DNA from: Octopus sinensis
Lineage: Eukaryota
NCBI RefSeq assembly: GCF_006345805.1
Contig: NC_042998.1
Span: forward strand, 89,404,001 to 89,468,000
Direction of reading: 5' to 3'
DNA length: 64,000 nt
Below are positions 1 through 64,000 of the stretch, piece by piece (position 1 is the first letter of the stretch; the number at the start of each line of letters is the position of its first letter). The position numbers and the translations under genes are program-made. A model generated the notes under the pieces. It had not been told where the DNA came from and did no database searches. It was given only the letters and a program-made list of their open reading frames with translations.

Positions 1-160
1 AATAATCTAGTCCGGCTTTTACATTTCGTGTCCTAATACATCTCCTGCTGTGGCTGTAGTCCTATCCTGGACAAACAATCCCTCTGCCAGGTGCCGCAAA
101 TGTAGCGAAGACTTTGCTTGGCTGGTTGTAATGTCATAGTTTCTTGTTGACGTCTTTTCT

Positions 161-213
<53 letters not shown>

Positions 214-862
214 AGAGAACGACAGAAAGAAATATAGAGAGATAATATATAGGTATAAAGTGTTGGGTTTACATAGGAGGAGTTGATTTATATAAAAATG
301 TGAAAAGTATACACGGTGTACAACAAAACAAAGAAAGAAAGTTTACGTAGTATACAAAATGTCACAGTAATGTGGCCCTCTTGATACTGGAGGACTTCTA
401 CGAATAACCAAGTAACCAAACGTCCAAGATATATATATATATTGTGTGAGTGTGTGTAGTGTTGTTATATTTCGGGATGGTCTTTTTTTTGTTTTTTGTC
501 AAATAGAATGGACTAAACGGAGCAAGAAGATACACGCAGACGGAAAAGGTCGCTGAAAAAGTCACTGTGACGGAAGATTTCCGAACAATGGAAATAAGAC
601 AAAATAAGAGCAGTAATAAAGGAAGTAATAAACGAGTGAAGACCGAATACATAGTGCTTATATGTGCTTATTTGGCAAAATCTCAAAAAAAAAAAATGAC
701 CATCCCGAAATATAGCAATATCTTTCAGTACACGGTTTCACATCAGGAATCTTGCAACACATGAGTTGTTTTGACTCTTATTACTACTAAGCACCCTCTG
801 TCACTTTAGTGACGTCTATAATTTTGCCTTTAGGTTGTTAAAATGCTAGTAAGCCATCCATT

Positions 863-905
<43 letters not shown>

Positions 906-1386
906 TTAACTTATTAAACACAGTTCAACAATTCATTCATATTTATGTAAATGATAAAATTGAGAATAGTTTTTATTATTCATCTTGCTATACATTGTTT
1001 CGTACAGAAAAGCAAGATATTGAAATAAGAAAATCTGAGTTGTCAGAAAGTACTCGTCGAAAGCTTATATAAAAACTAAAAAGACGTAAGAACTATATAG
1101 GTATGGTGTTATCAATCATTTTGCAATGGGTTCTTGTAATTGGAGTCATGTCTATTTAAACAACACCAGTCTTGGATAAAAACTATTATACATTTTAACA
1201 GCTAATCTCCCCCATTTACATAAATGTGAATGAAGTTGTTGAACTGTATTTAAGAAGTTGATATTTCTATGTAAGTTTTCATATCTACACAAATTTACAC
1301 TAGTAAATTTAAAAGTAAAGTATGAAGAAACAACGTTAGAAATCTTTGGAAATTACTCCAATTAATGGGCGAACTCGCATTCAACC

Positions 1387-1607
<221 letters not shown>

Positions 1608-3425
1608 TATTATATTACTGTAATAATAATAATAAACAATTGAATGGAATTTATGAATATTTTAATGCATCGTTACGCGCGTTTCCACAACTCAGATGTT
1701 TCTTAAGGTCATAGGCCTTATTCCTGGGATGATTACACTGCGGTTCGTAGTATCTATGGAAATCACATAGATCATGTCCATGCATTCATTTCTTCGGGCA
1801 ATATAGCTTTAATGGATGTTTAATTGATAGTTGTTTATCAAAAATGATCAATGAAAAGGTTGATTGTGGTATGTGGGCATTTCTATGTGTATTTTGTGAG
1901 GAGGAGTGGAAGGTGATTGAAAGAGAGGAATGGTAGTTATATGGAGATGGAGGTGCGTGTGGTGATATGGACTTATTTTACTTTTACATATATATATGTG
2001 TGTGTGTGTGTGTGTGTATTATATTATATATATTCTATATATCATATATTATATATTATATATCATATATTGTATATTATATATATATGTGTGTGTCTAT
2101 GTATGTGTGTGTGTATGTGTATGTGTGTGTCTATGTATGTATGTGTGTATATGTGTGTGTGCATGCGTGTGTATGTGCGTATGTGAGCATGTATGTATGT
2201 GCATGTGTGCGTGTCTCAAATTTTCTCTTTCACTTTTATATCGAACGAAAGGTTTGTATACGCAATACATTTCAATCCCTACAGTACACAAGTTTTGTCT
2301 TCTGGGCGTAGTGTCCCTGGCACTGCTACTATAATTGCTTTAAATAAAAATTTTGTTTTGAATATTGCACCAATTATCATTGTGCTGGAATTTGTTTTTT
2401 TGTTTTTTTTAGATATATATTTCAGAGCTGGTCTTCGTACGTCTGGGATTGTATGTTTCAGTTATATTGTCACAAGATTTCTGCAATGTTTTTCTTAATT
2501 CGTACAGCACGGCTTTATTAATTAGAAGTTGTTCGGCACAACCTCAAGTTCCTTACTTCCCATTTGTTTATTATTCATAACCTTGCTGAACTCGCAGTTA
2601 TCTTAAGGGGTTGATTCAAAACAGCTGCTTCTGTAAAGATTATATATAACGCTTAAAACGTGGACAAGAGGCTGCAATATTTGCCCGTGCTATAGCAAGC
2701 CAGTTTCATGTGTCAATTTGTCCTCCCATAGTTCTTTTAAATATTATATATGCTTGCATGTATTTATATATGAATGTGTTTATATACGTATGTTCAATTC
2801 ATGTTACAGCTGTAGATTGCATTACTTTACCAAAACTGACCTACTTGGCACCGCGCATTCGTGCTCAACTAGACTGACTTCCTTTCTGCAGATTGATAAA
2901 TAACTTTCAGTATCTTTACGCCTGTTGATGTTCCCTAGGGGGGCATACATGCCTCATTTGGTTCGTTTTCTACTCTTTAGTGATTTCGTTACACTCATAA
3001 AAGGAACTAATTCGTTAAATTTATGTCAAAACTTTAGCTGTCCCATGGCGTTTGCCACCGTCTTCCAGTACTACATTTGTACTGAGAAAACCTCTGTGGC
3101 CAACGCAATACTATAGAAGACTAAAACAAAATTCATATGATATTTGCACATTTGTATCCCTTAACTGTTAAAAAGAGCAATGTGATAATTATTTACATCT
3201 TTGTATTGTATATATAATTATTTTCAAATCTAACATCTTACTTCATTTTGGAAGAAAACTGATTTTGTCTTCTTAATTGTCTTTTATATATCATAAATCG
3301 TTTTTGTAAAGAGATATAGCAACAGAATAGATCTGTGATCGGAACAGAATGGGTTTGTGATCGGATTATTTTTTTCTCGGTCTTCCATTATGTTTTTAAT
3401 TTCCTGAGAAGGAGATGGATTTTAT

Positions 3426-3479
<54 letters not shown>

Positions 3480-5844
3480 TATAAAACATTTTTCTGTAAA
3501 ACATATTCACATGCCTAGTGAGACTTTTACCAGTCGTAACTGCCAGCTCTTAGCTGCAGGCTTCTTTTTACACTAATCAGATGAGAAATAAATCTTTCTC
3601 TTGTCTATTACAACTGGATTCTTTGCATATCAAATTCAGTGCCTTAATGTTTATATTGCAAATCATACCACGTTTATACTCTTTTTCTTTCACAAATAGT
3701 CGTTAAAATAACAAACAGTAATATGCTAGATTCGAATTGCCGCCTGCCAACAATTTGTATTCGTTTTATATCCACACAGGATTTGAGACAGAAATTGTGC
3801 GGATACTCAGAGGTACAATTCTCCAATCTGAAAATATTTCTATAATATGTTAGAAAAAATGTAATGAAGATTCTTATTCTATGTTTCATCCGCCTTACAT
3901 ACCAACAACCTTTTATTTCTTTAATTATTGTACAGAACGGCAATATTCACTTTTGCCATGGAATGATGCAGTTTGATTAAATAGGTGGATATTTGATACA
4001 TCTAATTTTTACTGGAGCCAAATAAATCAATTTTACTCATATTTTATGAAAGGGCACTGTTCTAAGGTAAAATTAATTACGTGTAAAAAGACCAGTTTGC
4101 TGTATTAATTCGATATGAGATATTTACGAATGTTCATCTTCTGGTTGAACTCCTCAATAAACGAATTGTTTTAGAACATTGACGGCAGGAATCCTTCACC
4201 TTTATGAGTTCCTGACAATTCTACCCAAACATTGTTTTACACATTTATACACATAAGAATGGAAGTGAGGTCGTTTTCTTTACTCTTGTTAGTATAACTT
4301 TCGGTCAGAGAGTTACAAATATCTATATGTTTATATTTGCTTTCGTGAAAAGGAATGTGTACATTCAGGTGAAGACATTGACGTAAATATAGCTGATTGA
4401 TTATCTAGAAGTGGAAAACTGGATTATAAACTATATATTTGTAAGTTACTGTTTGATGTCAACTGATTATATTTTCCTGCCTCTGGAGTCAGTAGAATAG
4501 ATATTGGCTATACAGCGAAATTAGATTTTCCAGATTTCTTTCTGCAGATAGGGTTTTATTACCACAGAACACAAAACTCTAAAGAATTTCAATTTCCTAA
4601 AGAGATAACAAACAATACGATAGACGTTGCAGATTTCCAAGTTGCATATTAAACATATATTAATCTCTGCATACTGAAACAATTTTTATTAGAATTGTTC
4701 CTGAAATTATTTCATTCGACCGAGTATTAAGATTTGCATGTTATTCTAAAGACATTTAAATTTTTATAACACATTTTTGACGCTGATGTTGGCTTATGCA
4801 CTTTAAAATTCAGAAACACGACTCTCTCGATACCCTTTCTAATTTCTCTACCATGAAAGAATACTCGTCTCCACTCCATACAAGACGACTATAAAGCTGG
4901 CTTTGAGTCCAGATTACGTGAATCAGATGAAAAATAAACTTTTATTGTAGAATATTCGATACCAATTATTTATAATTAGCTAAAGTGAATTCCATACAAT
5001 TAAATCACACTCAGATACACACGGTGATATCTATTACAATGTTTAGGAATGATATTCCCTCTGCAAGTTTTTTTTTTATTTGCCATCAACTTCCAAGACA
5101 ATAATGTTTGCTTGTGAGCTTGAGTTTATATGTGTGAAAAGAGGCGGGAAAGTGTGATGCTAAGCGAGAGAAGATATTTCAAGACTAAAAGATTAGTAAA
5201 TGTAATTGTCTACAAAAAAAAAAAAAATCAGTTGCATTAAGTATAGTACCAGCGTTTAGTATAGTTCGTTACCTCAACATTAGATAAAGGTGTGTGAAGC
5301 TAAACACAAATTATTTGGTAATGACGATATCATTGTTGTACAAACAACAAAAAGCAGTGCAATGCGACTAATTTGCCTTTGTGACCAAGGCGGGTCCTGA
5401 AGAAACATGTTTAGCTTCGTAGATATTTCAACCCATTCCAAACTAAAATATGTCCGAAAGCAATTAGGAAAGCTATTTAGGTATCAAGGCCTAGGATAAA
5501 AGAAATTAAAATATAGGGTATGAAAACATTCTTCTATTCATAATTGGTTTGTACGTGAGTAATGAATCAAATCAGTTAGAAAAACATAGTGTGCTTAGGG
5601 AGCTCGTAATTACAAATTCTGCAAATAAAGCTACTAGATACAATATACGTTATGTATAAGGGCCGTTATAAAATTTATGCACTCTCCTGAAGTGTCTGTG
5701 GTATTGTGCGTTAATAAGGCGAGACGCACGTCGTTAATTCCAACGAAAAGTGTCAGCAGAAATAATAATGTCCTGCAAATGCGCAAATAGCCTTAGATCG
5801 ACTTTGCTTCAGTGAGCTAACATTTATACTAGTTATACTATTGC

Positions 5845-5888
5845 TGCTACTACTACAACGACTACTACGGCTGCTGCTGCTGCTGCTG

Positions 5889-5943
<55 letters not shown>

Positions 5944-6056
5944 GACTGCTACTGCTGCTGCTGCTGTTGAGAAAGTGGATGATAGTAATTGCAGCGGTGG
6001 TGGTGCTGGTGCTGGTGCTGGTGGTCATCATCATCAGCAGCAGCATCATCATCACC
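5845..6056. repeat. Compound trinucleotide microsatellite (CTA/CTG, GGT/GCT, CAT/CAG)
   Basis: Direct reading; source of the poly-L/S ORFs. Confidence 0.92.
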
Positions 6057-6436
6057 ATTGCCATAATTTTCATTTGACAATGGTGCGTCAGATTAGGGTG
6101 AGATAACAAATGCAGGTTCCAATTTGTGTGTGGTTTTACAATGCAAAAAAAGGAATAAAGAGTAAAAGTAGTGAAGAGAATGAAATGATAAATATATATC
6201 ACATTTGCTTAAAACATAAAATATTTGAACACATGAGCGATGCAGTCCACCTGAAACATTGAGGCACCAGCTAGAGCCAGTGAAGGAATACCATTGGTCA
6301 ATGATAAACTTGATCATCAAGGCACGAGCCCTTTCCCACACTTAAAGTAGCCACATTCACTCTAACCATTTTCATTACAATCATCCACCTTTTTGATATA
6401 TTGACTGGAGGAAAATATTTCCCTCTCCACCCTTAC

Positions 6437-6494
<58 letters not shown>
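6437..6494 (+). repeat. (TAA)n microsatellite opening the + strand Dong train
   Basis: Perfect trinucleotide run; further runs at 7051-7134, 9280-9315, 10425-10500, 10786-10832, 11388-11509. Confidence 0.98.
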
Positions 6495-6495
<1 letters not shown>

Positions 6496-6496
<1 letters not shown>

Positions 6497-7050
6497 GCCG
6501 TGATGCAGTGCCAGGCAGTGGCTCTCATGGCTGCTGATCTTAACTGATTGGAAGTGTTATCATGTACATTGTTTTGTCTTGGCATAAAAGATAGGCTACA
6601 GCAAATATTCTGCTCAATACCGCAGATTTGCTTGTCAGTTGTTTGACCGTAACCAGTTGAGCATGTCCCTTGGTGGCTGACGATATGTGCATCTCTGATC
6701 ATGAGCAGAAGTAGTGGGGGAGCATCATAGCCGTGTGTTAAAAGGAATTCTTAGAGGTTTGGATAGTTCACCTTTAGAAACAGGGGTGGTTCGTTCAACA
6801 TCCTTAAACAATCCTTATTTAGGGACCTTTTGAGCGGGATGGGTTACTCGACCAGATGAAAATTCTAACTGGGCCCTACCTGCAAGATCATGCACTGTTT
6901 ATCTTGATATGAGATTACAATGTCGCACACATATGGTTGTGATGCATGTGCCTGCTGTACATTTATCATACGGGTGATCATGATGGGTATACTAGGCTTC
7001 GTATATTTTACCCCAGTGTCACTTTGATGGCATGCATTGCTGTCTCACTC
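6496..7050 (+). mobile_element. 555-bp non-coding interspersed element flanked by (TAA)n, copy 1
   Basis: Collinear (~90% identity by eye) with 10833-11387; identical 5' (TGCC.TGATGCAGT) and 3' (CTCACTC) ends; (TAA)n on both sides. Confidence 0.8.
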
Positions 7051-7135
<85 letters not shown>

Positions 7136-7389
7136 GGAAAATACGCAAGCTGCTGAGTTGTAATAGGATGCACCACCCAAAGGCAGACGTAGATCGCCTT
7201 TACCTTCCCAGAGCCCAAGGAGGTCGAGGCCTGATCCAATTTGAACTAGCTTACAAAACAACCACAATTGGACTGGCCAAATATCTCGAAATATCGAATG
7301 ACTGGATGCTAAAGCTCGTGGAAAATCACGAGAGATGAAAGAAGCTTCATTCTATTATAAAGGAAAGCAAAAAATTTGCTATTGATCTC

Positions 7390-8262
7390 GTGCAGGATAC
7401 CCAAACTGAACAACCCGAGGGAAGTACGGCAACTATTGTTGCAAAGAAGGTGAAAATGATGGTAACGAAAAAAGCGCACGAGCAATTGGCTGATAGGTGG
7501 GAGGAGAAACCTCTGCACGGCAAATATGTGACCCGCAGCAAACAAGCTGATGTTGACCAGAAGCAAACCCATCAGTCGCTACGGAACTCAGGGCTAAAAG
7601 CAGAGAGCGAAGGTTTCATCCTGGCTGCTCAAGATCAAAGCCTATTAACCCGGAACTACCAGGCCAATGTGATGAAAAATGGAGCAGACGCAAAATGCCG
7701 ATTCTGCAACGACATGATTGAAACAGTGGACCACCTAATCTCTGGATGTAAAGTCTTAGCACCAGTGGAGTATAAATTAAGACATGACAGAGTTGGCCAA
7801 TATCTACACTGGCTAATAAGTCGGCATTACAATATCAAAACTGCCGACAAGTGGTATAATCACCACCCTGAGGCTGTAACTGAAGGAGAAAATGTAACCA
7901 TTCTGTGGGACTTTCCAGTACATACAGACCGAACCATCAAGGCCAATAAACCAGATATTGTTGTGAAAGACCAAAGCAACAAAGTTTGCTTATTGATCGA
8001 CATGAGCATACCCTGTGATCATAATATCTCAGCGAAAGAGTTTGACAAGCTCAGAAAATATAAAGACCTACTCATTGAAATTGAGAAAATGTGGCATCTC
8101 AAGGCGGTTACAATACCAGCGATCGTAGGAGCACTAGGAATGATCAAGAAGGGAACCGAAAATTATATGAGAATGATCCCTGGCTTACCATCCCTGCAAG
8201 AAGTGCAAAAGATTGTCTTAACTGGTACATCACACGTATTGAGAAGAGCATTGTCGATGTGA
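7390..8262 (+). pseudogene. CCHC finger + REL endonuclease ORF (290 aa) of Dong family B
   Basis: KPLHGKY, GLKAESEGFILAAQDQ, CRFCNDMIETVDHLISGC, ILWDFPVHTD, KPDIVV, LIDMSIP, KYKDL; premature TGA just upstream (ends ORF 6946-7338). Confidence 0.88.
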
Positions 8263-8370
8263 GAACTGTTGCTGCTCATGTATTTTAATTTAACTTAAAA
8301 AAAAAATAATAAATTTTTTTTTTTTAATGAACGAACTATTGAGTTTGGTTTAATGGCCTACCACTGTATA

Positions 8371-9198
8371 CGAGGGGCGTTCAATAAGTAATGCCCCTGA
8401 CCCACTTCCCATAGCAGTAGGGCAACGAAACTTGGAACAGTTATTAGTCTTTTTCTACATAGGAATCACCCAGAGTTACGCATTTCTCCCATCGTTTGAT
8501 GCAGCTCTGAAGACCGGTTTTGTAGAAGACCCCAGCTTGGTCCTCCAACCACGACGTGACTTCAGAAATCAAGGTTGCATCATCTGGGAAACGCTTTCCT
8601 TTCAAAAACAACTTCATGGCTGGGAAGGGGTGAAAATCAGAGGGTGCAAGGTCAGGAGAGTAGGGGGGATGGGGGATGAGTTCATAGCCGCACGCCTGTG
8701 CTTCTGATCTGGCGACACGCGAGTTGTGGATCGGAGCGTTGTCCTGCAGGAGGAGGATGCCTTTGCTGATCTTGCCCCGCCTCTTGATTTTGATAGCTTC
8801 TCTTAATTTCCTCAAAAGTGAAGCATAATAGACTCCTGTAATTGTGGCACCCTTTGCCAGGAAATCTGTCTTCACTACTCCGTCCTGGTCCCAGAAGACT
8901 GTAAGCATGACCTTGCCAGCGGAGGGCTGCACCCATGCCTTCTTTTGAGGAGGTGAGTCACGGTGCTCCCGTGGTGTGCGTCCTTTCAAATACAAAAACC
9001 GGATCACTGCTCGACACTCGACATGCTCCATTTCACACTTGACTCAGTTCAAACACCTGTAAATCGGAAACCACAATTAGTTCAGAGCTTTAATTTGCCA
9101 CTTCATCTATAGAGATATGAATAATTGCACATGCAAAATTTCAGCTAGATCAAACAACTGCAAGTGGGTCAGGGGCATTACTTATTGAAAGCCCCTCG
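8371..9198 (-). mobile_element. Mariner (Tc1/mariner) internal-deletion derivative, 828 bp, irritans-like
   Basis: 37-bp TIRs (8371-8407, 9162-9198; 1 mismatch), TA duplication at 8369-8370 and 9199-9200; transposase motifs SAGKVMLTVFWD, LLQDNAPIH, HPPYSPDLAPSDF. Subfamily is inferred from TIR and N-terminus resemblance. Confidence 0.93.
8444..9031 (-). pseudogene. In-frame deleted mariner transposase (195 aa)
   Basis: N-terminus MEHVECRAVIRFLYLKGRTPRE fused directly to HRDSPPQKKA..; HTH region, WVPHEL linker and first catalytic Asp are absent. Confidence 0.85.
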
Positions 9199-9315
9199 TA
9201 CTATGAGTTTCTTTGATCTAGGAGTCGGGAAGACACTCGGCAAGAAATGGAAGCAAATTTGAAAGAAGAAAAAAAAAAGTAATAATAATAATAATAATAA
9301 TAATAGTAATAATAA

Positions 9316-9469
9316 AGTTCTCAGTAGAACTGCTACAAAAGGCCAGAATAATTAGGAAAGCATTAGACAGCTGAAAAGAACAAATAGTATGATACCGCAG
9401 GCTGCAGGCAGTAAGCCCGCTACGCATGCAAGACTCCAGGAACTTCAACAAAACCTGTGATAAAGAGAA
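9316..9469 (+). mobile_element. Short 3' end of Dong family D between TAA tracts
   Basis: Homologous to the 3' end of 9482-10385 (GGCTGCAGG..CATGCAAGA.TCCAGG..ACCTGTGATAAAGAGAA) and followed by AATAATAA. Confidence 0.75.
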
Positions 9470-9481
9470 AATAATAATAAT

Positions 9482-10385
9482 GATACACCCAAACATTGCT
9501 AGTGACAGTTAGGAACGAGGGAGTATTGAGATAAAAGAAAAAGGGAAAACAAAGAAAGAAGTACATGAAGAAAAATTACGCAAGAAGGCACTACACAAAC
9601 AATTCCATGTAACCACAACAGAAGTTGCTGGAAAAAATCAGGTGGATTTGGTTGATGAAAGGAACTCTAAAAAAAAGAGACTGAGAGCACTATACTGGCA
9701 GTGCAGAACCAAGCTTTGGCCACCTGGGGAATGAGCAAGTGTCTCCGCTGTGTCGCATCTGCAATAGAGTGGTATAAACCATTGCCCATATCACGAATGA
9801 ATGTTCAGGACTTGTCCAAAACCACTACGAGTTGTGGCAACACGACCAGGTAGCGAAAGTGCTACATTGGAAACTGTGCGAAAAGTGGGGGCTAGAGAGA
9901 GGCAAGAATGTGTGGCGGAGTCGGAGACTAGCAAAATCCTCTGGGATTTTCGAATCCAAACAGTTCAGGCGCAAGAGAATAACAGACCAGACCTAGTGAT
10001 GGTGGACAAGGTACACCACATATGCTATACAGTTCATGTTGAATACCCTTTTGACCAATCAATAATCACGAAGGAAGGTGAAAAGATAGATAAATACAAC
10101 CTTCTTAAGTAGAAAATAGCCTGAATAGGGAAAATGAAGAAGGTGAAGATAATGCCAATTATTGTTGGATCTTTGGGAATAGCATCAGAGGGCATCAAGA
10201 AGGATATAAAGGAAATTGCAATACAGTACCCAGTAGACCTGCTACAAAAGGTTTGCTTCCTTGTCTCAGCAAAGTATTATGATAGCTGAAAAGGACGAAA
10301 AGCAGGGTACCATAGGCTGCAGGTAGCAAGACTGTGACGCATGCAAGATTCCAGGAGCTCCAATAAAACCTGTGATAAAGAGAAA
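9482..10385 (+). mobile_element. Degenerate 5'-truncated R4/Dong element (family D)
   Basis: Decayed finger CRICNRVV.TIAHITNEC and REL KILWDFRIQT..NRPDLVMVDK..EKIDKY (ORF 9801-10112); followed by CAA/TAA repeats. Confidence 0.8.
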
Positions 10386-10423
10386 ATAATAGCAACAACA
10401 ACAACAACAACAATAAAAAATAA

Positions 10424-10479
<56 letters not shown>

Positions 10480-10500
10480 TAATAATAATATAATAATAAT

Positions 10501-10782
10501 AGGTAACTAGAATGTGGAATCTGAAAACAGAAACAATTCCTATCATAGTAGGTGCATTAGGCATGATAAAAAAATATTCAGACAAATACATAACAAAAAC
10601 ACCAGGACTTAGAAACACATATAACATACAGAAAATTGCACTACTAGGCACTGCACACATCCTACGCAGAACACTTTCCATACAATAACCATCAGAGCAT
10701 CACAACAAATCACAGCACATACCCAAGGCACACAGAGCTGCGCTCGGTAGTGAAGTGAAAGCACGCTATAAAAATAAAACTA

Positions 10783-10785
<3 letters not shown>
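10501..10785 (+). mobile_element. 3' fragment of Dong family A between TAA tracts
   Basis: Nearly identical (about 3 differences seen) to the reverse complement of 41036-41320. Confidence 0.92.
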
Positions 10786-10832
<47 letters not shown>

Positions 10833-10834
<2 letters not shown>

Positions 10835-11387
10835 CCCTGATGCAGTACCAGGCAGTGGCTCTCATGGCTTCTGATCTTAACTGATTGGAAGTGTTATCAT
10901 GTATATTGTTTTGTCTTGGTATAAAAGATGGGCTACAGCAAATATTCTGCTCAATACCACAGATTTGCTTGTCAGTTGTTTGACCTTAACCAGTTGAGCA
11001 TGTCCCTTAGTGGCTGGCGATATGTGCATCTCTGATCACGAGCAGAAGTAGTGGGGGAGCATCATAGCCATGTGTTGAGAGGGATTCTTTGGGGTTTGAA
11101 TAGTTCACCTCTGGAAACATGGGTGGTTCGTTCAACATCCTTAAGCAACCCTTATTCAGGGACCATTTGAGCGGGATGGGCTACTCAACCTGAAGAAAAT
11201 TCTAACTGGGCCCCACCTGCAAGGTCATGTGCTGTTTATCTTGATATGAGATCACCATGTCGCGCACATATGGTTGTGATGCATGTGCCTGGTGTACCTT
11301 TATCAGACGGGTAGTCATGATGGGTATATTGGGCTTCGTATATTTTACCCCAGTGTCACTTTGATGGCATGAACTGCTCTCTCACTC
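10833..11387 (+). mobile_element. 555-bp non-coding interspersed element flanked by (TAA)n, copy 2
   Basis: Same length and ends as 6496-7050; (TAA)n at 10786-10832 and 11388-11509. Confidence 0.8.
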
Positions 11388-11510
<123 letters not shown>

Positions 11511-11894
11511 CAGATAGCGTAATATTAATAATAATACTCATACCGTAAATACCAAACAAAATGAACAAAGCCCACAGCATGTGCCATAGAAGGCCGATAC
11601 CCGACAGAAGAACACAACCAGTGCTGCACGAACAACACAACACAAAACCTAATTCAACAGAAGACTCAAACCAAATCCCATAACAAAACATACTGATACA
11701 ACACAATATCACTTACCCCACCACCACCACCACTAAATAAAAAAAAAAGAAATGCAGAACACACCACCCTACCAACCCAAAGATGCAACAAATGATGCAA
11801 AAGAAAGTTGCTTGAAACTATCAGATGTTCAAAAAATAATAGTGGTGATGACGTCGGTGACGAACGTTACCTTACCTAGTTTATGAGAGACAGG

Positions 11895-12520
11895 AATTTC
11901 CGAAGAAACTTTGTTTGCTGTAAATAATAATAAAGCATTCAAGGGACATCTCTGGTGGAATTCGAGGTGCATGTCTGCTGGTATCAGTGGAATTCTTGGA
12001 ATAAACACATTTTATCCCTTTCCTTGTCCAGTGAGGATTGTTGCTTCCAAAAGATGTGGATGCATTTGCCTGACAATCAGTCTTGTTCCATTGCACAGCT
12101 TTGGAGGATCCAGATTTCTCAAAAGAATTACTGGAATTCCTTTCTCCAATGTCAATTTATGAGAATGAATTCCAAGAGAATCCAAAGAATTAAGAAACTC
12201 AGTAGGAGGGTCCACATCAGTATCAATTGAGAAATAATCTTTTTCCTTAGTATTGATTGATTGCATAAGTTTCCAATTGACAATCAAGACAGTTTCACTA
12301 TTTGGCGCAAGTATGGCTCTTTCACAAAGCTAATCATGATCTTGAAAATCATGTCCAATGTATAGCCTTGGTAATAAACTCGTCTACAGTTTTGTCCAAA
12401 ATTTCACTGCCATTTGGAAAAGTGATGTCTACATTATTGTCTTGTTGAATGCTTCCATTTCCCAGATCCAGTAGCTTAGCTGTAAATCTTCCAGTATCCA
12501 AATCTCTGAATAAACTGACT
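11895..12520 (-). mobile_element. Helitron PIF1-like helicase fragment
   Basis: EFLNSLD..HKLTLEKGIPVILLRNLDPPKLCNGTRLIV..EATILTGQGKG*NVFIPRIPLIP and upstream LLDLGNG; these are typical Helitron RepHel helicase motifs, here with stops and frameshifts. Confidence 0.85.
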
Positions 12521-14178
12521 CCACCGAAAGTCAGATCCGGCTGGAAGTCTGACCAGGCCAAAAGCCCGATCTGGCCAAAAGTTCAGAGTTATTGAATATT
12601 TCCTTCCGAGCGCTTCAATTCATAAACTCCGAAAATTTCGAAGCCTCACAAACACGAAACTTCTTACTCTAACCTGGATCTAGTTTTAAATGAACTGAAT
12701 TGAAAATGTTTTTCTAATTCACGAAGTTTTGGTATTACTTTAAATTCAGTTAAAATGAAAAGCTTGTAAGTTTACAAATTTTTGGAATTCTCTTAAAATT
12801 TGAATTTTCATCTGTTAGCATATAACAAATCCTCATCCCGACCTAATCCAGATGGTGGATGTTTAAGAACCAAATTAAGGGCATATTTTCAGTGTCTTGT
12901 GAGCAAATTCGTTCAAGGGTAATAGCACAAAACTCGTCGCATATGTCGCATATGGGTGTGCACGCGTGCGGGCGCATGCATGAATGTGTGTGCAAGTGTA
13001 CGAATAGGGGTATATATCCCTTGTGCGTCTTGGCTTTGTCTCTCATCGATAAACAACGTTTGTTTTATGTCTGCTTAACATAAAGGTCCAGAGAAAAGAC
13101 AGTGATAGAATAGGAACCTGGTACAAAATAAGAACTGATTTGTTCAACTAAACCTTTTAAGTCTAACTAAATCCAATAAAAGAGTAAAAATAGTGTAGAA
13201 AAAAATGAATGTCTTTATTTTTGCGGGCATATAAAGTTACAGAACTTGATATGCAGTTCTTAACAATGGAAATTACAAGCAATTTTATTAATTCTATTAT
13301 ATAATTTCTATGTATTAATTTTATTATATAATTTCTATAAGAAATTTGATTCTTGAATGAAAATTTTTTTGATAATGTTTTCTAATTTAGGGTCAAACCC
13401 AGCAGTCTTTGAGGGGAGGATGTTTAGTCGATATCATGGACATCAGTAATTGACTGTTACTTTATTTCATCGACCCCGAAAGGATGGAAAAATGTAGTTG
13501 ATGTCAGTTGGATTTGAACACAGAACGTAAAGAACAGGAATTTTTAAAAGTAATAGTAACAATCTTATTTCGCATGAATTTTCTTTACTTGCATTTGTGT
13601 GTTCGCGCGCGCGTCCATTTAGTGTTTTGTACCCACAAAAGAGCTCTGTATTTCTGTATTTCTTTTAAGGTATGCACATGTTTCGTCTGAAAGAAGCACG
13701 TAGCCAGAATGACCTCGAGCAAAATTGCCAGACATCCCTTGTTATGATGTAAAAATTTGATGCACATTTACTTTCATCAGTCATACGTTAGAATTTGTCT
13801 AACAGCTAAATATATAGTTCTGCATATTCTGACATAGTTTCTGGTTTACAAAGCGTTCCAAATTATGAACTATAAGCCAGTTATACACACACACACACAC
13901 ACACACGCACACACACACACACACACGCACGCACACTCACACACGCACACACACACACACACTTACATATACATATGGAGATGAAATAAATAACAAGAGA
14001 ATTAGAAATTATAAAATAAAATTCATTAGCTTACAGCTCTTTCTGGTATAAGTCAAGATGCCAATGTACTTATACCTGAGTGCTTGTGTATCACCTTATA
14101 AGTTCGTTGGAGCTTCAAATGTGAAGTGATTTTATTGGGAAACATTTACACACACACACACACACACATACATATATG

Positions 14179-14277
<99 letters not shown>

Positions 14278-14862
14278 GTCTGTATGTATGTAGGTATATG
14301 TATATACATATGGAAAAAAATTACCGTCGAAAATATAAAACTTTTTATGAAATGGAGTATAGAGTTTGAAGCCACTTCCTGAAATATGTAGCTCTAGATA
14401 ATTGTGTATGTGTGTGTGTCTGTGTGCGCGCGCGCTCAGATAGGCGTATGATGAACCCCTATATAAATAAATAACTATTCATACGCTTGCATAAAATATA
14501 GACAAAATATTTGTATTCATACACATTGTTTGACTGACCTTAAGACTCCAGACACAGAAAAAGGAAATGGAGACAGATAGAAAGTGACAAAATACAAAAT
14601 CTAGTGAGAGAGAGAGAGCGCGCCAAACAGAAAAAAAGAACTTTTAGAAGGTCGTAAACTGTTCACGTTAGGATTCTACCAGATTGACAATTAACAGGCA
14701 AGCAAATACAATGGCAAAAGAGAAGTATGTAGCTATACACATATCTGGGTTATGGTCTGTCATATATATAATGTCTATCAACATATATATTCTATCTGTA
14801 TTTTATGTATGTGTATAGAAAGATATATAGGGGTACATCTTACGCCTATCTGTATATGCACA

Positions 14863-15098
14863 GCTAAGGCGGCGAGCTGGCAGAATCGTTAGCACGCCGG
14901 ACGAAACGCTTAGCGGTATTTCGTCTGTCTTTACATTCTGAGTTCAAATTCCGCCGAGGTCGACTTTGCCTTTCATCCTTTCGGGGTGGATTAAATAAGT
15001 ACCAGTTACGCACTGGGGTCGATGTATTCGACTTAATCCGTTTGTCTGTCCTTGTTTGTCCCCTCTGTGTTTAGCCCCTTGTGGGTAGTAAAGAAATA
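14863..15098 (+). mobile_element. tRNA-derived SINE (family S1) with 16-bp TSD
   Basis: tRNA-like head (GAGCTGGCAGAATCG..GAGTTCAAATTCC), core GGTCGACTTTGCCTTTCATCC..AAGTACCAG; TSD TATCTGTATATGCACA at 14847-14862 and 15099-15114. Partial or decayed relatives near 13440-13530, 15855-15990, 16290-16390, 16900-16990, 23092-23208, 57775-57905, 58480-58560. Confidence 0.88.
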
Positions 15099-15520
15099 TA
15101 TCTGTATATGCACATCTATTTATAAGCACAAAAGTTATCTAAATCTATGTATTTCTGGGAAGCTTTTAACCACAAAACTCTAGCTTCCATTTCTTACATT
15201 TTATATTTTTTCCGGCGGTTATATTTTCCATGTATAAAAATGTTTTCCCAAATAAAAGAGGACCTCACTTTTAAAGCTCCAACAAGCTATAAGGTGATAC
15301 ACAAGCACTCAGCTATGAGTGCTTTGTGTATCATAATAGAAACAGCTGTAAATTAATGAAGTCCAATTCATAACTACTTATTCCCTTGTCATTTATTCAA
15401 TTTCTTATTACACTCTATACTGGATTAGCTCTTTTTTTCTGAAGCATGTATATATCGAAGCATGTATATATCTAACACCAGGTTATTAATCTCGCTATGC
15501 CTGAGTGAAATAATAAAACA

Positions 15521-15606
15521 TATACATACATACATACATACATACATACATACATACATGCATGCATACATGCATGCATACATACATACATACATACATA
15601 CATACA

Positions 15607-15637
<31 letters not shown>

Positions 15638-15756
15638 TCTGTGTTTGTGAATATGTGTGTTTCTCAGTGACCATGTGTGCGCGCACGAGTAATTTATAAG
15701 TCCAGATAAACTGAGATGTTTTAAAATTTATCTTTCACTTCGCCTACTTTGCATTC

Positions 15757-15816
<60 letters not shown>

Positions 15817-15821
15817 CATTA
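15521..15821. repeat. (TACA)n and (ATT)n microsatellites (other TACA runs at 33735-33775, 50894-50958, 60446-60517, 61690-61735)
   Basis: Direct reading. Confidence 0.95.
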
Positions 15822-16391
15822 TAGTCAAAAAATGGAGTGAGCTGATGGAATCATTAGAGTATCGGGGAAAATGCGCTGCAGAAGTTCTTGCGGCTCTTTA
15901 CACTTTGAGTTTAAATCCCCACCGAGATCAATTTTGTCTTTCACTCTTTCGGGATCGATAAAACAAATTATGATTAGTACAGGGATCGATGGTTTTGACT
16001 AATCCTCTCTCATCAAAATCAGAGACTATTTATAATCCCGGTCACAATCATCATCATAATCACCAACGCCATAAATATTGCACTATTATCATCATCTTTA
16101 TTGTTGTTGTTATAAATGTCATCCCCACAAAATTATTCTCGTATTTATAATATTAGGCTACTTGAGAAAATATGGTCGCAAAAATTATAGTATTTAGATA
16201 ATCATTTATTAAATGTTTTCTAACATCGGCCCAATACCGGAAATTTGGTGTGGAGGAGTTCGTCTGTTACATCTATCTTCAATTCTTCACTGTTACTTTA
16301 TTTTATGATCCCGGAAAGGATGGGAAGTACATTTGATATAGGCGGCTTTTGAACTCAAAACGTAAAGAGCCGAGACAAATAATACAAGAAT

Positions 16392-16779
16392 ATGGAGGCG
16401 CAATGCCCCAGTGGTTAGGGCAGCGGACTCGCGGTCGTAGGATCGCGGTTTCGATTCCCAGACCGGGCGTTGTGAGTGTTTATTGAGCGAAAACACCTAA
16501 AGCTCCACGAGGCTCCGGCAGGGGATGGTGGTGATCCCTGCTGTACTCTTTCACCACAACTTTCTCTCACTCTTACTTCCTGTTTCTGTTGTACCTGTAT
16601 TTCAAAGGGCCAGCCTTGTCACTCTCTGTGTCACGCTGAATATCCCCGAGAACTACTGTAAGGGTACACGTGTCTGTGGAGTGCTCAGCCACTTACACGT
16701 TAATTTCACGAGCAGGCTGTTCCGTTGATCGGATCAACCGGAACCCTCGTCGTCGTAACCGACGGAGTGCTTCCTTTTA
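16392..16779 (+). mobile_element. tRNA-derived SINE (family S2) with 11-bp TSD, nested in a reversed S1 remnant
   Basis: A-box-like TGCCCCAGTGG and B-box-like GGTTTCGATTCCC; TSD AATACAAGAAT at 16381-16391 and 16780-16790; reversed partial relative at about 22260-22345. Confidence 0.87.
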
Positions 16780-17395
16780 AATACAAGAATGTAACATTTC
16801 TGTTAATCCCTAAATACAATCCCTAAATAAACATTTAGTGCTTTTGTTTTTCTAATATAAACAGACGACCAGAACTCTGAGGGGAGGGAACAGTCGATTA
16901 TATTTACCCTACTACTTTATTGGTACTTTATTTTATCTAATCTAAGAGGAAAAATGGAAGAGGAAAATGCAAAGTTGACCCCAACGTAAAAAGTCAGCAC
17001 ATATACCACCTTAATAAGAACTAAATCAGTTAATGAAATAATAAACTGCAAAACCTGTAAATTTATCAAAACATTAAAAAATTACTTAAAATATTTACCG
17101 TGTCTTAAGGAGTAAAACTAGTTATACAAAATAGCCGAAACAAAATATATCAAATGATGCTACGTGCATATCAATCCCAAAATGGGTATGTCAAAATACA
17201 TGTCTCAGTTATGTTTTCCTTTGTGAACGACGCCTAAGATTGATTTTATCTACTTCTATGATAACCGGGTAAAGACTTTTCCTTATTTGACAAGCTCTAG
17301 TAAGAAGTCGGTTTTTTAAAAATTAATTTCAGAACATCTTGTACTGTATCTAAGTTACTGAGTCCCTTTGTCTCCTATTTTAATGATATACACCT

Positions 17396-17430
17396 TACTA
17401 ATTATTTATTTTCGTTTGCCGCAGGTAAGT
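17396..17430 (+). other. Juxtaposed 3'/5' splice signals (candidate recursive splice site)
   Basis: TACTAAT branch-like motif, AG-free pyrimidine tract, CAG|GTAAGT. Confidence 0.4.
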
Positions 17431-17972
17431 AGCATTTTTGTAGAAGAACATAAATATATGTATATTAACAATTGCAAGAGAATTTTAAGTGACAAATTGA
17501 AATTCACCCCACTTCACATTAGCCTGTAACAATTGCTGTTTGGAATAAGATATCAATTCCTCTGTTAGTAATGTATAAATATTCATTTATGATCCATGTC
17601 CTAATTATATTATGCTGGCATATGAATTGACTTTGGTGAGAGAGGAATAATATAAAAGCACAATAGACAAAGCCATTTTATAATTACTTCATGTATCAGA
17701 TTAACAGCAATCTTATGTATGGCGAAACTACAATCTATAAAATACATCACATAAGCACTAATGGTGGTCTGTAAATATACACTCCGAGTTTACTCCGAGT
17801 TTTCATAATCACATTGTTAATTGCAGCAAAATGACAGTACCATCTAACTTGATATATGTCTATATACTATCATTCTATGATATATGTCTATATACTATCA
17901 TTTGCTCTGCATCGTGACCTTTGACTCCATTGCTGCCATTTACATCGAAGCAGTAGAGATGGGGGCTATTTA

Positions 17973-19234
17973 TCAGGTCATCCCATAAGTTCTGTCCGAA
18001 TTTTGAATAAAGAAAACAAGTGATCAAATGTTATATTTAAATGAAATTTAATCACCAAAGTACTTGCCCTGATTATCTATTATTTCCTTCCATCTATTTA
18101 CAAGCTTTTTAATCCCATCAATGTAAAACTATTTTGGTTTCAAAGAGAAGAACTCTGTAATATGAGTTTCGACCTCCTTCTGGCTTGAGAAAGTTATGTT
18201 CTCCAAATGATTCTGTAAACTACGAAACAAATGGTAGTCTGAAGGAGCGAGGTCGGGAGAGAAGGTGGATGAGGATTTTTTTTCCAACCAAGTTCTTCCA
18301 TCTTCTGTGATGTGATCTTTGTAGTGTGGGGTCGCACATTGTCCTGATAAAACATCACTCCTTTTCGATTCACTAAAGCGGGTCTTTTTCCCTTCAAAGC
18401 TCTAATTGCTGACAGTAGACTTGAGCATTGATTGTTGCATTAGGTAGTAACAATTCTAAGTGAATTACTCCTTTGCAATCCCATCAGATAGAGGGAAGAA
18501 CCTTTTTCCCATGAAGTTCCCCTCTCGGTTGTGGCTGAGCTTTTTCCCCTTTTACCAAGCCACTGTTTACAACATTTCGATAGAAGAGCCATTTTTCGTC
18601 ACCAGTCACAAGTCTATCCAAAAAGGATGAAATGACTTCGCGAGAATGGAGAGAAGAGCAGATGTCAACTCGAGATTTGCAGTTGCTTTCGGACAATTCA
18701 TGAGACACCCATTTTCCAAGTTTAGGAACCTTTCCAAGTTGTTGACGATGAACAGTTGTATGGTTTGAACTAAGCCTTATTGCCTATACTTCAACTGATA
18801 ATGCAGGATTTTCTTCAAGTAATGCCCCAAGGAGCTTATCATCAAACTCAACTGGACGTCCTGTTCGATCTTCAAATTCAAGGTTGAAATCTACACTTCC
18901 GAATTTTGCAAACCATCTTCTGCAAGTTCTTTCATTCAAGCATTCTTTCCCAGAAACTGAGTGTATGTTTCGAGTCGCTTCGGCTGCAGAGTTTCCTTTT
19001 TTGTACTCATAAAGTATTATGTGCCTTAAACGCTCTTTGGATACTTTCACGTTAGAAAGGGTTTTAATCAAAGAAATTTTAATTCTATTACTCTGTAAAA
19101 TAATATTTAATTAGTTTAAATGTACACAAATGCATAAAACTAATTTTTAATTCTATTAGACATTCTAAAATACAATTATATTGCATTCAATTTTAAAAAA
19201 GGTAACATCGAACAGAACTTATGGGATGACTTGA
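17973..19234 (-). mobile_element. Full-length decayed mariner transposon (1262 bp)
   Basis: 27-bp TIRs TCAGGTCATCCCATAAGTTCTGTCCGA (2 mismatches), TA at 17971-17972 and 19235-19236; pieces RHIILYEYKKG..TCRRWFAKF, WVSHEL, LVTGDEKW, QDNVRPH, HPP/SPDLAPSDYHLF broken by frameshifts. Confidence 0.93.
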
Positions 19235-19963
19235 TATTTCTTCCGTAACTCATTTGAATGAAATGCAAATATGTTACTCCCCTTCCCACGTGACAAAGTG
19301 GTATCATTTGGTCACTATAAAGTCAGACAGTCAATCGTTGTAAGAGGTCAGTAGTAGTAAAGTGATTGTATGAGTTCTCAGTTGGAGTCAGTTACGTGAT
19401 ATATACGAGTTCGAGTTACCGTCAAGGTAGATCTTCCAAAGTCATTGTCTTGCAGAGCTGTCAGCGATAGCGTGATAGATGAGTCAAAGATAATAAGACG
19501 CGGAATATCTCCACAAAATAATAGTGGCGACAAGAATACTACAGTGCCGACAATTACATAAAAGTAGACGAGGATCCACATTATAACATATATATATATG
19601 TATGTGTGTGTGCGCGCGCACGTGTATGTGTATGTGTGTAAGATACTTTCATGGCATGGAGAAATGATAATTCGGCATATTTACGTAACGTGCCTCGTGT
19701 CATCCTCTCCGGATTGAGCAACTCTGTCGCAGACTTTGGGATTCGCGCCAGTTAAATTTATTATGATTGCTACGAACAAAGGGGCTGCAAATCTTGGTCG
19801 TTTATTTTTCCTTTCTTTTTTTCGTTTTTATTTACCATTTACCTTCTCGTTCCTCTTTTTTACATAAACCTTCTCGCTTTTTCTCGCGCTCCTTCGTAGA
19901 CAAGCATTTTGGTTTACTACGACTGAACATGAAAACGAACTTTAATGTGTGTGTGCGTATGCG

Positions 19964-20000
<37 letters not shown>

Positions 20001-21022
20001 ATGCGCGCGCGCGTGTGTGTATTCAGGTCTCTGGAGAAGTAACTCCACTTAGACAAGTGTTTCGGCCCTTAACGTCTTACACTCTAAGGAGATCAGGTCG
20101 CATCCAAGCCATGACTTCTGGATACCCTTCTGCTAATGCGGTTTAGCCACCATGTAAGACTGGGCCAGAAGTGTCTCTCCTTCATAAACATGCATATATA
20201 GTTGTGCTCTATCATCTACTTAACCGGTTCTTAATTCTCTTCTGAGTTTGCCATGTCTGTGTCTCACAGTGTCTGCGTCTCTGTTCTTAATTGCAGTTGT
20301 TGCAACCATTTTACTTCATTTTCGATAACAAGGTAGAAAAACTAACGCTCAAACATCACACCCTGTCACTGTTTCTCCTATATATATATATTGACAGTAT
20401 GGGGAAAGGAATAAAATTAATTATAAAGAACTGCTTTTTATATTTCATATCTTCTCTAATTAAAGAGTATGATTGTGGTGTATGGAATCCTGTTCCCCTA
20501 TATCAGACACAAAATTAGGTCTTAGCCCGGTTGTCGCAGTGAGCAGTAATGTTACCCAAGCCTCTCTCTTTTCAACATTTAATGATGTATGCGGTATGCC
20601 GTACCACATACTTCATATGTCATTATATAAAGCACGCCACACTGCACTCTCCTTCCTTTTCATGCATACCATATCAACACGCAACCAGAGCACTACTTGT
20701 CAACACATTTTCGAATGCCCCAAAAATATTGAGAACATTCTGCAATATGCACACGATAGCCCGGTCTTATTTACGTACAGAAATACTCACACACGTAGCT
20801 TCTCCATAAAATATAACCATGACATTCTTTAAAATACCCACGAGCAACACGCACTAACACCCACTATTTTGTCTATAAATGTCAGATCTTAGTGAATCTA
20901 GTAAGCCCACAAAAGAACTACACTCATTTTAAAGGTTTAATTTCTTTCCCAGTGCAAAAGGTCATATTAGTAAGCTGATCATTTTTTGAGACAGTTCACT
21001 CTCAAAATACGCGCATCTCTCT

Positions 21023-21116
<94 letters not shown>

Positions 21117-21737
21117 GTTGCTTTCCGGCAACCCCTTGTTCAGCAACACACTCCAACCTATATTTCCACCGCTGATTTGTACCAACTCTACTTCTGTAGC
21201 TGTCATTGTTATAGCTATTTCTGCTCCACTGAACCTGTTGACTATCAGCTACTTCCACCTGAATTCATTCATTTCACCGGCCGTTGCTACGCCGCAACTT
21301 ATTGATATTAAACTAAGCCCTGTTTCCCATTAGTTCAACTTCAAATTACGACTAAATTATCCATCTACTGTAGAATACCACTGAAAATTAATTTTATAAT
21401 CTTCTCTCAGTTTTAATTAGTTCGTTGACCAAAAGAACTTAAGTTTTTACTATTTGCCATCTAGAGTGTTAAAACAAGAACAAAATCACTTTGTTAACAA
21501 CGCCAAAAGAAGGACACGTCATGATAGGTTGTCAGCCAAATGGCTAGAACGGAATACGTGGTTTTGATGACGTCATTAGACAAATGCTTGTTAATTTATC
21601 ACAGGTAGATTTAATAAAGGGTTGCAAGATATCATCTGAGTAGTTTACAAGAAGTAAAGTAGGACCTCCTATAGTTTTGCATGATATCCTATTGCAAACA
21701 CAATTATTTAAAAACTGACAGATATAAGCTTACACAT

Positions 21738-21772
<35 letters not shown>

Positions 21773-22094
21773 ATATATATATATATATATATAAATTGAT
21801 CAAAATAAAAACATGATGCCAAGGATTCAGCGGTACATATGTTTCGGGCCTTTATTAGACAGATTTATAACAATGCATAATGTATGTCTGTGGCCTTCTT
21901 CAGCCGCGCACAACAACTTCCACAAGGACATGTGTTACATCAAAAATTCTTGGTTGGGGATGCAAATCCTCTCATTCGCGTACGACATAATGCGGCAACA
22001 GCATAGAATTGAAAAGGTAATGAGTACTACATATACATAATATTTTAAGTTGAAAAGCCTTCAGGTGCTTACAATTATCAAGTACTCACCCCGA

Positions 22095-22192
<98 letters not shown>

Positions 22193-22217
22193 CACACAAA
22201 CACACACACATACACAC

Positions 22218-22255
<38 letters not shown>

Positions 22256-22896
22256 CTAGCACTCCACAGTCACGTGCACCCTAACGTAGTTCTTAGGGAA
22301 ACTCAGCGTGGCACAATGTTTCAAGGTTTCCCCCTTTGAATAAGATGTACAACCTATTTTGGCCAACTGGCTGAACCAGAGAAACTTGAAATGAAGTGTC
22401 TTGCGCAAGGACTCAACGCACGATAGGGAATTGAAACACACACACATACACGTCGCACATGCACACGCGCGCGCACACAGACTTCCCCCCCCCACACACA
22501 CACATACGTATAGGACTGAAGGAAAATACCTTAGGCGAGCGTTAGGCCTTTAGATATGCCAAATCAAATGTGGCAATGTTTCGTTTGCGCAGGACCTCCT
22601 ATACAAATTCGGCAAGTGAGAATAAGGCTGTTTCGGGTCCCAAGAGGGAACATAGGATCTAAATCCAGAGACATGCAGATTGCCACCAAAGTTTTCTTGG
22701 CTCTCCACGTCGTAAATCGATGTACCGACTGACACCCAAAGGTAATGAGTACTACATATACATAATATTTTAAGTTGAAAAGCCTTCAGTCAATTGAAAT
22801 TATGTTAGGAGGAAATAATCTCTATGAATATTTTTAAAATAAATAAATCAACCATGGGAAATACCTGTTGGTTGTTTCTTCAAGTTTAAATACAGT

Positions 22897-23055
22897 TCAA
22901 GCAGGTGTAGTTGTGTGGTTGAAAAGCTTCCCAAACATATAGTCTTAGATCCAGTCTCATTGGACGGTACCTGGAACAAGTGTCTCCTAATATAGTCCCG
23001 GGTAGATTAAGCCTTGTGAGTGGGTTTGGTAGACGGAAAATGAAAGACGCTTGTC

Positions 23056-23092
<37 letters not shown>

Positions 23093-23209
23093 TTCTTTAT
23101 TGCTCACAAGGGGCTAAACATAGAGGGGGCAAACAAGGACAGACAAAGGAATTAAGTCGATTACATCGACCCCAGTGCGAAACTGGTACTTTATTTATCG
23201 ACCCCGAAA

Positions 23210-23246
<37 letters not shown>

Positions 23247-23501
23247 TGTGTTCGACGTCTTTTTGGTGTCCTGTACACATATATGCGTGTATATGTACAT
23301 GTAGAGGTAGGTACGTACATATATGTTTATATATATGCATATATTCTATTTTATTAACATATTATATATATATATATATATATATGTGTTCGACGTCTTT
23401 TTGGTGTCCTGTACACATATATGCGTGTATATGTACATGTAGAGGTAGGTACGTACATATATGTTTATATATATGCATATATTCTATTTTATTAACATAT
23501 A

Positions 23502-23534
<33 letters not shown>

Positions 23535-23746
23535 GATATATATATATATATATATATTTACATATATATATATATATGTATGTATATACATATACATACG
23601 TACATGTGTGTGTATGTGTGCGCGCTTCTTTATGTTTGTCCCCAACATCGTTTGACAGTCGGTGTTGGTTTATTTACGTCTGGCAAAAGAGACTGATAAA
23701 ATTAATACCAGGCTTAGCAAAATAAAATGACTGAAATAAATAAAAG
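22897..23746 (+). mobile_element. Bipartite SINE (family S3) split by an expanded internal microsatellite
   Basis: Head GCAGGTGTAGTTGTGTGG..GGTAGACGGAAAATGAAAGACGC, tail CGGTGTTGGTT..GGCAAAAGAGACTGATA..TGACTGAAA; the same head-microsatellite-tail layout recurs at 26654-26994. Confidence 0.7.
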
Positions 23747-24209
23747 AAAGATAAAAGACAGTTACTCGAATATTTTCAGTTAATCGAAGTCACGATATAT
23801 TGCAAATATGATACCGCAACGTGTACATATTTTTTGTTTTCTGGGATTAACTTTTGTATTATTTTCATGCTTTCGTAGAGGAAAAGAATACGAGTAAGAA
23901 ACTTGATATTCTTTCGGAATAGGTTTAGAAAAAGCAAGCATAATGGGAATGCGTCAGATTGAAATTTTTCAGAGAGTGGGTTATTATCATTGGTGGAATT
24001 CGGTAAATAAAAGTATCTCTTTACGAAGAGATTTATCCAAAGTTGTCCATTTAAATGTGTCATTATTCAACACTTACAGCTTGAGAGAAGCAGAAATATG
24101 TGATATTTATACACACCCGCCATTTACAATATTTTTTCTCCGTATCACTTATTTTTCTCTTTTTCTTACCCTCATTCCTTCACTCTCTTGGTTTTCTGCC
24201 ACTTCCTCG

Positions 24210-24211
<2 letters not shown>

Positions 24212-24255
<44 letters not shown>

Positions 24256-24501
24256 CCCCACTCCCTTTTCCTCCTTCTTTCACCCATTCTTTTCACTCTT
24301 TTCTTTCTCGTCATGTCACACAACTACTAAGACTCTTTTTGAGTCTGTTTTCGCTATCTTCTAATACTTTATTATTCACTGTTTTCTCGTTCTTCCTCCT
24401 CCTTCCACTTGCTTTGCCAGCCTCCTACGATCCTTTCTATCACTTTCTTTTTCAGTGTCTCTACGTGCGTTGCTAATTCTCTCTCCTTCTCCCATTTCTC
24501 C

Positions 24502-24586
<85 letters not shown>

Positions 24587-24747
24587 TCTCTCTCTCTAAA
24601 TTGTCTTGTCGCTGTGGTTTTTCTGCATGAATGACGAAAAGTATGTAAAGAAAAAAAAATGAAAATGAGACAGAAAGAGTGAAGCAGAACACATGCATAC
24701 ACACACACACACGTATTCATATACGCGCGCGGGCGCACATATACACG

Positions 24748-24837
<90 letters not shown>

Positions 24838-24850
24838 TACACATCACACA
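24212..24850. repeat. (CT)n and (CA)n microsatellite cluster
   Basis: Direct reading. Confidence 0.95.
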
Positions 24851-26231
24851 CTAATTATTACTAGATTAAGGAAAATTATTGGGCATTGTGTATGAAGTGG
24901 AGAGAAGCCATGGAGAAACAGGTCTGAAAGGAAACAGCGATGTAGATTATCAGAGTTGTTTAAAATTCAGTATATAATTTGATTGTTATGATAAGGAGGC
25001 GGAGCAAGCAGTGAGCTAAATGGCCGTATATACAATACGGAAGGTTGTTTCCGTTTAAAAAGGTCAGGTTATCGGCCTGTATTATATCAAGCGATATTGC
25101 ATATCAAGTGATTTTCGCATTATCCTTGAAGAAGTTATACTTACACTATCATATCAACACACAGTTAAAGTCTACTTAACGTATAAATTGCATTGTTTAC
25201 GTCCAAAGTGACAAAGAGAGCGAAAGGGTTTAAGCAACCGTGCATATAATAAGAAACAAGTTAGAAATAAGTACGTAACCGGACGAAACGTAATCAACAA
25301 CTCTATAAACAACAGATAGAATGCATTTGGCTGTAAATTATTCCTTTACATCAACTGTTCTTTGTTACAGTGAACTATTTTATCTATAATAGTAAATAGT
25401 CGAAATCTCTAAATCAGGGGGTAAATGGTGCCCAGGGCAAGCATCAAAATTGCGCCCCCCACCCAACAAAAAAGCGGAAACACGCATAAAAAAATTAATA
25501 ACTGTTTTTTTAATAGATTAATTAGAAAATGATTCACTACTCAAGTAATGTGGTTGATACAACCAACAGTTCTCCCCTCAAAATGTATGACTTTGGGCCT
25601 AATGCAAAAACCAATGGTATGAAAGTCCTATCATAGATTATGCATGCGTTTTCATTTTATTTATGACAGAAAAACACTCCTTACTATCCCAAATAACGCT
25701 GAAGGCATCCTTCCACGTTGGATATAAAATATTGAAACTCAATAACAAACTGATTTACTGATTCAAGCCGAAAGCTTCGATTACTCAACTTCAGCACACG
25801 CGAAGCCACTCTTCTGGTCAATACTCCTGCGAACATTGCAATTTCAAAAATCAGAAAGCGATGGATGTTACGATCAAAAGAAAGGAAGAAAACTCCTGAG
25901 AAAAATCATACATACATATGCATGCCTACTCATATATATTTGAAAATAAATTCTTAAAATAAAAAAACATGAATATTAGAAAAAGTCTTAAAAAACAGAA
26001 TGACATAAACTTTTGGAAGGAAGTTTCTGTATTGTGGGTTAGCGCTTTCACTTATTTAGTTGACGTCTAAATTCCAAAGAAAAGGTTTTGTTTTCAGGCT
26101 TTTGATGAGAAATTATGAAAAATAAAACCAGGAAAATATGCGCGCGTGCTCACAAACACACACACATACACACATACACATATACACATATACACACATA
26201 TAAATACATACATACATACACACAAAGAGGA

Positions 26232-26262
<31 letters not shown>

Positions 26263-26653
26263 TTGTGCATGCAGTAAAGGCACTGATGCTGATATATTAC
26301 GTGTAACGTTGATTTTATGGAGAAAGAATTAGTTACGGCAGATGACCAAGAAAATGGGAAATATAAGTGAGAGATTGAAGGTTAAGAAGTTAGGAAGGAA
26401 TGAAAACAGTGGTAGAGAATGGATGAAAGCAGTCAGTGTCAAGCGGTTTTGTTAAGTGAAAATACATCTCTACAAGCAAGGATATGAACAGCCAAACTAC
26501 CAACAGGTTGCACAAAGGTTTGTTAATGCCAACAAAGAGGAGGTGATGTCAAGATTACAAATTACATACTCACACACGCACACACACACACACACACACA
26601 CCACACACACACACACACACATACACACATATATATATATATATATATGTATA

Positions 26654-26989
26654 TAGGTGCAGGCGTGGCTGTGTAATGAGAACTTTGCTTCTCAACCACA
26701 TCGATCCACTGAGTGTCACTTTTGGTAAGTATCTTCTAGTATAGACCCGAGGTTTGATAAACGGAAACTGAAAGAAGCCCATATATATAAATGTGTGTGT
26801 GTTTACACACGCCAGCCTGGCTATCGGTGTTCGTTTGTTTACACCCTCGTAACCTAGAGGTTCTACAAAGAGGACCGATAAAATGAGTACCAGGCTTTAA
26901 AAAGAACAAAACTAAGTACGAGAGTCAATTCCTTCGACAAAAATTCGTCAAGGCCTTGCCCTAGCATGGCCGCAGTATAATGACTGAAA

Positions 26990-26994
<5 letters not shown>
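26654..26994 (+). mobile_element. Bipartite SINE (family S3)
   Basis: Head TAGGTGCAGGCGTGGCTGTG..ACGGAAACTGAAAGAAGCCC, (TA)/(TG) spacer, tail ..GACCGATAAAATGAGTACCAGGC..GCATGGCCGCAG..TGACTGAAACAAG. Confidence 0.72.
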
Positions 26995-27028
<34 letters not shown>

Positions 27029-27961
27029 ACTTTATATTTGAGTATGTAATTTGTAATATGTCGTTTAAAAGCCCTTTACTGTATTCGGCTACCTGACAAC
27101 ATCAACAATATGGATATAAGTGCCACTCGATTTACTTAAGGCATTCCTTCGTGTTGTAGAGTCCATAAGATGTGTAATTAAGGGTAAAAATTAGAATTTA
27201 CGAGATTGTTTATTAATTACTACGATCATTTCTACCTATTGTGCATCGGCCCCTCGCGGGTGAGATGCAATACAAAATAGTCGTGGTGCATCATTCAGTG
27301 AAGACGTGCCTCGTGAGGTGTCTTGCCAAAAGTCATTTCGTTCTTTAATCTCCATTTTGCTTATCTTTATTTGAATACTTTCTGGTATTTGCCTGTAGCT
27401 ACTCACATATGGGTGAAAGCTGAAGTTAAAATGAACAACACTTCTGTTATAGGTAATACATTGACTTACAAAGAATTCAAATATAAAATAAGTATAAAAT
27501 GAATAACTGAAACAAAAAATATGCTTTACACTGATAATAGAATACGTTAAATAGAATCATAACAATAAAAGATGGATGGAAGAAAAACAAAACACAAAAT
27601 CACAATTGGACATTCAAACTGACCCTAAGCGTCTATTGTATTTTACGAGAAAAAACTCCAGATTATATGTGTATATACACAGACACACGCCCGTACATAG
27701 ATACACATATTTTCGCCTCCAGCTCACCAGCGAATGTGTGTGTCCACGCACAAATGCCTCAGGCACCAGACTTTACTAATTTACTATTGTTATCTAGCCA
27801 CTCAAGTTGATGTATGATTTGATATCAACGGATTTATACATCCACGAATACCGACTCCGGCGCGTATAAACGTGTACATATACCTACACAAATAAACAGG
27901 TGCACATACATACACGCACATACACACACACATATACAAATACGTATACACGCACACACAC

Positions 27962-28000
<39 letters not shown>

Positions 28001-28004
28001 TATG

Positions 28005-28136
<132 letters not shown>

Positions 28137-28140
28137 TATA

Positions 28141-28415
28141 TTTAATTAGATACAAAACCACTATTAGGCAACTAGAATTTTGAATCAAAATTCTAGTTCA
28201 TTGTTTAAAACTCGCCAAGAAAAATTTTTAACCACCTGATGAATGACTGCGACTCAAAAATTTGAAGACAGCAGGCAGGAAACGATCGTAGTGGGATATT
28301 AATTATATTTTTTAATAATTTTGTTACATATTTAAATAATATAAATTAATCATATGTATTGGCTTAAGTCTTTCATTGTTTGATTTGCCTAATAGTGGTT
28401 TTGTCTCTAATTAAA
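28141..28415 (+). mobile_element. Inverted-repeat cassette (probable Penelope terminal-repeat derivative) inside (TA)n
   Basis: 31-bp inverted repeats 28141-28171 and 28385-28415 (1 mismatch); internal hammerhead motif; (TA)n on both flanks. Confidence 0.65.
28232..28294 (+). ncRNA. Minimal type I hammerhead ribozyme motif
   Basis: CCAC-CTGATGA-A-TGACTGC..GCAGGCA-G-GAAA-C-GATC-GTA-GTGG: core intact, stem I CCAC/GTGG, stem II 6 of 8 pairs, palindromic stem III ACGATCGT, predicted cleavage after GUA (28290). Confidence 0.65.
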
Positions 28416-28502
28416 TATAATATAATATTTTACTATAAAATTGGATTCAATCCTAAATCTGATTTTTCCCTGTAAGTTTGGATTTATTCCCTAATATTTA
28501 TT

Positions 28503-28552
<50 letters not shown>

Positions 28553-29383
28553 TACAATAAGTTACAATTTCAATATCATAGTATGCAGTTGACTCAAACA
28601 ATAAGGACATAGTCCATACATATGCATTCATTAATTAATCAACTAATTACCGCTATTAAATTGCGAAAAAAATTTAAACTTGTCTAAACTTGTCTAAACT
28701 TGTCTAAACTTGTCTAAGCTTTCTCCAGACAAATACCAGAATGTATTCAAATAGAAACAAGTGAAACAAAGAGTAAAGAATGAAGTACTTTTTGACAGGT
28801 CATCTGTCGAGGTACGTAGTACCGAGTGATGCACCATGACCACTTGTACAGCGTCTCACCCGCAAGGAATCGATGCACGAAGGGTCGAAATGATCGTAGT
28901 GATTAATAAAGAATCTTGTAAATTCCATTTCCTTTCTCTCTATCTCATATCTCATGCGTGTGTGTGTTTGTGTGTGTGCGCGTGTGTGTGTGTGGGCGTT
29001 TGTGTGTGTGTGTTTGTGTGTGTGCGTATGTGTGTGTGTGTGTGTGTTTATAGACATACATAAACCTTATCGACCACATATACGTAAGAATAAATTCAAA
29101 TATGATTATCGGAGCATATCAGGTACATGATGTCGATAAGCCACAAAAATGGTGAAACATCGATGTCCAACACTCCTGAATAGGATTTGGGGTGAGTTGT
29201 CTCCCCTGTCCATGACTTTCAGGTGTTTTAACACCGGAATATTCTCCACCACGCTAAACTGCAGTCTATTGGCAAATGCACAACACTGTATATTCAATAA
29301 TGCTTATCACATTAGCGCTGCTTCTATCTCATATTTGAACACACACACACAGTTGTGTGTGTGTGTATAAATATATATATATA

Positions 29384-30075
29384 TGGTCGTCCTAACTGTG
29401 GAACATGCCTCCACCTTTTGGAGGGTTCAGAATTCCACTTCGAACAAGGACAAATATTTAAGATCAAATCAAATTTCACTTGCGCCTCGGAAAATCTAAG
29501 CTATGCCATGATATGCTTAGGATGTGGTAACCACTATGTTGGACAAACAGGAATATCACTACGTCGAAGAACCACCATCCACAAAGAACAAGTCCGCCAC
29601 CCACAATACATACAGTTACAGGTTAATGAACACATAGAAAGGTGTCCCAGGAATCTTAATCCGAATTTCAAAATCTTCCCCTTCTATCAATGTTCACAGA
29701 GACAATTTTCATCAATAAATATCTTCCCCAACTAAATAAGAACACGCAACTTATACAGAACACCACTAACCCTTCAATTAACACCACTAACCCCTATACA
29801 CTCCTTACACCATTCATATTACAATTCTATATCTAACCTAACTGCACAAAATCCAGAACTACTAACCTCCCTTACAAGTAATCATTTTACTCAGGAACTA
29901 TTAGACCTGACAGCGTTCATTAGCCGGTGTTTATTCAAAGCAATGAATAGCTTATGACGAAACCATGGTATGCTTTCTGACTCTTTAATTCTCTCATAAT
30001 AAAGACTTTTGTGACTGTTATTACTACCTCAGTCCATCTAAATGTATAAATCTGTCGTTACCTTCATAAAAAGCC
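29384..30075 (+). mobile_element. Penelope-like element 3' fragment, GIY-YIG endonuclease (Neptune-like Cys linker)
   Basis: CGTC..FTCASENLSYAMICLGCGNHYVGQTGISLRRRTTIHK; begins right after a (TA)n tract; decayed hammerhead-like motif at 29907-29970. Confidence 0.82.
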
Positions 30076-30202
30076 TTTTCCTTTTTTTATTTACAATGTG
30101 CATTTTCGTTGATTTTTCTTATTTTCCCCTTACATTTCCATGTGTATTTTCTATTTTCTTTTTGTAACATTTTTCTACTATATATATATATATTATATAT
30201 AT

Positions 30203-30244
<42 letters not shown>

Positions 30245-30269
30245 ATATATATAATATATATATATATAA

Positions 30270-30610
30270 TTTCAACAATTGAGGGTAAAATTAATTAATT
30301 AATCAATTTCACCAAGTATTCAGTATGCAAAGGGACCATTTAAGGCGAATTCAATTATTACATTATATAAAAGGGCTTAGTAAAATAAATTACTTTGCCG
30401 CATACTGAACTCATTAGAAATAGCAGCTAAAAAAACTTTTATAAAACTATTTCTAATACTTAAAGAAAACCTCTCTCATGAGCAAACACTATATGAGAGA
30501 GGTTTTCTTTAAGTATTAGAAATAGTTTTATAAAAGTTTTTTTAGCTGCTATTTCTAATGAGTTCAGTATGCGGCAAAGTAATTTATTTTACTAAGCCCT
30601 TTTATATAAT
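30270..30610. repeat. Perfect 118-bp-arm palindrome within a (TA)n-flanked repeat cassette
   Basis: Arms 30362-30479 and 30493-30610 are exact reverse complements with a 13-nt spacer GAGCAAACACTAT. Confidence 0.95.
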
Positions 30611-30842
30611 ATATATATATATATATGTATGTATACACATACGTACATATATATATAATGTACCACATTATTCAGACTTACAGAATTTACCCACATTATA
30701 GCTGTTACTGACAGTGCTGCTGTTGTTGTTGTAGTCAGTTGTGTTTGTGTTTTTTGCTCAACGTAGAGCATCGTTGACTGTCGATTCAGGATAACCCATG
30801 ATAGGAAGAAGAATTGCACTCTCCTCAGCAGCAGCAGGAACA

Positions 30843-30968
30843 GAAGAAGAAGAAGAAGAAGAAGAAGAAGAAGAAGAAAAGAAGAAGAAGAAAAGAAGAA
30901 GAAGAAGAAGAAGAAGAAGAAGAAGAAGAAGAAGAAGAAGAAGAAGAAGAAGAGAAGAAGAAGAAGAA
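30843..30968. repeat. (GAA)n microsatellite, about 40 units
   Basis: Direct reading. Confidence 0.97.
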
Positions 30969-31321
30969 TCGGCAGCAGAAGCAGCTATAGCTGTAGGAGA
31001 ATGTTATTGACCCTAATTCCATTAGCATCAGCCTCAAGATAAAATATACTTTTTACAACTAAGCGTATGATGTGAGACGGTATTTGCTCCGATACTGGTT
31101 CTATGCTTCGTTCTAAAAGATACGATATGATTCTTCTTAATAATTGTTCTTAATAATTATATCTATAGAAAGCATAATAATTTTTAAATGCACCGAATTG
31201 AATAATTACGTGTGCAAATTAGGATTTATAAAAATAGAAAATAAACACAATAAGTGTAGATTCCTTATGAGCTGATATAAAAATCATTTCTCAATAGCAA
31301 ATAACTAAATGAATGAATGAA

Positions 31322-31366
<45 letters not shown>

Positions 31367-32091
31367 GAAAGATAGCAAATATATTGATAAACCGTACTGA
31401 ATACACTTAGCAATGTTCAGACCAATAGGACAATTATTTCAAGATTCACTGCGTTTATGGGCTTGTAATTGTTTCCCGTTTCTAATATGTTAAGTTGATG
31501 GGAGATCAATTACCTCATCACGAGGTATAAATCCATCTTAGATAGTTTTCCCAGACGTTGACTTTGTTATGTGTTCCGACAACTTGATGAATACAGTATC
31601 TCTTAACCAAGGACATTAACCAACCATGGACTTTGAAACCAAAACCTTGTAAAAGTACTCCAATACTCTATTTTCCGCCAGTTCTTGTTACTTGAAACAA
31701 ATTGCTGGTATAAAGTTCTTTGCTTCATTAGGCAACCATTAACTTAGTAGCATGTTGGAGTAAGGATACTTTTGCGAGGAGCAGGGTATGTGGCAAAATT
31801 TCCATTATCGTTGTTTTAGTCATATTACATTTTATTGCAAATCATTGCTTAGCACTTTAAATTTAAGGTCCTTTATCCATGTGAAAAATCAAGTTTGTTG
31901 TAAAGATGGGTTGGATTTCACATTAATCACATATGACAGCGCATCTTTTTTTTTTTTAATGTTCAGTAAAAATAAGACATTTTATTAACTACATGAACCG
32001 TTAACTTAAGTTTGATTGAAAAAAGAATATAAATTCTATTTACAGAACCTACTTAATAACTGTGTCAGCATCTTGTGTGTGGTGTGATGTG

Positions 32092-32122
<31 letters not shown>

Positions 32123-32683
32123 TACGAGCACATGTGTATTTATCTGTGTATGGTTTAAACTGTATTTTGCTTTCTTTTACTTATTTCTAGCCGATTATAA
32201 TAGGTTGAGGTACAGAGTATTAATTTTCTTCATATAATCATTTTCTTATATTAATACTTGATATAAAAAGACGTTGCTTCATGACCGATAAATGTATATA
32301 ATTAATGCGAATGCATCCTTTACCGCAAACGGAAGCCAAATCTTCCCAAAAGTTTCTAACGTTCTATAGTATTATATATAGACTGGGGTTGCAATTATAA
32401 CAAATACCTATTCATATTTCCAACTTTAATTCTATAGTAGTTGTAAAGCAAGAAACATGACAAGATTAAATCTTTAATATTATTGTCTCCCACATTGTTA
32501 TAGTTAATATCATTTTCAATGAATTCTTAAACTGTCAAGCGTTGACAGAAGATGACTCAAAGATAGGTGATCTGTTGGTTTATTTCTGTAGCATTGTATT
32601 AAGAACAGCGTCGGAACCCATTAGATCATTGGTATGCTACTGAAAACTATATGTTCATATAATTATTCTGGTGAGAATGTTGG

Positions 32684-32710
32684 ATTTATTTTTGCCTTCC
32701 CCAGGTACGT
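32684..32710 (+). other. Juxtaposed 3'/5' splice signals (candidate recursive splice site)
   Basis: ATTTATTTTTGCCTTCCCCAG|GTACGT. Confidence 0.3.
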
Positions 32711-33746
32711 TGAAGTATTTGGGTACAATTGTGGAGAGTTAATTACTCTTGCCCCTAATGCTTATCTATTGAATGGTCATTTTATTCCTGTATTGTACGG
32801 ACTTTATAGATAATAGAGTGGATTCAGTGAGGGCTACATTGGTTTACTATATGTTCTTGTGTGAATAAAAAATGATACTTATTCAAACCGCCTGTGAAAC
32901 TATGGATAATTCAGAGAATCCCCTTTTTTTTCTTTTTTCCTTCTCTCTTTCTTTCTTTCTTTCTTTCTTTCTTCTTTCTTTCTTTCTTTTCTTTCTTTTT
33001 TTTGACATCAGTGGAATATCCCAAAAGTGGTTCGAAGTCCCAACTAAAGGGTAGCCAACATATTTTGCAACAAAGCAACAAATTGTATTGAGAACAATTA
33101 ATGAAATAAAATACATATTTCATTTTTGTCATTTGATATTTACACGAAATGACTTATTTTTTACTATTTTCTGTAAAATGTAAGTTTATTTAGTAAAGTT
33201 TATTGCAAGTTTACTTATCGTAACTTAAACTGTAAGTTTACTTACCGTCAGCCTATTGTCAGTTTATTTATTGGCTTCAGATGTGTAGGAGGGAGGAAAT
33301 AGTAATGGCCACACCTTTTTCTCAATGGTTTCATTGATGTACTTGAGAGGAAATTACTAAAATGACGAACTGAAGATGAGGCGTCAATTGTCCTGAAAAG
33401 AGTTAAGAGCAGTTTTAATTAAGATCTTCAAGATCACTTAACCTAAAGTATGTCAATGTCGCGACTCCCAACTCCATGCCATTGGAAGTTATCTTCCTGA
33501 ATACATTTAAATAGCATCTTATCCTTTTATACATTGAAGAGACAATAACATCCTGACTCTGTTACTGAATGCTCACACATGGACCGCATTACTTATTAAA
33601 GCAATATACAAGTAATATTCAGTTGTTTATGTTACCTATTATTTTTGCAGTTCAAATTAAAGTTGATAAAAAAATTCTACAATTTACTGAATATTTCAGT
33701 GAACAATACTGGTCATATGTCTGAAATACATAAATACATACATACA

Positions 33747-33829
<83 letters not shown>

Positions 33830-33929
33830 GCGTGTGTGTGTGTATATATATATACACACACATATGTGTACAATCATATCTAATATGCTCGTATACACCC
33901 AAAAAGCAAGTTCTGTCGTTGCAGAAACA

Positions 33930-33978
33930 CTTGCGTAAACCTGCCTTCGTCTTTTGTCTATTTTCATAAAGCTTCCCG

Positions 33979-34017
<39 letters not shown>

Positions 34018-34201
34018 TATATAGGGATAGTTTACGAAAAAAAACAAAAGACGAAGACACGTGGTGTACAAAACAGATGTATTAGTATAACGCTCAGGGA
34101 TAGAAAAAGTATTTTACGTTTCGAGCCTACGCTCTTCTACAGAAAGGGACACAGAAAAAACAAGGAGAGAAACAAGGAGAGCAAAAAATGTGTGTAGTGG
34201 C

Positions 34202-34274
<73 letters not shown>

Positions 34275-34335
34275 ATATATATTATTTACATTATTTACAT
34301 TTGACGGATATTTGTCCTCATCTTGTTTCTTGTTA
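33930..34335 (-). mobile_element. Penelope-type terminal-repeat fragments around (TA)n tracts
   Basis: Inverted CCTTCGTCTTTTGT / ACAAAAGACGAAGAC around (TA)n; hammerhead-like CTGTAGA-A-GAGC-GTAG-GCTC-GAAACGTA on the - strand (34111-34146). Confidence 0.55.
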
Positions 34336-36071
34336 ACACAATGTTATTTTTTTGCCTACGTAAATAAGTGTGTTACTGTCTGGGAGATTCTTACAGTAGT
34401 ACAAAAGAAATTTTTCACTCCTATTTCTAAATTCGGTATGTGGTGAAGCAATTAGCTGACATCTAATTATAATTATGTTTATAATTATAGAATATTTGTA
34501 TAGTTTTACCTAAAAAGGTTATTTTAACGTACCAGTCTACTTGGTAAACTGATTAATTAATTAATTAATTTTACACTTTTATTATTAATATTGAAATTAT
34601 AATTTACTCCCTGATCGAAAACTGCAGTTTCTGCGGGATTGCTCGTAACATACACGTGGATACAAGGGATAAATATGTATTCACATTCGGCTGTGTAAAT
34701 TTTAGAAGTGTTGGTTGGTTATATGTTGTGCGGTGACGCTTGATTGTGTACATATTTAAGCCTAGCACTTTCAAATTTATAGTTGAAATGCTACACTGAT
34801 GATGACAAATAAGTAAGTAAATATACTTTAATCTCGAAACGCGTATGTGGCTAATCGGAGTCATGTGGATTCATTAGTTTTCGTTTTGCCTGCGCAAAAA
34901 AGTGTGTTAATGTCCGGGAGATACATACGGTAGTAGAAAAGGAATTTTTAACTCCTATTTCTAAATTCGGTATGTAGTGAAGCAATTAGATGACCCCTAA
35001 TTATAATTATGTCAAACTAATACATTTGCTTGTTCTTCATGCACCTGTCTTCGTCTTTTGTTTTTCTATAAATTTCAGCTGTGTGTGTCTGTGTGTTAGA
35101 GGGAAACGGGCAACAAAAACCAAGGCAGGACAAGTATCTCAAGTCATTTTGAATATTTAATTAGAGTAAGGTGAATTTGAGGTTATTAATTAATTAGTTA
35201 TTTAATTAATTATTGGATTCTTCCAACTGTTTCTGGGATATCCCAGGTGATAGGTTATTAAATATCCCGTCATCGGTTCTATGAAAGTTCTAAACAGGGA
35301 ATACACATTTTTTTAAAGGAATATAATAGTAGATAGAAGAATATAGAGTAAAACAGTAGATAGAAGAATTCAGACAGGAGTAAATGAGTGGGTAAGTTAG
35401 TGTAATTGGTCAGCATCCTTATCGCGACAAGAAGTGTGTGTTTAATTTCCCCGCTTACTTATCAATCTTGTTTTCCGTCGAGGGTTTAGACATGCTCCAA
35501 TATTAGACCATTTTCTAAGGCAAACGCTTATAAGCTTAAGCCTATAATTATATTTATGGAGTATATATATGTAAATACATATAGTCATGCAGACACACAT
35601 ATTTTTTTTAATTTACTCATTTAGCAAGTGACTTGATCTAATATCATGTTTTGGAACATAGACAATTCAATTTCATCATTTTGGAGTTTATATTGCACAT
35701 TAAATTATTCTCTTGCCTTAAATATTTTCTTGTTATTAATTTCCAAAATATGATACTACATTATTCTCAATTATACCAATATATTATACAGTTTGTGCTT
35801 CATTGTTACTTTATTTGTTGTTGTTGAGAAACAACATCTCTGATTAAAGGGGTTCTAACAGTGATCTTCCTGTATTTTGTATATCATGAACGACAATGTA
35901 TGTAGAATATATGTAGAATATATATATTCTTTCATTAAGGTGACAGGATACAATTTTGAGAAAATTTGGATGCTATTTCTTTTAGTTCGAGTGACCTTGC
36001 GTAGGCTTTAGCATTGATTTGTCTTCTTACTTTTATTACTTCTATCAAGTCCTTATAGGCCAAGGAATATT

Positions 36072-36444
36072 TTATTACCTACACCTAAGCGATTGCGAAG
36101 GTATTGCTTTTAGTTGTGTTTGTTTGTCTGTCTGTGGACAAGATATCTCAAGAACCGCTGGATGGATTCGAATGAAACTTCCAGGTATGTTTGGCCTTGT
36201 GACTGGCACGATCTGATTAGAGTTTGAGATCGACCCAGTACCGGACAAGGATTCTGGATTATTTTCCTGCTTTTTTTTTTTATTTAATTTTTGAGAGCGG
36301 TCGGGTTCATTTTTAGTATTCTTGTTTGTGAGAGCAGTCGAGTTTATTTCAGATATTCTCATTTTAAAAAGCACCTCTGGCTAATCGTTGAGATGACGTT
36401 GGTGTTGACTTAACGAAGGTTTGCACTCTCTGAGCGCTCTTGTT
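36072..36444 (+). mobile_element. HINE / DINE-1-like non-autonomous Helentron element
   Basis: Starts TTATTACCT, degenerate subterminal inverted repeat ending GAAGGT at both ends, (GTCT)-like microsatellite near the 5' end, 3' stem-loop GCACTC-TCT-GAGCGC then CTTGTT; T-rich flanks. Confidence 0.7.
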
Positions 36445-37409
36445 TGTATTATTTTTCTCTCTAGCTTTCCACTTCACTTCTGTAAAGCATTAACTTCTTT
36501 GCCTTTCTCTTTTAAAATTATGCATTCCATCCCCAATGATTTTATACTACTTCAATAATAACGTTGATAAAAATTTAGCATCGTGGCTTTATATTTTGCT
36601 TCTTGTTTTCATTTATTTGTGTATGTGTGTACATCGTTTTTGTTTACGTATTTTTTATTTTGTTGTTGATATTGTGATGTCTTGTCAACATTTACTCAGA
36701 GAAAAGCAAACATTTTATCCTTACAGAGTACTCACCTATCCAACATGATTCTCATGTTCTCTTACACATTAATACATACATCTTTATAGAGAGAGATCTG
36801 CTATAACTGTATGTCTGCATATACACACATACATACACAACTGCACATACATGAATTATATACATACATACATTTACGTATATTCCTCAAAAACAATTTG
36901 ATAGGTGAAAAACAGGATGGCATAAAAAATCCCGATGACCTCGCGAGATCATCTAAGGTTTGCAAAAACATTCCAGAATAACGGATGGATAGATAGACTG
37001 ATAAGTGCGTGATTAATCAGCATCTTACAATCCAAAAGCTTATCTGGTGAAGACAGATATTTGTACAGGCTACATACTAAAGTTGGAGTTGATTCACTGG
37101 CTGATAGACATCAAGTTCCACATCATTATTATATTTATCATTAATATTATACCCTAACACGTACTCAGCTTTTCAAGAATATTTTGTGTGCTTGTAGATA
37201 GTTATGTAGTTGGAATAAATGGAAATGGTTTTCTAAACAGGATTATAAAAAAACTGGTTTGATTAATATTATACAAAAGAAATTTATAAATGCGTTTGTA
37301 TGCACGTACATAAACAAACGTGCACAAAAAAACCTACACTCACACATATGCATGCAAAAATCTACAAACAGTTAAATGTATGCCTGTGGTTATGTACGTA
37401 TATATATAT

Positions 37410-37990
37410 GTGTTTGTTTTGATTGTGTGTGTTTTGTTGTTATTATTGCGTGGATCTTGATTTGGGTTAGTATTTTTATGGATTTAGGCCTTATTTTACT
37501 CTTTATGATGGTGTACGTTTGGAAAATTTGCTTCATCCTGGGGTCTTTCTTCAGTAATGGTATATTATGGAATATGATGTTATAGGTCACATCTGAGTGT
37601 TTTGAGGGCTGTTTAGGTTGAGATGTATGAAAAGACCTTCAATTTTGGTTCATTACTTAGTCTTGGTTTTCGAAATTCCTGGATACTAAATTTCTGAGCT
37701 CGTTGAATTCTGTATCGACTAAGAATGGTGGGTAATTTCTTTCCAGGCATGCATCCTTCAGTTCCTGGAGTCCTATGTCACGGATGATTGTATCAGATAC
37801 TATTGAACCAATCCTTTTGGCTGGGTTATAAGAGACATTCATTCTGGTATGTCTCGGATGAAATGAATTGAATGAACGATGCTGTTTGGACTCTGTGGGT
37901 TCAAACTAAATGTCCGTCTCTATTTGATTGTTGATTTTGTTTATAAGGATATGCAGTACTAAATTTACCATCGTTTAACATACTTAAAGG
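37410..37990 (-). mobile_element. Penelope-like RT thumb/linker remnant
   Basis: ETDI*FEPTESKQHRSFNSFHPRHTRMNVSYNPAKRIGSIVSD..LQELKDACLERNYP resembles the PLE TD(I/V)YYKPT..Y..S.HP..RRI..YP region. Confidence 0.7.
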
Positions 37991-38330
37991 GTGATGATAA
38001 TATTTGTCGTATATAGCATCCCCGTATAAAAATAATGCATTCCAAAAATATATACTTCACTGAAATATACATATTTAAAAACTCATGTTTATATATTTAT
38101 ATACGGCTACATATTTTTGCTAAATCAATGTTCTATATTTGTTTCTTTTAAAATGGATATATATGTGTGTACGTGGGTTGTGAATAGGGTACAGAGTTAG
38201 AAACCCTGCTGGTACACTGCCTATACTTATTTCCCCTTATAAAAAGTACCTTGTATTCGAGTAAAAAGAAACCCAGACAAAGATGTCTATGTGCGCATAT
38301 ATATATATGTGTGTGTGTTGACATGCTTAG

Positions 38331-38373
<43 letters not shown>

Positions 38374-39014
38374 TGTATACAAACACACACACACCACATT
38401 TCAAGAAAATCATGGTATTCATACGTCTTATTAATATCTTTTAATCATATATAGTTTTAATGTTTTGATATTTTCTGATCCGTTGAGGCGTCGTTGATAC
38501 GATCTTTCCAGAATAAATAAATATTTTCCCAGATGATATTGCTCCATGAAAGGACTAAGGGTAACTTAAAACTTCATTCTCAGCACAACTAAATAGCAAA
38601 CCTAAAGAAAAATATTCAGTGCACTAAATGGGTTCATGCCTAAGGGTGGAGTAGTGTTCTTTCATAAAAACAAATCTGATGGCACATGACACTGAGCGAC
38701 AGTCAATATTCAACAATGGTAACATCACCAAACAGAACAGAAAAAAAATAATTGGAGAATCAGCAATATAAAACTAAAATGTTTATGGTATGGAATTATA
38801 TTTTGGAAGGACTATAGGCACTAACCAAAAGAGTGAGCAATTCGGTGTATTATTTATATCCAGGAATTTGTCAACTTTCAAATTAAGATCATCATCAGAT
38901 TACTGATTATTGTTGTAAAGCTGGCAAGGTGAAGAAAAATTGGAGACTCCAAGGAAAGGAAATTAAAATGTCTTATATCTTATAAACATATCGAAAACTG
39001 ACTAAAACTGTCCC

Positions 39015-39830
39015 GCTCTTTTAACTCAGGTTTTGTTCTAACTCTTGACATCTTGTATGATTAGTGTTCTTGCTACCTGTAGCCGATAGTACCATGCTAT
39101 TTTTTCTCTTCAACTACCTTATACTTTGCTGATAATCTCAGACTTATCAAAGAGGTAAAATTTTGGTCACACCTCTAGTAGACATTCTATTTCCATTTTC
39201 CTTATGTTCCTCTCGGTATCTCTTGATACAATAATCGGCATTATCTTTATCTTTTCCATGTTCCACAGTCGGGATATTTCATATTTAAGAGGCTTGTACC
39301 CGCTTACTTCCGCCTCTTTGTTCTTAACTATCCATGAGTCAAATGGGCATGCAATATTAATTACAGAGCACACATGGTGTACTTTGACTGCCACCAATAA
39401 GTCTGGTTTGCTGTGATGAAGCACCTGGTTCGTTTGAAGCACCTGTGTGTTTTGTGGTCGTACCATGGCTTACCACCCTCTAAACTCGTTTCATGAAGTT
39501 TCCGGTGCAGAACTTTTACTTCCTCAACATGTCGCCACAACTTATATTGATTTTGAGCAAGTGCAAGACATTAATTTACGATATGAATAGTAGCTTCATC
39601 AAAACTTTTACATATTCGGCACACCGGATACACACATTGCTAAAACTCGCACTCCGATTTGTGGCCAAAGCATGGTTATACAAGTATAGTACTCCCAGTC
39701 TCCTTATCAAGTACTCCTCTCTTTAACCAGTCCCATCTCTATTTTCCAGCAGCTTCTGTTGTGACCTCATGAAATCTTTTGTATAAACCCTTCTCGAGTA
39801 GTACTTCATCATGTCTTTCTTGTACATCTA
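39015..39830 (-). mobile_element. Degenerate R4/Dong fragment (family D-like)
   Basis: CRICKSFDEATIHIVN finger remnant; REL SKPDLLVAVK..NIACPFD (ORF 39167-39466); 3' UTR resembles that of family D. Confidence 0.75.
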
Positions 39831-39977
39831 GTTTACCATTATTGTTATTATCATTATCATTTTATTGTCTTTGCACAGCTTCTAACGCTGGAGATGTACT
39901 ACGATGTCATCTGTTCACTACCAGTGAATTAAGGTAATACCCCTTATTTTTCGAGCACATATAATTATCATTATTAT

Positions 39978-40490
39978 ATGAAAACTCACAGCTTATTTTG
40001 CTGAGTATGATGGAAAGTGACAGCTGTCCACACCCAGCAGACTAAGGTGAGACTTGTATACTGGTCATACTTCAAGAAAGAACCCTGCGAAGAATTTTTG
40101 TAGGTTCTACCTTCACACTTGCACCGATCTTTTCCAGCCATGCTGGTAGTTGAGTGCTGATACTTCCAAGTGCACCAGTTACTACTGGTATCACGTCTAC
40201 TCTCTTCATTGACCATAACTTTCGTATTTCCCACTTCAAATCGTCACGATTGTTGTTTATTTGTTTCTTCTTCTTTCAAATTGATCCTGTTGTCACCGGG
40301 GCATGCTGTGTCGATTATTATACATGTTCTTTCTCTTGTATTCCCCACAACAATGTCCGGTTTCCTATGTCTGGTCGGTTTATCGCACTGGATCATTGCA
40401 TCCCACAGAATTTTGCAATTCTCATTTTCGGTGACTCCTTCTGAAGTTTGCTCATACCAAGTCTTTGCTCTTTGTAGACCGTGATTCCAC
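39978..40490 (-). mobile_element. 5'-truncated R4/Dong fragment (family C)
   Basis: WYE..EGVTENENCKILWDAMIQCD..HRKPDIVV..IIDTACPGD in ORF 40244-40597; its 5' junction abuts a (GAT)n tract. Confidence 0.82.
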
Positions 40491-40533
40491 ATCATCATCA
40501 TCATCATCATCATCATCGTCGTCATCGTCATCG

Positions 40534-40568
<35 letters not shown>

Positions 40569-40675
40569 TCCATCGTCATCGTCACCGTCATCGTCATCGT
40601 CGTCGTCGTGGTCGTCCTCCTCGTCGTCGTTGTCGTTGTCTTTGTTGTTGTTGTTGTTATTATTATTATTATTAT
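40491..40675. repeat. Compound (ATC)/(GTC)/(GTT)/(ATT) microsatellite
   Basis: Direct reading. Confidence 0.93.
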
Positions 40676-40886
40676 CTTTTTTTTCTTCTTCTTTCAAATT
40701 TGCTTCCATTTCTTGCCGATTGTTTTCCCGACTCCTAGGGCAAAGAAACTCATAGTATACATTGGTAGGCCATTAAACTAAACTCACTAGTTCGTTCATT
40801 TAAAAAAAAAATTTAAATTAAAATACATGGGTAGTAATAGTTCTCACATCGACAATACTCTTCTCAATACGTGTGATGTACCAGTT
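40676..40886 (-). mobile_element. 3' end of Dong family B (empty site for the mariner at 8371)
   Basis: Reverse complement matches 8221-8370 joined to 9201-9279, with a single TA (40756-40757). Confidence 0.9.
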
Positions 40887-40916
40887 AATAATAATAATAA
40901 TAATATAATAATAATA

Positions 40917-40955
<39 letters not shown>

Positions 40956-40980
40956 GCTATTGTTATTATTATTATTATTA

Positions 40981-41035
<55 letters not shown>
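40887..41035. repeat. (AAT)n/(ATT)n microsatellite with an internal orientation switch
   Basis: (AAT)n 40887-40917 followed directly by (ATT)n 40918-41035. Confidence 0.95.
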
Positions 41036-41038
<3 letters not shown>

Positions 41039-41132
41039 TAGTTTTATTTTTATAGTGTGCTTTCACTTCACTACCGAGCGCAGCTCTGTGTGCCTTGGGT
41101 ATGTGCTGTGAGTTGTTGTGATGCTCTGATGG

Positions 41133-43358
41133 TTATTGTATGGAAAGTGTTCTGCGTAGGATGTGTGCAGTGCCTAGTAGTGCAATTTTCTGTATGTTAT
41201 ATGTGTTTCTAAGTCCTGGTGTTTTTGTTATGTATTTGTCTGAATATTTTTTTATCATGCCTAATGCACCTACTATGATAGGAATTGTTTCTGTTTTCAG
41301 GTTCCACATTCTAGTTACCTCTATTTCCAGGTCTTTGTATTTTGAGAGTTTCTCCATTTCTTTTAGAGACACGTTGTCATCAGCCGGTATTGATACATCA
41401 ATTAGAAAGCATTTTTTTTCTTCATGGTCTCTGACAACTATATTTGGTCTGTTGGCCTTAATTTCTCTATCTGTGTGTATCGGCATATCCCAGAGTATGG
41501 TTGCTTTCTCGTTTTCTGTGACCTTTTCTGGTGTGTGCCTATACCATCTTTTTTCTGTTGTTATTCCATAATGTTGGCATAGCTTCCAATGTATGTAGGT
41601 TCCAACTCTGTCATGTCTGTGAATATATTCCTTCTTAGCCAGGACTGGGCAGCTAGAGATAATATGATTTATTGTTTCTTGTCCATCTCCACATATTCTG
41701 CAGTTACTTGTAATATTTCTTTTCATTACATGTTTTTGGTAATTTCTGGTGGGGAGGCTTTGGTCTTGTGCTGCAATTAAAAATCCCTCTGTTTCTGCTT
41801 TGAGTCCTGAGCTTCTCAACCATTGCTGGGATTTTTCTTTGTCTATTTCTTTTGCGTTTAGTTTAGTCCAGTATTTACCATGAAGGGGTTTTTCTTGCCA
41901 TCGTTTTATCATGGCTCGTTGCTGTTCTATTTTTAGTTTGGATTTCATTTGTTTTATAGCTTTTGTTGTTTCTTCATCATCTTCTTCTTCTTCTTTGTGT
42001 TTATTAGGTGGTATGATTTCTTGTTTGTATTTGTCAGCTTCCTTAAATACTGAGAACAGTTTTTTGTTTTGCTCGTGTTTTGCTGCTATCTGGATCAGTT
42101 TTCCTTCCTTCTGAAGTAGGTATTTTTGCAGTCCTATGGTGGTTCTTTTATAGTAGTTTTCCAGCTGTATAAGGCCTCTACCACCTATACGTTGTATATA
42201 TAGTCTTTCTATGTCAGATTTTGGGTGATGCATCCTAGATCCTTTCAGTATTTTTCTTGTTTTCCTATCTATTTTGGACAGTTCATTTCGTGTCCAGTTA
42301 AGGATATTGTAGCTGTAACTTATAACTGGGACAGCTAAAGCGTTGATACCTATTATCTTGTTTTTAGCATTGAGCTCTGTGTTTAGTATTGATCTAACTC
42401 GTCTATAATATTCTTTTTTTATTTTCTCTTTCATTTGTGTGTGTTGTGTCTTATCTAGTTCATGGATTCCTAAGTATTTGTAAGTTTGGCTTTGGTCTAA
42501 TTCTTTTATTTCATTGGTTTTATCTAGTGTGATGTTGTTACTCTTAACTAGTTTTCCTCTTTTCATGGTTACTTTGGCGCATTTTTCTAATCCAAATTTC
42601 ATATCTATTTCTTTGGTAAATCCATGAACTGTCTTTAATAGTGTTTCCAGCTGTTTGTCATTTGCAGCGTATAGTTTTAGGTCATCCATATATAAAAGGT
42701 GGCTGATCGTTTTGCCGTAACATTTATATCCGCATCCAGTTCTATTTAGCATATCAGATAGAGGTGACAGTGCCAAGCAGAAAAGGAGTGGAGAGAGCGT
42801 GTCTCCCTGGAATATTCCTCTTCTAATGGGGATGTCTTTGGTTTTCATGAGTCCTTCTTTTGTTTGGAGGTGTAGGACTGTTTGCCATTTATTCATAGAG
42901 TGCTCTATGAATGTTATGATTGTTGGTGCTACTTTGTTAATGGCTAGTGTTTCGAGGATCCATGTGTGGGGGATGCTATCAAACGCCTTTTTGTAGTCAA
43001 TCCAGGCCATACTGCGGCCTTTCTTCTTTCTGTGGCGGTCTTCAGTTACGGCTTTATTAATCATTAGTTGATCTTTACAGCCATATGAGCCTTTGCGGCA
43101 TCCTTTCTGCTCTTCTGGGAACAGTTTGTTTTCGTCCAGGTGCTTGTTCAGCCTTTGCGATATCACTGCAGTAAATGCCTTGAACATAGTAGGGAGGCAG
43201 GTTATTGGTCTGTAGTTTTCTGGTTTTGTTGTTTCATTTGATTTGGGAATTAAGATGGTTTTCCCCTTCGTGAACCATTCAGGCATTGTCTCTGGCTCTG
43301 CTAGTATGCTGTTAAAGTTTTCAGCCAGCTTTTTGTGCATTCCTGTTAGATATTTCAA
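41133..43358 (-). pseudogene. pol: RT-zinc finger-REL endonuclease ORF (741 aa fragment) of Dong family A
   Basis: RT motifs NYRPITCL, QKGCRKG, WIDYKKAFDS, GIFQGDTLSPLLF, YMDD, FGLEKC, YKYLG; R4-type HHPKSDIERLY..GGRGL; CCHC finger CRICGDGQETINHIISSC; REL region ILWDMPIHTD..RPNIVV..LIDVSIP..EKLSKYKDL. Separated from upstream coding pieces by an in-frame TGA and a frameshift. Confidence 0.92.
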
Positions 43359-43480
43359 CCAGAAGTTGGGGATCTTGTCATGCCCAGGTGCCTTCCAGTT
43401 GCTTAGTTTTTGCAGTGCCTGGGTGACCTCTTCAGTTGTTATGGGGGTTCAAAGTTGTTCAGATGCCGAGTTTGTTATTT

Positions 43481-44771
43481 TCATACTCCTTTCTTTGGCT
43501 GTTCGTTCGCCGACCATATTTCTTTCCAGAATTCTTCCAATTCTTCTGCCGTTGGTGCTGCAGTGACTTCTATTTTATTTTTGCCCAGTTCTTGGTAGAA
43601 CTTTTTGGGGTCGGAGTTGAACTTTTTGTTCTGTTCAAAGAAGCGTTGGCGTTTCTCGTACCGGCGGATCCTTTGAGCTTTGGCAAGGATATCTTGCTTC
43701 AGCTTTTCTTTTATCTCCGGCAAATCTTTTTCTGTGATGTTATATTTGCGGAGCATTTTTGTTCTCTTTTTGTTGCTCAGTAGCGTTACTTGTTTGCTGA
43801 TTTCATTAAGAATCGACAGGTCTTTTCTAATTTTTTTAATTTTGTTTTGGATGTTATTTATCCACAGGGTTTGTTTGGGTGGTGGTACTCCGGTTTGGGC
43901 GGGTTTGGGTGAGTATCCAGCTTCTTTTGTGGCTGCAGTGGCTGCTGCGTATATCAAGTCATTTAGTTCAGTGATATCACTTTTTTTGTTTCAGTGGCTA
44001 GTTCAGTGACGGCTAGGTTTATGTTGTTTATAATTGGTGTTGTTATTGCGTTTATTTTTATTCTTGGGAGGTATGGTCGGTAGTCCATTTTGAGCTCTGT
44101 GGTTTTCAGTTCTTTGATTATTTTATTTTTATATTATCATAATCATTAGGCTCCCCTTCGTTGTTTACATCGTATTTGTTGGGAATGTTGCGTTTGTCTT
44201 CGTGTTTTACAGTTTCAGTGTTTATATTATTGGGCATTGTTGTGTGGCTTCTATCTACATTTTCTTGGTGTATTTTTTCTTTTAAATGTTCTATTTCTAT
44301 TTCTGATATTTTTTTGGCTTTGAGAATGAATCTTCGTACGTTAGCTAATTTATTAGGGTTCATTGCTGTATCCAAGTCTATATCTCTGTTATTTTCCTTC
44401 CATATTTTATATGTATGTGTTGTTGTATTTTCATTTTGTGGGTAGAGCATTGCTGTGAAGTATGCGTGTAAGATAGAAATGTATTCCTCACGTGTCCATT
44501 TACGTCTTTTGGGTTTTAATTGCGGGACATGAGGTACAACGTCCGGCCCATTATTTTGACGGTCGTCATTTTCGTAGGGTACCGGTCCGTTTATTTCTGT
44601 TGTCACATTATTTCGCACGTGTAGTTTTTCGTACATTTTTTGTTGTAGGTTTAATGTACGTACCGCTCGATTGTTATTCTTGGGTTGAATAGTATCGGTG
44701 GCATTTAATTTCTTCGTAGTTCCTTTGTACATGGTGTTTGAGGTCGGGGATGATCGTGTTGTTCCACGCAT
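43481..44771 (-). pseudogene. N-terminal coding region of Dong family A (two frameshifted pieces)
   Basis: RRKWTREE..NKLANVRRFI (44118-44771) and W..IQNKIKKIRKD..AQRIRRYEKRQRFFEQNKKF..FYQEL..EEFWKEIWS (43481-43957) resemble the pre-RT region of R4-clade proteins; frameshift in an A-rich run near 44120. Confidence 0.8.
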
Positions 44772-45040
44772 GTTTACATGTGTTGTGTTAGAGGTGGAGA
44801 TAATATCGAGTCAAAATACATCATTTCGTTTCGAAAATAGTAATAAATTTCAATTCGTATTACTTACTCGGATATAGTCCAATTCTTTGTTAGTAAATCT
44901 TTGGCTCCATAGGGTGTCCTTGTTTTCGATGTTTGTGGATAGATTTCGGAGCTCTGTATTTTCCTTCTTACATCTTAAACGTCCCCGGTGTCTTCCCTTA
45001 AACGTCCCCGGTGTCTTCCCTTAAACGTCCCCGGTGTCTT

Positions 45041-45066
45041 TCTTCTTCTTCTTCTTCTTCTTCTTC

Positions 45067-45122
<56 letters not shown>
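45041..45122. repeat. (TTC)n + (TTA)n microsatellite at the 5' end of Dong A
   Basis: Direct reading. Confidence 0.97.
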
Positions 45123-46792
45123 GGGAGGCGGCACTTGGAGGAAAGTGATGTACACACGGCCTTCACAGGCCCTCCTAGACTAGTGAGATTGATGGCATTA
45201 ATGTTCGTGTTGAACTCTAACAATGAATATCTGCGGAAAAGACATTGCCATGGAAGGAATACGTACACGTACCCACGCATACAAATACGTGTGTGTGTTT
45301 AAATTTTTATTCGTCCACCATAGCCTTTTACGCTACCTTGGGTGGTGGTGCTCTGGCATGAGTGCAGCGCAGATGAGTTTGATCACTGGACGACTGAGTA
45401 AGTAACTGAACCATTGTAGGCATTTTTAGGGGCAAGAATTGTCAAAACTCATTCAGACGACTACCGTAAACATTGGAGTTTGATGCAAAATCCAATGCAG
45501 AAAAAACCGAAGTTCTCGAAAAATGCAAAATTGATTAAGTACTTTCAGCTTCCATAAGGCTATTCTTCTCATTGATCACGTCTGGCTGATGTGCAGCATC
45601 ATAAACAATTCATTTCATTGTTGCAGGTAACATTTCCAGAGGATTCTTTTCTATTCCTCATATTTAGGCTAACTGACCTGTGCAGTTTCTTCAAGCTGCA
45701 AGTCAACACGAGGAAACGGGCAATGACGAAGTGATGCAGAAGGAAAGAGAGAAAGAGAAAGAATGGGAGAAGGAGGGGGATAAATAGACAGACAGAAACA
45801 CCCACAGAAAGACGTAAAGAAAGAAAAAGATTTCAGGAAATATATTAAGATCGCATTTTAAATTTTGAATAATAAAAGGCCTTGTCATCACATGGTATGG
45901 TACATAAAAACAAATCAACATCAATACGGTTAATGTATTCAAAGTAATTGACTGTAGCAAGATTTGCATGGACTGTAAAATAAACAATAATCAAATGTTT
46001 TATATGGCTCAACATACAATTTTCTATTATATAAAACTCGTTAAACTAACGATATTCACATTGTAACCCCATGGTGTAATATTATTGCAATACTCTTCAA
46101 CTCCAATAACGAGCAAGTCTCTATTTGGTGAATCAATAGTCAACAAATATTACACAAGTCATAAATTACAACCCTATCACCTCAAACGAGGAAGGAGACG
46201 TTGAACAATATAAACCAAGTTAGCGAATACTCAGCACAAAGACATGCTGAAGCTTCTTTAAATATAGATGTACTCAGTCAGCACAAACCTATGGCTAAAC
46301 AGAAATATCAGCATTAAAACATCCGTCCATCAAACAATAAAGTTTAACTATTGTATTTACGCAATGCATTTGCTTAATGGCTTACTTCACTGTCTGGTGG
46401 GTTTTAACAATAAATTAACTGAACTAGAAAATCCAAATTGTTTATGAGTGATTAGAAACAATTATATCTCGAGAGTTATTTGAATATTCTAAGTACGCTT
46501 GCAGCGCAGCTGTATTCTATATGTGATATTTATGGTAGCAAAGAGAAATAACATTAGAATTTCTAATAGAAATTCGTTCCCACAACATAGTCTATTATCA
46601 TATACATACTTACACATGTACGCACGCGCGTACGCACACGCACACACTGGAAATAATATTTTGCAAATTTTAGCAAAATTTAACAGAAACACTTTTCTGG
46701 GTAAAGCATTTTCGGAGAGAGTTCACTTGAAACAGAAAATAATATGTATTTAGGGCTTACGATATAATGAAATAATAGGCAAGGCTTTAAAA

Positions 46793-46847
<55 letters not shown>

Positions 46848-48539
46848 CGTGCGTGTGTGTATTAACTTTTACAAGTAAAAGTTTTACAGTGATTTCTAAG
46901 TTTCAGTTACTCGCCATCATCAGACTCTCTGCTCAAGGCGAGCAAGCCGAAACTTTCAAGTTACTGTAAAACATTTGCCTTGTAAAAACTAATAAATATA
47001 TACTCTATAAAAAAGTATTCAATAATCCTTAAGTATAATGTTAAATTGTTTTTATACATAACTTGGAATAAAAACAAACACACACACATACATATTCACA
47101 TACATACATACATATACACATATACATGCGTGTGTATGCATATATGTATGTATGCATGTACGTATGTATGTATGTAAGTATGTGTGTATATGCATGGTAT
47201 TAATGTGTATATGTGTGTATAAGTATATTTGGGTATATCTGTAATTTATATAAAAAGAAAGCTATTCACATTTCTTCAGTATCTGATAAACTTGTTATAT
47301 ACGAATGTATGGTATGTGCTGACATGGTAAGAAATCTGAATTGAGATATATACGTATCTTTACAGATGTTGGGGCTGATATCTTTGTTAATGTAGACAAT
47401 GGAATGGATTCATTTACTGGTGTATTGATAGCAGAATATAATAAATATAATACTGAAATTCATTTTTAGCATTAAGAGAAAATGTTAGAACGGTGTACAC
47501 ATGAAACATGAACAGTTCTCCTACGTATAGGATGTAGGATGTAGCTACATCTGTGGAAGCATAATTTATGGTGTTTGAGTAAACACTTCCAATCCTAAGG
47601 CAAACTGTCATTGACATCATGTTTGTAACACTAAGTTAAAGGAGAAAGTAATGAATATTGACTGGATTTTGTGTATGTGTGTGTGAGAGAGAAAGTGGGA
47701 TTATTCTTTGTTTACAGCGCAACAAGTCATTTTCTTTATCTGTATCTAATAATACAAATGGGGAGGAATACCTCAAACAATATCAATAGATCGTTAGTAG
47801 GTCGAATTTCTCTTGCGTCGTTATCATTAACGATTTGCAACAATAGCAATGCCACAAATGTAGGTGTGTAACACGAAATTGGTCCTAGTATTTGACACTT
47901 ATTTAACTGAACGTGGAAGAATGAAAGGAAAAGTTTGACTCTGGCGAGATTTTTTACACAGAAACCAGCAATAATGCACATTAGTTTCCTCAACAGTTCT
48001 ACCGTTTCTGAGACTCCACCTTCATTAAAAATATTAAACCCGTTTAGAATAGTGAGATACATAATAAAACTAATCGCCATTTTTTTTCTGTTTTTGGCTT
48101 CTCCGTTCCCTTATCTAGAAATAAATAACCTGTTATTCTGGTAATACATGAGAACAAGACAAAATAATTAGATTTAGACTTATCAATTCAACTCCCAACT
48201 GACGACAGACGGGAGTTAAGTTCCTCCGCATTAAAAATATTCTGTTCCGTAAAAGAATAATTATCTAACTGCGAAATGAGGATATGTTTGCACGTGTTAT
48301 AATCTAAATAGTCAACGTAAGCCTCTTGTTTGAATCTGTACAAGTTTCAGTGACTATATGATGCAGTAAAATATACAAGGGTAATATAAAGTACAGAGTA
48401 GTCGAAGGGTTATGAAGCGCACTATTTACTTTTTTAAGTGAAAACAGAAAAATGTCTAAAAATCCGTGTGTCTTTTAATCAGTAAGTGATGGTTCAGATG
48501 CCGCAGTTCCTCCTAAAATGAATTGTGCTTATGTATGTG

Positions 48540-49470
48540 GGAGGAGGTTATGAATGTGGGATGCGTTGGCAACATCTTGATATTCACTTCCTCCCGGAAA
48601 GAGGCGATCAATATACACCAAATGTTCAATAACGTCGACAAACATTCAAAATTTGAAATAGAACATCCGGACGAACCCTGAAGACTTTGCCCTGTTTTCA
48701 ACTCGAGATTACGAAGGGTTCCAGCTATTCCATCTTTTACAGAAAAGCTACCAGTGGGAAACTCTTTGTTCATTATGAATCAGTTCCGTTCATCAGAACC
48801 AAAGCTGCATACTTGCGAATCAAAATCGCATGTATAAGCGACAAGTGCAGCGACAAGTGCAGCGACAAGTGCAGCGAAAAGTGCAGCGACAAGTGCAGCG
48901 TCACAGCTGGCAAAATTACCAACACCAAGCGGTTACTCAAGAACGTAATACACAACAGCTGTCCACCATCTTTAGCCACACGACTGCGCTTAAACAACTG
49001 TTAAGTGAGTGAATCACATAAGAGGGCCCATACTCCCAGGTCTGACATGTCTTTCCTTAAACTGTCCTATTTTGACTTCAGAACCACTGCTGTTATACAA
49101 CATGCAATCTACAGGAAGGGTCTTATCATACAAGATGGTACATATCTGGAAATAATGCTATAGCTAACATCATGGAATGTACACAAATTGCTCCGTCAAC
49201 TACTTCAAAATGTGCTCGAGGGCCTATGTGATATACAGGGTAATATGTAGTACTACAGTAAACGTAGAGTGTCCTATATTAGGAGCATTACTAGAGAACT
49301 GCATGTTCGAATAAAGGAACACATGCACACAGACACTGCGATGAAAAAACACCTACGGATGAGCGAGATACAGAATTTCACGGTATATATTATGGCCACT
49401 CAACGTAGTAGAAGAAATCTCAGAATCATGAAGGACATCCTTACCAACAAGAGCTACATGAAGCAGACTT
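48540..49470 (+). mobile_element. Penelope-like element remnant (RT end + GIY-YIG)
   Basis: NIHQMFNNVDKHSKFEIEHP, FYRKATSGKLFVHYES, and SYIRSITRELHVRIKEH (YIG-T-R-L--R--EH pattern); contains a 12-bp tandem AGCGACAAGTGC x5 at about 48837-48899. Confidence 0.7.
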
Positions 49471-50887
49471 GTTACTGTAACAACATCTGTCTGCTCATGT
49501 CACCATTTTCACCCAGACATCTGAGTAACGACCTTTTACATCACTCGCTTGTCCACGTCATTAAGAAGGTGTCATAACCCCGAAGTATAGAAATATAAGA
49601 TAAAGCTACACATTTGTTCTAATTTATTTTCGTAGTTTACTATATATCTCATCTTGTATAGTTGCTGCTATACCAAACAAGTTTCTTTAACATATATGCA
49701 CACACACACACACACACACGCACACACACACACACAAACACACAAACACACACACAAACACACACATACACACATACACACACACGCACTCACACACACA
49801 CACACACGCTCGCACGCACAGACTCATACACACGCACAGATTATATATATATAAGCTTAAGTTTTATTATGTTTCTGTCCAAAATAGCCAAGAATATATC
49901 AACTTAATGGTTCATATATTTTAAATTGTCTGCCGTGACACACATTTCTTTTTGTCATTGTCCTCATTGCATTTCAAAATGTACACAGAGATTAAATTAA
50001 AGTTGTATAGTCCCGACGGTGGTCTCCCCAATGACATATTTTGAAAGTATAAAAATTCATCTGAAGATGATTGACAACTAGCGGATGGTGTCAATATATA
50101 CACCAATAAAATTTGGTTCCATTCTTGCTACAATTTTCCACACTTACCAATACAGTTTAACTGCTTTAACTATCACACGTAAAAGAGATCTCTATCGGAA
50201 TTATAAACTGTAATTCTGAGTGATTGTCTTGTTATACTCTAGCAATTCTGCCGACCCACTACTTTAAGGCATTAATAGTATAAGATTAGAGATATCAACG
50301 ACAGCTCTATGGAGGAATCGATGTTGTAACCAGTATGTAATATATTGTATATTCTTTACATTTATTCTATAGAAATCTTTACTAAGTTAATTTGCTCCTC
50401 GAATTTACTTTTATTTCAATTCTATTCATTTGTTATATTTTTATCTATATATTAATAAGGTAGTAAGTTCTCACCTACTTTTTTGCCTCACATTAAGCTG
50501 ACAAACCTAGGGTGACAAACCTAGGGTGACAACCCTAAAAAGAAAAAAGAAAAGAAATGGTAAGAGAAGGCCAGATAAAAAAAAAGAGGAAGAAAATACT
50601 GGAGGAAAAAAGTGAAAACTAGAGATGATAATGTTAAATGGTGATAGCAGTGGTGGTGATATTTATTTGTTGTTTGTGAGGTAAATGGTCTATTTGTTGT
50701 TGGTAGTAAGGTAGTGCTGGTAGCGGTGAGGGCAGTTATTTGTACTAAGACTAAATTTCAGTTTGCAAAAATGAATTGTTCATGGGCAGCACTTTACAAC
50801 TTAAAAAAAATCTCAACCATCTCTCCCATTAATCAACACGCAACCATTGTCACCACAACAAAATATTACAGTTCTCAGTGTATGTAT

Positions 50888-50922
<35 letters not shown>

Positions 50923-50928
50923 CATACA

Positions 50929-50960
<32 letters not shown>

Positions 50961-52570
50961 CACAAGGCCAGCTTCCCTACAGTTTCTCTCTCGCAAATTC
51001 TACTTTCAAGTATAGGGCTACCCAAGTTTATGCTATTAGAAGTTTAACCAAAACGTCGTGAAATGAGATCGAACTTGGAAGTATACAACCATCCACACTT
51101 GTTCAACCTAAGCATAACTTTTTATATGTGTGTACGCGTGTGTGAGCCTGTGTGAGAGTGTGTGTACGTGTGTGCAGTAATTAATTAATGTTACACTTAC
51201 ACGCACCTGCCTAATTTGTTCGAAACAATATGATAACATGACTTAGAGACAGGTTGATTAAAATAGGCTTCGGAAATACAGAATACAATAATTCACGACT
51301 TGCCCACAAGCTTTGTTCACTTCCTCTTATGAATATGTACCGACATCATGGGTGTGCGTTTGCATATACTTACATACATACATACATACATGTACATTTA
51401 TATATAAATATATACATGCATGTGTGCATCTGTGTGTGCGTGTGCATATATGTATATCTTGAGATGTAAATACGTAACATAGACTCACAGGGGCATGCAT
51501 CAATACATAGTGAAAAAGTATGCACAAGCACACACGGTCTCTCTCTCTCACTCGCTCACACACACATACACACACACACTCACACACCTACGCATTCACA
51601 CACATACGCACACACATATTGCCCATTGTTGCGGATAAACGAACAAAAGCTCAGTCACTGATAACAATTCCCGCTCTTGTCCACAATATCGTCTATAGAT
51701 CTACGACAGATAAACTGAGCAACAAAACGTTCAAACAGTTCTTAGAGGATTAAATGACAAAAGGCTGGTCTACAGATATGTTCTTTTTAAATGAAGGTCA
51801 CAAGATTTTGCAAAGTAATGTGTATACAGCTGTCGATGTTTGTAGATTCAGGAAGTGTGATTATCATGACATCTTGCAATATAAGAAGACACGCATACGC
51901 AAACACAACACACGAGTCAGAAATACGAGACTGAATGTGGTAGCTCACACTGCTCGAAAGAGAACCCAAATTACCTCTCTCTCTTTACCGTCTATATATC
52001 CCTGATGTTTTCAAGTTATGAGTGAACGAAAAAAATTGTTTTGCTCTTTAGCTCTTACCAAATTCAGATTTATTTGATGAGATACAGCAGCGTATCAGGT
52101 CATAGTAGAGAACACGTAGTATCTCTATTAACGATGAAATTCGAGGTAGATAAAACTATATATGATAGTATGTTGATTATTGGGTTAACAAATCCCTTCG
52201 ATTTCATATCATCTGTGAACATTACAGATGCACTTCCATTATACCAAAGCAACACATCGAATTTTAAACATTGTTTTCCATCCATTTTAGAAGCACTATT
52301 CTTACCAGTGAGAACTGTACCTTCTTTAGTAGCATTCTTTAGTTTCTATTCCTATTTGCAGCCTTTGGATTCTTTTTAACCCAATATTCTATTTATATCT
52401 TTATCTGTCTGCTTCGAGTTTCACTGTGGAAAAGATTTATTTTATACATCTCGAAGTTTCTAAAACTATTACGATATAAACAATAAGTAGTATCTTTCCG
52501 TTTAACTTTGACTCGGCGGAATTAATTCAGATGGATTTGTTACATCTGTGTCACTGATCTATTATGGATC

Positions 52571-53100
52571 TGTAGTGACGTCATATTCTAGTGGGCGCAC
52601 ACGCAACGTCATTCTTCAGTGTTAGTGTGCGCAACGTCCTTCTTCAGTGTGCGTGTGCGAGGTTGGAACTTTCTGGAACCTTCTGGAAATGCATAAGGAA
52701 GTTCCCTCATGCACATGCGCTAGAGACTGAAGAAGAAATTCTATCGCGTTCCTTAATAGCGTCGTGGACTTGAGACACAGCGATAGAAGAGAAAGGACGT
52801 ATTTTTAAACGTGTGTTCAGCCTATTTTCCTGTCCCAGACGCTTAGGATTTGACCTGTTCTGTTGCTGCTGAATCGTTGTAAGAAACTTACAAACGTTAG
52901 AATTCAGCCTTGCTGTGTTCAGCTAGGTGGATACCAGTATACCATCGTGTTTCATTGTTGAATAAGAGAATAAAGAATCGTATATATTTTTAAAGTTGCG
53001 TTTTGTTACCGACTGGTAGTTTCTAAACAAAAAGAAAGGACATTGTGTTGCACCCAAGTTGCACCCCAAAAGTATAAAGAAGCAACCAGTTCCCTTTACA
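52571..53100 (+). repeat. 5' LTR (530 bp, TG...CA)
   Basis: About 97% identical to the 3' LTR by manual count, plus two ~10-bp duplications; AATAAA present. Confidence 0.95.
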
Positions 53101-53101
53101 G

Positions 53102-53113
53102 TGGTGACCCCGA
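53102..53113 (+). promoter_or_regulatory. Primer-binding site complementary to tRNA-Trp 3' end
   Basis: TGGTGACCCCGA, 1 nt after the 5' LTR; complementary to the ..UCGGGGUCACCA end of eukaryotic tRNA-Trp. Confidence 0.85.
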
Positions 53114-53639
53114 GTTCTGGTCATAGACCATAGAACACTCAACCAAGTTTCCCGAGTTCTGGTCATAGACCATAGAACACTTAACTGAAATCTAGAATCT
53201 ACCTAGTCTGAACCAATCAACCCGCCGCAGTCATCATCTTTCAACAATTTGTCAGCCATTTCATCGTCGACGAAAAAAAAATTGACTTAAGCTGTTAGTG
53301 CGATCCGTGCACCAAGCATAACAGGCAGTCAAACTTAAGAAGAGACAGTTTAAAATACATAACATAAAAAAAAATGTTCATGTTAGCACACACGCACGAA
53401 AAAAAATTCGTTTTAGACGCGACGAAGGTTGGTAAAATATATAAAAAAAAGAATTTTTTATTCTATGTGCATACAGTACAAAAAAAAAATTTTGGTAAAT
53501 TGTACATGTAAAAAATTTATTGGTTCAATTGCTGGTCTTGTTTTTCCTTTTTTCCTTGTTGCGTCTGTTCAACTTTGATTCGTTGTCATTTACCTTTCCT
53601 TTGACAGAATCATCTAGTAAAGTTTAAAAACTACAAAAT

Positions 53640-53950
53640 GTCTATGGCATCATCTATGGCATCATGCTGCTTGTGTCTGCTCTGAATCATCTGCAGCCTC
53701 AATTGATAGACTTACTAAAGAAATAGAATGTCTCACCAAAAGGATGAACGCGATGTGTCGCGATGGCAAGCGATTTTCAAGATCGCGTAGTCGTAGCCGT
53801 TCTTCATCTCGTTCTACACAGTCAAAGTCCAAACTGTGTTGGTATCACTCAAAATTTGAAGAGAAAGCACATAAGTGCATACAGCCATGCAACTATAAAA
53901 GATTTCAAAGAGGAGTTGAGCACGTCAACTTCCTCCACATCGTTTTCTAG
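53640..53950 (+). pseudogene. gag: Gag C-terminal remnant with CHCC motif
   Basis: RSRSRSRS..LCWYHSKFEEKAHKCIQPC; the N-terminal capsid region appears missing. Confidence 0.8.
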
Positions 53951-56374
53951 TTATCGTGCATTTTTCGTTAAGGATCTAGTGTCGAAGAAATACTTCATGG
54001 TGGACACTGGTTCTTGTTGCAGTATTTGGCCTCTGCGTCTCACAACCGACAGGCCAAAACGATCTAATGTTACCTTGCAAGCTATTGACTCGTCACCAAT
54101 AGCCACATTCGGTCAAATCACTTTACGCCTTGGCATACATCTTCGTCGAGATTTTCAGTGGGTTTTTGTCATTGCTGACATTCCGCATCCTATTTTAGGT
54201 GCGGATTTTCTAAATAACTTTGATCTATTGGTAGATGTCAGACGTCGGAGGCTAGTCGACGGTTCAACTACACTCTCCACGCCGACCAGAGAATCTACCG
54301 ATTCAGCTCTTAGCCCGACATTTTTTGTTTCTACATCTGGAGATGTTTTTCATTCTCTATTGGCTTCTTTTCCAGAGCTACTTGATATTACCTTTAAAAT
54401 GGCAAAACCCGTACACTCGACATTCCATCTTATTACAACTACTGGACAGCCTGTTTTTTCGCGCCCACGGCATCTTGCACCTGACCGTCTTAAAACGGCT
54501 AGGGCTGAGTTTGAGCATATGCTCCAGCTTGGTCTGATACGCCCATCCACCAGTCCATGGGCATAACCCCTTCATTTAGTTCGAAAAGGGGATACAGATT
54601 TTCGCTCGGTGGGAGATTATCGGCGTCTAAATTCTGTGACGATTCCGGACAGATATCCAATTAGGAATCTCAATGACTTTTCAGCGAATCTTCATGGCTG
54701 TACCATTTTTTCTAAGGTTGACCTCATACGTGCTTATCATCAAATACCGGTCAACCCAGACGATGTTCCTAAAACGGCAATTACCACTCCTTTTGGTTGT
54801 TTCGAATTTCTATACATGAGTTTTGGTTTGCGGAACGCCACTAGTACATTCCAACGTTTTATAGATGAAGTTATTCGTGGACTTGATTTTGTTTTTGCGT
54901 ATGTCGATGATATTCTCATCGCAAGTGATACGCATGAAAATCATCTCCAGCACTTGTCTCAGCTTTTTCAGCGTCTTCGCGACTATGGTGTTCGCTTTAA
55001 TCCAGACAAGTGCGTTTTTGGGCAATCATCTCTTGATTTTCTCGGTCATTATATTGATTCGAGTGAAATCAAACCACTCTCGTCTAAAGTCGATGCAATT
55101 CAGCGCATCGCACCACCTTCTTCTTTGCGTAATTTCTATCGACGCTTCATATACCGGTGTGCGGACAAGTTGTTTCCTTTAAAGAAGATGCTAAAGGGCA
55201 ATTCTAAAAAGGATGCCCGTCGTACTCTTTCAGCTGAAGCACTGCCTGCCTTTGAGTTAGTTAAAAAGGAACTAGCTTCAGTTCCTGTTTTAGCACATCC
55301 GGCTCCTGATGCTCCACTTACTTTATCTGTGGACGCATCAGATTCTGCAGTTGGCGCTGTCTTGCAGCACACCGTAGATGGTGAAACTAAACCTTTGGCT
55401 TTCTTTTCTCCTAGACCGTTAGTACCTGAGAAACATCAACGTTCTGTTTTTGATGCTCTTCATTCATTGTCACATCCGGGTATCTCTGCCACAGTAAAGC
55501 TTGTTACTGCTCGGTTCTTCTGGCCCAATATGCGACAATCGATTACCTCTTGGGCACGCTCTTGTTTGAGATGCCGGAGTGCTAAAGTCCATAGACACGT
55601 TCGTGCTCCACTTGGACAGTTTTCTTCTCCTGAGGCCCGTTTTCGTCATGTCCACCTTGATTTGGTTGGACCATGGCCTGTGAGTCGCGGGTTCTCATAT
55701 ATTTTAACTTGTATCGATCGTTTCTCACGTTGGCCGGAAGCTATTCCTATAGAAGACATTTCTGCTGAAACTGTTGCGAAAGCTTTCGTGTCTAATTGGA
55801 TTTCTAGGTATGGTGTACCGTCCAGTTTAACCACAGATCGTGGTCGACAATTCGAAGCGGTTTTATTTCGTGAGTTATCACGAATCCTGGGGATGCATCA
55901 TATACGCACCACTAGTTACCATCCTGCTTCTAATGGGATGGTGGAGCGTTTCCACAGGCAACTTAAGGCCGCGTTGCGTGCCTCGCCGAATCCACAGTCG
56001 TGGACTGAATGTCTTCCTATCGTCCTGCTTGGATGTCGGACTGCGATTAAAGCAGACCTTGGTTTTTCTTCTGCCGAGCTCTTGTATGGTACCAACTTGA
56101 CATTAACGGTCGTTCGGAGACCGTATCCGTAGATCGTCTTAAAAGGGCATATTTTGAGGTGTCCACATCTTTTGATGACCCCACTGCCACAACCATCGTT
56201 GAACCTTCACATGCACCTTTGACAACACCACCATTTACACATGCACCTTTATCAACACCAACATCGGCAACACCACCTTCGTCGTCGCAGCCCGCTTCGA
56301 ACAAACCTTATGTTACGAGGTCAGGCAGAACTGTTCACTGGCCAAAGAAACTTTCAAAGACGATTTATATTTGA
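53763..56374 (+). pseudogene. pol: Pol (protease, RT, partial RNase H, integrase) with premature stop and deletions
   Basis: PR FMVDTGS and ILGADFL; TAA at 54564-54566 in PWA*P; [30 protein letters not shown]; RH only [18 protein letters not shown]; [37 protein letters not shown]; C-terminal [14 protein letters not shown] in another frame. Confidence 0.93.
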
Positions 56375-56580
56375 CATTCTCAATTGACTTCCCAGTGACA
56401 GTTACGATACTAATTGAACTTTGTTCATTTGAATATTATTTTTTCTTTTCCTTTGCTGCATGCTTGTTTATATTATAGAATTTTGTTTTAATTTGTCATA
56501 TTTTGTGCCATTTTGGTGATTTGGTATCCACCTTATATTCTGAAGCCACTACAAGGAATTTTGTTTCGTGCTTCCGCACT

Positions 56581-56592
56581 CGAGGGGGAACC
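56581..56592 (+). promoter_or_regulatory. Polypurine tract
   Basis: CGAGGGGGAACC immediately before the 3' LTR. Confidence 0.8.
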
Positions 56593-57102
56593 TTTAGGTG
56601 ACGTCATATTCCAGTGTGCGCACACGCAACGTCATTCTTCAGTGTGCGTGTGCGCAACGTCCTTCTTCAGTGTGCGTGTGCGGGGTTGGAACCTTCTGGA
56701 AAGACATAAGGAAGTTCCCTCATGCACATGCGCTAGAGACTGAAGAAGAAATTCTATCGTGTTCCTTAATAGCGTCGTGGACTTGAGACACGGCGATAGA
56801 AGAGAAAGGACGTATTTTTAAACGTGTGATCAGCCTATTCTCCTGTCCCAGACGCTTAGGATTTGACCTGTTCTGTTGCTGCTGAATCGTTGTAAGAAAC
56901 TTACAAACGTTAGAATTCAGCCTTGCTGTGTTCAACTAGGTGGATACCAGTATACCATCGTGTTTCATTGTTGAATAAGAGAATAAAGAATCGTATATAT
57001 TTTTAAAGTTGCGTTTTGTTACCGACTGGTAGTTTCTAAACAAAAAGAAAGGAAATTGTGTTGCACACCAAAATTGTAAAGAAGCAACCAGTTCCCTTTA
57101 CA
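56593..57102 (+). repeat. 3' LTR (510 bp; 5' TG mutated to TT)
   Basis: Follows the PPT, ends TTTACA, then the GATC TSD. Confidence 0.95.
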
Positions 57103-60100
57103 GATCCATTGGTGATATGAACTAAACGCTAAAATTTGATACTATGGCATATATGCCGTGGCAGAAATAACTATGACAGAATATATGTTGAGCAAGAATT
57201 TAAATCTACAGCGAATAGACATTGCTATACAAATATAATTCTCTTCTACGCTATTTATCAACATTTAACAAACCAAATTTCGAGTTCTTTACGTCAGTTG
57301 ACAATAAAGATTTATTCGAAAATAATGAAATAATTTAGTTAAATCAAGTATAATCTGAAAAATTTTCGGCTTCCGAGCCTTATTTTAGCGTACTATCCTA
57401 ATAACGAGTGAAGTCCACTTAAGCTATACATTTAATTTTAACTCGAAGTAAAGTCGCCAAAAAATGTATTTTAGTATGGTGTATTCAGCCGCCATTCAAG
57501 AAAAATAGAATAGTTCATATCATCACGAATTCCTGATAATCTGTGGCTTTGACGTGATTTCTAACTCTGCTTAAAGTCTTTTCACATCACTTATTTTATA
57601 ATGTCCATGCAAAAGGCATTAATATTACGCAGTTATTTCATAACATGTTCGGGTTTCATGCCAGAGTAAAAAGAAACTAATATAAAATTTCTAGAGAGCA
57701 AGACTTCAGCATCCCGACAACTCGACCTGGCGGCACAAATTGGATTCTTCTTATTTAGCCCTGTGCTACGGATGTCTTAAGGCGACCGACAGTCAAGGTG
57801 CTTCGTAGTATCTGTCCCTACTTCTTTACGATCGGAGTCCAAATCCCAACAAAGTCAACTTTGTGTTTCATACTTTTCGGTGTTGATAATATAAGTACCA
57901 GTCAGGAGCTCCAGATTAACGGAATTGTTAGAAAGTTGGAGAAAATGGTTTGTAATTTATTTTGTCTCAGCTCTTTTTGCTTCTAATACTTAGATGTAAG
58001 CATAGAACGGGAAAATGATGTCATATAAAGACTATATTTAAAGAAAGACAACACGCAACTACCATTGTATTCTTTCATGCAAATTTTATGACAAGCCCAG
58101 AAGGGTTACTGTAAAGTCATTATGGCTTCTTTCATGGAACTGATGACTTAGAATGGAATAAATACCTTGGTAAATGCATGAATATCACATCCATTCTTTC
58201 TGTTTTATCATGAATTAATAACACATATCAATACTTTCAAGAAGTGCTAAATTGGCATTTCGCTGAATAAATCCTAATTACAATTATACTCGCAATATAA
58301 CGGCGTAGGTTTTTTTGAATTCGGTAGGACATAAGTTAAGCTTGTTCCAATTCGAGGCTGAAGCTACGTCTCTCTGGTGATGAGAACGTGGGTCTAGTTA
58401 AAGTATATTAATTTAATGAATTGAAACATAGAATACAAGGAACTTTGCAGGGATAGAACAATCGATTATTTCAAATGCTCTTATTGACCACTACTTATTT
58501 TATCGACCACAAAAGGCAAAGGTCAGCCTCGACAGAATTAGCTCTCAGATCATAAAGATGCAGCTAACCGTCACATGGCAGTATGTCTGATGTTGTACTG
58601 ATTCTACAAATCCTCTTCCGCTGGTTAAACTATTATAATGACGATAGAACTTGTTTTTAATGTTATTGAAGTAAAAACAAAATAAAGAAAAATAGAAATA
58701 ACTCCCTGCAAACAGATTCTGAAGTCCAGAAGCGATTGCTCTTGTTTGAGTAAAAAAATCTCACAGTTGTACTTTTTCCTCATTCTAAATATGCATTCCT
58801 GCACCGTACTACAATATTTTTATTTACAGTATTGATACGCCATTCCACTAGAATAGAGCTATTTAACAGAGTCACTTAATCTGTAAAATTTAAGGCTACA
58901 AATATCCTTCAGGAAGAAATGAACATGAATATATCCCATTTGATTTTATTCCTATCGTATGTAGAGTTGTATGCATAGTTATAAAACGAATACATTATTT
59001 AACAGATGTTATCACTAAAGAAAAAAATGTTTACATGAAAGATTTTGATAAATAAAAGTCATAAGTAGTAAACAACTATTTAAATTTTATTGTCCCTTTA
59101 TAATCAGTTAGCATTTGTTTTTCTGCAGTGAAATTATATTGATTCTTCTAATATATTTTCTTGTTAATTTGTTAATTAAAGAAAGAATTTCATTTTATGA
59201 TACTGAGTCACAATCTTAACACAACAAAATACGAAAACTTGTCAATACAGCTAATAACCTGTCAGCATTTCTCAAAGTCATACTATATGGTTTCAAAAGG
59301 AAAATACTTGGCAAAATTATTCACAGAAAAACAATATTTTTATTTTAGGTATAAGATTTCAGAAATTTTATATTTGACGTTTTCATATGTTTATTTATTT
59401 TGCAGCGAACTTTAGAATACAAAGACTATTTGAATGTAAATATCTCCCCATGAGACAAATCAGAATTTATGACTATCTAAAAATTTATTTCCACAGGTCA
59501 AAGAAAATTCTTTGCTTTGAGACGTTCCCTTTCAACTGGGTGGAGTTAGAAGAGCACGCATTAAATAGTGCATGAATTTTCTTACGTGCATTTTTCACTA
59601 TCAGTTTCGTTATTTTTCTATGCGAACTGTTATTATGCTATGCTATATTATGATTTGACTATTTTTCAGAAACAGAATCCCTAGAACTTCAATAGAAATA
59701 CTTCAATAGAAAACAGAGAAAATTAAGTATAACACGAAGCAGTGAACTTTTCTATTTTAATCTGAACTTTTTTAGATGTAATGTTGCTAGAGTAGTTTGT
59801 TTTTCCTTCGTATTATTTGACACAAAATGTGTGCTTCTAATCATATTATATTTTAATTATTGTAGTTTAAAACACTCCTCCTTCGCTTAATTCTAACTAT
59901 ATAGGTCGGAATACCAAATGATGTTTTAACACAAAATTTGTTCATGCCACCCCCATATCCACCACCAAAAAACAAATTATAACGAAAAAATGCTCCATGT
60001 CCAAACGTAAATTATTAAAATGGAATATCTAGATACATGTTACAGAACAACCCGATCTAAATATCATTGGATAGAAGAGGAAAATATATGGGCAATCAGA

Positions 60101-60228
60101 TAACAATCCTTTTCTTTAAATGCTCGCAAAAGTATGAGATTCCAACGATTGTTTAGCTTCAGATAAATGGAGTAATGTTTTGGAATTTTCAGTTTCAAAG
60201 AATGTGTACACACATATGTATGCATGTG

Positions 60229-60340
<112 letters not shown>

Positions 60341-60444
60341 ATGTATGGATTATGTATGCACTCATGCATATGAGGATGGATTGGATGGATGAATTCATAT
60401 ACACATATCTACAAACGTACGTACATGGGTACATGCATGCATGC

Positions 60445-60475
<31 letters not shown>

Positions 60476-60987
60476 CATACATACATACATACATACATAC
60501 ATACTTACATACATACATTACCTCCCTATGCGGCATGACGTTGTCGCAATAACACTATACAATTCCATTCGAAAAAAAGACTGTCCTGGAATAAATATAG
60601 AGAATCTTCCTGTTTTTGAATACGTACACAAATATCAGCATAAAGAATACTGATGGAACATTCCCAAGCAAGACTTCCGCCCCCCAACCACCGTTTTTTA
60701 AAATCTCTTTTTTACGGCATAAACACCCCTTTTCGGCTACGGGAAATACGAATATGCAAAAAATTGGCAAAAATCGGAAATTTTTAAATTATCACCCCAT
60801 CCCTATTTCCTTCATTTTTTTTTTTTCACTTTTTTCGGAATTTTTTTTTTTTTTCAAAATATGCGGAAAAATACGGAGATTATGATTCTGAAAACAATTT
60901 CCTAAAATTCTTTTAAAAGATTTTTTCTAAATATGCGGGAAAATACGGACTTTATGATTCGGATAAAAAATTCCAAACATTTCTGTA

Positions 60988-61095
60988 GTTACGGTTAGGG
61001 TTATGGCTTTATGGTTATGGTTATGGTTATGGTTATGGTTAGGGTTAAGGTTAGGGTTTTAAGGTTAGGGCCAGGGTTTTAGGGTTAGGGTTGGG
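60988..61095 (+). repeat. Degenerate interstitial telomere-like TTAGGG/TTATGG array with G-quadruplex motif
   Basis: TTATGG units grading into TTAGGG; five GGG runs at 61068-61095. Confidence 0.75.
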
Positions 61096-61261
61096 TAAAA
61101 AGTCAAAATTGAAGAATTTGGTGGGGAAAGCGGGGTGGGAAATTTAACAATGCCATTTTTGGCAATTTTCCGGAACTTCCGTATCCGAAAACGTGGGCTT
61201 TTGGCAAAAATTCAAACAATAAACAAATTTGGGAGAAAATAAGGGGTGAAATGTAAACATA

Positions 61262-61600
61262 GCAGGCAGGATAATGTTGTTTCAAATGGGCAAGAGAAAG
61301 AAATTACTGTCATAGAGATCAATTGTCCTGCTGATGTGAATATTTCTTTGAAAATCAAAGACAACTATGCACAATTGCTTCGAAACCTCCAGCTTCTATA
61401 TCCAGATTACAAATATGCATTTATATGAATGATAATAGGAACAATTGATTTTGTAGTAAATCCCTAACTGTCAGTCCGGATAAGCTTAGATTTTCAGAAA
61501 AAGAAATCAGCTAACTGACTTGCACATTACAAATACAATCTATAAGCAGAACACTAAAACTATGAAAGGCTTTTCTCAGATTTAAAATGTGACATTGTTT
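61262..61600 (+). mobile_element. Degenerate 3' REL-endonuclease fragment of another R4/Dong-like family
   Basis: RQDNVV..TVIEINCPADVNISLKIKDNYAQLLRNLQLLYPDYK resembles the RPD..IE.SCP.D..K..Y REL pattern. Confidence 0.6.
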
Positions 61601-64000
61601 TGTTATCTATATTTCAATGATGGAGCCAGCTAGAAATCAGCTCCTCCTTCAGAGGAAGAATTTAAATTATTAAAAACAGAAGACATACGTACATACATAC
61701 ATACATACATACATACATACATACATACATGCATATCGTTCGTTTATTGCCTCATATAACAATTACGTATATATATATATGGGGAGGGATGGGAATGGCA
61801 TTTGGAATTTTACTGATGAGACAAAGGGTGTGGATTGTTATTCAAGGAAGTTCTCGAGGGATCGCAATTTAAATCGCTAAAATAACTAAATAAATAAGTC
61901 GGAATATTCATTTGGACTTACGCTTCGTGATTATCACATTACATTTATGAAATTAAGTTAAACTTACTGTAATCGAACTTTGCCCCCAGGAATTTCAATC
62001 TTTACAACCAGTAATGTTGACCTAGATAGAAATAGCATTAGTAATGGTTTAAATATTCCTGTTATTTATCAAATGACTGATCTAACATTATCCTGTTTCG
62101 TTTGGGTTTCCCAACAGTATTTGTTATTATTGTCTCACTACACATGTCTAACATACATATTGAAGCTGTAGATGTTGTATCTAAATTAGATTGTGTTTTG
62201 TTTGCTGTTTAACTCATAATCAAGTAAATTTAAGTCGTAAGCATTATTTTACAAAGCAAAAACATCAAATTTACTGATGTCTGCAAAGCAGAGGTATAGT
62301 TTTAAATTTCATTATCTGAATACGCATGCACTCACCTATCAACGGCTATAATGGTTTTTTTTTTTTTTGAGGAAATGCGCATCTGTATGTATGTAAAATA
62401 ATCATGTTCACAGCGACCAGATATCATATGTGATTGCGTGTTCCGTTATGGTAACTTATACCCACTGAACAACGAGTACACCTGGGAAATACATCTATAA
62501 CGAGGTGTTTAGTGCTACGACTCATTAAATAAACACAAGTGTGCTGTTCAGATAGTATATTAATGACAGTAAAGTCAACAGATATCATGAGCGACAAATG
62601 TTATCATAATTCAAGAAGTGTTCTATTACTAGACAAACTAATCTATGACCTGATTTCCAAGACTTCACCTAAAATTTATTTAAAAGATAGGAGTAAATAT
62701 TTATTTTGGGGAAGATTCTATTTTGATGAAACGTTTAAAAAATCTATCACACATTAAATCAAATGATCTCCCTCTTCATATCTATATAATTTTTCTAATA
62801 ATTATACTTATCGGATTTCTTCAATACAATGATTAAGTGTTAATTAAATGGTTTATGGAAGTATAAAATAATCACGCCAAAAACATTAATTATTAATTTG
62901 ATTACAATAAAGAATTTCATTTCAGAACATGTAACATTAACACGAAAACTGATTTTAAAAATGAGTATTTAGTAGAAAAAAAAAAACCATCAAAGCACTT
63001 TTGATTATTTTATATATGACATTCACGTATTCATAGATTGATATGGTCTCATTCGTTTTATTCTCCCTATACATAAGTTACGAATAAAATTGATATATGT
63101 TGTATGGTTTAGCACATAAAATAATTTAAATATACTATATATAACATTATACATGATAATTAAGTGATTTGAGATGAAGCGGAACAGCAACATACTGCGT
63201 AAAATTTAGAATTACATTGTTTCTATCAATAAATATTCTTTAACAATTGATTTGTTGTTTTGACCATATATTTATGCAAATTGCAATCAAAACAAGTAAG
63301 CCTCATCGAATAGCATGTAATAATTGATACTCCCAGTAGTTTAACACCAAGCAAAGAGATAACAATAACTTTTTTTTTCTGCAATAATTTATAATCTTCA
63401 TAAATATTTCAGAAAAATTAGTAGAGTATGTTGAGTTCATGATTATAAGTTCGTGGACTCGATTCCTGGCTTGGTCGAGCGTAGTATATTTGAGTAAAGC
63501 GTTGTGTTGCACGCTGCATCAATCTACTCAACTGAAAATGAGTACCAGCCTAGAACAGATACAGCCGTTTCTCTCTCTACCTGCCACATCAACGATGTGT
63601 TGCTGGGTTAAAGGCAAGGGTCTAGAGATTTTGTCTGTATCTGCTACATAGCTGTCAGGTCATAGTCGCTATCAAGTGACTGCTATGGAAACTGCAAAAT
63701 GCATCCACTTTTTATCAAAACATAATTGATGGAAGTACTGGTCTGTCTATCTATCTATCTATTCACGCACGCGCACACACACGCACTCACACACACACGC
63801 GCGCGCATACGTACACACACATACGTATTTGACTATAACGAAAATGAAACACAAATTTGAAAATATATAATTAGATTTGTTTAATATGCCAGTGTAAGTA
63901 AAGAACAATATTTAGTAGCCGGTAACATGTCGTGCTATTTAGTCTGTCCTCTCGTAATGTCAGTATAATGTCAGATGAATATTTTTATTTATAGTCGGCT

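What the first reader, a model, noticed from the sequence alone, without database searches (positions are those of the whole stretch)
6496..7050. 555-bp non-coding element with fixed ends: candidate TAA-targeted non-autonomous partner of Dong
Two copies (6496-7050 and 10833-11387) are exactly 555 bp, about 90% identical, with the same first and last base, each bounded by (TAA)n and co-oriented with Dong. Random 5' truncation of a LINE would not give identical 5' ends. About 10% divergence argues against a very recent local duplication, and the neighbouring inserts differ. I see no ORF and no convincing tRNA A/B box pair. Inference: a SINE-like element that borrows Dong target-primed reverse transcription and microsatellite specificity, possibly with a non-tRNA promoter or self-processed 5' end.
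Basis: partly seen in the sequence, partly recalled or inferred. Interest (0 to 1): 0.8.

Follow-up and report, generated by a model that had tools for sequence, protein, structure and literature searches.

The report
Non-coding retroposon nesting in octopus TAA repeats
The two 555-bp copies are real members of a non-coding mobile-element family of octopus genomes that ends in TAA repeats and sits with Dong retrotransposons in TAA microsatellites, so it is most likely a freeloader on the Dong machinery: useful repeat annotation, not a new principle.

Summary
Copies 6496-7050 and 10833-11387 are both 555 bp, align without gaps at 91.7% identity, and are flanked on both sides by pure (TAA)n. They lie in one TAA array with four 5'-truncated Dong-like LINE fragments, all in the same orientation.

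The element has no coding signal, no tRNA or Rfam match, no terminal inverted repeats and no similarity to the window's Dong families.

Translating its accidental ORFs identified nine Octopus bimaculoides "uncharacterized proteins" that are translations of other copies. The window is therefore probably from an octopus and the family is dispersed. In those copies the 3' end is at nt 555 followed by (AAT)5-11. The 5' ends lie at nt 1 or at about nt 16, 46 and 86. One truncated copy sits directly behind (AAT)5 after another copy.

This is the signature of target-primed reverse transcription into TAA arrays by a unit-length non-autonomous element.

Not supported:
- A strict SINE: there is no Pol III head, and TTTT runs occur inside the element.
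- A 5' ribozyme.
- A Dong-derived tail.

The Dong partnership is inferred, not shown. The genome-wide copy census could not be run.

The parts
6437..6494 (.). (TAA)19 array upstream of copy A; left edge of the whole nested TAA locus (unique DNA lies before 6437)
   Evidence: TRF 100% matches; sequence
6496..7050 (+). Copy A of the 555-bp non-coding element (the more diverged copy)
   Evidence: polarised differences
7051..7135 (.). (AAT)28 tail/target array after copy A
7136..9279 (+). 5'-truncated Dong-like LINE, family 2. C-terminal ORF at 7390-8262 carries the CCHC and KPD..D..K endonuclease motifs. Its 3' UTR is interrupted by a mariner-like transposon at about 8372-9200 (minus strand).
9280..9315 (.). 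(TAA)12 array between inserts
9316..9480 (+). Short 5'-truncated 3' end of Dong-like family 3
   Evidence: 78% identity to 10220-10391; sequence
9485..10395 (+). Longer 5'-truncated Dong-like family 3 copy, with degraded endonuclease-region ORFs
10426..10501 (.). (ATA)26 array
10502..10785 (+). 284-bp 5'-truncated Dong-like family 1 copy, 99.1% identical to the long copy at 41320-41036, so a recent insertion
10786..10832 (.). (AAT)16 array upstream of copy B
10833..11387 (+). Copy B of the 555-bp element (closer to the O. bimaculoides copies)
11388..11509 (.). (AAT)41 array after copy B; right edge of the nested TAA locus
41036..45040 (-). Near full-length Dong-like LINE, family 1: reverse transcriptase plus a C-terminal R2-type endonuclease, with the reading frame broken into three ORFs. 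It lies between (TAA)n arrays. It represents the kind of autonomous element proposed as the partner.

Best explanation
The 555-bp sequence is the unit-length copy of a non-coding, non-autonomous retroposon family of octopus genomes.

Proposed mechanism:
1. Its RNA carries a 3' (UAA)n tail.
2. A Dong-type LINE protein (reverse transcriptase plus R2-type endonuclease), made by an autonomous element elsewhere, nicks the (TTA)n strand of a TAA microsatellite.
3. The tail pairs with the nicked repeat.
4. The RNA is copied in place by target-primed reverse transcription.
5. Complete copying gives 555-bp inserts starting at nt 1. Aborted copying gives 5'-truncated inserts.

Each insert brings or leaves TAA repeats on both sides, so the same array is hit again and again. 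That builds nests such as 6437-11509.

Shown: the anatomy, the multi-copy status, the fixed 3' end with TAA tail, the mix of full-length and truncated 5' ends, and co-residence and co-orientation with Dong.

Inferred: the RNA intermediate, that Dong (rather than another LINE) supplies the enzymes, recognition through the tail alone, and that the 5' end is set by a transcription start. A Pol II-type internal promoter is my guess. Pol III and an HDV-like ribozyme are disfavoured.
For: (1) Two gap-free 555-bp copies at 91.7% identity, each with pure (TAA)n on both sides, in the same orientation as four Dong-like fragments in one array.

(2) The five truncated Dong fragments in the window all have different lengths, whereas the two element copies have identical ends.

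(3) No coding capacity. No internal ORF exceeds 50 codons, pN/pS is 0.85-1.0 in the most open frames, there is no Pfam hit, and there is no tblastn similarity to the window's Dong proteins.

(4) The family is dispersed. Nine O. bimaculoides UniProt models are translations of other copies, at 66-92% amino-acid identity to A or B.

(5) In both O. bimaculoides models that cross the 3' end, similarity stops at nt 555 and is followed by N5 or N11, i.e. (AAT)n.

(6) Observed 5' ends:
- nt 1 in A and B, and in P0124 within 3 nt;
- about nt 16 in P0125;
- about nt 46 in P0126;
- about nt 86 in the second copy inside P0127. That copy directly follows (AAT)5 behind another copy's 3' end. This is a second, independent tandem pair with a different truncation point.

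(7) Autonomous candidates are present and recently active. Dong-like family 1 aligns to R2 proteins through the endonuclease, and its two copies are 99.1% identical. O. vulgaris has 1129 recently active Dong-R4 insertions (PMC13282606). Dong is known to target (TAA)n, including in a mollusc (PMC3812793).

(8) The three Dong families here share no 3' UTR sequence with each other, only the TAA tail. Lack of tail similarity therefore does not exclude the element as a client.

(9) The 5' junction phase differs by 1 nt between A and B. Polarised differences are 17 on the A lineage against 7 on the B lineage (p=0.064). Both points lean towards two separate insertions.
Against: - No DNA of any copy outside the window could be obtained. 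All outside evidence comes from protein translations of gene models, which may be spliced.
- Three O. bimaculoides models leave the element at the 5' side into sequence that is not a TAA repeat: P0125 into unique sequence, P0126 into CA/TG-like sequence, and P0124 into at most one TAA unit. TAA targeting is therefore not demonstrated for every copy.
- No sequence similarity to any Dong 5' or 3' UTR in the window.
- No promoter or processing signal was identified that would explain the fixed 5' end.
- A and B alone could be a tandem duplication by unequal crossover between TAA arrays. The asymmetry test is not significant (p=0.064).
Confidence: 0.6

Rival explanations
1. It is only the 3' portion (long 3' UTR) of an unseen longer LINE family, Dong or another. 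Under this reading nt 1 is a hot spot for aborted reverse transcription rather than a true element end.
For: 5'-truncated copies exist (about nt 16, 46 and 86), as for any LINE. P0124 continues six residues past nt 1 into non-repeat sequence that cannot be judged. The parent families of O. bimaculoides could not be inspected at DNA level.
Against: Three of six observed 5' ends fall at nt 1. In A and B, TAA repeats, not element sequence, lie upstream. There is no remnant of a Dong C-terminus in any frame of the 5' part. A 3' UTR of 555 nt or more would be two to six times longer than those of the three Dong families here, which are about 96, 185 and 290 nt.
Confidence: 0.13
2. The family is a retroposon with its own (TAA)n tail that inserts at ordinary sites using a LINE that is not TAA-specific. 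Such a LINE would have a (TAA)n 3' end, as the Drosophila I factor does (from memory, not tested here). The tails then seed TAA arrays, which Dong later colonises, so the association with Dong is secondary.
For: 5' flanks of P0125 and P0126 are not TAA, and P0124 has at most one unit. The TAA upstream of B and of the second P0127 copy could be the tail of the element in front. The only thing shared with Dong is the tail.
Against: Copy A has (TAA)19 upstream with unique DNA, not another element, before it. Two of the few loci sampled hold two copies in one array (A and B; P0127), which random insertion would very rarely give. The non-TAA flanks come from gene models that may be spliced. No other LINE type with a TAA tail was seen in the window.
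Confidence: 0.15
3. In this window, A and B are one insertion duplicated by unequal crossover or replication slippage between the flanking TAA arrays, with Dong elements inserting between them later. Equal length then says nothing about a fixed 5' end. This concerns the local pair only and is compatible with the family being a retroposon.
For: Removing the Dong inserts leaves (TAA)n-A-(TAA)n-B-(TAA)n, a plain tandem duplication. The family 1 insert between them is young (99.1% identical to its relative). The A/B divergence of 8.3% fits an older duplication.
Against: The 5' junction differs by one base while the 3' junction is identical. A carries 17 and B 7 of the 24 differences that could be polarised, where 12:12 would be expected (p=0.064). 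An independent tandem pair in O. bimaculoides has unequal 5' ends, which shows that repeated insertion into one array does happen.
Confidence: 0.15
4. It is a cut-and-paste DNA element, for example a PIF/Harbinger-type MITE, which duplicates TAA/TTA targets, or a Helitron fragment.
For: TAA is the target duplication of PIF/Harbinger elements (from memory). A Helitron-like helicase fragment lies nearby at 12015-12287.
Against: There are no terminal inverted repeats, and the ends TGCC...CACTC lack Helitron termini. All copies face the same way relative to the TAA strand. 5'-truncated copies with intact 3' ends are a retroposition signature.
Confidence: 0.02

Closest known systems
R2 SIDEs (short internally deleted elements) of Drosophila (Eickbush & Eickbush 2012, PMC3414825)
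   Same: Short, non-coding parasites of a site-specific LINE of the R2/R4/Dong superclade. They insert at the parent's target site in the parent's orientation by target-primed reverse transcription, with variable 5' junctions.
   Different: SIDEs consist of the parent's 5' HDV-like ribozyme joined to the parent's 3' UTR. Here no ribozyme could be recognised and there is no identity to any Dong UTR in the window. The target is a microsatellite, not rDNA.
Dong, the (TAA)n-specific R4-clade LINE (Bombyx, Anopheles, Biomphalaria; Dong-R4 families of Octopus)
   Same: Same target repeat, same orientation relative to the TAA strand, the same (TAA)n 3' end and the same 5'-truncation behaviour. It lies in the same arrays (PMC3812793, PMC13282606).
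   Different: The element has no ORF and no protein or nucleotide similarity to the Dong copies here. B. mori Dong has a 5' ribozyme that cleaves exactly at the TAA/Dong junction (PMC3774820). Nothing comparable was detected here.
Classical SINE/LINE pairs, including the tRNA-derived SINEs of cephalopods
   Same: Non-autonomous, a few hundred bp, multi-copy, dependent on a LINE's enzymes, and sharing the LINE's type of 3' tail.
   Different: There is no tRNA, 5S, 7SL or snRNA-derived head. Internal TTTT runs would stop Pol III. At 555 bp it is at the long end for a SINE.
RIME/ingi and NARTc/L1Tc of trypanosomes (from memory)
   Same: Non-coding companions of about 0.3-0.5 kb to a LINE, with defined ends.
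   Different: Those are recognisably made of the parent's ends. Here no parent sequence is recognisable.

Membership tests
SINE in the strict sense (Pol III-transcribed retroposon) | 5' head derived from a tRNA, 5S, 7SL or snRNA gene with an internal promoter | tested here: not met
   ARAGORN finds nothing. Rfam at E<=10 on the element and at gathering threshold on the whole window gives no small-RNA family. By eye, the A-box-like and B-box-like strings are about 270 nt apart and imperfect.
SINE in the strict sense (Pol III-transcribed retroposon) | Transcript body free of Pol III terminators (runs of four or more T) | tested here: not met
   TTTT at nt 77 and 511 in both copies, and at nt 333 in A
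SINE in the strict sense (Pol III-transcribed retroposon) | Short, non-coding, multi-copy and dispersed | tested here: met
   No ORF over 50 codons and pN/pS about 1. Nine O. bimaculoides loci.
SINE in the strict sense (Pol III-transcribed retroposon) | 3' end shared with the partner LINE | tested here: inconclusive
   The (TAA)n tail is shared with all Dong families. The unique 3' region is not shared with the three families in the window. Other octopus Dong families could not be examined.
SIDE (internally deleted derivative of an R2/R4/Dong-type LINE) | HDV-like self-cleaving ribozyme at the 5' end | tested here: inconclusive
   No Rfam ribozyme hit. The 5' folds are no better than shuffles and differ between A and B. 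No anchored HDV-like architecture is shared by A and B. However, the descriptor has no specificity (it hits 96% of shuffles), and covariance models see pseudoknotted ribozymes poorly. Only a cleavage assay decides.
SIDE (internally deleted derivative of an R2/R4/Dong-type LINE) | 3' region identical to the parent's 3' UTR | tested here: not met
   No similarity to the family 1, 2 or 3 UTRs in the window. Parents outside the window are not testable.
SIDE (internally deleted derivative of an R2/R4/Dong-type LINE) | Inserted at the parent's target site, in the parent's orientation, with variable 5' junctions | tested here: met
   (TAA)n on both sides, same strand as Dong. There is an extra A at the 5' junction of A, and truncated copies exist.
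5'-truncated copy of a Dong/R4 LINE | Longer copies continue upstream into the LINE's ORF, with 5' ends scattered | tested here: inconclusive
   Three of six 5' ends are at nt 1 and none is seen to continue into Dong coding sequence. Only translations of eight outside loci were available.
PIF/Harbinger-type MITE or other cut-and-paste element | Terminal inverted repeats | tested here: not met
   The repeat finder shows no inverted repeat between the termini
Dong (identity of the neighbouring LINEs) | Single ORF with RT and a C-terminal CCHC plus PD..D..K (R2-type) endonuclease, no AP endonuclease, inserted in (TAA)n | tested here: met
   RVT_1 and zf-RVT. Aligns to R2 proteins up to residue 712 of 741. 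No Exo_endo_phos hit in the upstream ORF pieces. TAA arrays at both ends. Clade placement by phylogeny was not done.

The most novel reading that the evidence does not exclude
A 555-nt non-coding RNA with no sequence relationship to any LINE hijacks a site-specific R2-superclade LINE (Dong) purely through a (UAA)n 3' tail that base-pairs with the nicked microsatellite target. That would mean 'relaxed', tail-only template choice in a clade thought to recognise its own 3' UTR. It would also make TAA microsatellites self-reinforcing landing pads for both the LINE and its parasite. A still more novel sub-case is that the exact 5' end is made by a self-cleaving RNA of a kind not in Rfam.
Probability: 0.3. 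Interest if true: 0.55.

Novelty: new member of a known kind. Interest (0 to 1): 0.4.

Why it matters
Non-autonomous parasites of site-specific LINEs are rare. The R2 SIDEs are the standard example.

A client of the microsatellite-specific Dong would show how loosely an R2-type enzyme chooses its template. It would help explain why TAA arrays in octopus genomes grow into multi-kilobase nests of inserts. It would also improve repeat annotation: nine O. bimaculoides "proteins" in UniProt are translations of this element.

Such nests also matter in practice, because they break assemblies and spoil microsatellite markers. It remains a transposable-element family description, not a new biological principle.

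Tried and rejected
1. Outside DNA copies. Exact-pattern scans of metagenome, prokaryotic-genome and viral collections with two conserved 20-27-mers found nothing. The look-up of encoding contigs had no DNA for the O. bimaculoides models or for exact window ORFs. A full-text search for six element 18-24-mers found nothing.

2. Close relatives of Dong family 1. The best database hits are only about 56% identical, so the host's own Dong copies are not in the protein collection.

3. Coding remnant. The minus frame 0 has only 4-5 stops, but pN/pS is 0.85 and its pieces have no Pfam match. Rejected.

4. Dong-derived sequence. tblastn of the window's Dong proteins against the element gives E>0.1. blastn and nhmmer against the rest of the window give nothing.

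5. Ribozyme or structured RNA.
- Rfam gives only chance hits to the TAA repeat itself.
- Fold z-scores for the 5' and 3' segments and whole copy A are +0.44 to -1.73, and whole copy B is -2.18. The folds are inconsistent between the copies.
- A home-made HDV-like descriptor matched 96% of shuffles and gave no architecture common to A and B.
- The family 1 Dong 5' end, used as a positive control, was also negative in Rfam, so this negative result is weak.

6. MITE or Helitron. No terminal inverted repeats.

7. Flanks of the O. bimaculoides models. They match nothing in the window.

Full report
**Observation**

The coordinates and the description are correct. Copy A (6496-7050) and copy B (10833-11387) are each 555 bp. 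They align end to end without a gap and differ at 46 positions: 91.7% identity, 32 transitions and 14 transversions.

Both begin TGCC and end CACTC, and both are bounded on each side by pure trinucleotide arrays:
- (TAA)19 before A and (AAT)28 after A;
- (AAT)16 before B and (AAT)41 after B.

The 5' junction differs by one base (A has an extra A). The 3' junction is identical. Sensitive searches find no third copy or fragment in the 64 kb.

**Context**

The stretch 6437-11509 is one TAA microsatellite that has been hit repeatedly, always in the same orientation. In order it contains:
- copy A;
- a 5'-truncated Dong-like LINE (family 2, 7136-9279), whose 3' UTR carries a later mariner-like insertion;
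- two truncated copies of a third family (9316-9480 and 9485-10395);
- a 284-bp fragment of family 1 (10502-10785);
- copy B.

A nearly full-length family 1 element lies on the minus strand at 41036-45040 between TAA arrays. It has RVT_1 and zf-RVT domains and a CCHC plus PD..D..K-type C-terminus, and it aligns to solved R2 proteins through the endonuclease. The family 1 fragment next to B is 99.1% identical to it, so this family moved recently.

The five truncated Dong fragments in the window all have different lengths. The two element copies do not differ in length.

**What the element is not**

- Not coding. It has no internal ORF above 50 codons. The ratio of replacement to silent differences between A and B is about 1 in the most open frames. 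The pieces of the most open frame, searched separately, have no Pfam match. The window's Dong proteins find nothing in it.
- Not a Pol III product by any detectable criterion. ARAGORN and Rfam, at gathering and at permissive thresholds, find no tRNA, 5S, 7SL, snRNA or ribozyme family. TTTT runs at nt 77 and 511 in both copies make it a poor Pol III template.
- Not a cut-and-paste element. There are no terminal inverted repeats.
- Not related in sequence to the 5' or 3' UTRs of the three Dong families in the window. Those families also share nothing with each other except the TAA tail.

**Evidence from outside the window**

No eukaryotic DNA collection was available, and exact-pattern scans of the available collections were empty. 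I therefore used the element's accidental ORFs as probes.

The 50-codon minus-strand ORF, the minus-strand ORF that reads out through the 5' end, and the plus-strand ORF that reads out through the 3' end together retrieved eight proteins. A ninth came from a cluster look-up. All are "uncharacterized proteins" of Octopus bimaculoides. Mapped back by tblastn, they are translations of other copies of this element.

Two conclusions follow:
- The window is probably from an octopus, since these are the only database matches.
- The family is dispersed and multi-copy.

Two published facts fit. Octopus genomes carry Dong-R4 families, with 1129 recent insertions reported in O. vulgaris (PMC13282606). 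A full-length Dong consensus exists for O. bimaculoides (PMC9115989).

**Ends of the outside copies**

At the 3' side, both models that cross the end stop matching at nt 555. They continue with N5 or N11, which is (AAT)n. With A and B, this makes four of four copies with the same 3' end and a TAA tail.

| Copy | 5' end | What lies upstream |
|---|---|---|
| A | nt 1 | (TAA)19, then unique DNA |
| B | nt 1 | (AAT)16 |
| P0124 | nt 1 (within 3 nt) | six non-repeat residues |
| P0125 | about nt 16 | unique sequence |
| P0126 | about nt 46 | CA/TG-like sequence |
| P0127, second copy | about nt 86 | (AAT)5, directly behind another copy's 3' end |

P0127 is the most telling. It is a second, independent case of two copies in one TAA array, and there the downstream copy is 5'-truncated. 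Repeated insertion into one array, not only duplication, therefore occurs.

A fixed 3' end, a preferred full-length 5' end and a scatter of truncated 5' ends are the standard signature of target-primed reverse transcription of a unit-length RNA.

Caveat: these are gene models, so the points where P0125 and P0126 leave the element could be splice junctions. Their non-TAA flanks keep open the possibility that not every insertion is into TAA.

**Two insertions or one duplication?**

Unequal crossover between TAA arrays could have duplicated a single insert. Two weak observations argue against this:
- The 5' junction phase differs between A and B.
- Of the 24 A/B differences that the O. bimaculoides translations can polarise, 17 fall on the A lineage and 7 on the B lineage, where 12:12 would be expected (p=0.064).

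I treat this as leaning towards two insertions of different age, not as proof.

**The 5' end**

B. mori Dong has an HDV-like ribozyme that cleaves exactly at the (TAA)n/Dong junction. R2 SIDEs keep such a ribozyme (PMC3774820, PMC3414825).
- There is no Rfam match.
- Folds of the first 80-120 nt are no better than shuffles and differ between A and B.
- A permissive HDV-like descriptor anchored at nt 1 gave no architecture common to both copies, while matching 96% of shuffled controls.

This negative result is weak. The family 1 Dong 5' end, used as a positive control, was equally silent in Rfam. Only a cleavage assay would settle it.

**Conclusion**

The best reading (confidence about 0.6) is a non-autonomous, non-coding retroposon. 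Its RNA ends in (UAA)n and it is copied into TAA arrays by the enzymes of a Dong-type LINE.

It works like an R2 SIDE or a SINE. It fails the membership tests for both:
- It has no Pol III head.
- It has no recognisable ribozyme.
- It has no parent-derived tail.

The main rivals can be decided only by a genome-wide census of copies, which the available tools could not run:
- It is the 3' part of an unseen longer LINE.
- It is a TAA-tailed element moved by a different LINE.
- A and B are a purely local duplication.

My literature searches found no description of a non-autonomous partner of a microsatellite-specific LINE. Curated repeat libraries could not be consulted. I therefore rate it a new member of a known kind, with moderate interest.

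Noticed in passing
window 8369-9200 (minus strand); empty site at 40755-40757: A mariner-like DNA transposon sits inside the 3' UTR of the Dong-like family 2 copy. It has Transposase_1/DDE_3 domains, an ORF at 8444-9031, 39-bp terminal inverted repeats at 8369-8407 and 9162-9200, and a TA duplication. The second family 2 copy, at 40888-40640, shows the uninterrupted site.
   Followed up: partly
window 41133-44771 (minus strand): The long Dong-like family 1 copy is one reading frame of about 1100 codons broken into three ORFs. Its endonuclease motif reads RPN where family 2 has KPD, so this particular copy is probably dead, even though the family moved recently (99.1% identity between copies).
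   Followed up: partly
window 44974-45122 (minus strand, 5' end of family 1): The 5' end of the long Dong copy is preceded by (TAA)18 then (GAA)9. The element itself starts with three perfect 23-bp repeats (GACACCGGGGACGTTTAAGGGAA). This could be a promoter module or a 5' junction artefact. There is no Rfam ribozyme hit.
   Followed up: partly
window 6496-7050 versus 10833-11387: Differences between A and B are unevenly spread: 10 in nt 1-200, 33 in nt 201-500 and 3 in nt 501-555. Both ends are about half as diverged as the middle. This could reflect constraint on the source gene's ends, or chance.
   Followed up: no
UniProt A0A0L8G4R8, IF61, GKS7, I5U5, H6S8, HJ33, HAP1, IHV3, GJS7 (O. bimaculoides): Nine 50-117-residue 'uncharacterized proteins' of O. 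bimaculoides are translations of this repeat, on either strand, and are almost certainly not real proteins.
   Followed up: yes
window 39020-45122 (minus strand): A second nested TAA locus holds family 1 (long copy), a family 2 3' end (40888-40640), another Dong-like endonuclease fragment (ORF 40244-40597) and a family 3-like copy (39821-39020). It contains no 555-bp element.
   Followed up: partly
window 15760-15822: An uninterrupted (TAT)21 array, which is (TAA)n on the minus strand, has no insert. It is an 'empty' potential target.
   Followed up: no
window 12015-12287 (minus); 53763-56132 (plus); whole window: Other mobile-element remains are present: a Pif1-2B helicase fragment (Helitron-like) and a Ty3/gypsy-type pol (RT, RNase H, integrase). 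The window is extremely rich in simple repeats (114 TRF rows in 64 kb) and no host gene was recognised.
   Followed up: partly

What the first reader, a model, noticed from the sequence alone, without database searches (positions are those of the whole stretch)
17396..17430. Textbook recursive (ratchet-point) splice site candidate
Seen: TACTAAT (near-perfect branch consensus; branch A 23 nt upstream), an AG-free U-rich tract, then CAG|GTAAGT, so a 3' splice site is immediately followed by a perfect 5' splice site. Known: AG|GT zero-length exons remove very long introns stepwise in Drosophila and vertebrate neural genes. Inference: this exon-poor 64 kb may be a giant intron processed recursively; I am not aware of this being described in molluscs. 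Caveat: the 9-mer alone is expected about 0.2 times per strand by chance; the branch point and tract are what make it notable.
Basis: partly seen in the sequence, partly recalled or inferred. Interest (0 to 1): 0.7.

Follow-up and report, generated by a model that had tools for sequence, protein, structure and literature searches.

The report
Unproven recursive splice motif in octopus
A sequence that looks exactly like a "recursive" splice site is present in this Octopus sinensis DNA, but nothing shows it is transcribed, conserved or inside a gene, so it is most likely a chance motif.

Summary
On the + strand there is TACTAAT (17396-17402), a 75%-pyrimidine tract inside a 60-nt AG-free zone, then CAG|GTAAGT with the junction at 17424|17425. 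This is the only CAGGTAAGT on either strand.

The 9-mer alone is expected about 0.2 times per window. With the tract and AG-free zone the expectation falls to about 0.005. A looser summed-score definition gives 0.08-0.15 per window, which means hundreds to thousands of chance sites per 2.7-Gb genome.

The window is Octopus sinensis CM016860.1:89,404,001-89,468,000. It is full of transposons, and no host exon was detectable. The TT at -5/-6 seen in 99.5% of fly ratchet points is CC here. The only downstream donor is 211 nt away, which is no better than chance. Transcription and conservation could not be tested.

In its favour, a second strong AG|GT lies at 32705 on the same strand, and large introns of invertebrates are 4-22x enriched for such sites.

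My estimates: chance about 0.55, true recursive site about 0.2, conventional exon edge about 0.12.

The parts
17396..17402 (+). Branch-point-like heptamer TACTAAT. The putative branch A is at 17401, which is position -24 relative to the junction.
   Evidence: TACTAAY occurs 4 times on the + strand and 12 times on the - strand of the window, and falls within -45..-13 of a random position 0.3% of the time. This is a motif match only; no lariat data exist.
17363..17421 (+). AG-free zone of 60 nt (17363-17422). Its last 20 nt (17402-17421) are a 75%-pyrimidine tract interrupted by A at -21 and -17 and by G at -12, -7 and -4.
   Evidence: The tract score lies at the 98th percentile of all window positions. 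Positions -5/-6 are CC, not TT.
17422..17430 (+). CAG|GTAAGT: a 3' splice-site consensus joined directly to a 5' splice site fully complementary to U1. The junction is at 17424|17425.
   Evidence: a unique occurrence. It is the highest-scoring of the 329 AGGT sites on both strands.
17425..17635 (+). Hypothetical cryptic recursive-splicing exon of 211 nt with stops in all three frames. It would end at the only decent downstream donor, TTG|GTGAGA at 17636.
   Evidence: A donor this good within 250 nt is expected by chance about 27% of the time, so this does not support the model.
17333..17424 (+). Hypothetical conventional 92-nt exon (acceptor aatttcag|A, donor CAG|gtaagt), lying inside an open frame of 40 codons (17304-17423).
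   Evidence: The peptide has no credible relative among 1.84 billion representative proteins; the only hit is a tandem-repeat junk ORF. It has no PDB match either.
32682..32710 (+). Second strong juxtaposed site, TTTATTTTTGCCTTCCCCAG|GTACGT, with the junction at 32704|32705, 15.3 kb downstream on the same strand.
   Evidence: It is the second-best score in the window (19.8 against 20.2; the third is 12.95). Its flanks are not homologous to those of site 1. It has no clear branch motif and carries C at +4.

Best explanation
Most likely this is a fortuitous juxtaposition of splice-site-like words in AT-rich, transposon-laden, probably non-genic or unannotated Octopus sinensis DNA, and it does nothing. 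At most it would act as a cryptic splice site or U1-binding site if a + strand transcript happens to run through it.

What is shown: the motif exists, it is unique in the window, and it sits in non-repeated sequence 546 bp upstream of a decayed mariner element. What is inferred: that it has no function. That inference rests on the genome-wide number of chance sites, the absence of any detectable host gene around it, and the missing fly hallmark at -5/-6.
For: The exact 9-mer is expected about 0.2 times per window. That is roughly 8,000 copies in a 2.7-Gb genome.

Summed-score matches at least as good as this one are expected at 0.06-0.12 per 100 kb per strand. This equals the complementary-strand and intergenic background measured in 13 animal genomes, 0.07-0.12 per 100 kb (PMC2773006).

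Even the strict composite (0.005 per window) implies about 200 chance sites per genome.

The window is CM016860.1:89,404,001-89,468,000 of O. sinensis. Every Pfam hit among the 148 longest ORFs is a transposon domain or a weak (E > 5e-4) match that looks like chance. No splice-flanked ORF looks like a host exon. There are no Rfam or tRNA features that would mark a host gene's strand.

The gene list for window 43,763-64,566 holds only two LTR-retrotransposon ORFs, both present in NCBI nr and UniRef. The tool demonstrably lists spanning genes when they exist. No annotated protein-coding gene therefore covers the right third of the window.

Positions -5/-6 are CC, whereas 196 of 197 fly ratchet points have TT. 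The only downstream donor is 211 nt away and no better than chance. Non-transposon sequence shows no A/T strand asymmetry.
Against: The composite of exact consensus, 60-nt AG-free zone, 75% pyrimidine tract and TACTAAT at -24 is rare: 0.002-0.01 per window, and 0 of 600 simulations with the strict branch motif.

The two best AG|GT sites in the window are both on the + strand and far ahead of the third (20.2 and 19.8 against 12.95). P is about 0.002-0.008 for two or more on one strand.

Their spacing of 15.3 kb resembles the median fly recursive segment of 16.4 kb. Large introns of all five invertebrates tested carry 4-22x more such sites on the sense strand than on the antisense strand.

The annotation status of the site itself, at 17.4 kb, could not be read.
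Confidence: 0.55

Rival explanations
1. This is a genuine recursive splice site (ratchet point). A + strand pre-mRNA with a long intron is spliced from its upstream exon to the acceptor at 17424. The regenerated exon|GUAAGU donor is then used again to remove the rest of the intron. Recognition would probably go through a cryptic exon (17425-17635) that is discarded. The site at 32705 could be a second ratchet point or the acceptor of the next exon.
For: The match to (y)nncag|gtaagt is perfect. The candidate branch A at -24 lies inside the -36..-21 range mapped for fly ratchet points. The AG-free zone is 60 nt long. The composite is rare, at 0.002-0.01 per window. A second site lies on the same strand 15.3 kb away, with P of about 0.005. 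Sea urchin, bee, beetle, mosquito and fly all show sense-strand enrichment of such sites in large introns. The putative cryptic exon has stops in all frames, as fly cryptic recursive exons typically do.
Against: There is no evidence of + strand transcription or of a host gene, and no annotated gene spans 43.8-64 kb. Any host gene would have to end within 26 kb downstream of the site. Positions -5/-6 are CC rather than the near-invariant fly TT, and G at -4 and -7 weakens the tract next to the AG. The nearest usable downstream donor is 211 nt away, against roughly 50 nt in flies, and is no better than chance. Conservation is untested. In large, vertebrate-sized genomes such motifs sit at background density.
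Confidence: 0.2
2. This is an ordinary exon boundary. Either 17425 is simply the donor of a conventional upstream exon (for example 17333-17424, 92 nt, acceptor aatttcag|A), or 17424 is the acceptor of a conventional, possibly non-coding, exon that happens to begin with GTAAGT.
For: By my own rough estimate, a few percent of real donors are exactly CAG|GTAAGT, so genuine donors are about as numerous genome-wide as chance 9-mers. An open frame of 40 codons ends at the junction, and a usable acceptor lies 92 nt upstream. The acceptor side carries full 3' splice-site signals.
Against: The 40-residue peptide has no credible relative among 1.84 billion representative proteins or in the PDB. The ORF that reads across the junction has no homologue. 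A 40-codon open frame in one of three frames is expected roughly 15% of the time at this base composition. A T-rich, AG-free 60-nt stretch is atypical for coding exon sequence. No neighbouring exons were detected.
Confidence: 0.12
3. This is a splice-site-like element carried by an unrecognised non-autonomous transposon or other dispersed repeat. Its copies would share the motif, and the site would have no locus-specific role.
For: The window is dominated by transposons. A mariner element with 29-bp terminal inverted repeats starts 546 bp downstream. Short dispersed repeats lie at 16286-16685.
Against: The interval 16.7-17.97 kb has no second copy in the window and no convincing flanking inverted repeats. 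It has no transposon protein homology. Genome-wide copy number could not be checked.
Confidence: 0.05

Closest known systems
Drosophila zero-nucleotide-exon ratchet points (Ubx, kuz, luna and others; Hatton 1998, Burnette 2005, Duff 2015)
   Same: A 3' splice site and a 5' splice site are juxtaposed around AG|GT with a GTAAGT donor. The candidate branch A lies in the same distance range. The surrounding DNA is exon-poor. A second similar site lies about 15 kb away, close to the median fly segment length.
   Different: In flies the sites are defined by junction reads, saw-tooth coverage, lariats and strong conservation, none of which is available here. TT at -5/-6 is present in 99.5% of fly sites and absent here (CC). 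The fly tract is more prominent. No host gene or long intron has been shown.
Vertebrate recursive sites with recursive-splicing exons (Sibley 2015; Blazquez 2018) and fly cryptic recursive exons (Joseph 2018/2021)
   Same: There is a YAG|GT core, and a possible downstream donor (17636) would define a premature-stop-containing exon for exon-definition recognition.
   Different: The candidate exon is 211 nt long, and its donor is no better than chance. Nothing is known here about host gene length, brain expression or donor competition.
Computationally predicted RP-sites in large introns of invertebrates (Shepard, McCreary and Fedorov 2009, PMC2773006)
   Same: The evidence is of the same kind: a consensus-score match to (y)nncag|gtaagt. 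My background rate of 0.06-0.12 per 100 kb per strand matches their complementary-strand rate.
   Different: Their inference rests on sense-versus-antisense enrichment across thousands of annotated introns. Here there is one window of unknown genic status, and no mollusc was in their set.
Chance pseudo splice sites and pseudo-exons in intronic or intergenic DNA (for example the 'zero-length exon' pseudo-exon of Grellscheid and Smith 2006, as cited in PMC2773006)
   Same: These are consensus-quality sites without a demonstrated role in removing a long intron.
   Different: Those cases were characterised within known transcripts. Here even transcription is unknown.

Membership tests
Recursive splice site / ratchet point (fly type) | Juxtaposed acceptor and donor: (y)n n c a g | g t a a g t | tested here: met
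   CAG|GTAAGT at 17422-17430 is unique in the window and is the top-scoring of 329 AGGT sites.
Recursive splice site / ratchet point (fly type) | Prominent pyrimidine tract with TT at -5/-6 (196 of 197 fly sites) | tested here: not met
   Positions -5/-6 are CC. The tract is 75% pyrimidine with G at -4, -7 and -12 (criterion). This feature may be specific to flies.
Recursive splice site / ratchet point (fly type) | Branch point A about 21-36 nt upstream of the acceptor | tested here: inconclusive
   TACTAAT places an A at -24, inside the fly range. This is a motif match only, without lariat evidence.
Recursive splice site / ratchet point (fly type) | Lies on the sense strand inside a long intron (over 11 kb in flies) | tested here: inconclusive
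   No host exon was detected. No annotated gene spans 43.8-64 kb. The annotation at 17.4 kb itself could not be retrieved.
Recursive splice site / ratchet point (fly type) | Sequence conservation of the AG|GT core across related species | not testable with these tools
   No orthologous octopod DNA was reachable. The exact 22-mer is absent from the metagenome contigs, and the ORF across the site has no relative in the protein collection.
Recursive splice site / ratchet point (fly type) | RNA evidence: exon-to-site junction reads, saw-tooth coverage, recursive lariats | not testable with these tools
Recursive-splicing exon model (vertebrate and fly cryptic exons) | A downstream 5' splice site that defines a short cryptic exon (about 50 nt in flies) and competes with the regenerated donor | tested here: inconclusive
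   The only donor scoring above 5 within 470 nt is TTG|GTGAGA at 17636, giving a 211-nt exon with stops in all frames. The chance expectation is about 0.27 (criterion).
Conventional internal coding exon ending at 17424 | Open reading frame with protein homology, flanked by an acceptor and a donor | tested here: not met
   A 40-codon open frame and an acceptor 92 nt upstream exist, but there is no credible homologue among 1.84 billion proteins or in the PDB. A non-coding exon is not excluded.

The most novel reading that the evidence does not exclude
The site at 17424|17425, possibly together with the one at 32704|32705, is a working ratchet point in a long intron of an Octopus sinensis gene that ends before window position 43.8 kb or is not annotated. 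It would be the first recursive splice site documented in a mollusc or any lophotrochozoan. It would also show that stepwise intron removal accompanies the very large introns of cephalopod genes.
Probability: 0.2. Interest if true: 0.55.

Novelty: new member of a known kind. Interest (0 to 1): 0.3.

Why it matters
Recursive splicing has been shown experimentally in flies and vertebrates, and it has been predicted from motif enrichment in a few other invertebrates. In the searched library no paper links it with cephalopods or molluscs.

Cephalopods combine vertebrate-sized genomes and very long neural genes with an invertebrate ancestry. Whether they use ratchet points bears on how long introns are handled across animals. 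A single unvalidated motif does not answer that question.

The practical value here is a precise genomic coordinate, CM016860.1:89,421,424|89,421,425, with a partner at 89,436,704|89,436,705. Both can be checked in minutes against public O. sinensis and O. vulgaris RNA-seq and the RefSeq annotation.

A genome-wide count of such motifs on the sense versus the antisense strand of annotated octopus long introns would be far more informative than this one locus.

Tried and rejected
- **Repeat check.** I looked for the site inside a repeat. Self-BLAST and the repeat finder show 16.7-17.97 kb is single-copy within the window. The nearest element is a mariner at 17971-19236.
- **Host exons.** Pfam on the 148 longest ORFs returned only transposon domains and a few weak, probably chance hits. 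A scan for acceptor/donor-flanked ORFs returned only transposon-internal or junk candidates.
- **Intronic RNA genes.** Rfam and tRNA scans for features that would reveal the host strand found nothing.
- **Conventional-exon test.** phmmer of the 40-aa ORF against 1.84 billion proteins gave one spurious tandem-repeat hit. The PDB gave none.
- **Orthologous DNA.** The ORF spanning the site has no homologue and is not a called gene. The exact 22-mer is absent from JGI metagenome contigs.
- **Source and annotation.** Look-ups of the LINE, mariner and LINE-fragment ORFs failed. The gag-like ORF of the LTR element succeeded and identified the assembly, but its locus reaches only back to window position 43,763.
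- **Organism from the LINE reverse transcriptase.** The best hits were only 56% identical, which was uninformative.
- **Strand asymmetry.** A/T skew in non-transposon sequence is about 0.
- **Homology between the two AG|GT sites.** There is none beyond the selected core.
- **Second-site ORF (32625-32810).** It has no Pfam or PDB match.

Full report
**The observation**

The + strand reads TACTAAT (17396-17402), TTATTTATTTTCGTTTGCCG, then CAG|GTAAGT (17422-17430). The putative branch A at 17401 is 23 nt before the G of the acceptor AG. CAGGTAAGT, and even AGGTAAGT, occurs once in the 64 kb and not at all on the - strand.

The nearest upstream AG is at 17361-62, so the AG-free zone is 60 nt. The tract is only moderately pyrimidine-rich. 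It is 75% pyrimidine over -23..-4, with G at -4, -7 and -12 and A at -17 and -21.

**Is it more than chance?**

The 9-mer alone is expected 0.10-0.22 times per strand under Markov orders 0-4, and 0.195 times per window in 600 order-3 simulations.

Adding context lowers the expectation:
- The exact 9-mer with tract >=75% Y and 28 nt AG-free is expected 0.005 times per window.
- A relaxed core YAGGTRAG with tract, AG-free zone and a yTrAy branch motif is expected 0.01 times.
- With TACTAAY added, there were 0 occurrences in 600 simulations.
- Using context frequencies measured on the real window gives about 0.002 per strand for the exact 9-mer.

A position-weight score that allows trade-offs gives a higher figure. 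It used approximate metazoan matrices written from memory, so the values are indicative. Sites scoring at least as high as this one are expected 0.08-0.15 times per window, or 0.06-0.12 per 100 kb per strand. That rate matches the complementary-strand and intergenic background of 0.07-0.12 per 100 kb measured for 'RP-sites' in 13 animal genomes (PMC2773006).

Scaled to a genome of about 2.7 Gb (my recollection of the assembly size), chance alone yields roughly 8,000 exact 9-mers, a few thousand score-level matches and about 200 strict composites. The site is an outlier within its window. It is not an outlier within its genome.

**Where the window comes from**

A gag-like ORF of an LTR retrotransposon (53763-54563) is a gene on record in NCBI assembly GCA_006345805.1, chromosome CM016860.1. 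The fetched locus is identical to the window over 20,238 bases. This places the window at 89,404,001-89,468,000, assuming forward orientation, which the round start coordinate supports.

A paper in the library gives GCA_006345805.1 as Octopus sinensis (taxonomy). The junction is at CM016860.1:89,421,424|89,421,425.

**What surrounds the site**

The window is a transposon landscape:
- A LINE with an intact 741-aa reverse-transcriptase ORF at 41133-43358 on the - strand.
- A 99%-identical 333-bp piece of the same LINE at 10501-10833.
- An LTR retrotransposon at 52575-57103 with LTRs 93% identical and an RT-RNaseH-integrase ORF.
- Mariner fragments at 8447-9043.
- A decayed mariner with 29-bp terminal inverted repeats at 17971-19236.
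- A Helitron-type Pif1 fragment (placed near 12.0-12.3 kb by eye).

Among the 148 longest ORFs every Pfam hit is a transposon domain or a weak (E > 5e-4) match that looks like chance. Acceptor/donor-flanked open frames give nothing that looks like a host exon. There are no Rfam families or tRNAs. The interval 16.7-17.97 kb that holds the site is single-copy in the window and has no flanking inverted repeats.

**Is the window a giant intron?**

The two LTR-element ORFs are in NCBI nr and UniRef, so the gene table for this assembly reflects an NCBI annotation. For window 43,763-64,566 that table lists only those two ORFs. A control look-up in a coral genome shows the tool does list genes that run across a whole locus, marked 'runs over the end of the locus'.

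So no annotated protein-coding gene spans the right third of the window. The premise that all 64 kb form one intron is not supported there. A + strand gene containing the site would have to end within 26 kb downstream of it, or be unannotated.

I could not obtain a locus covering 17.4 kb itself, because no ORF near it is a gene on record. Non-transposon sequence shows no A/T strand asymmetry.

**Comparison with defined recursive sites**

Fly ratchet points have these properties (Duff et al.):
- They lie in introns of 11-133 kb.
- The segments they remove have a median length of 16.4 kb.
- Their branch points lie at -36 to -21.
- They have prominent tracts, with TT at -5/-6 in 196 of 197 cases.
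- They are strongly conserved.
- They were identified from junction reads and saw-tooth coverage.

They are recognised through a short cryptic exon of about 50 nt that ends at a second donor (PMC8605326).

At this site the core and the branch distance fit. Positions -5/-6 are CC. The only usable downstream donor is TTG|GTGAGA at 17636, which gives a 211-nt exon with stops in all frames. Chance expectation for such a donor is about 0.27. Conservation and RNA evidence were unreachable: the 22-mer is absent from metagenome contigs and the ORF across the site has no relatives.

**Evidence in favour**

Scoring all 329 AGGT sites puts two far ahead of the rest, and both are on the + strand. They are 17425 (20.2) and 32705 (19.8; TTTATTTTTGCCTTCCCCAG|GTACGT), while the third scores 12.95.

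Two or more sites at that level on one strand have P of about 0.002-0.008. This is a post hoc statistic. The flanks of the two sites are not homologous, and they lie 15.3 kb apart.

In sea urchin, bee, beetle, mosquito and fly, such motifs are 4-22 times denser on the sense strand of introns over 50 kb than on the antisense strand. In vertebrates the ratio is 1.0-1.5. No mollusc was tested. Octopus has an invertebrate ancestry but a vertebrate-sized genome, so either regime is possible.

**The conventional-exon rival**

Frame b is open for 40 codons up to the junction. An acceptor (aatttcag|A) lies 92 nt upstream. The peptide has one hit among 1.84 billion representative proteins. That hit is a tandem-repeat translation matched in five stretches, which is not evidence of a gene. 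It has no PDB match. A coding exon is therefore unsupported, but a non-coding exon cannot be excluded.

**Weighing the readings**

I combined rough genome-wide rates. These are my estimates, not measurements:
- Chance sites of this quality: a few hundred.
- Conventional boundaries with this context: a few tens.
- True recursive sites: anywhere from tens to several hundred, depending on whether octopus behaves like vertebrates or like other invertebrates.

I then adjusted for three things: the second site (in favour), the CC at -5/-6 (against) and the absence of a spanning gene 26 kb downstream (against). The result:
- Chance, with no function: about 0.55.
- Recursive site: about 0.2.
- Conventional exon boundary: about 0.12.
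- Repeat-borne element: about 0.05.
- Other: the remainder.

**Novelty and interest**

If real, this would be a new member of a known kind, the first recursive site reported in a mollusc. The library holds no paper linking recursive splicing with cephalopods or molluscs. A specialist would find that plausible rather than startling.

As it stands this is a well-formed candidate that sequence alone cannot settle. The coordinates given allow a quick check against public annotation and RNA-seq. A genome-wide sense/antisense census would answer the broader question better than this single locus.

Noticed in passing
window 32682-32870 (+): A second consensus-grade AG|GT (CCCCAG|GTACGT, junction 32704|32705) is followed by a 35-codon open frame, a stop codon at about 32810, and AATAAA at 32864-32869. 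It could be a second ratchet-like site or the acceptor of a small terminal exon of a + strand gene. The ORF has no Pfam or PDB match.
   Followed up: partly
whole window: The window is Octopus sinensis assembly GCA_006345805.1, chromosome CM016860.1, positions 89,404,001-89,468,000. Forward orientation is inferred from the round start coordinate.
   Followed up: yes
window 17971-19236 (-): A decayed mariner/Mos1-type element with 29-bp terminal inverted repeats (93% complementary) and a frameshifted transposase (HTH_48 and DDE pieces). It starts 546 bp downstream of the splice-like site.
   Followed up: partly
window 52575-57103 (+): An LTR retrotransposon with 527-bp and 506-bp LTRs 93% identical. 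Its gag-like ORF (267 aa) and pol ORF (RT, RNase H, integrase; 438 aa from the first ATG) are both annotated as proteins in NCBI nr and UniRef. They are the only annotated genes in 43.8-64.5 kb.
   Followed up: yes
window 41133-44810 (-) and 10501-10833 (+): A LINE with an intact 741-aa reverse-transcriptase ORF and an upstream ORF1-like frame. A 333-bp fragment of its 3' end, 99% identical, lies 30 kb away in the opposite orientation, which suggests recent activity. The closest proteins in the 5.8-billion-sequence collection are only 56% identical.
   Followed up: partly
window 6448-7135 and 10786-11472 (+): A 688-bp direct repeat, 93% identical and each copy holding an (AAT)n array, brackets a block of LINE and mariner fragments. 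It may be a segmental duplication or the ends of a composite element.
   Followed up: no
window 60988-61096: A degenerate interstitial array of telomere-like hexamers (GTTAGG and GTTATG variants of TTAGGG).
   Followed up: no
window 12015-12329 (-): An ORF resembling the Pif1-type helicase 2B domain, likely a Helitron remnant. Pfam reported one member with PF21530 at E = 2.4e-15. I assigned the hit to this ORF by eye from its sequence.
   Followed up: partly
window 23220-23525: A 138-bp unit is repeated 2.2 times at 98% identity, embedded in (AT)n arrays.
   Followed up: no
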